Positions 1-64,000 of a stretch of DNA of 64,000 nt are shown piece after piece; positions within the stretch are counted from its first letter, which is position 1; every line of letters begins with the position of its first letter. Under the pieces are notes generated by a model, which had not been told where the DNA came from, searched no databases, and saw only the letters and a list, made by a program, of their open reading frames with translations. The DNA is from Macrostomum hystrix (Eukaryota > Animalia > Platyhelminthes), in NCBI GenBank assembly GCA_950097015.1, contig CATNEN010000003.1:10292001-10356000 (forward strand), read 5' to 3'. A program made the translations under genes and the position numbers.

Positions 1-440
1 GAGTGAGGGGAAGAAAGAGGAGTGAGGGGACGAAAGAGGAGTGAGGGGAAGAAAGAGGAGTGAGGGGAAGAAAGAGGAGTGAGGGGAAGAAAGAGGAGTG
101 AGGGGAAGAAAGAGGAGTGAGGGGAAGAAAGAGGAGTGAGGGGACGAAAGAGGAGTGAGGGGAAGAAAGAGGAGTGAGGGGAAGAAAGAGGAGTGAGGGG
201 AAGAAAGAGGAGTGAGGGGAAGAAAGAGGAGTGAGGGGAAGAAAGAGGAGTGAGGGGAAGAAAGAGGAGTGAGGGGAAGAAAGAGGAGTGAGGGGAAGAA
301 AGAGGAGTGAGGGGAAGAAAGAGGAGTGAGGGGAAGAAAGAGGAGTGAGGGGAAGAAAGAGGAGTGAGGGGAAGAAAGAGGAGTGAGGGGAAGAAAGAGG
401 AGTGAGGGGAAGAAAGAGGAGTGAGGGGAAGAAAGAGGAG
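1..440. repeat. 19-bp purine minisatellite (GAGTGAGGGGAAGAAAGAG)
   Basis: Direct tandem repeat; a related unit occurs at 4510-5035. Confidence 0.95.
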
Positions 441-989
441 AGAGTTGAAGAATTATCGTAATCCTATTGGGATTCTGTCAGACGCCAAATTGAATGATAT
501 TTTTATAGACAGCTTAAGTCAATTAATCCACATCTAAGGCGGGCTTCAACTGCAAAGAAAGGAAACGGACCATTTTTTGTCAGTAAAAATGCAACCCTTC
601 AGAGCTCCCCTTATTTGGATTGTTACACATCCAAGCGCACTTTTAACTCCCCAGAAGAAGATTCTGACTCTGGTCACGATCCCATCTTTCATCCCTTGGC
701 CTCTGGACCACCTCATCCGCCTTTGGTGGAGTCCCCCAGTCTCAAACCGATTGTAGGGAGGCCATTATATTGACTTGCGTCAATAAGGAGCCAGCCCATT
801 ATTTAATCCTGCCAGCTTCTCACCTTCAAAACGTTTTTTTTCTCTCTATAGATTCATTTTCTACCCTGGAAGCAACATTTTCTTATTTGCTCTCTGCTCT
901 ATTCATAGAGTGTGGGAATTTTTGGGAAAATAAGTTAGATTGGGTGGGTCTGTGTAAACTTTAAACCTTCCCTTTAAAATCGCAATGTT

Positions 990-1690
990 AATATTTCTCT
1001 TCTTGACATTCCCCATCCCAATCTTCCTCTTCCCAATATTCCCCATCCCAATATTCCTCTTCCCAATTTTCCCCATCCCAATCTTCCTCTTCCCAATATT
1101 CCCCATCCTAAACTTCCCCATCCCAATCTTCTTCTTCCCAATATTCCCCATCCCAATATTCCTCTTCCCAATATTCCCCATCCCAATCTTCCTCTTCCCA
1201 ATATTCCCCATCCTAAACTTCCCCATCCCAATCTTCTTCTTCCCAATATTCCCCATCCCAATCTTCCTCTTCCCAATATTCCCCATCCAAATCTTCCTCT
1301 TCCCAATATTCCCCATCCCAATCTTCCTCTTCCCAATATTCCCCATCCTAAACTTCCTCTTCCCAATATTCCCCATCCCAATCTTCCTCTTCCCAATATT
1401 CCCCATCCCAATCTTACTCTTCCCAATATTCCCCATCCCAATCTTACTCTTCCCAATATTCCCCATTCCGAATCTTCCTCTTCCAAATATTCCCCATTCC
1501 CAATCTTCCTCTTCCCAATATTCCCCATTCCCAATCTTCCTCTTCCCAATATTCCCCATTCCCAATCTTCCTCTTCCCAATATTCCCCATTCCCAATCTT
1601 CCCTTAAATAATCTTCCATTTCCGATCTTCCTCTTCCCAATATTCCCCATTCCCAATCTTCCCTTAAATAATCTTCCATTTCCGATCTCC
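990..1690. repeat. 30-31-bp pyrimidine-rich minisatellite
   Basis: TTCCCAATATTCCCCATCCCAATCTTCCTC tandem copies. Confidence 0.95.
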
Positions 1691-2029
1691 CCGTTGCCCT
1701 ACTAGGAGTTTTCCCCTTCTCATTTTCCCCTGAGTCGTGCACTTCCAAGCGGATCCCAAAAAGCGAGTTGCTTGGTTTGGTGAAATGCAAAGCTGGTTTG
1801 AATAGAATTGTTTGTTTCTAAAATAGGTCTATAAACCCAGTGCCGGCTTCTGAAATAAAAGCATGTTCAGTTAATTGTGCAGCTCAGACTATTGGATTGG
1901 ATGATGGGGCAGAATCTTGCGGATGCAATTAAAGTGACAAAAACTGAATGTCTTGTTTGGCGATAGCTTGAAAAGATAATAGGAATAAGCTAGAAAAAAT
2001 GTTTTAGGGGATTAAGAGAATAGCAAGGA

Positions 2030-3840
2030 GATTAGGAGAGTGACAATGGGATTAGGAGAGTGACAATGGGATTCGGAGAGTAACAATGGGATTAGAAGAG
2101 TGAAAATGGGATTAGGAGAGTGACAATGGGATTAGGAGAGTGACAATGGTATTATGAGAGTGACAATGAGATTAAGAGAGTGACAATGAGATTAAGAGAG
2201 TGACAATGAGATTCAGAGAGTGACAATCAAATTAGGAGAGTGACAATGGGATTCGTAGAGTGACAATGGGATTCGGAGAGTGACAGTGGGATTAGGAGAG
2301 TGACAATGGGATTCGGAGAGTGACAATGAGATTAAGAGAGTGACAATGAGATTCAGAGAGTGACAATCAAATTAGGAGAGTGACAATGGGATTCGGAGAG
2401 TGACAATGAGATTAAGAGAGTGACAATGAGATTCAGAGAGTGACAATCAAATTAGGAGAGTGACAATGGGATTCGGAGAGTGACAATGGGATTCGGAGAG
2501 TGACAGTGGGATTAGGAGAGTGACAATGGGATTAGAAGAGTGAAAATGGGATTAGGAGAGTGACAATGGGATTAGGAGAGTGACAATGGGATTAGGAGAG
2601 TGACAATGGGATTAGGAGAGTGACAATGGTATTATGAGAGTGACAATGAGATTAAGAGAGTGACAATGAGATTAGGAGAGTGACAATGAGATTAGGAGAG
2701 TGACAATCAAATTAGGAGAGTGACAATGGGATTAGGAGAGTGACAATGAGATTAGGAGAGTGACAATGAGATTAGGAGAGTGACAATCAAATTAGGAGAG
2801 TGACAATGGGATTAGGAGAGTGACAATGGGATTAGGAGAGTGACAATGGTATTAGGAGAGTGACAATGGGATTCGGAGAGTGACAATCAAATTAGGAGAG
2901 TGACAATGGGATTCGGAGAGTGACAATGGGATTAGCGGAGTGACAATGGGATTCGGAGAGTGACAATGGGATTCGGAGAGTGACAATGAGATTCAGAGAG
3001 TGACAATCAAATTAGGAGAGTGACAATGGGATTCGGAGAGTGACAATGGGATTCGGAGAGTGACAGTGGGATTAGGAGAGTGACAATGGGATTCGGAGAG
3101 TGACAATGAGATTAAGAGAGTGACAATGAGATTCAGAGAGTGACAATCAAATTAGGAGAGTGACAATGGGATTCGGAGAGTGACAATGGGATTCGGAGAG
3201 TGACAGTGGGATTAGGAGAGTGACAATGGGATTAGAAGAGTGAAAATGGGATTAGGAGAGTGACAATGGGATTAGGAGAGTGACAATGGGATTAGGAGAG
3301 TGACAATGGGATTAGGAGAGTGACAATGGTATTATGAGAGTGACAATGAGATTAAGAGAGTGACAATGAGATTAGGAGAGTGACAATGAGATTAGGAGAG
3401 TGACAATCAAATTAGGAGAGTGACAATGGGATTAGGAGAGTGACAATGAGATTAGGAGAGTGACAATGAGATTAGGAGAGTGACAATCAAATTAGGAGAG
3501 TGACAATGGGATTAGGAGAGTGACAATGGGATTAGGAGAGTGACAATGGGATTCGGAGAGTGACAATCAAATTAGGAGAGTGACAATGGGATTCGGAGAG
3601 TGACAATGGGATTAGCGGAGTGACAATGGGATTCGGAGAGTGACAATGGGATTCGGAGAGTGACAATGAGATTAGGAGAGTGACAATCAAATTAGGAGAG
3701 TGACAATGGGATTAGAATATGAGAATATGAGGAGAGGAGAGAGAGTGAAAATGAGATTGAGAGAGTGACAATGAGATTAGGAGAGTGACAATGAGATTAG
3801 GAGAGTTAAAATGTGATTATAGGGATAACAATGAGATTAT
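2030..3840. repeat. 20-bp minisatellite (ATTAGGAGAGTGACAATGGG)
   Basis: About 90 units, with a roughly 700-bp higher-order duplication. Confidence 0.95.
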
Positions 3841-4509
3841 GAGGATTTAAAACTCTTATGACAGCTACGTAAAAGTTCTGATAAGAAATAAGAGATTTTA
3901 AGAACAATAAGGTTTATAGGGATTAGATGCATGAAATATCTAATAATTTTTCCCACTTATCTAAGCCTAAGAAATGGCTTTGGGAATTTTCTACCAAATT
4001 GCAAAACACATGCCGACAAAAATCGATTTCATTGGCAATTCTCATCCATGTCGCATGTCGAATTTTTCGCGGAGACAAAATGTTTTCCGGCTGATGCAGC
4101 TCAACTCTGCTGCTAAGGATGGATTTGAATGAGTTGAATTGCATGCAGCTATTTGGGCCTGTGGGTCTTGAATATTTGTTGCTAATCTTTCTTGCCTAGA
4201 AATTTTCTCAACTCGTAGAAAAGTGCATTGAAACCAAGAATTTCGAACAAAATTTTACTTTAGTTATTGGTAGAATGATAATTTTTAGGTATTTTCAAAC
4301 TTCTTTTATATTCTAAATATAATTTTTTTAAGAAAAATTAAGGTGCGAGTGTTGTTACTTCAAGTAGAAATATATTTACTTTCGCCAAATTACACTTGTA
4401 AATACAACTGTAAGAAATGTCAGAACTGTCTTGTAAATACCACATGATAAGAGACAGAACGAAAGAAAAACAAGCAGGGAAGAGAGAGTTCTTGAAAGAC
4501 AGCGGAGCA

Positions 4510-5035
4510 ATGAGGATTGAGAGGAAGAAAGAGGGGAGAGGGGAAGAAAGAGGAGAGAGGGGAAGAAAGAGGAGAGAGGGGAAGAAAGAGGAGAGGGGAA
4601 GAAATATAAATAGAGGGGAAGAAAGATAATAGAGGGGATGAAAGATGATAGAGGGGATGAAAAATGATAGAGGGGATGAAAGAGGATAGAGGGGAAGAAA
4701 GAAAAGAGGGGAAGAAAGAGAAAAGAGGGGGAGAAGAGGAGAGAGGAGAAGAAAGAGGAGAGAGGAGAAGAAAGAGGAGAGAGGAGAAGAAAGAGGAGAG
4801 AGGAGAAGAAAGAGGAGAGAGGAGAAGAGAGAGGAGAGAGGAGAAGAAAGAGGAGAGAGGAGAAGAAAGAGGAGAGAGGAGAAGAGAGAGGAGAGAGGAG
4901 AAGAAAGAGGAGAGAGGAGAAGAAAGAGGAGAGAGGAGAAGAAAGAGGAGAGAGGAGAAGAAAGAGGAGAGAGGAGAAGAAAGAGGAGAGAGGAGAAGAA
5001 AGAGGAGAGAGGAGAAGAAAGAGGAGAGAGGGAAA
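4510..5035. repeat. 19-bp purine minisatellite
   Basis: GGAGAGAGGAGAAGAAAGA tandem copies. Confidence 0.93.
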
Positions 5036-5088
5036 GAAGCAGGCAGGCATAAGGGATAAAATTTCATCCGTACAAAAACAAGTTTCAG

Positions 5089-5247
5089 AGTGGGCCAGAG
5101 TTGATGCAGTGAAACTCAACCCTGGTTGTGTCCCCAGTCAGAGCAGTGTCAATCAAGGCCGAAGTGGATTTTCCTCACGCTACGTTTCACGTGTTTTTAA
5201 AACCATCTCTCATCTTGAAGCAAATATTCTCATTAATTTAACGACGG
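5089..5247 (+). CDS. Possible upstream exon of the neuregulin-like gene (tentative)
   Basis: tttcAG acceptor, 159-nt open frame (WARVDAVKLNPGC...RYVSRVFK...NLTT), G|GTAATA donor; phase 1-1 is compatible with the Ig exon. No firm homology recognised. Confidence 0.25.
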
Positions 5248-5356
5248 GTAATATGCCAGTATTATATAGCCATGCATTCCGCCAGCAGCCATGCTCAATA
5301 AGCCAATATGTTGTCATGTGGATGATGATTTGCAAAGAAACGTTCCTGTCTAGATG

Positions 5357-5885
5357 CGACTGTCTAACAGGTAGATGCAACTGTCTAACAGGTAGATGAA
5401 ACTGTCTAACAGGTAGATGCAACTGTCTAACAGGTATATGAAACTGTCTAACAGGTAGATGCAACTGTCTAACAGGTATATGAAACTGTCTAACTGGTAG
5501 ATGAAACTGTCTAACTGGTAGATGAAACTGTCTAACTGGTAGATGCAACTGTCTAACAGGTAGATGCAACTGTCTAACAGGTAGATGCAACTGTCTAACA
5601 GGTAGATGCAACTGTCTAACAGGTAGATGCAACTGTCTAACAGGTAGATGCAACTGTCTAACAGGTAGATGAAACTGTCTAAAAGGTAGATGCAACTGTC
5701 TAACAGGTAGATGCAACTGTCTAACAGGTAGATGCAACTGTCTAACAGGTAGATGCAACTGTCTAACAGGTAGATGAAACTGTCTAACAGGTGGATGAAA
5801 CTGTCTAACAGGTGGATGAAACTGTCTAACAGGTAGATGCAACTGTCTAACAGGTAGATGCAACTGTCTAACAGGTGGATGCATT
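5357..5885. repeat. 21-bp minisatellite (AACTGTCTAACAGGTAGATGC)
   Basis: Direct tandem repeat. Confidence 0.95.
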
Positions 5886-6549
5886 TCTAGTCTAGTCTAG
5901 CACGCGAACAAGCTTGTCCAGCGAGACCACCTCTCTAATAATCACCTGGGTCACCATTGATTAGCTAGTCTAGATAAAAATATCGTCAAGCCATTCTGCC
6001 CCGCCCACAATTTCAACGTAAAATCCTTAGCAACTTTCCAACACAATTCCTACTTGATTGGGTAGAGTTAAATACCCTATTCGAGTGTAGTCTCTGAACC
6101 TATACTCTACATTGTCTGTGTGTTTTTTTCTCCCTTCTCTAGACCCCAGTAAATCCTCTGAAACCTCACCCAACACTAGACGAACTACTCATTCCCCACA
6201 ACAAAAAACCTCGAAAGATTAACAATATTCAGCATGTAGAAGCTACAATATTAAGCATAAGTAATGGGAAAAGTGTCCAAAGAATGACGAGAGGCTCAGG
6301 GAAAGGCAATGAGCCTTACTTTTAGAAGCAGCATCGACTCAAAATGAAGAAAAGAAGCTAGTTTGCGTCGCTATGCTCCACTTTATCACGTTTTTATGAG
6401 CAAACGAAAAAAAACTGCATAACTTCTTGATCACTAACCGGCGACCGTGGTGTCGCCATGGAAGCGGCTAATTATACTAAATTTGAAGGTGAGATAAAAA
6501 TATTTCGATTGGCTAAACTAAAGGACACATATTTATGATTGACTTAAAG

Positions 6550-8428
6550 TCTGTGTTTTAGGAATATACTCTCGTACTCAAAACCTGTGTTTTAGGAATC
6601 GACTCAAAGCCTGTGTTTTAGGAATATACTCAAAGCCTGTGTTTTAGGAATATACTCAAAGCCCGTGTTTTAGGAATATACTCAAAGCCCGTGTTTTAGG
6701 AATATACTCAAAGCCCGTGTTTTAGGAATATACTCAAAGCCTGTGTTTTAGGAATATACTCAAAGCCCGATTTTTAGGAATATACTCAAAGCCCGTGTTT
6801 TAGGAATAGACTCAAAGCCTGTGTTTTAGGAATATACTCAAAGCCTGTGTTTTAGGAATATACTCAAAGCCTGTGTTTTAGGAATATACTCAAAGCCCGT
6901 GTTTTAGGAATAGACTCAAAGCCTGTGTTTTAGGAATAGACTCAAGGCCCGTTTTCTTGGAATATACTCAAAGCCTGTGTTTTAGGAATATACTCAAAGC
7001 CTGTGTTTTAGGAATAGACTCAAAGCCTGTGTTTTAGGAATAGACTCAATGCCTGTGTTTTAGGAATAGACTCAAAGCCCGTGTTCTAGGAATATACTCA
7101 AAACCCGTGTTTTAGGAATATACTCAAAGCCCGTGTTCTAGGAATATACTAAAAGCCCGTGTTTTAGGAATATACTCAAAGCCCGTGTTCTAGGAATATA
7201 CTCAAAGCCCGTGTTTTAGGAATCGACTCAAAGCCCGTGTTTTAGGAATATACTCAAAGCCTGTGTTTTAGGAATCGACTCAAAGCCCGTGTTTTAGGAA
7301 TCGACTCAAAGCCCGTGTTTTAGGAATATACTCAAAGCTAGTGTTTTAGGAATATACTCAAAGCTAGAGTTTTAGGAATATACTCAAAGCCTGTGTTTTA
7401 GGAATATACTCAAAGCCTGTGTTTTAGGAATATACTCAAAGCCTGTGTTTTAGGAATAGACTCAATGCCTGTGTTTTAGGAATAGACTCAAAGCCCGTGT
7501 TCTAGGAATATACTCAAAACCCGTGTTTTAGGAATATACTCAAAGCCCGTGTTTTAGGAATATACTCAAAGCTAGTGTTTTAGGAATATACTCAAAGCTA
7601 GTGTTTTAGGAATATACTCAAAACCTGTGTTTTAGGAATATACTCAAAACCTGTGTTTTAGGAATATACTCAAAGCTAGTGTTTTAGGAATATACTCAAA
7701 GCTAGTGTTTTAGGAATATACTCAAAGCTAGTGTTTTAGGAATATACTCAAAACCTGTGTTTTAGGAATATACTCAAAACCTGTGTTTTAGGAATATACT
7801 CAAAGCCTGTGTTTTAGGAATATACTCAAAGCCTGTGTTTTAGGAATATACTCAAAGCCTGTGTTTTAGGAATAGACTCAATGCCTGTGCTTTAGGAATA
7901 GACTCAAAGCCCGTGTTCTAGGAATATACTCAAAACCCGTGTTTTAGGAATATACTCAAAGCCCGTGTTTTAGGAATATACTCAAAGCTAGTGTTTTAGG
8001 AATATACTCAAAGCTAGTGTTTTAGGAATATACTCAAAAGTAGTGTTTTAGGAATATACTCAAAGCCTGTGTTTTAGGAATCGACTCAAAGCCTGTGTTT
8101 TAGGAATCGACTCAAAGCCTGTGTTTTAGGAATATACTCAAAACCTGTGTTTTAGGAATATACTCAAAGCCCGTGTTTTAGGAATATACTCAAAGCCAGT
8201 TTTCTTGGAATATACTGAAAGCTAGTGTTTTAGGAACATACTCAAGGCTAGTGTTTTAGGAATATACTCAAAGCTAGTGTTTTAGGAATATACTCAAAGC
8301 TAGTGTTTTAGGAACATACTCAAGGCTAGTGTTTTAGGAATATACTCAAAGCTAGTGTTTTAGGAATATACTCAAAGCTAGTGTTTTAGGAATATACTCA
8401 AAGCCCGTGTTTTAGGAATATACTGAAA
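6550..8428. repeat. 26-bp minisatellite (CTGTGTTTTAGGAATATACTCAAAGC)
   Basis: Direct tandem repeat. Confidence 0.95.
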
Positions 8429-8752
8429 GATGATTTTTGAAAGTTTGATAGATAGTGTAAAGATGCAGTTAATTTCAGTCCCAACTATCCCTGTCTTCTC
8501 TCCTTCAATCGTTCTCTAATGTTTCATTGGCTCAATCCAGAATCCCAGCCCAGCTTCATCATGAATTGCCACAGCAACTTTATAAAGTCCGTCCAATCAC
8601 AGTTGAGCAATCATTTTCATCCTATTAATTCGCTAACAAACTTCAATATTAAGTTTGGAACAAGCACATCTTTAAAGGTATTAAATATGGATTGAAAAAA
8701 GTCGATTCTATAGTTTAGAATAAAAAAAATAGACTAGCAAATTATATTAACA

Positions 8753-8876
8753 ATGCTAGTGCAAACTGGGACTAGCGAAGATCAAGACCATTTGTCTGTC
8801 ACCGCGACTGGGCTGCAAGTTAATAGAGCACCTTCTGATAGTCAGTTTGTGCATATCTTTTGGAGTCTGTTTCAAG
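8753..8876 (+). CDS. Possible upstream or first coding exon of the neuregulin-like gene (tentative)
   Basis: ATG 8753, open frame MLVQTGTSEDQDH...FVHIFWSLFQ, AAG|GTAACC donor in phase 1 matching the phase-1 acceptor at 11991. No homology recognised. Confidence 0.3.
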
Positions 8877-8902
8877 GTAACCGCAACTTGTACCTACCAT
8901 TT

Positions 8903-11640
8903 ACACCTTAATGATTGTTCAGTGAGTCATTCATTCACACCATAATGATTGTTCAGTGAGTCATTCATTCACACCTTACTGATTGTTCAGTGAGTCATTC
9001 ATTCACTCCTTACTGATTGTTCAGTGAGTCATTCTCACCTTACTGATTGTTCAGTGAGTCATTCACACCTTACTGATGGTTCAGTGAGTCATTCACACCT
9101 TACTGATTGTTCAGTGAGTCATTCACACCTTACTGATTGTTCAGTGAGTCATTCACACCTTACTGATTGTTCAGTGAGTCATTCACACCTTACTGATTGT
9201 TCAGTGAGTCATTCACACCTTACTGATTGTTCAGTGAGTCATTCACACCTTACTGATCTGATTGTTCAGTGAGTCATTCACACCTTAATGATTGTTCAGT
9301 GAGTCATTCACACCTTACTGATTGTTCAGTGAGTCATTCACACCTTACTGATTGTTGCAGTGAGTCATTCACACCTTACTGATTGTTCAGTGAGTCATTC
9401 ACACCTTACTGATTGTTCAGTGAGTCATTCACACCTTACTGATTGTTGCAGTGAGTCATTCACACCTTACTGATCTGATTGTTCAGTGAGTCATTCACAC
9501 CTTAATGATTGTTCAGTGAGTCATTCACACCTTACTGATTGTTCAGTGAGTCATTCACACCTTACTGATTGTTGCAGTGAGTCATTCACACCTTACTGAT
9601 TGTTGCAGTGAGTCATTCACACCTTACTGATTGTTCAGTGAGTCATTCACACCTTACTGATTGTTCAGTGAGTCATTCACACCTTAATGATTGTTCAGTG
9701 AGTCATTCACACCTTACTGATCTGATTGTTCAGTGAGTCATTCACACCTTAATGATTGTTCAGTGAGTCATTCACACCTTACTGATTGTTCAGTGAGTCA
9801 TTCACACCTTACTGATTGTTCAGTGAGTCATTCACACCTTACTGATTGTTCAGTGAGTCATTCACACCTTAATGATTGTTCAGTGAGTCATTCACACCTT
9901 ACTGATTGTTCAGTGAGTCATTCACACCTTACTGATTGTTCAGTGAGTCATTCACACCTTACTGATTGTTCAGTGAGTCATTCACACCTTAATGATTGTT
10001 CAGTGAGTCATTCACACCTTACTGATTGTTCAGTGAGTCATTCACACCTTACTGATTGTTCAGTGAGTCATTCACACCTTACTGATTGTTCAGTGAGTCA
10101 TTCACACCTTACTGATTGTTGCAGTGAGTCATTCACACCTTACTGATCTGATTGTTCAGTGAGTCATTCACACCTTAATGATTGTTCAGTGAGTCATTCA
10201 CACCTTACTGATTGTTCAGTGAGTCATTCACACCTTACTGATTGTTGCAGTGAGTCATTCACACCTTACTGATTGTTCAGTGAGTCATTCACACCTTAAT
10301 GATTGTTCAGTGAGTCATTCACACCTTACTGATCTGATTGTTCAGTGAGTCATTCACACCTTAATGATTGTTCAGTGAGTCATTCACACCTTACTGATTG
10401 TTCAGTGAGTCATTCACACCTTACTGATTGTTCAGTGAGTCATTCACACCTTACTGATTGTTCAGTGAGTCATTCACACCTTAATGATTGTTCAGTGAGT
10501 CATTCACACCTTACTGATTGTTCAGTGAGTCATTCACACCTTACTGATTGTTCAGTGAGTCATTCACACCTTACTGATTGTTCAGTGAGTCATTCACACC
10601 TTAATGATTGTTCAGTGAGTCATTCACACCTTACTGATTGTTCAGTGAGTCATTCACACCTTACTGATTGTTCAGTGAGTCATTCACACCTTTCTGATCT
10701 GATTATTCAGTGAGTCATTCACACCTTTCTGATTGTTCAGTGAGTCATTCACACCTTACTGATTGTTCAGTGAGTCATTCACACCTTACTGATTGTTCAG
10801 TGAGTCATTCACACCTTACTGATTGTTGCAGTGAGTCATTCACACCTTACTGATCTGATTGTTCAGTGAGTCATTCACACCTTAATGATTGTTCAGTGAG
10901 TCATTCACACCTTACTGATTGTTCAGTGAGTCATTCACACCTTACTGATTGTTCAGTGAGTCATTCACACCTTACTGATTGTTCAGTGAGTCATTCACAC
11001 CTTACTGATTGTTCAGTGAGTCATTCACACCTTAATGATTGTTCAGTGAGTCATTCACACCTTACTGATTGTTCAGTGAGTCATTCACACCTTACTGATT
11101 GTTCAGTGAGTCATTCACACCTTTCTGATCTGATTATTCAGTGAGTCATTCACACCTTACTGATTGTTCAGTGAGTCATTCACACCTTACTGATTGTTCA
11201 GTGAGTCATTCACACCTTACTGATTGTTCAGTGAGTCATTCACACCTTACTGATTGTTCAGTGAGTCATTCACACCTTACTGATTGTTCAGTGAGTCATT
11301 CACACCTTACTGATTGTTCAGTGAGTCATTCACACCTTACTGATTGTTCAGTGAGTCATTCACACCTTACTGATTGTTCAGTGAGTCATTCACACCTTAA
11401 TGATTGTTCAGTGAGTCATTCACACCTTACTGATTGTTCAGTGAGTCATTCACACCTTACTGATTGTTCAGTGAGTCATTCACACCTTTCTGATCTGATT
11501 ATTCAGTGAGTCATTCACACCTTACTGATTGTTCAGTGAGTCATTCACACCTTACTGATTGTTCAGTGAGTCATTCACACCTTACTGATTGTTCAGTGAG
11601 TCATTCACACCTTTCTGATCTGATTGTTCAGTGAGTCAAT
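8903..11640. repeat. 30-bp minisatellite (TCAGTGAGTCATTCACACCTTACTGATTGT)
   Basis: About 90 highly homogeneous units. Confidence 0.95.
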
Positions 11641-11990
11641 CTAGCTCTAGTCATTGTTTAGTAACTAAGTCTTGTTCTTTCAAGAACTTTTTTTCCGTAA
11701 AAGCCTGCCCGGAAGTTAAAAAATGAAGGAAATGGCTTTTTAAGTAAAAATACTGTCTTCATTTAATTTGATGACGAAAAAAATTGTAGTGTAATTTTTA
11801 AGAACAAAACGACATTTTTCGTGATAATCAAGAAAGATTATCACAAACTCATGCTTGGGGGCAAAGATGGTGACACTATGCTCATTTCTTTAATTTCGTT
11901 GTCCTCTTTTTGTGCCGTATATTTTCACAAATGAAAATAGGATTTATACGAAATACTGATCAATGGATCAATGGAACTCCATTCTCACAG

Positions 11991-12180
11991 CCTCGGAGCC
12001 GGAGGTAGTGTACCCCGAGCGAAACAATATTGAAATCAGCGAGGGCAAGACACTGATTGTCAAGTGTCGAGCCAAAGGCAAGCCGAATCCGAAGATTGTT
12101 TGGATTAAAAATCAACGACATCTGGTGCTGGGAAACAATGTCAACGTGCAAAAGGAGGAGGTCAACAGTGCCGGAAATCA
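11991..12180 (+). CDS. nrg: Neuregulin-like ligand, Ig I-set domain exon (first half)
   Basis: ctcacAG acceptor; SEPEVVYP...EGKTLIVKCRAKGKPNPKIVWIKN (Ig C...P-x-P...W motif); CA|GTGAGT donor, phase 2. Confidence 0.9.
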
Positions 12181-12184
12181 GTGA

Positions 12185-13640
12185 GTTTCATAAAATGATC
12201 ATAAAACAGTCATTTTAAACAGTCATTCCCTGAATCCATTCATAGAATCGGTCATTTTAAACAGTCATTCCCTGAATCCATTCATAGAATCGGTCATTTT
12301 AAACAGTCATTCCCTGAATCCATTCATAGAATCGGTCATTTTAAACAGTCTTTCTCTCAATCCGGTCATGAAAACGGTCATTTTTAACAGACTCTTCTTG
12401 AAACCTCTCATAAAAACGGTCATTTCAAAGAAGTCACAAAGTCACAATTTCAAAGTCATAGAAACGGTCATTTTTAACAGTCACTCCCTCAATCCGGTCA
12501 TAGAAACGGTCATTTTTAACAGTCACTCCCTCAATCCGGTCATAGAAACGGTCATTATAAAGAGTCACTTCTTCCTTTCAGTCATAGAAACGGTCATTTA
12601 AAACAGTCACTTCTTCATTTTGGCCTAAGAAACAGTCATTTTATGCAGTCAATACCTCAATCCTTTCATAGAAACGGTCATTATAAACATTTATTTCCTC
12701 AATCAGGTCATAGAAGTGATCATCTTAAAAATTCAAAAACCTAAATCTTGCAATAGAAACGGTCATTTTAAACAGTCATTGCCTCAATACTTTCATAAAA
12801 ACGGTCATTATGAACAGTCACTTCCTTATTTTAGTCTATAAGAAACGTTCATTTTATGCAGTAAAAAAATGACATATTCCTGTCATAGAAACTGTCTTTA
12901 AACAGTCGATCCTCGATCCGATCATTTCTAACAGTCACTCCCTCAATCCGGTCATAGAAACGGTCATTTTTAACAGTCATTCCCTCAATCCAGTCATAGA
13001 AACGGTCATTTTTAACAGTCATTCCCTCAATCCGGTCATAGAAACGGTCATTTTAAACAGTCATTGCCTCAATACTTTCATAAAAACGGTCATTATGAAC
13101 AGTCACTTCCTTATTTTAGTCTATAAGAAACGTTCATTTTATGCAGTAAAAAAAATGACATATTCCTGTCATAGAAACTGTCTTTAAACAGTCGATCCTC
13201 GATCCGATCATTTCTAACAGTCACTCCCTCAATCCGGTCATAGAAACGGTCATTTTTAACAGTCATTCCCTCAATCCAGTCATAAAAACGGTCATTTTTA
13301 ACAGTCATTCCCTGAATCCATTCATAGAATCGGTCATTTTTAACAGTCATTCCCTCAATCCGGTCATAGAAACGGTCATTTTTGACAGTCATTCCCTCAA
13401 TCCGGTCATAGAAACGGTCATTTTTGACAGTCATTCCCTCAATCCGGTCATAGAAACGGTCATTTTTAACAGTCATTCCCTCAATCCGGTCATAGAAACG
13501 GTCTTTTTTGACAGTCATTCCCTCAATCCGGTCATAGAAACGGTCATTTTTAACAGTCATTCCCTCAATCCGGTCATAGAAACGGTCATTTTTGACAGTC
13601 ATTCCCTCAATCCGGTCATAGAAACGGTCATTTAAAACAG
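12185..13640. repeat. 42-bp minisatellite filling the intron that splits the Ig domain
   Basis: AACAGTCATTCCCTCAATCCGGTCATAGAAACGGTCATTTTT units. Confidence 0.9.
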
Positions 13641-13676
13641 TGATTTTGCCTCAATCCTACAATTGCAAATTTTCAG

Positions 13677-13789
13677 ACAGCTTGTATCAACGCTACAGAT
13701 CTCTCGGATCTCACTGAAGGACGCGGGAAATTATACTTGCAAAGCTGAGAACAATCACGGCTCAATACAGAAATGGGTCTACGTGGCAG
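13677..13789 (+). CDS. nrg: Neuregulin-like ligand, Ig I-set domain exon (second half)
   Basis: tttcAG acceptor, phase 2 fits; QLVSTLQISRISLKDAGNYTCKAENNHGSIQKWVYVA (DxGxYxC motif); G|GTAATG donor. Confidence 0.92.
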
Positions 13790-14184
13790 GTAATGACAGG
13801 TTCTGCCGTGTCTCTACAGTTGCAACTGGATCCCGTTGAGTCAAATTGGGATCTTTTTGAGTCCAGTCTGTGTGGAAAAAATCGATATTTTTATGAATAG
13901 AGGGGGATCATTATCTTGTCTCTATATTTATCGACTTATTTATTGAATAAGCAACTTCACGGCTTAAAAGTTCATTCTATTGACGATTATAACATTTGGC
14001 GATGATTTATAGCTGTCGAGATTGAGGAGTGAATAGTGGGATGGGAGTTTCATACCATAATAATAATAGAGGGCATGATTTATTAAAGTTTAAGTGATAA
14101 TCGTGACTTTGAGCTTCGCTTAGGGCGAACGATAGATAAAACTTAGTTGGATTTTGGATGGAACATTAGGTCAGAAGTTAATAG

Positions 14185-14760
14185 GGATGAGAGTAGATAG
14201 AGAAAGGGTGTAAGAGGTGAACTTAGACCGGGTAGTTGAAAAGGTAGACACGGTTGTGAGAAGTAGATAAAGTTGGTGTGAGAGGTAGATAGAGAATGGG
14301 TGTAAGAGGTGAACTTAGACCGGGTAGTTGACAAGGTAGACAAGGTTGTGAGAAGTAGATAAAGTTGATGTGAGAGGTAGATAGAGAATGGGTGTAAGAG
14401 GTGAACTTAGACCGGGTAGTTGACAAGGTAGACAAGGTTGTGAGAAGTAGATAAAGTTGGTGTGAGAGGTAGATAGAGAATGGGTGTAAGAGGTGAACTT
14501 AGACCGGGTAGTTGACAAGGTAGACACGGTTGTGAGAAGTAGATAAAGTTGGTGTGAGAGGTAGATAGAGAATGGGTGTAAGAGGTGAACTTAGACCGGG
14601 TAGTTGACAAGGTAGACAAGGTTGTGAGAAGTAGATAAAGTTGGTGTGAGAGGTAGATAGAGAATGGGTGTAAGAGGTGAACTTAGACCGGGTAGTTGAC
14701 AAGGTAGACAAGGTTGTGAGAAGTAGATAAAGTTGGTGTGAGAGGTAGATAGAGAAGGGG
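14185..14760. repeat. 92-bp tandem repeat
   Basis: About 6 units; ORF starts recur every 92 nt. Confidence 0.93.
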
Positions 14761-14915
14761 GTTGAGAAGTAGATTGACGTGAAGATGTGTGAATTAGGTT
14801 CTGTCACCTGAGTTGCAGCCGCAATTGATTTCCAATCGATAGAATCACAACCCTAGTGTAAGCAAGCCAAAAGCAGAAGATAATTGTGTCCAAAAACGAC
14901 AAAAAAATGTTTCAG

Positions 14916-14969
14916 TGCAATCCATTTTGTCTACTAGTCCGGCTACAACACTAGCAGCAAATGGAATTG
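14916..14969 (+). CDS. nrg: Neuregulin-like ligand, S/T-rich linker exon
   Basis: tttcAG ... G|GTAAGT, 54 nt, phase 1-1; VQSILSTSPATTLAANGI. Confidence 0.7.
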
Positions 14970-15259
14970 GTAAGTCTTAGCTTAATTCATTCTCACTTAG
15001 TGGCTAAAAATGTATTGATTAACTTTTTTCTACTGTCTTCTTATTTGTGTCTTGTGTATCGATGTGTTATAGAAATGCATTATCTTGACTTGTTTTACAG
15101 TTACAAGGTTTAGATATTATTTCACTTATCTGTAGAATATTTCAGATTCCGAAGAAAATGTACTTCGCAAAAAAACATAAATGGGAGAGTCATTTTAACT
15201 TGTTAAACACGGAACTGTAAACTATGTACGGCTCGTATAATCAAGAGACTGTCTGAATG

Positions 15260-18200
15260 TAGACAGGTAAAGGTGTGAGAAGTAGACAGGGAAGAGAGGT
15301 AGACAGGGAAGAGAAGTAGACAGGGAAGAAAGGTAGACAGGGAAGAAAGGTAGACAGGGAAGAGAGGTAGACAGGGAAGAGAAGTAGACAGGGAAGAAAG
15401 GTAGACAGAGAAGAGAAGTAGATAGGAAAGAGAAGTAGACAGGGAAGAGAAGTAGACAGGGAAGAAAGGTAGACAGGGAAGAAAGGTAGACAGGGAAGAG
15501 AGGTAGACAGGGAAGAGAAGTAGACAGGGAAGAAAGGTAGACAGGGAAGAGAAGTAGATAGGAAAGAGAAGTAGACAGGGAAGAGAAGTAGATAGGAAGA
15601 GAAGTAGGCAGGGAAGAGAAGTAGACAGGGAAGAGAAGTAGACAGGGAAGAGAAGTAGACAGGGAAGAGAAGTAGACAGGGAAGAGAGGTAGACAGGGAA
15701 GAAAGGTAGACAGGGAAGAGAGGTAGACAGGGAAGAGAGGTAGACAGGGAAGAGAAGTAGACAGGGAAGAGAAGTAGGCAGGGAAGAGAAGTAGACAGGA
15801 AAGAGAAGTAGACAGGGAAAAGAAGTAGACAGGGAAGAGAAGTAGACAGGGAAGAAAGGTAGACAGGGAAGAAAGGTAGACAGGGAAGAGAGGTAGACAG
15901 GGAAGGGAGGTAGACAGGGAAGATAAGTAGACAGGGAAGAGAAGTAGACAGGGAAGAGAAGTAGACAGGGAAGAGAAGTAGACAGAGAAGAGAAGTAGAC
16001 AGGGAAGAGAAGTAGACAGGGAAGAGAGGTAGACATGGAAGTGAAGTAGACAGGGAAGAGAAGTAGACAGGGAAGAGAAGTAGACAGAGAAGAGAAGTAG
16101 ACAGGGAAGAGAAGTAGACAGGGAAGAGAGGTAGACATGAAAGTGAAGTAGACAGGGAAGAGAAGTAGACAGGGAAGAGAAGTAGACAGGGAAGAGAAGT
16201 AGACAGGGAAGAGAAGTAGACAGGGAAGAAAGGTAGACAGAGAAGAGAAGTAGACAGGGAAGAAAGGTAGACAGAGAAGAGAAGTAGACAGGAAAGAGAA
16301 GTAGACAGGGAAGAGAAGTAGACAGGAAAAAGAAGTAGACAGGGAAGAGAAGTAGACAGGGAAGAGAAGTAGACAGGGAAGAGAAGTAGACAGGGAAGAG
16401 AAGTAGACAGGGAAGAAAGGTAGACAGAGAAGAGAAGTAGACAGGAAAGAGAAGTAGACAGGGAAGAGAAGTAGACAGGAAAAAGAAGTAGACAGGGAAG
16501 AGAAGTAGACAGGGAAGAAAGGTAGACAGGGAAGAGAAGTAGACAGGGAAGAAAGGTAGACAGGGAAGAGACGTAGACAGAGAAGAGAAGTAGACAGGGA
16601 AGAAAGGTAGACAGGGAAGAGAAGCAGACAGAGAAGAGAAGTAGACAGGGAAGAGAAGTAGATAGGAAAGAGAAGTAGACAGGGAAGAGATGTAGACAGG
16701 GAAGAGAGGTAGACATGGAAGAGACGTAGACAGGGAAGAGAAGTAGACAGGGAAGAGACGTAGACAGAGAAGAGAAGTAGACAGGGAAGAAAGGTAGACA
16801 GGGAAGAGAAGTAGACAGAGAAGAGAAGTAGACAGGGAAGAGAAGTAGAAAGAGAAGAGAAGTAGACAGGGAAGAGATGTAGACAGGGAAGAGAAGTAGA
16901 CAGGGAAGAGAAGTAGACAGGGAAGAGAGGTAGACATGGAAGAGACGTAGACAGGGAAGAGAAGTAGACAGGGAAGAGAGGTAGACATGGAAGAGAAGTA
17001 GACAGGGAAGAGAGGTAGACAGGGAAGAGAAGTAGACAGGGAAGAGAGGTAGACAGGGAAGAGAAGTAGACAGGGAAGAGAAGTAGACAGGGAAGAAAGG
17101 TAGACAGGGAAGAGACGTAGACAGAGAAGAGAAGTAGACAGGGAAGAAAGGTAGACAGGGAAGAGAAGTAGACAGGTAAGAGAGGTAGACATGGAAGTGA
17201 AGTAGACAGGGAAGAGAAGTAGACAGGGAAGAGAAGTAGACAGGGAAGAGAGGTAGACAGGAAAGAGAAGTAGACAGGGAAAAGAAGTAGACAGGGAAGA
17301 GAAGTAGACAGGGAAGAGAAGTAGACAGGGAAGAGAAGTAGATAGGAAAGAGAAGTAGACAGGGAAGAGACGTAGACAGGGAAGAGAAGTAGACAGGGAA
17401 GAGAAGTAGACAGGGAAGAGAAGTAGACAGGGAAGAGAAGTAGGCAGGGAAGAGAAGTAGGCAGGGAAGAGAAGTAGACAGGGAAGAGAAGTAGACAGGG
17501 AAGAGAAGTAGACAGGGAAGAGAAGTAGACAGGGAAGAAAGGTAGACAGGGAAGAAAGGTAGACAGGGAAGAGAGGTAGACAGGGAAGAGAGGTAGACAG
17601 GGAAGAGAAGTAGACAGGGAAGAGAAGTAGACAGGGAAGAGAAGTAGACAGGGAAGAGAAGTAGACAGGGAAGAGAAGTAGACAGGGAAGAGAAGTAGAC
17701 AGGGAAGAGAGGTAGACATGGAAGTGAAGTAGACAGGGAAGAGAAGTAGACAGGGAAGAGAAGTAGATAGGAAGAGAAGTAGGCAGGGAAGAGAGGTAGA
17801 CATGGAAGTGAAGTAGACAGGGAAGAGAAGTAGACAGGGAAGAAAGGTAGACAGAGAAGAGAAGTAGACAGGAAAGAGAAGTAGACAGGGAAGAGAAGTA
17901 GACAGGAAAAAGAAGTAGACAGGGAAGAGACGTAGACAGGGAAGAGAAGTAGACAGGGAAGAGAAGTAGACAGGGAAGAGAAGTAGACAGGGAAGAGAAG
18001 TAGGCAGGGAAGAGAAGTAGGCAGGGAAGAGAAGTAGACAGGGAAGAGAAGTAGACAGGGAAGAGAAGTAGACAGGGAAGAGAAGTAGACAGGGAAGAAA
18101 GGTAGACAGGGAAGAGACGTAGACAGAGAAGAGAAGTAGACAGGGAAGAAAGGTAGACAGAGAAGAGAAGTAGACAGGTAAGAGAAGTAGACAGGGAAGA

Positions 18201-19840
18201 GAGGTAGACAGGAAAGAGAAGTAGACAGGGAAGAGAAGTAGACAGGGAAGAGAAGTAGACAGGGAAGAGAGGTAGACAGGAAAGAGAAGTAGACAGGGAA
18301 AAGAAGTAGACAGGGAAGAGAAGTAGACAGAGAAGAGAAGTAGACAGGTAAGAGAAGTAGACAGGGAAGAGAGGTAGACATGGAAGTGAAGTAGACAGGG
18401 AAGAGAAGTAGACAGGGAAGAGAAGTAGACAGGGAAGAGAGGTAGACAGGAAAGAGAAGTAGACAGGGAAAAGAAGTAGACAGGGAAGAGAAGTAGACAG
18501 GGAAGAGAAGTAGACAGGGAAGAGAAGTAGATAGGAAAGAGAAGTAGACAGGGAAGAGACGTAGACAGGGAAGAGAAGTAGACAGGGAAGAGAAGTAGAC
18601 AGGGAAGAGAAGTAGATAGAGAAGAGAAGTAGACAGGGAAGAGAAGTAGATAGGAAGAGAAGTAGGCAGGGAAGAGAAGTAGACAGGGAAGAGAAGTAGA
18701 CAGGGAAGAGAAGTAGACAGGGAAGAGAAGTAGACAGGGAAGAAAGGTAGACAGGGAAGAAAGGTAGACAGGGAAGAGAGGTAGACAGGGAAGAGAGGTA
18801 GACAGGGAAGAGAAGTAGACAGGGAAGAGAAGTAGACAGAGAAGAGAAGTAGACAGGGAAGAGAAGTAGACAGGGAAGAGAGGTAGACATGGAAGTGAAG
18901 TAGACAGGGAAGAGAAGTAGACAGGGAAGAGAAGTAGACAGGGAAGAGAAGTAGACAGGGAAGAGAAGTAGACAGGGAAGAGAGGTAGACATGGAAGTGA
19001 AGTAGACAGGGAAGAGAAGTAGACAGGGAAGAGAAGTAGACAGGGAAGAGAAGTAGACAGGGAAGAGAGGTAGACATGGAAGTGAAGTAGACAGGGAAGA
19101 GAAGTAGACAGGGAAGAGAAGTAGACAGGGAAGAGAAGTAGACAGGGAAGAGAAGTAGACAGGGAAGAGAGGTAGACATGGAAGTGAAGTAGACAGGGAA
19201 GAGAAGTAGACAGGGAAGAGAAGTAGACAGGGAAGAGAAGTAGACAGGGAAGAGAAGTAGACAGAGAAGAGAAGTAGACAGGGAAGAGAAGTAGACAGGG
19301 AAGAGAGGTAGACATGGAAGTGAAGTAGACAGGGAAGAGAAGTAGACAGGGAAGAGAAGTAGACAGGGAAGAGAAGTAGACAGGGAAGAGAGGTAGACAT
19401 GGAAGTGAAGTAGACAGGGAAGAGAAGTAGACAGGGAAGAGAAGTAGACAGGGAAGAGAAGTAGACAGGGAAGAGATGTAGACAGGGAAGAGAAGTAGAC
19501 AGGGAAGAGAAGTAGACAGGGAAGAGAGGTAGACAGGGAAGAGAAGTAGACAGGGAAGAGAGGTAGACAGGAAAGAGAAGTAGACAGGGAAAAGAAGTCG
19601 ACAGGGAAGAGAAGTAGACAGGGAAGAGAAGTAGACAGGGAAGAGAAGTAGATAGGAAAGAGAAGTAGACAGGGAAGAGAGGTAGACATGGAAGAGACGT
19701 AGACAGGGAAGAGAAGTAGACAGGGAAGAGAGGTAGACATGGAAGAGAAGTAGACAGGGAAGAGAGGTAGACAGGGAAGAGAAGTAGACAGGGAAGAGAA
19801 GTAGACAGGGAAGAGAGGTAGACAGGGAAGAGAAGTAGAA
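15260..19840. repeat. 17-bp minisatellite (GTAGACAGGGAAGAGAA), 4.6 kb
   Basis: About 270 units; source of the three spurious ORFs of more than 1300 aa. Confidence 0.97.
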
Positions 19841-20367
19841 TAGTTTGTGAGGCATGGACACATTTTGAGAGGTAGATTGGGGTAGTTTAATCCTGTAAAT
19901 CGAACCAATCGATTTAGAAAATGAATGGACATCGATGAAAATGCCTACTGGCAAAGTTTGACAGATTGAAATGGAACTCGTGGGCAAATGAGCAAAAGAA
20001 AAACAGACTAGAAGTCCACGCTCTGTGAGTGGATTATAAACTCCGGTGACCTTGATAGGGTCAGTTTCTAGGAAACTGTTCAATTAGCCACACGACCTGA
20101 CTGCGAGCTAATTTGATTATTGTTAGTCGAGTTGCCAAATTTAAATAGATGCAAATTGGAAAGTGTACAGTTTGAAAGTCTTCCCTGTATGACTCTTTGC
20201 TAAATCATTCATAAAACGTTTCGTTTGGAATGACCCCACAGTCTTAAAATGTCCTTCATCTGATGATGCATATTCTGGAGAATAATTGAATCTCAATTCA
20301 TTTGAATTGATTTATTTTGCTTAGATTTATATTTCAAAGTGCTTTGATTCAAGCTGTACCATTTCAG

Positions 20368-20440
20368 ACTCGTGTCCTCAGCAGTACTGCCTTAACAATG
20401 GAACTTGCAGCAGCTTTCCCGGAGGACTCAAGCTCTGCAA
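20368..20440 (+). CDS. nrg: Neuregulin-like ligand, EGF domain C1-C4
   Basis: tttcAG; DSCPQQYCLNNGTCSSFPGGLKLC; AA|GTGAGT phase-2 intron between C4 and C5. Confidence 0.92.
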
Positions 20441-20494
20441 GTGAGTCACTCACGGTACAAAACATTATTTGGCACAAATCGATTTAATTACTAT

Positions 20495-20990
20495 AGATGT
20501 GGACTGGGGTTGGTATGAAGTGGGGTTGGTGTGGACTGGGGTTGGTATGAAGTGGGGTTGGTGTGAACTGGGGTTGGTTTGGAGTGGGGTTGGTTTGGAG
20601 CGGCGTTGGTGTGAACTGGGGTTGGTATGGAGTGGGGTTGGTTTGGAGCGGGGTTGGTGTGAACTGGGGTTGGTCTAAAGTGGGGTCGGTGTGGAGTGGG
20701 GTTGGTGTGAAGTGAGGTTGGTGTGGAGTGAGGTTGGTGTGGAATGAGATTGGTGTACATGGACTGGGGTTGGTATGAAGTGGGGTTGGTGTGAACTGGG
20801 GTTGGTTTGGAGCGGGGTTGGTTTGGAGCGGGGTTGGTGTGAACTGGGGTTGGTCTAAAGTGGGGTCGGTGTGGAGTGGGGTTGGTGTGGAGTGAGGTTG
20901 GTGTGGAGTGAGGTTGGTGTGGAGTGAGGTTGGCGTGGAGTGAGTTTGGTGTGAAGTTAGGTTAGTGTGGCGTGAAGTTAATGTTGAGTG
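20495..20990. repeat. 16-bp GT-rich minisatellite
   Basis: GTGGAGTG(A/G)GGTTGGT units; the same family recurs at 22815-23280. Confidence 0.9.
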
Positions 20991-21679
20991 AGTTTCGGGT
21001 GAAGTGGATAATCTAAGGACTTTTCGCATCCTTCAGATAAGTTACTCATCCGTTTGCTTTCTAATCCAGTCCCGTCCAGAAGACGTCACAAGTTCAGCTC
21101 TCCTCTATTCCAGTTAAATTCCATCTTCTGCTTCACTGATCTACCAGCCTTTGTTTTTCATTTGAGTTTCAGCTCAGCTAACATCTTTCAGCAAACGTTA
21201 AAAAATGCGGTGGAGCCAATCTGCCTTTCCAGCAACACGGGAAGCCACTTGAAGAAATAGAAAAAACTTAAGGCAAAATGAGGACAGAAGAAGGGCAGAG
21301 AAAGAAAGTCTAGCTGTGAGAAAGGTGATCAAATTCTGGGACGATTTGGTTGGATAAAGAGGACAGAACTGCGGCAGGCTCAGAGAAGGAAAAATTATGA
21401 AGAGTGTTTTTACGACCAGAAGTTCAAAGACAAAAATTCATCTCGTAACCGAATGACATGCAGGAGTGAGCGATGCAAAAAGGGTAGAGAAATTTTAATG
21501 GAATTAAAGAAAAAATTGATCGTAATTTTTGTCTGCACTTGTAATGACTTTACTTCTAAAGTTTTTTTACTTATTTCAAAGCCATTCCCTGACTAAACCC
21601 GATCTACGAGTATAATCTGAAACTATACCCGACTTTATTTCGTTAGTTCCATCTTGGGTTCTATAATCTCTAAGACCTT

Positions 21680-22030
21680 TCTGAGTTCTTACCCCAGTTC
21701 TTTCTTGAGTTCTTCTTTGAGTTCTTTTCTGAGTTCTTCTTTGAGTTCTTCCCTGAGTTCTTCCCTGAGTTCTTCCCTGAGTTCTCTCCTGAGTTATCCC
21801 TGAGTTCTTTCCTTAGTTCTTTCCTGAGTTCTTTCTTGAGTTCTTTCTTGAGTTCTTCAATGAGTTCTTCTTTGGTTGTTTTTCTGAATTCTTTATTAAG
21901 TTCTTCTTTGAGCTCTTTTCTGAGTTCTTCTTTGAGTTCTTACCCCAGTTCTTTCCTGAGTTCTTTCCTGAGTTCTTTCCTGAGTTATTACCTGAGTTCT
22001 TTCTTTCCTGAGTTCTTACCTGAGTTCTTA
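21680..22030. repeat. 12-bp minisatellite (CTGAGTTCTTTC)
   Basis: Degenerate tandem repeat. Confidence 0.85.
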
Positions 22031-22814
22031 ACTGTGTTTAATGATGGACATGGAAAAAGCTTTATTGAAACCCCAAAAATGCAAAATGATCAATATTGAA
22101 AAGTAACGAGTATATAGTTAGTTATATCTGCTATTCTGGATTGATTTTTACGGAAGTACTTTATTTCAAAGATATCGTATTTCTCTAATCTCTTAGAAAT
22201 TATCTACCAAAGCATGCTAAAGTAGCCATTCGGGCGGTAAAGCCTGCAAAAATTTGCATGCCTCCGTGTTCTAATTAATTTATTGCAATCGGAGCGACAG
22301 CTTGGGTAGATACTCATTTTTTCCTAGAACTAAGCTCATCCCTCACGTGCGTGCGTGTCGCACTTTCACATCTGCTCGTGCCTCATTCTATCTATTGTTT
22401 GTCATTGTCAGCAGCAGCAGCAGCAGTGGTGGTGGTGGTGTTGATGGCAGTAGGGCTAGAGGATGGTTCCAGGTAGGCTTGTCTTTCACACTGTCAGACT
22501 TGTTGGAGCCTATCTATGTCTGCCTAAATATACGTAGTACATTCTCCCATCCTTTCCTACCTAAAACAGGAATAAAATACAAGAATAACTCAGGTGTAAG
22601 TAGGCACTGTATGGGCTTCATTATATTGTTCTCTACTAATTTAGGGGCACTGCTAATTTAATTTGTCAGGTAAAAGCCAGAGTGGAGTTGTGTGGAATAA
22701 ATGAGTTGGAGTACAGAAACGTTTGATGAAATTACAACAGATAGTTAACTGTCACGTAAAACGCGTGGCATTTAAATGCACTTTCAGAACATATTGGAAA
22801 GATAGGCAAAGAAT

Positions 22815-23280
22815 AAGGTTGGTGTGGAGTGAGATTGGTGTGGAGTGAGATTGGTGTGGAGTGAGGTTGGTGTGGAGTGAGATTGGTGTGAAGTTTGGTT
22901 GGCTTGGAGTGAGGTTGGTGTTGAGTGAGGTTGGTGTGGAGTGTGGTTGGTGTGAAGTTTGGTTGGCTTGGAGTGAGGTTGGTGTTGAGTGAGGTTGGTG
23001 TGGAGTGTGGCTGGCTTGGAGTGAGGTTGGTGTGAAGTGAGGTTGGTGTGGAGTAAGGTTGGTGTGGAGTGAGGTTGGTGTGGAGTGAGGTTGTTGCGAA
23101 GTGAGGTTGGTGTGGAGTGAGGTTGTTGCGAAGTGAGGTTGGTGTGGAGTGAGGTTGGTGTGAAGTGAGGTTGCTGTGTAGGAGTTTGGTGCGGAGTGAG
23201 GTTGGTGTGGGGTGAGGTTGGAGGGAGTGAGGTTGGTGTGGAGTGAGGTTGGTGTGGAGGGAGATTGTTGTGAAGTGAAT
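22815..23280. repeat. 16-bp GT-rich minisatellite
   Basis: Same unit as the 20495 array. Confidence 0.9.
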
Positions 23281-24479
23281 TTTACGTGTGGTTATGTTAG
23301 TGTGCCATGAAAAGATATAATGACTATAACTAAAAGTTGATGACACGGGATGGAAGGTGACGAGATATAATCGAAGTTTGTTGAAGATATTCAGGGCAAT
23401 TATCACAGCCAATATTTCCACCGTGACTATACTGCTCCTTGAGCCGAACGACAGCTGTTAGATAAGGAGAGAGTGGCAACTAGAAATAAGAAAATGCTGA
23501 GATGAATAATGGTCGTTCCAAAAGTTCTCCCGTACAGGCGTAAGGGGCCAAACACCCGTAAGCCACTCCAAATCTTTCAGATACCGCCTGGGGATTATTG
23601 ATCGTCAATTTTTTTAGAGTTCCCTTCTTGGCGCACCTGAACTAAACACCTGGCATCGGGGCAAGATGAATTAGTCTCGGCAGACTTTAAACATGCATTC
23701 TGTGTCGCTTTGTCCTCTTTTATCTACGCCAGATAAGAAAAGATAAAAAAATTCTTATTAACATACGACCGATAGAAGCGCTTGTTTAGTGGAGCGAGGC
23801 ATGGGATGGCATGTGGGAGAAGACAGATATCCAACACTATAATATTTTGTAATCCGCTACACAAAGATTCTCCAACAAACTCAACTCCGCTAGGCAATTA
23901 AAGCTACCAGGGAATACACTTAAAGAGTATATTCTTTGGGGATAAATTTATGTCTTCTGACGCAATTTATTGCAGTTCTGTTTTTTTCAGCTTCGACGAT
24001 GGGCAGTAGGGATAGTGACAGCTGAGAGATAATGTATACAAAAGTAAAGTGCTGGACGGGATACCCTGCGGTTTGGGGGGGGGGCAGATCAGGGATCTAA
24101 GTAATTTTTTCTGGCGTTTTGGCATCCTATTTAGATTATATAGGGATGCTTTTTCTTATCATGGACTTTCTGTGTTCTGTCCAGTGGATCAAATATTCGC
24201 GTTAAAAGAAGGGATTAATTTCATAATTCCTTTCAAAGTGCTGATGTCTGCATTGATAAGGATCCGTTTCGGGCATTAACATTAAACTTTGATCAGCCAC
24301 TAAACAACACGATCTAGCGGTTGATGAATAATTTACTAAATTGTTAACCCTACTGGGGTTTATAATGAGTCTAATGAGAAAATAGTGATGCTTCATAAAG
24401 AGCCATAACTTCTTCACTTCATGAGATGGATTATTTGGCTAAATTTTATTCCAATTCTTTTTTACAACCAGTTAGGATT

Positions 24480-25700
24480 TAGGATGTGGTAAATGAGGTA
24501 TGCGTGACAGTTGAGCTGTGTGAATGTGGTGAACGAGGTGTGTGAAAGCTGGGATGTGGTGAATGAGGTATGCGTGACAGTTGAGCTGTGTGAATGTGGT
24601 GAATGAGGTATGTGTGACAGTTGAGCTGTGTGAATGTGGTGAATGAGGTATGCGTGACAGTTGAGCTGTGTGAATGTGGTGAACGAGGTGTGTGAAAGCT
24701 GGGATGTGGTGAATGAGGTGTGCGTGACAGTTGAGCTGTGTGAATGTGGTGAACGAGGTGTGTGAAAGCTGGGATGTGGTGAATGAGGTGTGCGTGAAAG
24801 CTGGGATGTGGTGAATGAGGTGTGTGTGAAAGCTGGGATGTGGTGAATGAGGTGTGTGTGACAGTTGAGCTGTGTGAATGTGGTGAACGAGGTGTGTGAA
24901 AGCTGGGATGTGGTGAATGAGGTGTGTGTGAAAGCTGGGATGTGGTGAATGAGGTGTGTGTGACAGTTGAGCTGTGTGAATGTGGTGAACGAGGTGTGTG
25001 AAAGCTGGGATGTGGTGAATGAGGTGTGTGTGACAGTTGAGCTGTGTGAATGTGGTGAACGAGGTGTGTGTGAAAGCTGGGATGTGGTGAATGAGGTGTG
25101 TGTGAAAGCTGGGATGTGGTGAATGAGGTGTGTGTGTGTGACAGCTGGGATGTGGTGAATGAGGTGTGTGTGACAGCTGGGATGTGGTGAATGAGGTGTG
25201 TGTGACAGCTGGGATGTGGTGAATGAGGTCTGTGTGACAGCTGGGATGTGGTGAATGAGGTGTGTGTGTGTGACAGCTGGGATGTGGTGAATGAGGTCTG
25301 TGTGACAGCTGGGATGTTGTGAATGAGGTGTGTGTGACAGCTGGGATGTTGTGAATGAGGTGTGTGTGTGACAGTTGGGATGTGGTGAATGAGGTCTGTG
25401 TGACAGCTGGGATGTGGTGAATGAGGTGTGTGTGTGTGACAGCTGGGATGTGGTGAATGAGGTCTGTGTGACAGCTGGGATGTTGTGAATGAGGTGTGTG
25501 TGACAGCTGGGATGTTGTGAATGAGGTGTGTGTGTGACAGTTGGGATGTGGTGAATGAGGTGTGTGTGTGTGACAGTTGGGATGTGGTGAATGAGGTGTG
25601 TGTGTGACAGCTGGGATGTGGTGAATGAGGTGTGTGTGTGACAGCTGGGATGTGGTGAATGAGGTGTGTGTGTGTGACAGTTGGGATGTGGTGAATCAGT
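24480..25700. repeat. 30-36-bp minisatellite with a variable (GT)n core
   Basis: GGGATGTGGTGAATGAG(GT)nGACAGCT units. Confidence 0.93.
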
Positions 25701-25846
25701 ATTAAATAATTCTGCAAATTAGCTTCACCGTGCTAAAAACAGTAATCCTACAATATTAAACTTTGCTAAGGATTACTAAAATAGCTAATCTAATGCTGCA
25801 CGCAAGTAAGTTAAATAAAATTCCCAAAAAATCCCATTTCTCCCAG

Positions 25847-25938
25847 CTGCTCTCATCCGTACCAGGGGGAGCGGTGTGAACGGAGCGTTGTGCCCTACAA
25901 GAACTACACTACTGAGTCCTGCAAGGGCAAGGTTCTGG
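25847..25938 (+). CDS. nrg: Neuregulin-like ligand, EGF C5-C6 and stalk
   Basis: ctcccAG; (N)CSHPYQGERCERSVVPYKNYTTESCKGKVL (YxGxRC motif); G|GTGAGT donor, phase 1. Confidence 0.92.
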
Positions 25939-26274
25939 GTGAGTGCAGTTAAGCTATAAGTATGCTCAAATAAGACTGAATTCTATCATGTAAAAAGAGT
26001 ATCATATGACAGTGATTCAGATTTATACAGCTGGAATGAAAGTTTGAGTTAAGTCGTGTTTTTTTAATTATTTTTACTTGTACGGCAAATAAAACAATTA
26101 TTCAACTAACTATGACATATTATACTCGTAGTTCGTGAGACAGAGCCTCCACAGGTTGAGTAACAGCTGTTCAGTCCATGGACTGGGCGAATTAAAGCAT
26201 TAAAAAATTAGGTTTCCTCATGTGCGGAGAATCGAACTACTGACCTCTCAGTCAGCCAGTGGGCTAGTGGCATA

Positions 26275-26560
26275 GGGGTGAGTGGCAGAGCAGTATAATG
26301 AGTTTGTGTCTTGCACTAAAGTCCCCAAGCTCGATTCCGAAGCGAGGCCCCATTTATTCGGGGCGCAGCCGTTTTAATCTCCAAGGCACAGTGAGAGTGT
26401 ACACTGCCTGACGATAAGAAAGTCAGGGCAGATGTACACACCTGTGTGCGTGTGTGCTCAGGAGTCAGCGAAATATGCAGAATTGCCTCCTCGTTGGCTG
26501 CGAGTCTAGTGTCACCAGATGATGAGCCATTGCCCACAGCCCTCCTGCATGCAATTATTA
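26275..26560 (+). mobile_element. tRNA-derived SINE family B
   Basis: TGGCAGAGC A-box-like, GCTCGATTCC B-box-like; body nearly identical to 60070-60240; (ATT)n-like tail. Confidence 0.8.
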
Positions 26561-26595
26561 TGATTATTACATAGTTTCTTTAAATAAAATTCCAG

Positions 26596-26695
26596 ACTGC
26601 TTTCATCGCACCGATCGCATCTTGACTGTCACTGGCATTGGATTAGTTATGACTATGTTCTTTCTAATCCTGCTCATCTCTTGGTACCTGTCTAG
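26596..26695 (+). CDS. nrg: Neuregulin-like ligand, transmembrane exon
   Basis: ttccAG; DCFHRTDRILTVTGIGLVMTMFFLILLISWYLSR, resembling the NRG1 RVLTITGI TM start; AG|GTGAG donor, phase 2. Confidence 0.9.
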
Positions 26696-26836
26696 GTGAG
26701 TTACTAAGCGATGGACGTCATTTAATTTATGAAACAAATTAATAAAAAAAATGAGTTGGTTTCTGATTGGCTGAGAAAAAGTCACGTGACTGAAGAACAG
26801 TTGTTCAATAATTTACTTCTAATTATCATATTCCAG

Positions 26837-26897
26837 GCAACGAAGACGAGATTTTGAATTTTGGAGACAGGCGAAACGTGAGAACGAGCGATACAAG
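26837..26897 (+). CDS. nrg: Neuregulin-like ligand, basic juxtamembrane exon
   Basis: ttccAG; (R)QRRRDFEFWRQAKRENERYK stop-transfer segment; AAG|GTAATA donor, phase 0. Confidence 0.85.
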
Positions 26898-27045
26898 GTA
26901 ATACAGTGCTGTTTTAAATACTAAGTACCACCGTGTTTCATGTGTTAAAACCGCAAACCGTACGAATCTTATATGGACTGTTGTCCTTTATCAGTACTAT
27001 GCAAATACCCACTGCCTACTACACGATAGTTAAAAAAATAATTAT

Positions 27046-27318
27046 AATTGATTACACATGCCCCAAATTGGGCCAGATGTGCAGCCGACAGCACAGCCGC
27101 TGAAGGCTGCGTACGGCTGATCAGTCCATGGACTGGGGGGACGCCAAACCCACCTTCAATTACCCCAGCTGATGCTGGTAACCATCTAACAGCTGGGTGA
27201 ACTGAAGCAATGCAGAATTTAGTGTCTTGCTAAAGGAGACAAATTGTTTCAGTGGAGTCGGGAATCGAACCACCGACCTCGTGAGTCCGACGCTCTAACC
27301 ACAAGGCTGCAACCTCTA
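27046..27318 (-). mobile_element. tRNA-derived CORE-type SINE (family A)
   Basis: A box and B box (GGTTCGATTCC) on the minus strand, followed by CORE-like TCCTTTAGCAAGACACT...TGCTTCAGTTCACCCAGCTGT. Confidence 0.8.
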
Positions 27319-27846
27319 TAGTTACCAAAACTTATGCCTCTATATTGGTGGTCTTTTTAGCTCCAGGCACCCTGACGAGAGTTTTTAAATATCTTGACGA
27401 CGACAATAATTTGTGATTCTAGAAGTTGTTCCATTGGATAAAGCGGAAAATTTCAGCAAGTGTTCTGATTTTCTGGGCGATTGGTTGAATGTTTTGGGAG
27501 AGATTTTTGGTCTCTCTTGATTTTCTTGATCAGAAGCCCGCAAACCTCCAAACCTATGAAGTTCACCATGCAGACTCGTACGAGCGAAAACGAAAAAAAA
27601 CTCTATTTTAATTCTCGCTCCGCAAGACACGCAACTGAATCCCACTTGGGGGATAATTTGTTAGCGAAAGTTAACAGGAATTGCAGGCAGACATTCCCAA
27701 GGCCAATTCTTTCTAAAAGAGTGAGCGACGAGGAGAACTGGAAAGAATATAATCAGGACTTTTTAATTTTCACGCCAATGAATCGTCGTCTGCTTCTCGG
27801 CACGCACGCCTTCAATGAGATGATCTAATGCAGGTCCAAGGATTTA

Positions 27847-28616
27847 CGAGGGGTGTTGCAAAAGTTTCCGGACTAATGCTCGTCATGGTGATAATTTTAG
27901 CCTGAGTCAGCAAAAAATTTAAACAGACGAACAGGCAACTGTATTTTATAATGTTATAAAGTTTCAGAAAGTTTGGAGTTGATGGTCTAAAGTAATAAGC
28001 GATTGTACACTAGATTATTATAGTCATGAAATACGATTTCCGAGTTACAGCTACCAATCACTGTCACTGTCGCTTCTATCGCCGGATGCGTCCACAGGTT
28101 GATTGCTGGCCCGCTCCACGTATTCGCCATTTACGGAGATGCATTTTCGGTAGCGCTCAATCAGCTTGTCGAAGCCAGACTCCCAGAAGCTGGCATCGAA
28201 CTGACGTAGAGACTTGTTGGCTGCTTCGATGACCTCGCGCGTTGTGAAGATCTCGCCCCGCATTAGCATCTTCATTGGGCCAAAGAGGTGGAAATCGGCG
28301 ACGGCGAGATCGGGACTGTAGGCTGGTTGGTTCAGCATTCGTTGGAAGCTGGCTTTCTTAGACCCGAACTCCGATGGATTCTTCTGTCGACTCATTTTCG
28401 CTCACTTAATTTTGGTTTGTGAAAAATCGTGTCAACAGCTTCAAAGGGTTGCAACCTATTTTGGCCCTCATGTATGCTGTGGTTGACTGAGCTGCATAAC
28501 ATTTTAGGAAAAGTCTTTTCTACGGCTGAATACCATAGACATCAATTTTCAGCCAAATCAAACACGAATTGCCACCAGGATTAGCATTAGTCCGGAAGCT
28601 TTTGCAACACCCCTCG
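27847..28616 (-). mobile_element. Internally deleted mariner (Tc1/mariner) element
   Basis: 34-bp TIRs (33/34 match, CGAGGGGTGTTGCAAAAG...), TA on both sides, ORF 28395-28051 with YSPDLA..DFHLF and C-terminal ..C....GEYVE motifs. Confidence 0.93.
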
Positions 28617-28941
28617 TACAATTCCAAAGAAAACTGGCTGTTAAAATTAGTGTTTTGTGTCTGGGAGCAGGCAATTTCTGCACTGGATGTTCGCCGATAT
28701 TATTTTTCTAGTCGGGCAGCACTATCAAGGGGAACTGCAACAAGGACAACCCGGTGTGAAATTTAACGCCACGGCCACGTTGATCCATCGAACAGCTTAT
28801 TTGCCACATTTTGCTTCAGTTTACACAGCTGTAAAATTACTTTAACAGAGAAACAGAGAATATGGGTATTGCAGAGATTAGATAACACTAGATTGATTTT
28901 GTTGAAAGAATTCGTGTTTTAGTACCATAACAAAGCATACA

Positions 28942-29133
28942 TGGGGTTAGAGCGTCGGAACCTGCACGACTTGAAGGTCAATTTTGCATCCTTTAGCAAG
29001 AAACTCAACTTTGCATTGGTTCAGTTCAACCAGCTGTTAAAATGGATCCCAGTACGAGTATTAGCTGGGATAATTGAGGGTGGGCTTGGCGTCCCCCCAG
29101 TCCATGGACTGAACAGCCGTACGCAGCCTTCAA
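28942..29133 (+). mobile_element. SINE family A, degraded partial copy
   Basis: Shares GGTTAGAGCGTCGGA, CCTTTAGCAAG, CAGTTCAACCAGCTGTT and CAGTCCATGGACTG with the other copies. Confidence 0.7.
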
Positions 29134-29207
29134 ACGATACACCTTTAGCCAGGTGTAATTTATCATATTATATTATAGGTTAAAAAAAAAACACAATTTT
29201 TTTCTAG

Positions 29208-30022
29208 TGCGTTCAAGTCGGCAGACCGCTTTGGCAGACCCAGCTGCAGCAGCAGCAGCAGCAGCTGCACTATGCGAGCTGCGGAGTTGGTCCCGGCGTC
29301 GGTTTCGGCGGCCCCGGCGCTCGCATGCGCAGCGTCGGCACGGACGTTGAATACGACCTCTGCCAGCCGGAGTGGCCGGAGTTTGTGGCTCTGCCGTCGC
29401 CGCCTCCGCTGCCGCCGCCGGCTTCGCTTGATCGAACCGGCGCCGCAATGATCGCGGCCTCGTCGACTCTATCGCTGCCGCCGTCGTCGGCTTCAGTGTC
29501 GGCGTCAGGGGCCGCAGCAGCCGGAGCGGGGACTCGGAGTCCGCCGCCGAACGCTCTGTTCTACAGACCGATGCGCTACCAGCCTGGCGATCAGGTTCAG
29601 GGCGCGGGCCTGCAGACTTTGCCCCATCCACAAGCCAGGCAGCGGCCATTGAGAAGTCGGCAGCATCAGCGAGACAATTTTTGTCCAAACGACATGGTCG
29701 AATCTGAGATTTGGATACGTCGAGGCGGCGGTGGCGTAGCTGTCGACTTCGAATACGACTCAAGCGAAGGACCTACGGTGAACCAGCAACAAAGACTCTG
29801 TCTCTGTTCGCCATCATTATCAGATCAACAGCATCGGCAGCATCACAGAGTCATCGGCAACGATCTAGATGGCGGATTCGAAGCTTCAGCATCCGCTGAC
29901 ACTACAGCTGCAGGTGCTGGCATGCTGACAAGCTTCGGCGACTATCGACTCCCGGCGCAACGACCAAAACATGCTCAACAGGTGCAGCTAGTGCCAGCAA
30001 ATCCTTCTCCAACAACTTCACA

Positions 30023-30074
<52 letters not shown>

Positions 30075-30149
30075 CAGCACAGAGTGCAGTATTACTGTCA
30101 CTGTCCTGACCAGGGCGCTACTGGAACCAACGAGTCTAGCATGTTCTAA
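29208..30149 (+). CDS. nrg: Neuregulin-like ligand, last exon (low-complexity/polyQ cytoplasmic tail)
   Basis: tttctAG acceptor, phase 0, in frame with ORF 29325-30149 (CVQVGRPLWQ...ESSMF*); AATAAA at 30216. Confidence 0.8.
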
Positions 30150-31019
30150 ATACTTAGTAAAATATCATCTCACCCGACATGCAATCAAATCAACACATTC
30201 AAAGTTAATTACTAAAATAAAGTCGCGATTCACTCCCGGCTTTTTAACAGTTAGAAAGGCCAAAGAAAAAAAGGAAAGAAAAAGATATAAAAACACAATT
30301 AATTAAACCCAAAATAGTCAACAATGATAGCCGACATGTTTGCAGGATGAAATTCTGAGAGCAGGAAATCTATGCCTCTATTGGTGGTTTTTACCCCGAA
30401 GAGAATCCTGAATCTCGACGATGCCGATGTTTTGAAATTCCGGAAGTTGTTTCGTCAAATAGAGCGGAAATTTTAGCTAGTGTCGTCCATTTTGTTGGCG
30501 ATCGGTTAAATATTTTGGGAGATACAGCAAGAAGAAGACTGTAAAATGAAATCATTCAATGAAACCTTCTTGTCGTTGTTGTATTTCAAGTCGTTCAAGT
30601 ATTTTGTCGCTATTTGGCTCACTAAATAACTAAGAAGACACCACAGAGCCAGCAATCAACCTGATCAACGGAGTGACGAAAATTCAAATTTAACGCAGCT
30701 TTTCAGGATTTTATTAAACACCGCGCTAGATTTAAAAAATTGTGCATTGCGAGAGAGTACTGTACCCATAAGAATTTTGCCATAAACCTGTTTAATTAAT
30801 GTTTTCTGCTTCTACTTGCTATATCGCACTGCAGAACAACATAACGATGAAAAATAAAGCCGCATTGCACTCGCTATACATTTTCTTTTGTTTAAAAGTA
30901 GCAAGTACATTCATCATGAGGAATTTTGAAACAAGAAGGATACCTGGGAGAAAAACAACTTTGAATGTGGGATGTTGGAGGATAATTAAAAGGAATTCAT
31001 GGGATCTGCGAAGTTGCTG

Positions 31020-33500
31020 ATCTCAACCTGAGTACCTGGGAGGATTACAATCTGAACATGAGGATCTGGGAGGGTCACAATCTGAACCGGGGGATCTATG
31101 AGGATTACAATCTGAACCTGGGATCTGGGAGGATTACAATCTGAACATGAGGATCTGGGAGGGTCACAATCTGAACCGGGGGATCTAGGAGGATTACAAT
31201 CTAACCCTGGGATCTGGGAGGATTACAATCTGAACCTGGAGGATCTAGCAGGATTACAATCTGAATCTGAGGATCTGGGAGGATTACAATCTAAACCTGG
31301 GATCTGGGAGGATTACAATCTGAACCTGAGAATCTGGGAGGATTACAATCTGAATCTGAGGATCTGGGAGGATTACAATCTGAACCTGGAGGATCTAGCA
31401 GGATTACAATCTGAATCTGAGGATCTGGGAGGATTACAATCTAAACCTGGGATCTGGGAGGATTACAATCTGAACCTGAGAATCTGGGAGGATTACAATC
31501 TGAACCTGGAGGATCTAGCAGGATTACAATCTGAACCTGGAGGATCTAGCAGGATTACAATCTGAATCTGAGGATCTGGGAGGATTACAATCTGAACCTG
31601 GGATCTGGGAGCATTACAATCTAAACCTGGGATCTGGGAGGATTACAATCTGAACATGAGGATCTGGGAGGGTCACAATCTGAACCGGGGGATCTAGGAG
31701 GATTACAATCTGAACCTGGGATCTGGGAGGATTACAATCTGAACCTGAGGATCTGGGAGGATTACAATCTGAACCTGAGGATCTGGGAGGATTACAATCT
31801 GAACCTGGAGGATCTAGCAGGATTACACTCTGAATCTGAGGATCTGGGAGGATTACAATCTAAACCTGGGATCTGGGAGGATTACAATCTGAACCTGAGA
31901 ATCTGGGAGGATTACAATCTGAATCTGAGGATCTGGGAGGATTACAATCTGAACCTGGAGGATCTAGCAGGATTACAATCTGAATCTGAGGATCTGGGAG
32001 GATTACAATCTAAACCTGGGATCTGGGAGGATTACAATCTGAACCTGAGAATCTGGGAGGATTACAAACTGAACCTGGAGGATCTAGCAGGATTACAATC
32101 TGAACCTGGAGGATCTAGCAGGATTACAATCTGAATCTGAGGATCTGGGAGGATTACAATCTGAACCTGGGATCTGGGAGGATTACAATCTGAACCTGGG
32201 ATCTGGGAGGATTACAATCTGAACCTGGGATATGGGAGGATTACAATCTGAACCTGGAGGATCTAGCAGGATTACAATCTGAATCTGAGGATCTGGGAGG
32301 ATTACAATCTGAACCTGGAGGATCTAGCAGGATTACGATCTGAATCTGAGGATCTGGGAGGATTACAATCTGAACCTGAGGATCTGGGAGGATTACAATC
32401 TGAACCTGGGATCTGGGAGGATTACAATCTGAACCTGGGATATGGGAGGATTACAATCTGAACCTGGAGGATCTAGCAGGATTACAATCTGAATCTGAGG
32501 ATCTGGGAGGATTACAATCTGAACCTGGGATATGGGAGGATTACAATCTGAACCTGGAGGATCTAGCAGGATTACAATCTGAATCTGAGGATCTGGGAGG
32601 ATTACAATCTGAACCTGGGATTTTTGTGAGGATTACAATCTGAACCTGGAGGATCTAGCAGGATTACGATCTGAATCTGAGGATCTGGGAGGATTACAAT
32701 CTGAATCTGAGGATCTGGGAGGATTACAATCTGAACCTGACGATCTGGGAGGATTACAATTTGAATCTAAGGATCTGGAAGGATTAAAATCTGAATCTGA
32801 GGATCTGGGAGGATTACAATCTGAATCTGAGGATCTGGGAGGATTACAATCTGAATCTGAGGATCTGGGAGGATTACAATCTGAACCTGAGGATCTGGGA
32901 GGATTACAATTTGAATCTGAGGATCTGGGAGGATTACAATCTGAATCTGAGGATCTGGGAGGATTACAATCTGAATCTGAGGATCTGGCAGGATTACAAT
33001 CTAAACCGGGGGATTTGGGAGGATTACAATCTGAATCTGAGGATCTGGGAGGATTACAATCTGAACCTGAGGATCTGGGAGGATTACAATCTGAACCTGA
33101 GGATCTAGGAGGATTAAAATCTGAACCTGGGGATCTAGGAGGATTAAAATCTGAACCTGAGGATCTAGGAGGATTACAATCTGAACCTGGGATCTGGGAG
33201 TATTACAATCTGAACCGGGGGATCTGGGAGGATTACAATCTGAATCTGAGGATCTGGGAGGATTTCAATCTGAATCTGAGGATCTGGGAGGATTACAATC
33301 TGAACCTGAGGATCTAGGAGGATTACAATCTGAACCTGGGATCTGGGAGTATTACAATCTGAACCTGAGGATCTGGGAGGATTACAATCTGAACCTGAGG
33401 ATCTGGGAGGATTACAATCTGAACATAAGGATCTGGGAGGGTTATAATCTGAATCTGAGGATCTGGGAGTATGCTACTATCAGCATGAGGATCTGAACGA
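31020..33500. repeat. 29-31-bp minisatellite between the convergent nrg and COMMD7 3' ends
   Basis: CTGAATCTGAGGATCTGGGAGGATTACAAT units. Confidence 0.95.
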
Positions 33501-33806
33501 ATGGCGAGTTCAATTCGATTTGTTCGTATTATGAAAAGAAAACTGATGAAAAAAACAGGAGATTTCGCGTTAATAAGAAAATCTGTTATTTAACTGTCGC
33601 TTTTTTCAAATATCTCCGTATATTTATTTGAGCAACATCAAATTAGGGTGCAAAAAGATTTCAGAATATTAAACAATAAAATACAATCACGTACAACGAA
33701 TTGCAAGAATAATAATGTGGAATCATTAACAGTGTGTCACATAATTGTTTACAAAAGAAAGGTGTTAAATGAAACACGTTGGTTAACGCTCACTGTTACA
33801 TAATCA

Positions 33807-33892
33807 TCATTCAAGAGCTCCTTGCATATCCAATAGGCCTTTGGCTTTCTCCATCTGGTGCAAGAAATCGTAGAACTCGGTCAGGGAGAGCT
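33807..33892 (-). CDS. COMMD7: COMMD7-like, last exon
   Basis: ttttcAG; ELSLTEFYDFLHQMEKAKGLLDMQGALE*, similar to COMMD7 ELTLPQFYSFLHEME; AATAAA on minus strand at 33628-33623. Confidence 0.85.
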
Positions 33893-33939
33893 CTGAAAAG
33901 GGGATTTGAAAGGGAGGCGAGTTGAACTTTGAGGAAAGA

Positions 33940-34445
33940 AAGGGAGGGTAGAAAGAATGGAGTTTGGCTGTAGGGAGGGTAGAAAAAATGGAGTTTGGCT
34001 GTAGGGAGGGTAGAAAGAATGGAGTTTGGCTGTATGGAGGGTAGAAAGAATGGAGTTTGGCTGTAGGGAGGGTAGAAAGAATGGAGTTTGGCTGTAGGGA
34101 GGGTAGAAAGAATGGAGTTTGGCTGTATGGAGGGTAGAAAGAATGGAGTTTGGCTGTAGGGAGGGTAGAAAGAATGGAGTTTGGCTGTAGGGAGGGTAGA
34201 AAGAATGGAGTTTGGCTGTAGGGAGGGTAGAAAGAATGGAGTTTGGCTGTATGGAGGGTAGAAAGAATGGAGTTTGGCTGTAGGGAGGGTAGAAAGAATG
34301 GAGTTTGGCTGTAGGTAGGGTAGAAAGAATGGAGTTTGGCGGTAGGGAGGGTAGAAAGAATGGAGTTTGGCTGTAGGGAGGGTAGAAAGAATGGAGTTTG
34401 GCTGTAGGGAGGGTAGAAAGAATGGAGTTTGGCGGTAGGGAGGGT
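33940..34445. repeat. 31-bp minisatellite in COMMD7 intron 2
   Basis: GGGAGGGTAGAAAGAATGGAGTTTGGCTGTA units. Confidence 0.95.
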
Positions 34446-34535
34446 TGAGAGAACAGTCTTAGTTGAACACATTATTAAAATTACAAAAGCTGCATGTATG
34501 TGAAAATGACATTTGATGAGAAATGAGAAACTCAC

Positions 34536-34649
34536 CAAGAAACACACGCTCCCGCTCAGCGGGACTCGCATTGGCACCCTTCTGCATCAAAATGTTCAGG
34601 ACAACGGAAGTGTGACCAACGTCCCCTGGTTCACTGCTTGCCGCTGTGA
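34536..34649 (-). CDS. COMMD7: COMMD7-like, exon 2
   Basis: ccctAG ... G|GTGAGT, phase 1-1; VTAASSEPGDVGHTSVVLNILMQKG...ERVFL, similar to COMMD7 VTSGSSELEKVG...KKG. Confidence 0.85.
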
Positions 34650-34696
34650 CTAGGGAAATTAAAAAAATGGAGCTTGACAGTGGAAATCCCAGAGAC

Positions 34697-35365
34697 AGTT
34701 CCTCAGTCACTCCCTTACTGAGTTCCTCAGTCACTCCCTTACTGAGTTCCTCAGTCACTCCCTTACTGAGTTCCTCAGTCACTCTCTCAATGAGTTCCTC
34801 AGTCACTCCCTCACTGAGTTCCTCAGTCACTCCCTCACTGGGGTTCTCAGTCACTCCCTCACTGGGGTTCTCAGTCACTCCCTCACTGAGTTCCTCAGTC
34901 ACTCTCTCACTGAATTCCTCAGTCACTCCCTCACTGAGTTCCTCAGTCACTCCCTCACTGAGTTCCTCAGTCACTCCCTCACTGAGTTCCTCAGTCACTC
35001 CCTCACTGAGTTCCTCAGTCACTCCCTCACTGAGTTCCTCAGTCACTCCCTCACTGAGTTCCTCAGTCACTCCCTCACTGAGTTCCTCAGTCACTCTCTC
35101 ACTGAATTCCTCAGTCACTCCCTCACTGAGTTCCTCAGTCACTCCCTCACTGAGTTCCTCAGTCACTCCCTCACTGAGTTCCTCAGTCACTCCCTCACTG
35201 AGTTCCTCAGTCACTCCCTCACTGAGTTCCACAGTCACTCCCTCACTGAGTTCCTCAGTCACTCCCTCACTGAGTTCCTCAGTCACTCCCTCACTGAGTT
35301 CCTCAGTCACTCCCTCACTGAGTTCCTCAGTCACTCCCTCACTGAGTTCCTCAGTCACTCCCTCA
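34697..35365. repeat. 24-bp minisatellite in COMMD7 intron 1
   Basis: AGTTCCTCAGTCACTCCCTCACTG units. Confidence 0.95.
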
Positions 35366-35420
35366 ATGAATAATTTGGTGTTCAGTTTTGTTTAAATCTT
35401 GACAAAGCTGACTCTCTCAC

Positions 35421-35499
35421 CCGAAAGTCTCCAGTCCACATCGATAATTTGAGAATAATCCATTTCCTTTTCGAAGAATTTCGAAGAACTGCAGAATGG
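35421..35499 (-). CDS. COMMD7: COMMD7-like, first visible exon
   Basis: tttttcAG|CCA..., in frame with ATG 35463; MDYSQIIDVDWRLS is the COMM-domain DxxW start; G|GTGAG donor. Confidence 0.82.
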
Positions 35500-35867
35500 C
35501 TGAAAAATGTTCAGATTTTTTATATAAATCAGTGGCACATCAATATGTTGTTTAAATACCTAAAAATTCTAGTCGCGTTAACACAGGAAAATGTTAACCA
35601 CACAAAAAAATCACTTGTACTACTGTAAGTAATAAAAGCAAGAAAACAAGAACTGGTAGTTACATTGCAACCAAAAAATTAAAATTAGTGTATTTCTGCA
35701 TCAACAACACAAAAAGTTGGTCAACGTTTCGTAAATGACATGAACAATTGACAATCAAATGTTGAACATTATCATACAATTCAATAACACGATTTAGATT
35801 GGCACAACTCTATACAGGATAGCAGTTAAAGAAAAAAAAGTACATTTTAAGAACACTTATACCATTG

Positions 35868-36727
35868 AGTAGCAGCTGTCCCACAATGATATTCAGTCCG
35901 TCAGTAGCAGCTGTCCCACAATGATATTCAGTTCGTCAGTAGCAGCTGTCCCACAATGATATTCAGTCCGTCAGTAGCAGCTGTCCCACAATGATATTCA
36001 GTCCATCAGTAGCAGCTGTCCCACAATGATATTCAGTCCGTCAGTAGCAGCTGTCCCACAATGATATTCAGTCCGTCAGTAGCAGCTGTCCCACAATGAT
36101 ATTCAGTCCGTCAGTAGCAGCTGTCCCACAATGATATTCAGTCCGTCAGTAGCAGCTGTCCCACAATGATATTCAGTTCGTCAGTAGCAGCTGTCCCACA
36201 ATGATATTCAGTCCGTCAGTAGCAGCTGTCCCACAATGATATTCAGTCCATCAGTAGCAGCTGTCCCACAATGATATTCAGTCCGTCAGTAGCAGCTGTC
36301 CCACAATGATATTCAGTTCGTCAGTAGCAGCTGTCCCACAATGATATTCAGTCCGTCAGTAGCAGCTGTCCCACAATGATATTCAGTCCATCAGTAGCAG
36401 CTGTCCCACAATGATATTCAGTCCGTCAGTAGCAGCTGTCCCACAATGATATTCAGTCCGTCAGTAGCAGCTGTCCCACAATGATATTCAGTCCATCAGT
36501 AGCAGCTGTCCCACAATGATATTCAGTCCGTCAGTAGCAGCTGTCCCACAATGATATTCAGTCCGTCAGTAGCAGCTGTCCCACAATGATATTCAGTCCA
36601 TCAGTAGCAGCTGTCCCACAATGATATTCAGTCCGTCAGTAGCAGCTGTCCCACAATGATATTCAGTCCGTCAGTAGCAACTGTCCCACAATGATATTCA
36701 GTCCATCAGAGCAGCTGTCCCACAATG
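35868..36727. repeat. 35-bp minisatellite between TMEM18 and COMMD7
   Basis: CAGTAGCAGCTGTCCCACAATGATATTCAGTCCGT units. Confidence 0.95.
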
Positions 36728-36778
36728 CAACTCAATTTAAGTGTCAGACTGAGTATTAAGTGACTCAACTAGTACAAA

Positions 36779-37201
36779 TCACTCCTTCTTCTGATGCTTT
36801 TGATCCCTAGCCTCTGTGGCCAATCGAGCTCGCTCTCTATTAACTGTCAGATTCATAAGCTGATAAATTAATAGGCACAAAATCAAAGTGCAATTAATTA
36901 GCACAGGTACGGACCAAACGAATGTGATAAAAAATCCCGGCGAATCAAAGTACTGCTCGCCGAATCGTAGGGAGCGCCAATTTTCTGCCAGCTTCTGATT
37001 GGCCGAATCGGCTCCCAGCACGCTGACTAGTAGGATTATCAACAGGCCAAATAGTGCCCAGCAACGCCTACGCATAATCAGTATGGCTAGCAGGCACAGG
37101 GGATGAGCGCTCAGGATAAGCCATAGACCAGGTTCTGAGCGCCATGCCACGGTGGACAGAGCGGACCAAGGGTCCAACACCTGGCTAGTGTTAATCCAGT
37201 C
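36779..37201 (-). CDS. TMEM18: Transmembrane protein 18 (no genomic ATG; ORF starts at a splice acceptor)
   Basis: W-x-x-EP-x-L...H, NW...QYFDSPGFFI..VWSVP.L.N motifs and basic C-terminus typical of TMEM18; tttcAG|GAC at 37201, 140 codons to the stop. Confidence 0.9.
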   Translation of the reverse strand, partial: DWINTSQVLDPWSALSTVAWRSEPGLWLILSAHPLCLLAILIMRRRCWALFGLLIILLVSVLGADSANQKLAENWRSLRFGEQYFDSPGFFITFVWSVPVLINCTLILCLLIYQLMNLTVNRERARLATEARDQKHQKKE

Positions 37202-37292
37202 CTGAAATATTGTTGATGCTGCTTTGATAAGAAGTTTTTTTACTTAAATCGCTTTCATTTTTTTAAAAATAATTTAGAGGACTGCAATTTTA

Positions 37293-37552
37293 ATGATCTG
37301 GCACTGAAGGTTCAATGATATGGTACTGAAGGTTCAATGACCTGGTACTGAAGGTTCAATGATCTGGTACTGAAGGACTGAAGGTTCAATAATCTGGCAC
37401 TGAAGGACTGAAGGTTCAATAATCTGGCACTGAAGGTTCAATGACCTGGCACTGAAGGTTCAATGATCTGGCACTGAAGGACTGAAGGTTTAATGATCTG
37501 GCACTGAAGGTTCAATAATCTGGCACTGAAGGACTAAAGGTTCAATTATCGG
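37293..37552. repeat. 22/30-bp minisatellite between XRCC4 and TMEM18
   Basis: GGCACTGAAGG(ACTGAAGG)TTCAATGATCT units. Confidence 0.9.
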
Positions 37553-37852
37553 GCAGTCTATATACACTAGCTAAAAACATTTGATAAAGAAAAAAATAAA
37601 AATAATGAGTTCTATTTATTTTTTGTTGTTATTGTTACGAAGAGAACAATAAAAAAGTAGATAATGTACAGATACATTATAGAAATGACACTATTTTTAA
37701 AGTGCAGCTGCGTGCACAATTTAGCACACAAATTGGTCTAAAAACACGATAATAAAAGTTCTAGACAATAAGGTTTAGAAATTATATGTTCAACTTTGCT
37801 GTCGTTTTTTTCACACAAAGTATTAAAAAGTCATAATCTTAATTGATAAGAA

Positions 37853-38282
37853 TCAATCATCATCCACTTTTGCATTACTCCGAGTGCGACGCACAGGTGG
37901 CTTCTTTGAAGTCGCCGCCGGAGTAGATAACGACGGAGATTTTCGTTTCTTAACACCGCCACTAGCGGCTTTGATCTTGCCGCCATGTGGAGCAGATGCG
38001 GCAGTTTTGGACTCCGCATTGTCAGTTACACTGCCATCATCACTGTCGGTGCCTTTGATGTCACCGCTACCGCCGCCACTAGCTAGTTGACGAATCCGAG
38101 CTTTTTTAGAGTTCAAAATTCGACAAAATCCAGCCAGAAGATTGTCACGCATGACGGCCTTCTCAGCTGCTGCAGCCGTGTACTTGTCCAGTAGCTGTTC
38201 GCAGTGCTGACGCAGTTCAGCTAGCTCAGCTGACTGACTGGTGATGACCGCGTGAGCTTCCGACACTTGAGCTTCCAGTGCC
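37853..38282 (-). CDS. XRCC4: XRCC4-like NHEJ protein, exon 2 (coiled coil and tail)
   Basis: acacAG acceptor, phase 2; DNLLAGFCRILNSKKARIRQL similar to the XRCC4 ligase-IV-binding F..VLNEKK.KIR.L; acidic TDSDD segment and KKRK; AATAAA on minus strand at 37620-37615. Confidence 0.88.
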
Positions 38283-40339
38283 CTGTGTTTTGTTTCAAAT
38301 GTTAAAAACAGTATAAAATTAAAAATTTTGATTTATCACTTATTTTTGGGGAATAGAAAGTTCAACTAAAACTCAAACTGAGTGATCAGTTTTCTAAGAA
38401 ATCACAAAAAAATTAGGGGCAACTTAATTCAAGCAAAGAGAATTCACATTGCACAGTTCTTAACTTACTTATTAAGCTGATCTAAACAATTATTTTATAC
38501 ATATTGTCTTTGTATACCTAGTAGCTATCTTAACAAACTATTTATATCATTTTGCTATTTTAGAAAACTTGTAAGTTATACATGTGCAACCTCCCAAATC
38601 TTAGCCAGCCGTGCAACTTAGTTTTTGCTCTATTTACAACTTAGTTTGCTCTCTTTTGCTCTCCCCTTCTTCCTTTTCTTCACGCCTTCCTTTTTTGCCC
38701 CTTGGTCCCCCCTTTGATTTTTTTGTGCTGGTTTTTGCGACTTACCTTGCTTGGCCCTTGTTTCACCCAGCCGATTTGGCCGGGTCAGCCAGGTGTTGCG
38801 CATGTATGAAGTTATATAGACAATTTAAAATGTCAACCTTAGGAAATTGCCAAGCTAGCCACAATCTCTAAATATTGGTAACACATGTATATATAACAAA
38901 AACAGCCAGAAGCTTTCAAAAGTTGCTATAGATATACTATAGAAGTAGTATAGAAGTATAGTATAAATAGTATAGAAGTTGCTATAGAAGTATAAACTTC
39001 TAATTAAGTTTAGAAGCTTGGCACAGAGAGACAGGATGCTGACTATACTAGATGAACTCTAAAATATTGAATTTATACAGAATTTCATAATACAATAAAT
39101 TAAAACAGATTTACTATAATTTTTACAAAGGCTGATTAACTTTTCTGCACTTTAAATACTAGGAGATTCAGTTCTTTTCATTTCCAGTCCAGTTCAGTCC
39201 GGTAGTCATTTGATTATTCGTCCAGTTAACCAGTTAACCACCCAAGCCCAAGGACTTAATTTCTCCCCTTTCAATGAGCAGGAGCAACGATCCTCCCAAA
39301 GACCACTCTTGCCCTGCTAATAGCCATCTTCAGTATTGACCTCACAAAGACCAAACTATACCCTTGAACTTAGTTAGTCCCTGAAACAACCAAATTTCTG
39401 GAAAAGGTTATAATTTTTTTAATTAGTTGATAAGCAAAAATAATTTGAGACACAAACTTCAAATCTGAATGACTGTCCTTTTGCAGCTTGGTAATTATTT
39501 TATCTTGCAAATGATAGAGGTTCTTGTGGTAGTGCTAGGGTAATGTATCATCAACCAAACAAGAAAGAGTATTTTTTATTTCAAACCTATGCTAAAGATT
39601 TTCTATTTAAGATAGGCCTATGATGATAAACCAAAAGCCAAGTTATAGAAAACAGTTACATCTTTCTAAAAAGTACCTGCTTTTGCTATTTTGTCAAATA
39701 GAAAAAAGTTATTCCTGCTTTTCATCTAAAACCAAACAATGATTTTCAAACCAAATGGAGAATTTGATGTTTGGTTTTACAATTTGAATCAGTGGTTTAA
39801 TCTTATTTTAGGGAGTGAACTATCATGAATTATGTCATTTAAAAGCATTTTTCGGGCTTGATAAATAACTGCATTTATGGTCATTTAATTTGCAAGAAAC
39901 CAACCACATACAATCTTCATCTAAAGTACATAGGCCCCTACTGAAAAAATGTTGTCAAAACGTATGCTTTTGCAATAAAAATTTCTATTGAAACATCAAT
40001 ATCTTTCTTTCCTCTTAATGCTTCATTGCACGCCATGCCTCAGCTTGTAGATAATTTCTTCGACTTTCAAATTAGTTGTTCTATGAAACACAATAGCTTG
40101 TTTCTGTCTTGCACAAGACCAAGGAAGGAGTCAAAATTCTTGTTTGGTTTTGAAGATACACTGTTCAGTTGATGATAAATTACCCTACAACCCTACAACC
40201 TTACAACTTAGTTATAAGTTATAACTCAGTTAACCGGACAAATAACAACTGCCTTTATTTTTTAACAAAAAAGGAGTTAAATACTATGACAATGCAAAGT
40301 AATATTAGATTAAAAAAAAGAAACATTGAAGGAACTCAC

Positions 40340-40791
40340 AGAGCAAATTTCTTTGAATATTCTGTTTCTAAAGCAGTAGATGTAGACTTACTGCCACTGA
40401 TTTCAACAATATCGAACTGAACTACTTTAATGGTGATTTCATCAACATATTTGCAGACAGAAAGGGATTTGCTAGCTTTATCTACTCTAGCAAAGAAAGC
40501 ACCTTTATCTTGCAAAATAGTCTGCAGCAAAGCTGTAAATGATTCATTCGTTAGACTTTCTTTAAATGTGGTAGAAATACGTAGCAAAGAGGCAACCGAT
40601 CCATTTAAAAGCAAGCCACAAGCTGAATTTATATCTACAGCAGAAGAAATGATGGCAAACTCAGTGGCAGAACCTTCACACGAAACCACAACAGTAGAAC
40701 TACTCATGTTTCTACTGTTAAAAGCGTTCTTAACGAGTAAACCAGCGAGCGAACTTGACGTCTTTCGATTAGACAAGAGAGAAGCAAGCAT
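40340..40791 (-). CDS. XRCC4: XRCC4-like, exon 1 (head domain; ATG 40791 or 40707)
   Basis: Non-repetitive ORF ending CT|GTGAGT in phase 2, joining exon 2 in frame; total 265-293 aa. Confidence 0.75.
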
Positions 40792-40993
40792 GAGTTTGCC
40801 TTTTTTCCAAGAAAAAACATTTGATTTAAATTCCCGTTTTAGCTTAAAACAAAAAACAAAAGAAGTATTTAAAAAAAAGTTTTTTATGATAATAACTACT
40901 TAAAACAGAAATTAAGCCGTAAATTAAAAAACTCTTGATTAATTTAATAAACTAACAGTAAAAAATTTTTTCTTTTTCTGGTCACATTTTTAT

Positions 40994-41029
40994 CAAGGAC
41001 CACTAGAAGAAGACTTCTAGTGGTCCTTG
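40994..41029. mobile_element. 36-bp hairpin mini-MITE with 8-bp TSD
   Basis: CAAGGACCACTAGAAG-aaga-CTTCTAGTGGTCCTTG perfect 16-bp inverted repeat, flanked by direct ATTTTTAT (40986-40993 and 41030-41037). Confidence 0.7.
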
Positions 41030-41088
41030 ATTTTTATATGAACAGTATGGAATAACTTTATTTAAGCTCTTCTTAGACTTAGTTAATA

Positions 41089-41506
41089 GGTACCGAGTCA
41101 CCGACCACTTTGTCGAAAGCGAAAGGTTTTTCTTTGCCTTTTACTCGGTTTTGTTTTACTTTATATACAATTAACCATCTGAAATATTCAAATAATTAAT
41201 TTGTTTTCGAATAATTTGTATTTGAGACATTATAAATAAATGTCATGTTTTTCTCTCAACCCAGCCGCCCCTTAGGCTTTCAAGAATATTTAGTATGCTA
41301 ATAACACATCGAATCAGTCATGTGTTATTGAGGACGTAATTTCGTCGGACTCAGTTTTGGAGACTGAGGAGACTTGAATATTTCAAATGGTTAATTGGAT
41401 ATAAAGTAAAACAAAACCACAGTAATGACTGCGCCAAAGTGGTCAAGCATTAAGGCAAAGAAAAAAATTTCGCCTATGTGGTCTTTCGCCAAAGTGGTCT
41501 GAAACC
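41089..41506. mobile_element. MULE/Foldback-type MITE
   Basis: 9-bp TSD TAGTTAATA (41080-41088, 41507-41515); long imperfect TIRs (GACCACTTTG.CGAAAG and GGTTTTGTTTTACTTTATAT.CAATTAACCAT.TGAAATATTCAA on both arms). Confidence 0.82.
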
Positions 41507-44500
41507 TAGTTAATAACCAACGGTTGAACTAATTTCTGAATTAGCCTAGACTCATTATTTTATGTTCTGTTTTGAAATTCAGATTTTATGCATGTCTGAG
41601 GCACCTCTGACGTTCATGAAGAAAGGATTTGATAAAGGTGTGTTCATTGTTTCTTTAAGTTTGGTTTGTTAAAAAATGGTACTTCTTTTTTGGTATCTCA
41701 GGTACCATGCATTTTGAAACAATGTCATTGCTTTTTGGTACCGCTTCCTATTGGTGACTCAGTGAGCAGTTTTATTGGCCCTAGGCCCTATAATCTAACT
41801 ACATAATGGCACAAGACGATAGGGAAACCACTGACGCTTTAGCAAAGTACATCATAGAAATCTCTAAAATAAGGGAACAGCTGCCGAGACTACGAGCTTG
41901 TATTAATGGGTACAGATCAAATCGTTGTATTCTAAAATGTCATATGATGATGACGATTTGCAGAAAAGTATCACAATAGGCCTATTCTATTTAATATTAC
42001 AATCTTGACTATTTGTATTGATCTCAGATCTCATGCTCATGTTTCAATTCAAGTCAAACAATGACTTGGCTCTAAGAGATGTGTGCCTGTTTATAAACTC
42101 ACAGTGGGCACAACAACTTGAACTAGGGCCTATAGTATCAGTGTACTTGTGCATGTGTACATCATGCAAATAATTGGCATTGCTATGGAATGACGATGCA
42201 ATAGAAGGGCATATTTGAGTTACATGTACATAGCTACATGCTGAATGAAATTCAGTTCATGTGTTATGTAATGTGCAATGTACTTTGAGTGGCTCAAATG
42301 ATGGCTCAGGCCAAAATGTATGCTTCACTTTGCTTATGCTTTAAACAAAGCTGTTTATGGAGCCAATAAAATAAAAATATGACGATTTAGATCATCTTAT
42401 TTTTTTCCAACTGGCATAGCCCCTATGATGATTTAGAATATGACAATTTGGGTAGGAGCTGTATTAACAGTAACATTTAACAATATTTATTTCATATTTT
42501 TTTATTCCTGGCATCCCTTGTATTTTTACTACTCTTATTTTTAATAACTTTGCTTTTCCCTTCCCAGCTCAATAGTTGAATCCTACAAAACTTAGTTTTT
42601 TATGTTTTTCATTGTCCATGAAAATATTTGTTGTCAAAAAAAATATAAAAAAAAATATCAGAGCACTCATAGATGGCGTGCCTGGTTTAATAAAAATGAT
42701 GATAATAATAATAATATTAAATTATGATGTGGAGTGTGCTGCGGGAATCGAGTGGGAATGTGAGCCAGCAGAATTTTTCAAATTTTTAGGCAGTAATAAT
42801 CGCGACCCACATAGCAGCTGGCCGCAAAACAAGATCATTAATCTTAGGGCCGGGTTTGGGGCGGTGGTGAATTGAGTAGCCGCCGAATTCCCTCTCCCTG
42901 GATCTGTTTTAGCCCCTGTAGGAATGACTGATCGCGGCCATAACTCTAATGTATGAGCTAGTCTAGGTCATAATTCTCCTCCAAACTGCAATCAGATGTT
43001 GGGAATCACTCGGGCATTATGACTAATCATTAATTCTTCATGTCCCCACTTCTTTACAGTATTCGAGCCCAGCTCAACTTTATGACCTTCCTCCTTTTAG
43101 ATACATGTAATGTCACTGTAGGCAGGTCGGCGCCTGCGCTTCCCATTGTCCTGGCGGAGTAACAATTGCTGGCCAACTGCTGATGGCTGTTCGCGCAGAA
43201 CATCTGTTGTTTCCCACCGCTGGCTCATTGGGTGATGAGGGTGGCCTATAGCCGCCCCAATCCCTCGTTGACAGGCTGGCGCGAATGTGGGTTATTTTGA
43301 TGGATGTCGAGGTTGGCGTGCTGCAGGACTATTTAAGTAAGCGCGCTGCGCTGCTCCCTCTAGGACCTTCTTCTCCACCTTTCTACTCCCCCTCCTACCG
43401 TCGGACCTACCTTTGCTGGGCTGGACTCCCACCGGACCCAGCACTTCCATTCTGGACCCAATTCCCCCACATAGGGCTTAGACCCTAGAGCTATAAGCTC
43501 AGCCAAGGGCTCACAGGCTCATTGCCTGCGTCTAGTCCCCCAATAGTGCAAGCCACCTCTTTAGGTGAGCTCTCGAATTGAGCCTTAGAGCTCCACTAGT
43601 GCGTTGGCCCCCGCCAGCTCACGTCTAGCACTTTTCCCCTCCCTGCCTTGCTAATCTTGCCCGTCCCACCCACAAGAGCTACAGGACTGCAGCACGCGGC
43701 CAATCAATACTCAGATATGTAACCCGCGTAGCGGTTATTGATTGTTATTCCAAAGGGACTTTTCTTTTAGCTAGGCGGCACTTTAGTGGGAAAGGGCACT
43801 AGGATTTTTGGTTCAATATAAAGCTTTCATCACTATCCAATCACATTGCTTTAGGCCAATTTAAAGTACAATTTAAATCCTTTCCTATTGTTCGCCTCCA
43901 TGTTTATTTTATCTCTTAGACAGCCCTCAGAGATGAGTGGCTAAACTCTTAGAGGGTGGGCTCTGGTGAGGCCAAGCTGAAGGCTGCGGCAGGAAGACAA
44001 CTGTAAGCGCGTGTGAGAGCAATAGGGAGCTAGGGATTCGTGGGCAGATCTCTGCCGGGGTGTGGGGGATTCCTTGGTGGGTTTTCCTCTCTTCCTGGCG
44101 GGTCAAAGGGTACGTGTCAAACTCCCTTGCCAATAGAGTTCCTATTCTTTCCCCCCTCCTCTCGCGACTGCCGCCACAGGAGCAAGAGCAAGGGTCAAAT
44201 AATCCTTTGCTTGCGCAATCACTCAGCCAGTGTTCTGCTTTATCTCTCCAGCCTCTGATCTCCTCTACTCACACAGATTCGGATTTGTTAGTTACTTAAT
44301 GTGTAAGTTGCAGTCTAATGTATAGAATGTGTCTGATGTCTTATGAGTAGGGTTCTGGCTATGGATTCTCATTCAAGTTCTTAGTACCACCTTTCTAGAC
44401 CCCTGTAGCGCGAATTCAGGAATCCCCTGTTGAGGCGTGTCTCAATCCATTCTGGGGCTCTCACCCCAGTCTAAAACGGAAGTTGCAGAATGCCCTATTT

Positions 44501-46497
44501 TCGGCTTGTCTAGATCTGCGTGATAAACTGGGAGCTGTGTACTCCGGGGACCCAAGTTCCCAAATGTCTGCAGTGGCAACGTAGGCGCATTGGGTGGTGG
44601 CGCTACCCTAGATCAACTATCCGCTTTGCCGATAGCCTTTCCGCATTTCTACGACAAGGGCCTAGGCCGAATCGACCACCGCTACCAAGGTTAGGAGTCA
44701 GTTGCGCACGCACTACTGACGACAGTAGACTAGTTAGCCCTGTCCTGTCCGATTCCGGGCAGTCCGACACCTCTCCTTAGACTTTTAGCCAGTTTCGAGC
44801 ACTGCTTGGGGTAGGCATGGCAGTCATGTCTGTGGCCTATGGGATGAGTGGGACTGGCCAGCCTGAGGCCGATAGGACCACTCCCTGCATCCGCTGAACC
44901 TCCCTCTCTCCCTTCATCTCCTCCCTCTCTCCGCGACATCTCGCGTGTAGCTAGGCAGATATTTAAGTCGACTGTCGCCCACCTTAGGAATCTTCTCTCT
45001 TGAGGGCAGGTCAGCAGTTTCAAAACTCCCATCCATTTCAATTATTAATTTATATATAGGCCTATATATGTAATGTTGATTTACTAATACATGATTGATG
45101 CATGAAAGCCATTCTTTTGATTTTTGATCCCCATTTCTTAGGCTATGCACTTTTGTTAGCAAAGGCAATCCCTGTGTTCTGTATAAAATATGCATTTAAA
45201 TAGTAGAAAAGGATTTCTACTTTAATAAGAATTCCTTTCTCAATTTTAAAGATGTGTAACAAATGTAAATATAAGGGGCATGACTAAGTAAACAGTAAGA
45301 TAGGGCATTCTATAATTTTCTGCATTTTTAGTCAATAGTTACACTAGCCTAATAACACCCAAGAAAAGATTGGATTATATGTTACATGGCATATTTTATT
45401 CTATTGTTTTACATGTCAAGAAAATATTGGGCTCTATAGGACCAATCTTAAGGGATCAATAACAAAATATTGCTATGTTTTAGGGCTAGCTTTTGCAATT
45501 GTAGATGTAAAATGGTAGATCAAAAAGGAAGCCGAATCTTGAAGTTTGAACGTTAATCATAGAGCCTAGGTTGCCAATTTTATTTTATGTGCGTAGCATC
45601 TATATACGAGATCTATTTGTTTAAATATTTCTTTAATATGCATTTTTGTGCTTGTTTGTAGTACTATTAACTTGTATTAGTTGCACATATTTGATATCAT
45701 TAGCCACAATCAAACCATGAATATAGTATTTTTAATTTGTTTTACTGCATTTTTAAAATAGCTTACATGTGTATGCCACTTTAAAAGTAAACCATTTATT
45801 AATCATTTAACTTAAATTTTATTTACGTATGACACTACCAAATACTTTTTGTCACCCAGAAGCCATATGAAAAAGCACTGACTAGTACAAAATGCTAGGT
45901 AGTAAAATTTATAAATCCAGAATATGTATTGTCAATTTATAAGTTAGTCATCAAATTCTTGCATACTTTTATTAGTACCTGTCATTGTGTCATATGTTTT
46001 CAATCAATAGTAAGTTATTAAATCATTAAAACATCTCAATAGGAAATGAAAAGAGACTAGATTTTGCACTTGTGCATAAAACCAATAAAGAATGTAACTT
46101 AGGATGACTTTGAAACTGAGAAAAAGCTTGCTTGGCTAGACAGGCCATAGATAAAATATGAAATAATTTTGTTATGTAAATAATAACAACTAACTAGCTG
46201 GTTAGATAAAAAGTTGCTATGGAGTCTAAACGGAGGGTATATCCATAGTCTGGATCATGCTAGGTGCATGCCAGAAAAATAATTGTGAGGCTTGGGTGCA
46301 TGCTAAAAGTGCTTATTTTGCATACTTAAAAGTTCAAACAAAAAAAGCAATTTTTTTGTGCTCTACTTAATTAACCACAAACATATCAAAACGAATACCT
46401 GTGGCATACTGGAAAAATTTGTGCTGGTTATTTTTGCTTTATATAGTTTCCAACTTTACAGCATCTTAAAAATCAAAGCTAATTGTCCTATTTACAG

Positions 46498-46848
46498 CTA
46501 CTTCAAATCAGCTTTCAAATTTTTCTAGTGTCAGCTTTGTCTGACATAGGCGATGTACTGGCTGCTAAAATTGATCGCATTCTGACTCGCAACTCTATTG
46601 GTGAACCAGTTGCATATGAATTATCAGAATTATTTGCTAAACATACTACTCACAGTAGCGCTGGTAGTGTCCTAGTAGTAAGCGCCGATCCTAGGCCAGG
46701 CCAGACTGATGTATCGGCGGCATTCGATCCGGCCTCCGCTTTGGCCACGATTCGTTTAATTGTGCCGCCACAGTTAGGCACCGGAACTGATTGGCGTCAG
46801 TCGCGTCTGCCTTTGGGTTTCTGCTTTTTAATTGCCGCTCCACCTCAG
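46498..46848 (+). CDS. OAF: Out-at-first homolog, exon 1 (signal-peptide-like start, no genomic ATG)
   Basis: tttacAG|CTA CTT CAA..., LLQISFQIFLVSALS hydrophobic leader, RNSIGE and CF positions compatible with OAF; CAG|GTAGTA donor, phase 0. An alternative acceptor exists at 46528. Confidence 0.72.
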
Positions 46849-46916
46849 GTAGTATTTAGATGGTTTTTTAATTGAAAAAATTAGCACTCCATGGATAATT
46901 ATCGACCACTCCTTAG

Positions 46917-47462
46917 GATCAACTTCCAATGCCTGTGCTGCGTCTGCACTTGTCGGCAATGATGAAGCAGCTGCAGTCTGTCACTATTCCCCTACCAGCC
47001 GAAGAGGATCGTGGCAAATCGGCTCACTGGGCTGGCCGGTCTGTTGCCATAGCAACTCTGGCCAAATTGTCGCCAGGCCTAGCCAAGCATTGCGCAGTAG
47101 CTGTTGGCAGTGAAGGCGCGGTGCACGCAGCTCCTGAAGATCTGACATTGTCTGCGCAATTGAAGCCAAACGATGCAGCTACGAAGAGTCTAGTCCAGTC
47201 CATTAATAATGAGAAAACTAGTTTCCCAACTTCAACTTGTCGCCAATTGTGGTATAAGGCAGTCGGTGCTGTTGATTCGTGCATCTGTCAGTTAGCAGCC
47301 TGTCTGCTTTGGTATCCTTGCGGCTTGCATTCGTGCCCAGCCGCATTGTCTGCTATTAGTTCGCCGATGCCGTGTCGCAATGACCAGTTGCGTTCTTGTC
47401 GCGTCTGTCATCAGTTTCATTTTCGAGTCGATAATGTCACAGCTTGTCCCCTGTATGCGTGA
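46917..47462 (+). CDS. OAF: Out-at-first homolog, exon 2
   Basis: ccttAG acceptor, phase 0; EEDRG and the Cys-rich CxC...WYPCGL..C...RSC..C..F.F.V pattern of OAF; ATTAAA at 47549. Confidence 0.88.
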   Translation, partial: DQLPMPVLRLHLSAMMKQLQSVTIPLPAEEDRGKSAHWAGRSVAIATLAKLSPGLAKHCAVAVGSEGAVHAAPEDLTLSAQLKPNDAATKSLVQSINNEKTSFPTSTCRQLWYKAVGAVDSCICQLAACLLWYPCGLHSCPAALSAISSPMPCRNDQLRSCRVCHQFHFRVDNVTACPLYA

Positions 47463-48170
47463 TACAGTTTTTTAATGCAATTGTATAATATGTTATTTGC
47501 AGTATTTAATTCCTTATAAATTTACAAAAACTTTATGCATTGTTTCTCATTAAAAATATCAATTTTGCTAGACCAAAATTTTCTATATAATCAAATTCTG
47601 TGATATTTCTGAGCTATTTAATTTATTTCAGATTACATCAAACATTTATTAATTAGTTATTTAAATACCAGTTAGCTACCAGTTCTAAGAACAATAGTAA
47701 ACAGCCCCAAACACCACAGCAACCAAGAGCACCTTGAAACCATTTTAAAACAAACACTTTAGCAGCAAATCCCATGCACCATAGCAACCGATCCCCATCA
47801 CCATAGCAACCGATCCCCATCACCATAGCAACCAGTCCTAAGCACCTAAGCACCTGCTTAAAAATCCGCTGCTTTAAAATGGCACCACAGCCTCAAATCC
47901 CAAGCTCCATAGCAACAAATCCCAAGCTCTATAGCAACAAATCCCAAGCCCCATAGCAACTAATCCTAAGCCCCATAGCAACTAATCCAAAGCCCCATTG
48001 TAACTAATCCTAAGCTCCATAGCTAGTAATCCCAAGCATCAAGATTTTTTTCACGCTCAGAACTCAGATTTACTCTAGCCAACAAGCAGCGAAAACATTA
48101 AGTCTTTCACGATCACAGTCTCCAACCGAAACCCATCTTTCAGCGTAGCCGCCAGCCGAGGTTTCTTTCA

Positions 48171-48407
48171 ATGACGTCATCAGGCTTGGATCGGGTCCAG
48201 GCTTGGCGTGGCCAATCAGAATCAGCTAGACGCCAAGACATGCTACGCGATCTTCAACACCTCGACGCCGGAGCTCGCGGCATTGAACGCGACCTCCGAC
48301 AACTTCTGGCTGGTCGTCGGGCTTGCGCTGGAGTCGATTTGGCCTCTCTATTAGAATTTGACACCGAATTAAATTTCAATCGACTGGCTGACAGGCAAAA
48401 ATTACAG
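48171..48407 (+). CDS. CCDC112: CCDC112, exon 1
   Basis: ATG 48171, preceded by an in-frame tttcAG acceptor at 48143; coiled-coil-like sequence; CAG|GTAAAC donor in phase 0 matches exon 2. Confidence 0.72.
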
Positions 48408-48431
48408 GTAAACATCCACTTGCTAATGAAG

Positions 48432-48960
48432 TCTGCTTGCAGAAGGAACTGCCTGAAATGAAGGCTTCTTGCAGAAGGAACTGCCTGAAATGAAGGCTGC
48501 TTGCAGAAGGAACTGCCTGAAATGAAGGCTTCTTGCAGAAGGAACTGCCTGAACTGAAGGCTGCTTGCAGAAGGAACTGTGCCTGAACTGAAGGCTGCTT
48601 GCAGAAGGAACTGTGCCTGAACTAAGGGCTGCCTGCAGAAGGAACTGTGCCTGAACTAAGGGCTGCTTGCAGAAGGAACTGCCTGAACTGAAGGCTGCTT
48701 GCAGAAGGAACTGTGCCTGAACTGAAGGCTGCTTGCAGAAGGAACTGTGCCTGAACTAAGGGCTGCCTGCAGAAGGAACTGTGCCTGAACTAAGGGCTGC
48801 TTGCAGAAGGAACTGTGCCTGAACTGAAGGCTGCTTGCAGAAGGAACTGTGCCTGAACTAAGGGCTGCTTGCAGAAGGAACTGTGCCTGAACTGAAGGCT
48901 GCTTGCAGAAGGAACTGTGCCTGAACTAAGGGCTGCTTGCAGAAGGAACTGTGCCTGAAC
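48432..48960. repeat. 32-34-bp minisatellite at the start of CCDC112 intron 1
   Basis: GCAGAAGGAACTGTGCCTGAACTGAAGGCTGCTT units. Confidence 0.93.
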
Positions 48961-48964
48961 TTTG

Positions 48965-49250
48965 CCGGGGGTTGTAGCCTAGTGGTTAAGAGCGTCGGAC
49001 TCACGACTTAAAGGTTCGGGGTTCGATAGCCGACTCCTGGAGAAATTTGTGTCCTTTAGCAAGTCACTTAACTGTGCATTGCTTCAGTTCAACCAGCTGT
49101 TAATTGTGTACCAGCATTAGTTGAGGAAATTGTCTATGGAAGTGGCGTCCTACCAGTACATGGATTAGGCAGTCGTATGCAGCATTCAATAGCTGCGGCT
49201 GTGCTGTCGGCTACACATCTGACTCAATCGGGGAAGGTGCATTCAACTAT
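48965..49250 (+). mobile_element. SINE family A
   Basis: TAGCCTAGTGG A box, GGTTCGAT B box, CORE-like body, and 3' GGCTGTGCTGTCGGCT.CACATCTG shared with the 27046 copy. Confidence 0.82.
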
Positions 49251-49899
49251 CGTGAAGAAATAAAATTTCTAAGATTGCATGAGTACCGTCTTCTTTCTAA
49301 TATACTAAAAATGAACTGTTTATTTACTTACTTGGTTGTAATTGATTTTCTCCCGAACGGCTCAACCGATTTTCACCATTTCTTCACCAAAATATGCGAA
49401 ATATGGGCAGAATTTTACACGTATTTTTATTAAGCTTAACTCCATTGCTAAGGGGATTAAATATTCGAAAAACATGATTTTTTAAAGGTCAAACCATCTT
49501 GGCCTATTGAGAATTTTACTCACTGCCACTGAATTAGAATTGCATCGTCAAATTGCGCAACAACCCCTAGCTGATTGAATTTGAAGCCTGCACTCTGGAG
49601 ACAAATTGGAAATAAATGTACACAACCAACCGTGAGACTGAGTGTACTCTATTTTCTCACTTCATTGTACAAAGCCAGAACTTTGATAATTCATTTTATA
49701 AGGCTGATTTTTGCACCCACTAACCAACAGTCGGAATAGCCGATGTGTAGGCACTAGGAATAGGTTATAGGCTAGGCTAGGGTTCGATTCTGCACTGCGT
49801 CAAATCATTTAAACTAATTTTCAGCCAGTAGTGATTGAAGATTATTTTGATTTATTTTTTTCATTTCGTAAATAAAATATCATAAATCATAGCAAATCT

Positions 49900-52200
49900 G
49901 AGTTTGAATCATTGCAACAATAGAGTCTAAATCATGGCAAAACCAGAGTCTGAATCATGGCTACACCAGCGTTTGAATCATGGCTAAACCAGAGTCTGAA
50001 TCATGGCTACACCAGAGTTTGAATCATGGCTACACCAGCGTTTGAATCATGGCTAAACCAGAGTCTGAATCATGGCTACACCAGAGTTTGAATCATGGCT
50101 AAACCAGAGTCTGAATCATGGCTACACCAGAGTTTGAATCATGGCTAAACCAGAGTCTGAATCATGGCTAAACCAGAGTTTGAATCATGGCTAAACCAGA
50201 GTCTGAATCATGGCTAAACCAGAGTCTGAATCATGGCTACACCAGAGTTTGAATCATGGCTAAACCAGAGTCTGAATCATGGCTAAACCAGAGTTTGAAT
50301 CATGGCTAAACCAGAGCTTGAATCATGGCTGAACCAGCGTCTGAATCATGGCTAAACCAGAGCTTGAATCATGGCTAAACCAGAGTTTGAATCATGGCTA
50401 AACCAGAGTTTGAATCATGGCTAAACCAGAGTCTGAATCTGAATCATGGCTAAACCAGCGTCTGAATCATGGCTAAACCAGAGTCTGAATCATGGCAAAA
50501 CCAGAGTCTGAATCATGGCTAAACCAGAGTTTGAATCATGGCTAAACCAGGGTCTGAATCATGGCTAAACCAGAGTTTGAATCATGGCTAAACCAGGGTC
50601 TGAATCATGGCTAAAACAGAGTTTGAATCATGGCTAAACCAGGGTCTGAATCATGGCTAAACCAGAGTCTGAATCATGGCTAAACCAGGGTCTGAATCAT
50701 GGCTAAACCAGAGTTTGCATCATGGCTAAACCAGAGTCTGAATCATGGCTAAACCAGAGTCTGAATCATGGCTAAACCAGAGTTTGAATCATGGCTAAAC
50801 CAGAGTCTGAATCATGGCTAAACCAGAGTCTGAATCATGGCAAAAATAGAGCTTGAATCATGGCTAAACCAGCGTCTGAATCATGGCTAAACCAGAGCTT
50901 GAATCATGGCTAAACCAGAGTTTGAATCATGGCTAAACCAGAGTCTGAATCATGGCTAAACCAGAGTCTGAATCATGGCTAAACCAGAGTCTGAATCATG
51001 GCAAAACCAGAGTCTGAATCATGGCTAAACCAGAGTTTGAATCATGGCTAAACCAGGGTCTGAATCATGGCTAAAACAGAGTTTAAATCATGGCAAAACC
51101 AGAGTCTGAATCATGGCTAAACCAGAGTTTGAATCATGGCTAAACCAGGGTCTGAATCATGGCTAAACCAGAGTCTGAATCATGGCTAAACCAGAGTCTG
51201 AATCATGGCTAAACCAGAGTCTGAATCATGGCAAAACCAGAGTCTGAATCATGGCTAAAACAGAGTTTAAATCATAGCTAAACCAGCGTCTGAATCATGG
51301 CTAAACCAGAGTTTGAATCATGGCTAAACCAGAGTTAAAATCATGGCTAAACCAGAGTTAAAATCATGGCTAAACCAGAGTCTGAATCATGGCTAAACCA
51401 GAGTCTGAATCATGGCTAAACCAGAGTCCGAATCATGGCTAAACCAGAGTTTGAATCATGGCTAAACCAGGGTCTGAATCATGGCTAAACCAGAGTCTGA
51501 ATCATGGCTAAACCAGAGTTTGAATCATGGCTAAACCAGAGTCTGAATCATGGCTAAACCAGAGTCTGAATCATGGCAAAACCAGAGTCTGAATCATGGC
51601 TAAACCAGAGTTTGAATCATGGCTAAACCAGGGTCTGAATCATGGCTAAAACAGAGTTTAAATCATGGCAAAACCAGAGTCTGAATCATGGCTAAACCAG
51701 AGTTTGAATCATGGCTAAACCAGGGTCTGAATCATGGCTAAACCAGAGTCTGAATCATGGCTAAACCAGAGTCTGAATCATGGCTAAACCAGAGTCTGAA
51801 TCATGGCAAAACCAGAGTCTGAATCATGGCTAAAACAGAGTTTAAATCATAGCTAAACCAGCGTCTGAATCATGGCTAAACCAGAGTTTGAATCATGGCT
51901 AAACCAGAGTTAAAATCATGGCTAAACCAGAGTTAAAATCATGGCTAAACCAGAGTCTGAATCATGGCTAAACCAGAGTCTGAATCATGGCTAAACCAGA
52001 GTCCGAATCATGGCTAAACCAGAGTTTGAATCATGGCTAAACCAGGGTCTGAATCATGGCTAAACCAGAGTCTGAATCATGGCTAAACCAGAGTTTGAAT
52101 CATGGCTAAACCAGAGTCTGAATCATGGCTAAACCAGAGTCTGAATCATGGCTAAACCAGAGTCTGAATCGTAGCCAACTAGAGTTTGAATCATGGCAAA
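49900..52200. repeat. 23-bp minisatellite inside the Helitron
   Basis: GAATCATGGCTAAACCAGAGTCT units. Confidence 0.95.
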
Positions 52201-52379
52201 ATTTTTCTTTTGTCATTGAATTGAATTTTGAGTTTGTTATCTCATAACGTCATAATGATATATATTTGTATGATAAATATTTTGCCTAATAATCATTTAA
52301 TTGTTGTTCTTCTCAATTTTCTACAAAAGAAGCTAATATAAAAATTAACTGGGCATCATCATCAATAAGGAGTCCTCAT

Positions 52380-54530
52380 CAAATGGGGGATCATTGTCAA
52401 CTGGGCGATCATTGTCAACTGGTTGATCATTGTCAACTGGGGCTTCATTGTCAACTGGGGGAAAATTGTCAACTGGGGGATCATTGTCAACTGGGGGATC
52501 ATTGTCAACTGGGGGATCATTGTCAACTGGGGGATCATTGTGAACTGGGGGATCATTGTCAACTGGGGATCATTGTCAACTGGGGGAACATTGTCAACTG
52601 GGGGATCATTGTCAACTGGGGGATCATTGTCAACTGGGTGATCATTGTCAACTGGGGGATCATTGTCAACTGAGGGATCATTGTCAACTGGGGTATCATT
52701 ATCAACTGGGGGATCATTGTCAACTTGGGAATGATTGTCAAATGGGTGTTCATTGTCAACTGGGGGATCATTGTCAACTGTGGGATCATTGTCAACTGGG
52801 GGATCATTGTCAACAAGGGGATCATTGTGAACTGGGGGATCATTGTCAACTGGGGATCATTGTCAACTGGGGGAACATTGTCAACTGGGGGATCATTGTC
52901 AACTGGGGGATCATTGTCAACTGGGTGATCATTGTCAACTGGGGGATCATTGTCAACTGAGGGATCATTGTCAACTGGGGTATCATTATCAACTGGGGGA
53001 TCATTGTCAACTTGGGAATGATTGTCAAATGGGTGTTCATTGTCAACTGGGGGATCATTGTCAACTGGGGGATCATTGTCAACTGGGGGATCATTGTCAA
53101 CTGGGGTATCATTATCAACTGGGGGATCATTGTCAACTTGGGAATGATTGTCAACTGGGGGATCATTGTCAACTGGGGGGATCATTGTCAACTGGGGGAT
53201 CATTGTCAACTGGGTGATCATTGTCAACTTGGGGATCATTGTCATCTGAGGGATCATTGTCAACTGGGGTATCATTATCAACTGGGGATCATTGTCAACT
53301 GGGGGATCATTGTCAACTGGGGGATCATTGTCAACTGGGGGATCATTGTCAACTGGGTGATCATTGTCAACTGGGGGATCATTGTCAACTGGGGGATCAT
53401 TGTCAACTGTGGGATCATTGTCAACTGGGGGATCATTGTCAACAAGGGGATCATTGTGAACTGGGGGATCATTGTCAACTGGGGATCATTGTCAACTGGG
53501 GGAACATTGTCAACTGGGGGATCATTGTCAACTGGGGGATCATTGTCAACTGGGTGATCATTGTCAACTGGGGGATCATTGTCAACTGAGGGATCATTGT
53601 CAACTGGGGTATCATTATCAACTGGGGGATCATTGTCAACTTGGGAATGATTGTCAAATGGGTGTTCATTGTCAACTGGGGGATCATTGTCAACTGGGAG
53701 ATCATTGTCAACTGGGGGATCATTGTCAACTGGGGGATCATTGTCAACTGGGGTATCATTATCAACTGGGGATTATTTTCAACTTGGGAATGATTGTCAA
53801 CTGGGGGATCATTGTCAACTGGGGGGATCATTGTCAACTGGGGGATCATTGTCAACTGGGTGATCATTGTCAACTTGGGGATCATTGTCATCTGAGGGAT
53901 CATTGTCAACTGGGGTATCATTATCAACTGGGGATCATTGTCAACTGGGGGATCATTGTCAACTGGGGGATCATTGTCAACTGGGGGATCATTGTCAACT
54001 GGGTGATCATTGTCAACTGGGGGATCATTGTCAACTGGGGGATCATGGTCAACTTGGGGATCATTGTCAACTGTGAGATCATTGTCAACTGGGTGATCAT
54101 TGTCAACTGGGGAATCATTGTCAACTGGGGGATCATTGTAAACTGGGGGATCATTGTCAACTGTGAGATCATTGTCAACTGGGGGATCATTGTCAACTGG
54201 GGGATCATTGTCAACTGGGGGATCATTGTCAACTGGGGGATCATCATCAACTGGGGGATCATTGTCAACTGTGGGATCATTGTCATCTGGGGGATCATTG
54301 TCAACAAGGGGATCATTGTCAACTGGGGATCATTGTCAACTGGGGGTTCATTGTCAACTGGGGGATCATTGTCAACTGGGGGATCATCATCAACTGGGGG
54401 ATCATTGTCAACTGGGGATCATTGTCAACTGGGGGTTCATTGTCAACTGGGGGATCATTGTCAACTGGGGGATCATCATCAACTGGGGGATCATTGTCAA
54501 CTGGGGGATCATTGTCAACTGGGGGTTTAT
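52380..54530. repeat. 18-bp minisatellite inside the Helitron
   Basis: GGGGGATCATTGTCAACT units with higher-order blocks. Confidence 0.95.
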
Positions 54531-55636
54531 TTTAGCTTTAAAAAGCTGTAAATTCAGCTGCTAAACAGTATATACAAGACGAATTAAAAATATTTCTGCT
54601 CCCCGAAGGGGGGCAAAACATGCTAGTAGGACACTAATATTGCATGCAATGGGCAGCACTAACTAAAGGGAGTGGATGTGATGCATCACCCGTTGACAAC
54701 TACCTGTATTTTTGCATGCAGTATTGCATTTCTAATTTTAAATTTTAGAAAAAAAATTATCAGAATTGTATTTCAAATTTATTTGAAAGACAATGCAATG
54801 CATTGCATGCTGACAACTGCCTGCCTGTTTGCATGCAAGTATTGAATTTATTATTAGAATGGGCTCTTGGCAAAATGACATTTTGAAAGTTAAGGCAGGT
54901 TTAGGAATGTTTATTGTCACTTAGAGTTATTTGAGTACCTGTTTTCTCACAGAATTGGTCAGAAGTTGTTTGTTTAATCAGAAGGAGCAAAAAATTGTAG
55001 TCATTGTTCCGGATTTATAATTTAGGAGATACAGAAAACTGAAAAGTGTGGATATTTAAAATACCCCGTTCGTCTATTATACTGTTAATATTATATGTTA
55101 GTTGCGCTATGCATATAATTATATTGAAAAATACCTTTTTATCCTACTATGAAAGTTCGACTACAGTATTCAACTGATTATCCAGTCAATTTTCTTCTGC
55201 CAACGAGAGTGGCTCCCGAGACAGTTCTAAATTGACTTGCATGTAGAAGCTTTGTTCTTGCAGCATTTTGCATAGTTTGGTCAGAATGGAACATTCTTTG
55301 TTTGGTGTTTTGCAGCGCCATAAGGCATCGCCTAGTTGTTATTATCTCTAACGAGAAATATATTGAGTAAATCATACTAGAGACAGGATCCCATTTATGC
55401 TTCGGGTCTAAGCGAAGTACAGGTTGGCACACAATAGCCAGAGGTGGCTATAGCTCAAACTTAGCTAAAAAAATTCTGATTGGCTTTTCAGTAAGCCTAC
55501 CAGCATCATGTGGGGAGAAGGATTAGGAAGTCAGCCTACACACAATAGTTTTTAAACCGGTTTGCCACTTGTTTGCTTGCAAATATTTGAAGCGCTACAA
55601 ACTGACAGATTGTGTCCCGCAATATCATATGTTATT

Positions 55637-56371
55637 ATGATGGCCAGCAAGTTTGCACTACGGCTGCTGATTGTGGCGCTGTGGATGTATTCAGCCTCTG
55701 CAGGCGCTGTCTACAATTCTGTCATCGGACTGCTCTGTATTAGAGGCGAGTTTGTTAGAAATTTTTCGCATGTGAGGTCGGAAATCGAATGCTCAATGAT
55801 GTGCCACCGGGAGCTGCGCTGCCAGGCCTTCACCATGGCTGACGGTCCGTGTCAGCTGTTCGTGTTCGACAAGTGCAGCAAGTCGGTGAGGGACTGCAGC
55901 TGCTCCAGGAGAGGCCAGGTGTTTGTGAAGCAGCAGCCGGGACTCGAGGCTGGCCAGCTGTGTCCGACTGGCTACGAAGGTGACCTATGCGGAGTGAAGT
56001 ACAAGGTGCTGCCCATCGGAAACTGGTCAGTTCAGAGGCAGAAGTGCGAGTCCGAGAGCGGTCTTGTGATCTTCGCAGACGTGACGAGCAGCAGTGAGAT
56101 GTCTCAGGTCGGACTCATTTACAACACGACTGCGGGAGGAGTCTCGCTGTGGGTTGGCGGCTTCCAGCTTCCGGGCAGTGCGGAGCCGTCAGGCGGCTGG
56201 CATTGGGTCTCCTGCAACGGCACCATCGACAGCAGCCTGTGGCTTTCCACGGAACCGGACAACGGAAGTGGTATTGAAAATGTCGTACTTACTCGCGAAT
56301 CCCTGGCAGACGGTCGGCAGACGGACTCAAGCAGGGGCGGCCTGTGCGAGTGCCTGTCACCGTTCAACTGA
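55637..56371 (+). CDS. Intronless secreted PAN/Apple plus C-type lectin domain protein nested in CCDC112 intron 1
   Basis: Signal peptide MMASKFALRLLIVALWMYSASA; CxxxC...C.AF...C.L (PAN/Apple); CPTGY...W..QRQKC...LWVGG...GWHW...W.STEPDN...LCE (CTLD); 244 aa. Confidence 0.88.
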   Translation: MMASKFALRLLIVALWMYSASAGAVYNSVIGLLCIRGEFVRNFSHVRSEIECSMMCHRELRCQAFTMADGPCQLFVFDKCSKSVRDCSCSRRGQVFVKQQPGLEAGQLCPTGYEGDLCGVKYKVLPIGNWSVQRQKCESESGLVIFADVTSSSEMSQVGLIYNTTAGGVSLWVGGFQLPGSAEPSGGWHWVSCNGTIDSSLWLSTEPDNGSGIENVVLTRESLADGRQTDSSRGGLCECLSPFN

Positions 56372-57146
56372 CTCACAAACAGTTAAACGATGCTGCGTAA
56401 TAGTGAGAGCTGAACCGATGACTATAAAAACTACAAAAATAACGAATAATTTGTAAATCAATCAGATAGTTTATAAAAATAAGAAGAGGCTAAATTGTTT
56501 TCTAATTAGGCTCTAAATTCGAAAATCATTTCTGTTAAGATTTTTATAGATGTCATTTTTTTTCAAAAAAAAATTAGTGGCTAAATTTACAATTCCGTTA
56601 TAACGTACAGAAAAAAAAGTTTGTTTTTATCCTATGAAAGTGCAAGTCAACAAAAGCAGTGCGTAAATGACGTATTTATAACTCAGTTTGAGCAGACAAA
56701 AAGTAACAAACTACGACTTTTTACTTCACTCTGCTAGACGTAGAGAATGATTTCGAGTCGGCATTCGGTAATTTTTTGAGATTATGTCAATTTTGAAGAA
56801 CCTTGAAAAAAGAAGATAATTGAGATCTGTGGCGATTCAAATAGCTCCACGATGAATTTCTGTATTTCAGAATCAATGAGACTTTGGTTCAAGGCAAGTA
56901 GTGATTTTTACACACTCCAAATGTCTATGGCCAAAGTTATCGGCAGTTAAGCTGAAGTAGCGATCCGTAGACATTCAAGGCGTGCAACAGCCGGTCTTCT
57001 TTGGTAGTTCTTTTAAAACTTTCAACCACTGCGACTATGCCTTTGTTTGCTTGCAGAAAAAGACATGACGCGCTGTCAGATTTTAGCGAATATTCGTAAA
57101 CATAATTTTTGTTTTTTAAAATACTCATCACAGTCGTCGGCAAAAA

Positions 57147-57790
57147 AGGCTGATGGCAGGAGGAACTGTGCCTGAACTGAAGGCTGATGGCAGGAGGAAC
57201 TGTGCCTGAACTGAAGGCTGATGGCAGGAGGAACTGTGCCTGAACTGAAGGCTGATGGCAGGAGGAACTGTGCCTGAACTGAAGGCTGATGGCAGGAGGA
57301 ACTGTGCCTGAACTGAAGGCTGATGGCAGGAGGAACTGTGCCTGAACTGAAGGCTGATGGCAGGAGGAACTGTGCCTGAACTGAAGGCTGATGGCAGGAG
57401 GAACTGTGCCTGAACTGAAGGCTGATGGCAGGAGGAACTGTGCCTGAACTGAAGGCTGATGGCAGGAGGAACTGTGCCTGAACTGAAGGCTGATGGCAGG
57501 AGGAACTGTGCCTGAACTGAAGGCTGATGGCAGGAGGAACTGTGCCTGAACTGAATGCTGATGGCAGGAGGAACTGTGCCTGAACTGAAGGCTGATGGCA
57601 GGAGGAACTGTGCCTGAACTGAAGGCTGATGGCAGGAGGAACTGTGCCTGAACTGAAGGCTGATGGCAGGAGGAACTGTGCCTGAACTGAAGGCTGATGG
57701 CAGGAGGAACTGTGCCTGAACTGAAGGCTGATGGCAGGAGGAACTGTACCTGAACTGAAGGCTGATGGCAGAAGGAACTGTGCCTGAAAT
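57147..57790. repeat. 34-bp minisatellite, paralog of the 48432 array
   Basis: GGCAGGAGGAACTGTGCCTGAACTGAAGGCTGAT units. Confidence 0.95.
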
Positions 57791-57825
57791 AAAGTCTGTT
57801 TACAGAAAGAACTGTGCCTGAACTT

Positions 57826-58000
57826 TTCTGGGATTGTAGTCTAGTGGTTAAAAGCGTCGGACTCAAGACTTAAAGTTTCGGGGTTCGATGGCCAAGTCCT
57901 GGAGAAATTTGTGTCCTTTATAGCAAGTCACTTAACTGTGCATCGGCTGTGCTGTCGGCTACAAATCTGACTCAATCGGGGAAGGTGCAGTCAACTATCG
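57826..58000 (+). mobile_element. SINE family A, internally deleted paralog of the 48965 copy
   Basis: Same head and tail and the same flanks as the 48965 copy. Confidence 0.8.
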
Positions 58001-58354
58001 TCAAGAAATAAAATTTCTAAGATTGCATGAGTACCGTAAGACACTAAAATTGCATGCAATGGGCAGCACTAATTAAATAGAGTGGATGCGTTGCATCAAC
58101 CGTTGACAAATACCTGTATTTTTGCATGCAGTATCAAACTTCTAATATTTTTTTAGAAATTCATCATATAAGTTTTATTTCAAATTTATTTAAAATGCGA
58201 TGCATTGCGTATTGACAACTGCCTGCCTGTTTGCATGCACAGCATGCATGCATTGTCCTATACGCTGCTACCATAACTCTGCGATGCTTTTAGCAGCCTC
58301 TAACTTAGTATATTAGGGGGTCGGTGGCAGAGCGGTCATCGCGTTTGCCTCTTG

Positions 58355-58465
58355 CCCCTGGCAGACGGTCGGCAGGCGGACTCAAGCAGGGGCGGCCTGT
58401 GCGAGAGCCTGTCACCGTTCAACAGACTCACAAACGGTTAAACGGTGCTGAGTAATAGTGAGAAT
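58355..58465 (+). pseudogene. Duplicated 3' fragment of the nested lectin gene
   Basis: Near-identical to about 56301-56408 (CCCTGGCAGACGGTCGGCAG...), with C>S and the stop lost; fused 5' to a SINE head. Confidence 0.85.
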
Positions 58466-59610
58466 TCAACTAAAAACTAACAACTACTAAAAGCCCACTA
58501 GAAACTAAGCTTACGTAACATTTTTCAAGTTTGTGCAGTGAATCACATAGAAATCAGCAGTAGTAGCAACGAACAATTAATAACAAGAAAGAAAAACTGC
58601 TATAGTGATTTTTGTTCAAACTCTGAATGCGAAAATCTGATATGAAATTCTGAATGCCGTTAAAATTTTTACGGCTGTAAATGTTTGTTAATTTGTTCCC
58701 AAATGTTATTGCTGTTATAACTTAATGAGAACATTAAATTATATATTTATTTTCATTTAAAAGTGCAAATTTATTTAACCAGTGAGTATCAAATGAATTA
58801 TATTACTCAGTTAAAGCCAAAAATACAAGATATGACTTTTTACGTTACTGTGGCAGACATTGATAAAGACTTCAATCTGTTGATGGTGTCTAAAGACGAT
58901 TAAAAACTTGATTTAGTGATTTCAAGTCATCATTCGGTGATTGCCCAGATTTAGTCAATTTGAAGAACCTAGGAAGAAAGTGAATTAATACCTGTGGCGA
59001 GTCAAATACCTGTGGCTTTACTTTCTGTATCTGACTCCAGCTATTTCAGAACCAAAGGGACTTTTGTTCCAGGCAAATAATGGCTGCAATGTATGATTTT
59101 TGCATGCTCCAAATGTCTATGGTCAAAGTTATTGGCGGCTAAACAAAACAGAGATAGCAATCAGTGGCCATAGACAATTAAGGCGTACAACTACCAGCCT
59201 GCATTGTTATCCACATTCACTGTTATCAACGCGCACGTGGGTTGCTTAATAATGTCACAACGCTATGAAATCTTGCTCTGTGCCATAGAACATATTTTTT
59301 ACGCCTTGGAAGAAAGACCACAGCCAATCTAAAGCTCGGTGGCCCAGTTTGTCTTACTTAGAAGGAAGCGTAAACTAAAATCCATAGACTAAAGTGCATA
59401 GCAACATTCCTTCTGCACAAAAATGGTAACAACTGCGGCTGTTCTTTTGGCTGCAAATCTGGTCCGATTTGGTCAGGTGTAATCAATGATTATTCATTGC
59501 TATTCTTGACTGATGGTTGCTTGCAGAGGCAAATATGCAAGACACGCTGTGAGATTTTAGCGAATATTCTAAAAAGCTAATTTTCCGTTTTAAAAAAATA
59601 CTCATTGCAG

Positions 59611-59891
59611 TCGTCGGCCAAGAAAATTCGTTCTTCGGTGGAGGCTTTCAAGACGGACTTCACTGAGCCGGCCACCACGGCAGCTTCGACAGTCGAGCCC
59701 AGCTTAGATTTCATTTCCCGAGCAAAGTCCGCAGTTGAGACTATTGAACGACTGGTGCTGGAACTAAAGGAGAATCAGAGAGCTAGATTCGACGAGCTAA
59801 CAAGCGAAGAGAAAATTTTAAGCCAAGAGGTGACCGCGTTGGATAAGCGAATCGACGCTTGGAAACTGGAGGAGTCTACCTATTCCGCTAG
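59611..59891 (+). CDS. CCDC112: CCDC112, exon 2
   Basis: ttgcAG; KENQRARFDELTSEEKILSQEVTALDKRIDAW, similar to CCDC112 KEEQR..YEEL..EEK...IDTW; AG|GTTAGA donor. Confidence 0.9.
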
Positions 59892-59925
59892 GTTAGAATA
59901 TTATATATTTCTTTTTCTGGGTATT

Positions 59926-60258
59926 GCGGCGTCAGTGGCAAGGCGTTTAACGCGTTTGCCTCCCGCGCCAAGGTCCTGAGCTCGATTCCGCGGCGAGGCC
60001 ACATTTAGTTTTGGGGCGCAGCCGCGGAGAGAAGGCTTGGGGGCTTGTCGTGCTCCAGATGGCCAACCTCCAAGACACAGTGAAAGTGTACACTGCCTGA
60101 AGATGAGAAAGTCAGGGCAGATGTACACACCTGTGCGTGTGTGTGCTCAGGAGTCAGCGAAACGGGCAGAATTGCCTCCTCGCTGGCTTCGGGTCTAGTG
60201 TCACCAAATGATGTGCCATTTCCCACAGCCCAGCTGCAATTAGTAATATTACTATTAT
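59926..60258 (+). mobile_element. tRNA-derived SINE family B
   Basis: As the 26275 copy; a head-only copy is at 58316-58354. Confidence 0.8.
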
Positions 60259-60819
60259 TTCTGTGTATTTGTGTGATTTTCTATGCAATATTAAACGCTG
60301 TAAATGTAAAAGTACACTTAGAAAGTATATTTTCAGATCAAAATGTGTCGTCTTACAAAAGTACATTTATGCTGTTTTGTAGTATCGGTAAGGTAAAGTA
60401 CATTATTGTTTTAATATTGAGTCACTAGATCATTTCCGTTCGACTATTGGGTCATTGGATCATTGTCATCAGATTACTGGGTCATTAGATAAGTACCATT
60501 AGATTATTGGGTCATTAGATAAGTACCATTAGATTTATGGGTCATTAGACTATTGAGTCTTGAGAAAATTATCTCTAGATTACTTAAGTTTTATGTCATC
60601 AGATCATTGTCATTTGATTTTTGGGTGAAGTGATTCGATATCTATATTACACTTTGATTTTTATTGTAACAGTTACCTATCCAGAGGTGAGGAAGCTCTC
60701 CCACCAAGATTCCTGAACTCGAACCCGTGGCGACAGCAGTTCTGCAAATTTTATGTGCCAGTGTACACAGAACTTCGACAATATATCCAAGTCACATCTG
60801 CTTCTGTTACTTTCCACAG

Positions 60820-61008
60820 TTTCGTCCACAAGATTCATCACGAATAGACCGCACCAATCGGTATAATCTCATTGTATGCTCACCCGGTTGAGCACATCTT
60901 ATCTAATCTCCTGCCGCCCTGTGTTGGGCCGCTAATCATGGGCTCGCATCTTGGTACTATCTGGCTATGGTTCTGCTTGGCTCTTGTCTCCACTTCCATA
61001 GCCCAATC
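60820..61008 (+). pseudogene. FAXDC2: Captured FAXDC2-like (fatty acid hydroxylase/sterol desaturase family) exon fragment with premature stop
   Basis: tttccacAG then FVHKIHHE*TAPIGIISLYAHPVEHILSNLLPPCVGPLIMGSHL, similar to FAXDC2 HKKHHEWTAPIGVISLYAHPIEH; W>TAG at 60845. Confidence 0.85.
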
Positions 61009-61048
61009 GCCAAGTAAAGTACATTCCACCCATTCTCCCATATCGCAG

Positions 61049-61304
61049 GCCACTAGCGGGACCTGGCTCTGCTGCAACGGCGACTGCGGCAACTCGCACC
61101 GACATTGCCGACGCTCTCCCGCCGGAGGTGGCCGAATTCGAGCGCTACCTGGCCCAGACCGGTGGCCACACCGGCGGCTGGGAGGACGTCGATCATCGGG
61201 CATTTCTGAGGGCCAGACAGCGGCTAGAAGGTGGCTCGGCTAGAAGTGCCGGCGGTTTAGTTGAAGGAGCTCTAGTTGGTCTGCCTACTAAAACGGCACA
61301 GCAG
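61049..61304 (+). CDS. CCDC112: CCDC112, exon 3
   Basis: cgcAG acceptor, phase 2; LPPEVAEFERYLAQTGGHTGGWEDVDHRAFL, similar to LPEEVVDFEKFLQQTGGRQGAWDDYDH; CAG|GTGAGG donor. Confidence 0.92.
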
Positions 61305-61389
61305 GTGAGGTGTCTGTTTAGATTTTTCGCATAAGATCTTCCTATGCTCACGATTAGGATCTTGAATTCCCCAACTAATCGAGCATTAT

Positions 61390-61990
61390 TCTTAAATCCC
61401 AAAGAAGCCAAAGATGCTAAAAGCTATGCTCAAATCCTAAGTACGCTAAAAAACTATGCTGAGACCCCAAATATGCTAAAAACTATGCTCTGATCCGAAA
61501 TATGCTAAAACACTATGCTTAGATCCCAAAGATGATAAAAAAACTATGCTCATATCCCAAATATGCTTGAAACTATGCTCAGATCCCACAGATGCTCACG
61601 AATTATGCTCAGATCCCAAATATGCTCAAAAACTATGCTCAAATCCCAAAGTTGCTAAAAACTATGCTCAAGTCCCAAAGTTGCTAAAAACTATGCTCGG
61701 ATCGCAAAGATGCTAAAAACTAAGCTCAGATCCCAAATGTGCTCAGAAACAATGCTCAGATCCCAAATATGCTAAAAAACTATGCTCAGATCCCAAATAT
61801 GATAAAAAACCTATGCTCAAATCCCAAATATGCTTAAAAAACCTATGCTCAAATCCCAAATATGCTTAAAACTGCTCAGATCCCAAATATGCTCAAAAAC
61901 TATGCTCAGATCCCAAATATGCCAAAACTATGCTCAAACCCAAATATGCTTAAAAAACCTATGCTCAGATCCCAAATATGCTCAAAAACC
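61390..61990. repeat. About 29-bp minisatellite in CCDC112 intron 3
   Basis: AAACTATGCTCAGATCCCAAATATGCTAA-like units. Confidence 0.88.
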
Positions 61991-62023
61991 ATTCTCGAAT
62001 CTCTAACGTTTTCGTATCCGCAG

Positions 62024-62365
62024 GTTCGCGAGCACGAGCTCTGGTACGTCGAATACAATCGTCTTCTACGCCAGAAGAAGGCCGCCATTGCCAAATGGCG
62101 TGAGCAGAAAGCTGCCGCCGCTGCTGCCGAAGCCGCCGCCGCCGCCGAGCAGGCAGACGCGCCAGTTGACAGCGACGAAGAGGCCGAGCGTCAGCGCGTT
62201 GAAAAACTGCGCCAACGCGCCGAAGCGGAACGTCGCGAGCGGGCCTCCAATTTAGGCGCCTGGCGGGCCGAGAAATCTGCTAGAGAGATGCGCGAAGCGA
62301 AGGAAAAACTAAAAAAAGAGGCTGCCGCTGCGGAGCGCAAAGCTGAAGCTGAACGACAGAAACAG
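62024..62365 (+). CDS. CCDC112: CCDC112, exon 4
   Basis: ccgcAG; VREHELWY...KKAAIAKW; CAG|GTAAAG donor. Confidence 0.9.
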
Positions 62366-63348
62366 GTAAAGAGATTCGTCTTCTTAGAAAATCTACGCTA
62401 AGTAACTTTATCTAACGTAAAACTTTGTCAGAGTAAGATTCTGAGTAACGTTTGATTCGTTTAAGTAACGTTTGAATGATACGCTCGTATTAGTAACGTT
62501 TGAGTTGTTAATGTTTAAGAAACATAAATTGATGGGTCAGTTTAAGTCGTTAAAGTAGTGAAAAAATATAGTTCGTTCGGTAAAGTTCTATTTGTCTCAT
62601 TAGAGTAACGTTTGACTGATAAAAGTAACGTTCAAGTAACGTCTGAGTCGCTGGAGTAACGCTTTAATCGTTAAAGTATATTTTGTCTTGTTTTAATTGT
62701 TATAGTAAAGTCTCCGTCGTTAGATTATCTTTTAAGTCATTTATTATTACATTAGAATCGTAAAAGTAATGTCTAAGTCGCTAAAGTAACGTTATAATCT
62801 TTAAAGTAACGTCTCTTTCTCTCGTAAGAGTAAAATTTGAGTCGTGTAAACTTTTAAGTCAGCAAAGGAACGATTTCGTCGGTAAATTAGCGAATAATTT
62901 TAGTAACGGTTCAGTCGTTAGAATAACCATTGTCTCTTAAGAGTAACGTCTGAGTAACGTTTGTCTCGTAAGAGGGATATTTGATTCGTTGAAGACTTTT
63001 AAGTTTGAATGTCTTAAGTTGCCTGACAGTAACTTTCGAGGAGTTAAAAAACATTGAGTTTGTTAAAAAGTTCTTTAATTAGTTTGATAACGTTTGTCTC
63101 GTGAAAGTAACGTTTAAGTCAGTAAAGTAACGTTTTAGTTATTTTAGTAACGCTTAAGTCGTTAGCGCTCGAAGTCGTTAAAGTAACATTGAATCGTTAA
63201 CTAAACGTTTGTAGTCATTGTCATCAGCAAAAGCAAATCTAGCTTGACAGCACCCTTATTCCAATCTACAAAATGTATGCAGGTCTTGCTATTCTTACTT
63301 AAAGTACATGACTTCGTAGATACTAAAACCGAGCCAATGCAAACCTAG

Positions 63349-63777
63349 GCCGAGCTGCGTCGTCAGGCTGACGAATTTCGCGCCCGCCGAGAGGCCGAAC
63401 GCGCCGAAGCTGCCGAAGAGGAATCTCGCCGCGCTGCCGAGGAGCGCGCCCGTCGGCGCTTGCAAATCGAAGCCGACTCTGGCCGGCTGCGCGAGCGCAA
63501 TCGTCAGATTGTTGACGAACGCCTGGCACGGCGGCAACAGCTGGCCGAACAGGAGGATGAGAAACAGCGTCGGCTGGCTTCGTTGAAGGCGGGCGTTGAG
63601 GTTCGGGCTATTCGCGATCCGGACCGGCTGCTGCAGCCGACCGCCGTCTGTCGGGAGCGTATGGCCGCCGTTGCTGACGACAGGCAGTCGGCTGCCTCTA
63701 GCGGCGGTCGGCCACTGACGGGTGCGGCCTCTATGCCTCATCGAGCCGTGCCTTCCTGGCGTCGGGGACTTTCCTGA
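63349..63777 (+). CDS. CCDC112: CCDC112, last exon
   Basis: cctAG acceptor, phase 0; RDPDRLLQPT...HRAVPSWRRGL, similar to HRAIPTWRQG; ATTAAA at 63815; total about 514 aa. Confidence 0.92.
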   Translation, partial: AELRRQADEFRARREAERAEAAEEESRRAAEERARRRLQIEADSGRLRERNRQIVDERLARRQQLAEQEDEKQRRLASLKAGVEVRAIRDPDRLLQPTAVCRERMAAVADDRQSAASSGGRPLTGAASMPHRAVPSWRRGLS

Positions 63778-63829
63778 TCGCAAACTGGATGTCTCCGACA
63801 TTCTGGGATACTCAATTAAAATCTATCAA

Positions 63830-64000
63830 ATTTATTCATCCCCAAATCCCATCTGTCATATTTCCAGATCCTCAAATCCCGTCTGTCAAATTTCCAGATC
63901 CTCAAATCCCGTCTGTCATATTTCCAGATCCTCAAATCCCGTCTGTCATATTTCCAGATCCTCAAATCCCGTCTGTCATATTCCTAGATGCTCAACTCCT
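63830..64000. repeat. 30-bp minisatellite
   Basis: CTCAAATCCCGTCTGTCATATTTCCAGATC units. Confidence 0.9.

Follow-up and report, generated by a model that had tools for sequence, protein, structure and literature searches.

TMEM18 and OAF of the flatworm Macrostomum hystrix probably take their initiator codon from a spliced leader that ends in AUG

How can a gene be translated when its conserved reading frame opens at a splice acceptor and carries no start codon of its own? The question is raised by a stretch of Macrostomum hystrix DNA of 64,000 nucleotides (the window, within which all positions below are counted). An earlier note had pointed to four such acceptors, those of TMEM18, OAF, a COMM-domain gene and a CCDC112-like coiled-coil gene, all in phase 0, and had proposed that a spliced leader (SL), added by trans-splicing, donates the missing AUG. 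A check against the sequence reproduced all four junctions (Table 1): from the first base onwards, each exon is open in the conserved protein's frame, and none of the 4 genes has an in-frame ATG in the stretch from the upstream stop to the acceptor. The chance figure of 1 in 81 that had been attached to this agreement is an invalid statistic, because the acceptors were chosen by eye, two of them for the very fact that an ORF opens there; support for SL-donated starts comes instead from RNA and from orthologues.

Table 1 Features of the four genes and their surroundings, with positions in the window
Feature	Position	Strand	Remarks
COMM-domain gene, exons 2 and 3	34649-34536; 33892-33807 (including stop)	-	tandem-repeat intron between them
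COMM-domain gene, exon 1	35421..35499	-	putative SL acceptor AG 35501-35500; own in-frame ATG 35463-35461, 12 codons downstream
TMEM18, single coding exon	36779..37201	-	acceptor AG 37203-37202; 140 codons; stop 36781-36779; no usable ATG of its own
In-frame TAA	37244..37246	-	precedes the TMEM18 acceptor; ends the reading frame of the sole upstream ATG, 37258
XRCC4-like gene, last coding exon	37853..38266	-	ORF; precedes the TMEM18 acceptor by ~650 nt; candidate first operon gene
In-frame TAA	46480..46482	+	precedes the OAF acceptor by six codons
OAF, exon 1	46498..46848	+	opens at acceptor AG 46496-46497; 117 codons; boundaries re-defined here; covered by RNA-like contigs
OAF, intron	46849..46916	+	GT..AG, 68 nt; spliced out in all three contigs
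OAF, exon 2	46917..47462	+	181 codons plus stop; OAF_C domain; first in-frame ATG of the gene at 46929
CCDC112-like (coiled-coil) gene, exon 1	48144..48407	+	SL acceptor AG 48142-48143; own in-frame ATG 48171, 9 codons downstream; exon 2 from 59611

A genomic AUG can give rise to a full-length protein neither in TMEM18 nor in OAF, while the COMM-domain and CCDC112-like genes have possible start codons of their own. The TMEM18 exon opens with GAC TGG, its first in-frame methionine is residue 43, past the first hydrophobic segment, and neither of the two ATGs that precede it in the exon is in frame; no in-frame ATG lies between the upstream TAA and the acceptor. Translation thus bears out the earlier description of a stop upstream of the gene and of a first methionine beyond the first TM segment. 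The product matches Pfam PF14770 (E = 1.6e-25) over profile positions 3-118 of 118, and the gene is single copy in the genome.

The first codons of OAF exon 1 are CTA CTT, and no in-frame ATG, that is, no methionine, occurs among its 117 codons, the first ATG in the exon being out of frame. The ATG-less exon and the in-frame TAA that precedes it were found where they had been reported. Residues 1-14 are strongly hydrophobic by hydropathy and could form the h-region of a signal peptide; when joined to the AUG of the leader, the exon would read MLLQISFQIFLVSALS/D, with the appearance of a signal peptide. A Pfam search of exon 1 gave no match, and the OAF_C domain (PF22873, E = 1.2e-8) is encoded by exon 2. 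OAF is also single copy in the genome.

The acceptors of the COMM-domain and CCDC112-like genes are in frame with downstream ATGs at the positions given earlier, and the agreement of frame may here be due to chance, because the ATGs, 12 and 9 codons downstream, are the genes' own. In the COMM-domain gene, an alternative AG at 35490-35489, 11 nt downstream of the putative acceptor, would set the SL AUG out of frame. The exon borders of this gene were picked to fit a Macrostomum lignano protein of 85-91 aa, for which a precomputed Pfam COMM match (PF07258) exists; Pfam, run on each exon separately, gave no match on the three short exons themselves. The earlier name COMMD7, which denotes a protein of ~200 aa with an N-terminal HN and a C-terminal COMM domain, has to be given up, as the ORF is of only 80 aa here, the size of a COMM domain, and of 85-91 aa in M. 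lignano. CCDC112 is retained as the putative name of the earlier note only, because Pfam gave no match on the exons of that gene.

SL genes of M. hystrix were located by exact matching with an 18-base pattern, the 3'-terminal bases of the M. lignano leader. At least 31 exact copies of the 18-mer are present in the genome, compared with 0-1 for a control pattern, and exact copies of the SL gene are arranged in arrays with a spacing of ~11.6 kb on contigs C15, C17 and C42. The SL gene folds in an SL-RNA-like manner (z = -3.3); an Rfam search with it gave no match, only a chance-level snoRNA hit. In the genome sequence, the leader exon ends in ...TTATTGCATG/GTAAG (in a longer view, ...GACTCAATTTATTGCATG/GTAAG), such that AUG constitutes its last three nucleotides, directly before the GU donor. 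The terminal AUG that had been expected from flatworm leaders at large is therefore present in M. hystrix, and the objection that the species might have no AUG-terminated leader fails. The paper on the M. hystrix genome (Wiberg et al. 2023, PMC10468722) remarks, in one passage, on the terminal ATG of the leader, and a passage of this G3 paper describes the whole leader as highly conserved between the two Macrostomum species. At -3 of the SL AUG stands U, a context that is weak under vertebrate rules, which counts against SL initiation.

Transcript-like contigs from three public runs (X2, X3 and X4) were aligned over OAF and the CCDC112-like gene. The runs have no RNA label on record, and the transcript nature of the contigs is judged from their splicing, SL ends and empty introns; a further run, X1, contributed two short pieces only. 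For the CCDC112-like gene, contigs of 1702 nt from X2, X3 and X4 align at 48143-48407 with an 11.2-kb intron spliced out, and 25 SL letters are located immediately 5' of acceptor 48144. The loose 5' end of the X3 and X4 contigs at this acceptor is ACTGCGAAGACTCAATTTATTGCAT, which together with the shared G at 48143 is identical to the 3'-terminal letters of the SL exon. At 48144(+), where the earlier note had called for mapping of SL-containing reads, the SL letters thus immediately precede the acceptor in contigs of X2-X4, and the SL is joined at this site.

The match of the OAF contigs (three contigs from the three runs) begins at 46497, and each contig carries the same 23 unaligned foreign letters at its 5' end; the G at 46497 is common to the OAF side and the SL AUG, a situation identical to that at 48143. 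RNA had been called for at 46498(+) as well, and the contigs do start at the acceptor; we infer that the 23 foreign letters are the SL, for which the predicted letters are TGCGAAGACTCAATTTATTGCAT. The SL is very probably joined at 46498, and the uniform 5' cut of the contigs would reflect the behaviour of a k-mer assembler at a sequence common to many mRNAs. Contig depth is zero over 45064-46442, and no upstream OAF exon is present in the contigs of X2-X4. Joining of a cis exon at 41592-41637 to 46529, the alternative offered earlier for OAF, does not agree with contigs that are unbroken from 46497 across 46529. The 3' ends of the OAF contigs lie at 47462-47570, and the contigs of both genes align to the genome with 0 mismatches.

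A protein database search for these genes returned M. lignano entries only and none from M. hystrix. TMEM18 is represented by four records labelled 'partial', which start with DWID or WID (two begin with WID, one residue later than a third, DWID) and have their first methionine at about residue 115, and OAF by three 'partial' records with the signal-peptide-like starts LLSKHW or SKHW. Three of the four records for the COMM gene are 'partial', the starts being PCLM..., CPTPCLM... or M.... The M. lignano records of all three genes begin at or near the same residues as the frames of M. hystrix, and the intact TMEM18 and OAF ORFs share 68% and 52% identity with their M. lignano counterparts, which are also without ATG. 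As far as the sequences go, the absence of a start codon from TMEM18 and OAF is common to M. hystrix and M. lignano. A 5'-partial ORF in M. lignano signifies a frame that is open to the end of the mRNA, and is silent on phase relative to the SL. Tags of the type Mlig002839g1/g2 designate M. lignano genes that were separated from a single transcriptional unit where SL sites had been mapped by experiment (PMC5730564). The records of TMEM18, OAF and the COMM gene all derive from units divided in this way, and within one such unit TMEM18 and the COMM gene bear the numbers g1/g2 or g2/g3. The XRCC4-like gene, TMEM18 and the COMM gene of M. hystrix follow one another on the same strand, about 650 and 1280 nt apart, which makes them a candidate SL-resolved operon, the name of the first gene deriving from a weak Pfam match (XRCC4_CC, E = 0.0056, below cut-off). 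TMEM18 would be trans-spliced at the putative SL acceptor 37201, and the COMM gene at the putative acceptor 35499.

The best explanation of the locus, in which we place high confidence, is that these are ordinary SL-trans-spliced Macrostomum genes and that the leader AUG is the initiator for TMEM18 and OAF. In both, the acceptor stands exactly before codon 2, so that the leader AUG would serve as initiator and would be the sole AUG to give the full-length protein. If trans-splicing did not take place, TMEM18 would be made without the first of its membrane segments, or in a wrong reading frame, and OAF would be deprived of its signal peptide and of the N-terminal 122 residues. In the COMM and CCDC112-like genes, the SL AUG would lengthen the protein slightly at its N terminus, or would be bypassed via leaky scanning. 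The proposal that all four genes depend on trans-splicing can be upheld for TMEM18 and OAF, which have no other usable AUG, also in M. lignano, but not for the COMM and CCDC112-like genes with their own ATGs. In our reading, the dependence of TMEM18 and OAF on the SL AUG, at which ribosomes presumably initiate, is obligate.

For TMEM18, and perhaps for the COMM gene, an upstream ATG exon might be cis-spliced instead, 37201 (or 35499) being an ordinary internal acceptor. Flatworm acceptors can serve both cis- and trans-splicing (PMC12582326), and many TMEM18 relatives are longer by 8-20 residues at the N terminus, although many are not. However, the four 'partial' M. lignano TMEM18 records share the same end residue and have gene boundaries at mapped SL sites, and the Pfam profile of TMEM18 is covered from position 3. 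Furthermore, there are no coding exons between the COMM gene and TMEM18, where only a tandem repeat and about 370 nt of AT-rich DNA are found, and we regard a cis-spliced start as unlikely. Far less probable still are an assembly error, in which a wrong base call (as might be the case at the TAA 37246-37244) masks a genomic ATG, and decay of the genes into pseudogenes. ATG 37258 is indeed in frame, four codons ahead of this TAA, but the OAF and CCDC112-like contigs are free of differences to the genome, and TMEM18 and OAF have intact, conserved ORFs, lack the ATG in M. lignano too, and are each the only copy in the genome.

The preferred reading of TMEM18 and OAF does not extend with the same force to the other two genes. 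For the COMM and CCDC112-like genes, the chances are about even that the in-frame SL AUG is coincidental and that the proteins derive wholly or partly from the genes' own ATGs by leaky scanning, in which case these genes are uninformative on SL initiation. Not only are such ATGs present, but the stretch from acceptor to ATG in the COMM gene is unconserved (PFCSSSKFFEKE here versus PCL or CPTPCL in M. lignano, where one record starts at Met), and the COMM ATG has G at both -3 and +4, compared with U at -3 of the SL AUG. The in-frame share among trans-spliced mRNAs of S. mansoni is 28%, which is about chance (cited in a section of PMC9851317). On the other hand, scanning ribosomes normally start at a 5'-proximal AUG that lies some 35-45 nt from the cap, and flatworm SL AUGs are reported as functional initiators (Cheng 2006, as cited in sections of PMC9851317 and PMC12582326).

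TMEM18 and OAF are new examples of a mechanism that is already published for flatworms, and knowledge of the mechanism itself is unchanged. The 3'-terminal AUG of a flatworm SL as initiator methionine goes back to work on Schistosoma mansoni (Cheng, Cohen, Ndegwa and Davis 2006, cited in passages of PMC9851317, as 'slORFs', and of PMC12582326). Like the S. mansoni slORFs, as these passages present them, the genes described here combine a leader AUG before the GU donor with a phase-0 acceptor before codon 2 and ORFs without a start of their own, and the SL AUG would be the sole route to the full protein. They differ from the slORFs of these passages in that the species is a free-living macrostomid, the genes are other ones (TMEM18, OAF) and the start codon is absent in two Macrostomum species; moreover, SL-AUG translation is reported there for Schistosoma, whereas here it is read from sequence and contigs only. 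The SL/TBONE polycistronic units of Macrostomum (Wudarski et al. 2017, PMC5730564; Wiberg et al. 2023, PMC10468722) have the same leader 3' end. The relevant passages of these two papers mention the terminal ATG and do not single out AUG-dependent genes, and the NCBI label for the M. lignano orthologues is 'partial'.

Gene finders that require an ATG truncate such genes, label them 'partial' or miss them; where the OAF signal peptide is lost in annotation, secretome predictions would be wrong. TMEM18 and OAF would add two genes whose expression strictly needs trans-splicing, and since this dependence is apparently common to two diverged Macrostomum species, they would be convenient test genes in a flatworm with transgenesis. 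It could equally well be true or false that leader-AUG dependence is a conserved, selected trait of particular genes across Macrostomum, with OAF's signal peptide and all of TMEM18 as examples and trans-splicing as an obligatory licence for translation. If true, trans-splicing could work as a switch, with unspliced or cis-processed transcripts being untranslatable. The signal peptide of secreted OAF would start with an SL-donated methionine. TMEM18 and OAF are neighbours within one window, and the gene order, i.e., OAF, a gap, TMEM18 and the COMM gene, is that of the M. lignano protein accessions.

The reading frame of TMEM18 comprises 140 codons with its earliest in-frame Met at residue 43, past the first hydrophobic segment, and the two ATGs preceding this Met in the exon are both out of frame. 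In searches run on single exons, the frame covers positions 3-118 of 118 in the Pfam TMEM18 profile (E 1.6e-25), and since most animal relatives have a length of 138-170 aa, the 141-aa product that the earlier note derived by adding one Met is of normal size. The features which that note described for TMEM18 (acceptor, upstream in-frame stop, first TM segment without ATG) and for OAF (acceptor, TAA, exon without ATG) are all present, and the earliest in-frame ATG of OAF, 46929, lies in exon 2. Both genes have one copy in the genome, which leaves no further copy that could provide an ATG.

Features of the four genes (window positions)
Feature	Position	Strand	Remarks
TMEM18 putative spliced-leader acceptor, ...atatttcAG/GAC TGG	37201 (first exon base)	minus	
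In-frame TAA closing the TMEM18 frame	37246-37244	minus	no ATG between TAA and acceptor
COMM-domain gene, putative acceptor	35499 (first base)	minus	own ATG 12 codons downstream, in frame
COMM-domain gene, three exons	33807-35499	minus	80 aa from own ATG, COMM domain only
OAF acceptor, ...ctatttacAG/CTA CTT	46498 (first exon base)	plus	
In-frame TAA upstream of OAF acceptor	46480-46482	plus	
OAF exon 1	46498-46848	plus	redefined from transcript joints; 117 codons without Met
OAF intron, GT..AG, 68 nt	46849-46916	plus	transcript joints
OAF exon 2	46917-47462	plus	transcript joints; OAF_C domain (PF22873)
CCDC112-like gene, acceptor	48144 (first base)	plus	own ATG 9 codons downstream, in frame

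The only relatives of the window's TMEM18 and OAF found in a protein database search are from Macrostomum lignano (68% and 52-53% identity, respectively), and all of these are labeled partial. The four TMEM18 records start with DWIDTSQ... (one) or WIDTSQ... (three), compared with DWINTSQ... in the window, and have their earliest Met only at about residue 115; the three OAF records start with LLSKHWLLVLISVAAYNLLLTTDA... or SKHW..., and the window's OAF with LLQISFQIFLVSALSD.... In the M. lignano annotation, reads containing the spliced leader (SL) set the points at which transcriptional units were split into genes, and ORFs were called on the trimmed mRNAs (PMC5730564); a 5'-partial M. lignano ORF means that the frame is open up to the trans-splice site. 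This comparison bears indirectly on the putative acceptors at 37201 and 35499. Gene order in the window matches the M. lignano protein accession order, i.e., OAF, one gene, TMEM18 and the COMM-domain gene (locus tags for the latter two, Mlig002839g1/g2, Mlig018444g1/g2 and Mlig009302g2/g3).

The AUG-terminated leader presumed in the earlier note is encoded in the genome. An 18-base pattern, the 3'-terminal part of the leader of M. lignano, has at least 31 exact genomic matches (reversed control pattern, 0-1), including arrays of ~11.6-kb period on three contigs (C15, C17, C42). The sequence of one SL gene copy (L007) is ...gacggtctcttactgcgaagactcaatttattgcATG/gtaagacacc..., after which come a U-rich stretch resembling an Sm site and a hairpin at the end; its fold (z -3.3) is typical of SL RNAs, the donor pairing with the leader. 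The chromosomes also carry many scattered degenerate SL-like copies, ending in ATA or with the TTG altered. According to passages of the M. hystrix genome paper and its supplement, the SL "likely contains the final ATG" and flatworm SL AUGs sometimes serve for initiation (PMC10468722).

About half of the sequence words of 46300-48500 are present in four runs of one 2020 study. Contigs assembled from three of these (X2-X4) and from a 2024 run (X1) were aligned over 42700-48600. The X2-X4 contigs behave as transcripts, though the run records carry no RNA label, because introns are removed (both the 68-nt OAF intron and intron 1 of the CCDC112-like gene, 11.2 kb long, are missing) and contig depth is zero over introns and between genes; the exons show 0 differences. 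For the CCDC112-like gene, each of the three runs yields a 1702-nt contig that matches from 48143, with the letters following 48407 matching at 59611. The loose end before 48143 in X3 and X4 is ACTGCGAAGACTCAATTTATTGCAT, which is the leader minus its last G, and the missing G coincides with that of the acceptor AG. This places the join, SL-AUG/CGT, at 48144. At OAF, the three contigs (1029, 974 and 921 nt) match from 46497, the G of the AG, each with exactly 23 unaligned letters ahead of it, and the 1.4 kb upstream of the acceptor has no contig coverage. The same one-G offset, a stretch of identical length in each of three independent assemblies and the lack of coverage upstream fit contigs ending inside a sequence common to many mRNAs, and hence the 23 letters are probably the SL; the expected start at 46498 is observed, and the identity of the foreign letters is what we infer. 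The cis-spliced alternative for OAF, 41592-41637 joined to 46529, was rejected, as the contigs run unbroken across 46529 and do not show that form.

In the proposed mechanism, a capped leader ending in AUG would be spliced to a phase-0 acceptor, and the SL AUG would be the first AUG met by scanning ribosomes. The conserved TMEM18 and OAF proteins would be reachable only from this AUG, with the following AUGs out of frame, whereas in the COMM-domain and CCDC112-like genes it would be skipped or add 12 or 9 residues. Leader-dependent translation, claimed previously for all four genes, is thus predicted from sequence for TMEM18 and OAF, which have no other usable AUG, but not for the other two, whose in-frame ATGs are present as described. 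The earlier note had put four of four acceptors in phase at about 1 in 81 by chance, with the caveat that they were picked by eye. About one-third of acceptors are in frame by chance, and those of the COMM-domain and CCDC112-like genes add no statistical weight. For S. mansoni, the in-frame share is given as 28% (cited in a passage of PMC9851317).

After the donated Met, the OAF N-terminus has a hydrophobic stretch (Kyte-Doolittle 9-residue mean 1.6-2.2 across the first 10 windows) and then small residues, ALS/D in the window versus TDA/S in M. lignano, which gives it the look of a signal peptide in both species, as had been suggested. Since the SL AUG would be the sole start giving conserved OAF, its secretion would depend on trans-splicing. 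The mechanism is the same as SL-AUG initiation in Schistosoma mansoni, where more than 40 cDNAs need the SL AUG (Cheng et al. 2006, as cited in a passage of PMC9851317), and flatworm SLs reported so far all end in ATG, according to a passage of PMC12582326. TMEM18 and OAF are new examples of a mechanism already known, to which a missing start codon common to a second Macrostomum species is a modest addition.

The COMM-domain gene had been named COMMD7, however, no HN-domain N-terminal exons were found between it and TMEM18. It is a conserved COMM-only mini-protein and no full COMMD7, because the M. lignano orthologue is likewise short (85-91 aa). The residues between its acceptor and own ATG differ from M. 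lignano, i.e., the extension is not conserved, and a second AG lies 11 nt downstream of the putative 35499 acceptor; splicing there would shift the SL AUG into another frame.

Tandem repeats with units of roughly 24-37 nt fill introns and spacers of the XRCC4-like (provisional name) > TMEM18 > COMM cluster (33930-34460, 34700-35400, 35870-36750 and 37280-37400) and cause long spurious ORFs in six-frame listings; more generally, the window holds intron-containing animal genes with long tandem repeats between them. Within intron 1 of the CCDC112-like gene (48408-59610, plus; exon 2 begins at 59611) are long tandem repeats, at about 52.3-54.6 kb, and a Cys-rich 269-aa ORF (55562-56371, plus), possibly a nested gene. 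Only ~680 nt separate the OAF stop from the proven SL acceptor of the CCDC112-like gene downstream (47462-48144, plus), and the OAF contigs stop near 47570; both genes may be transcribed as one primary transcript (operon), which would lengthen, on its upstream side, the CCDC112-FAXDC2-SYF2 operon noted separately. Dozens of short transcript-like contigs of 90-95% identity with many loose ends align to 42700-44800; this stretch appears to be an expressed family of dispersed repeats rather than part of the OAF gene.
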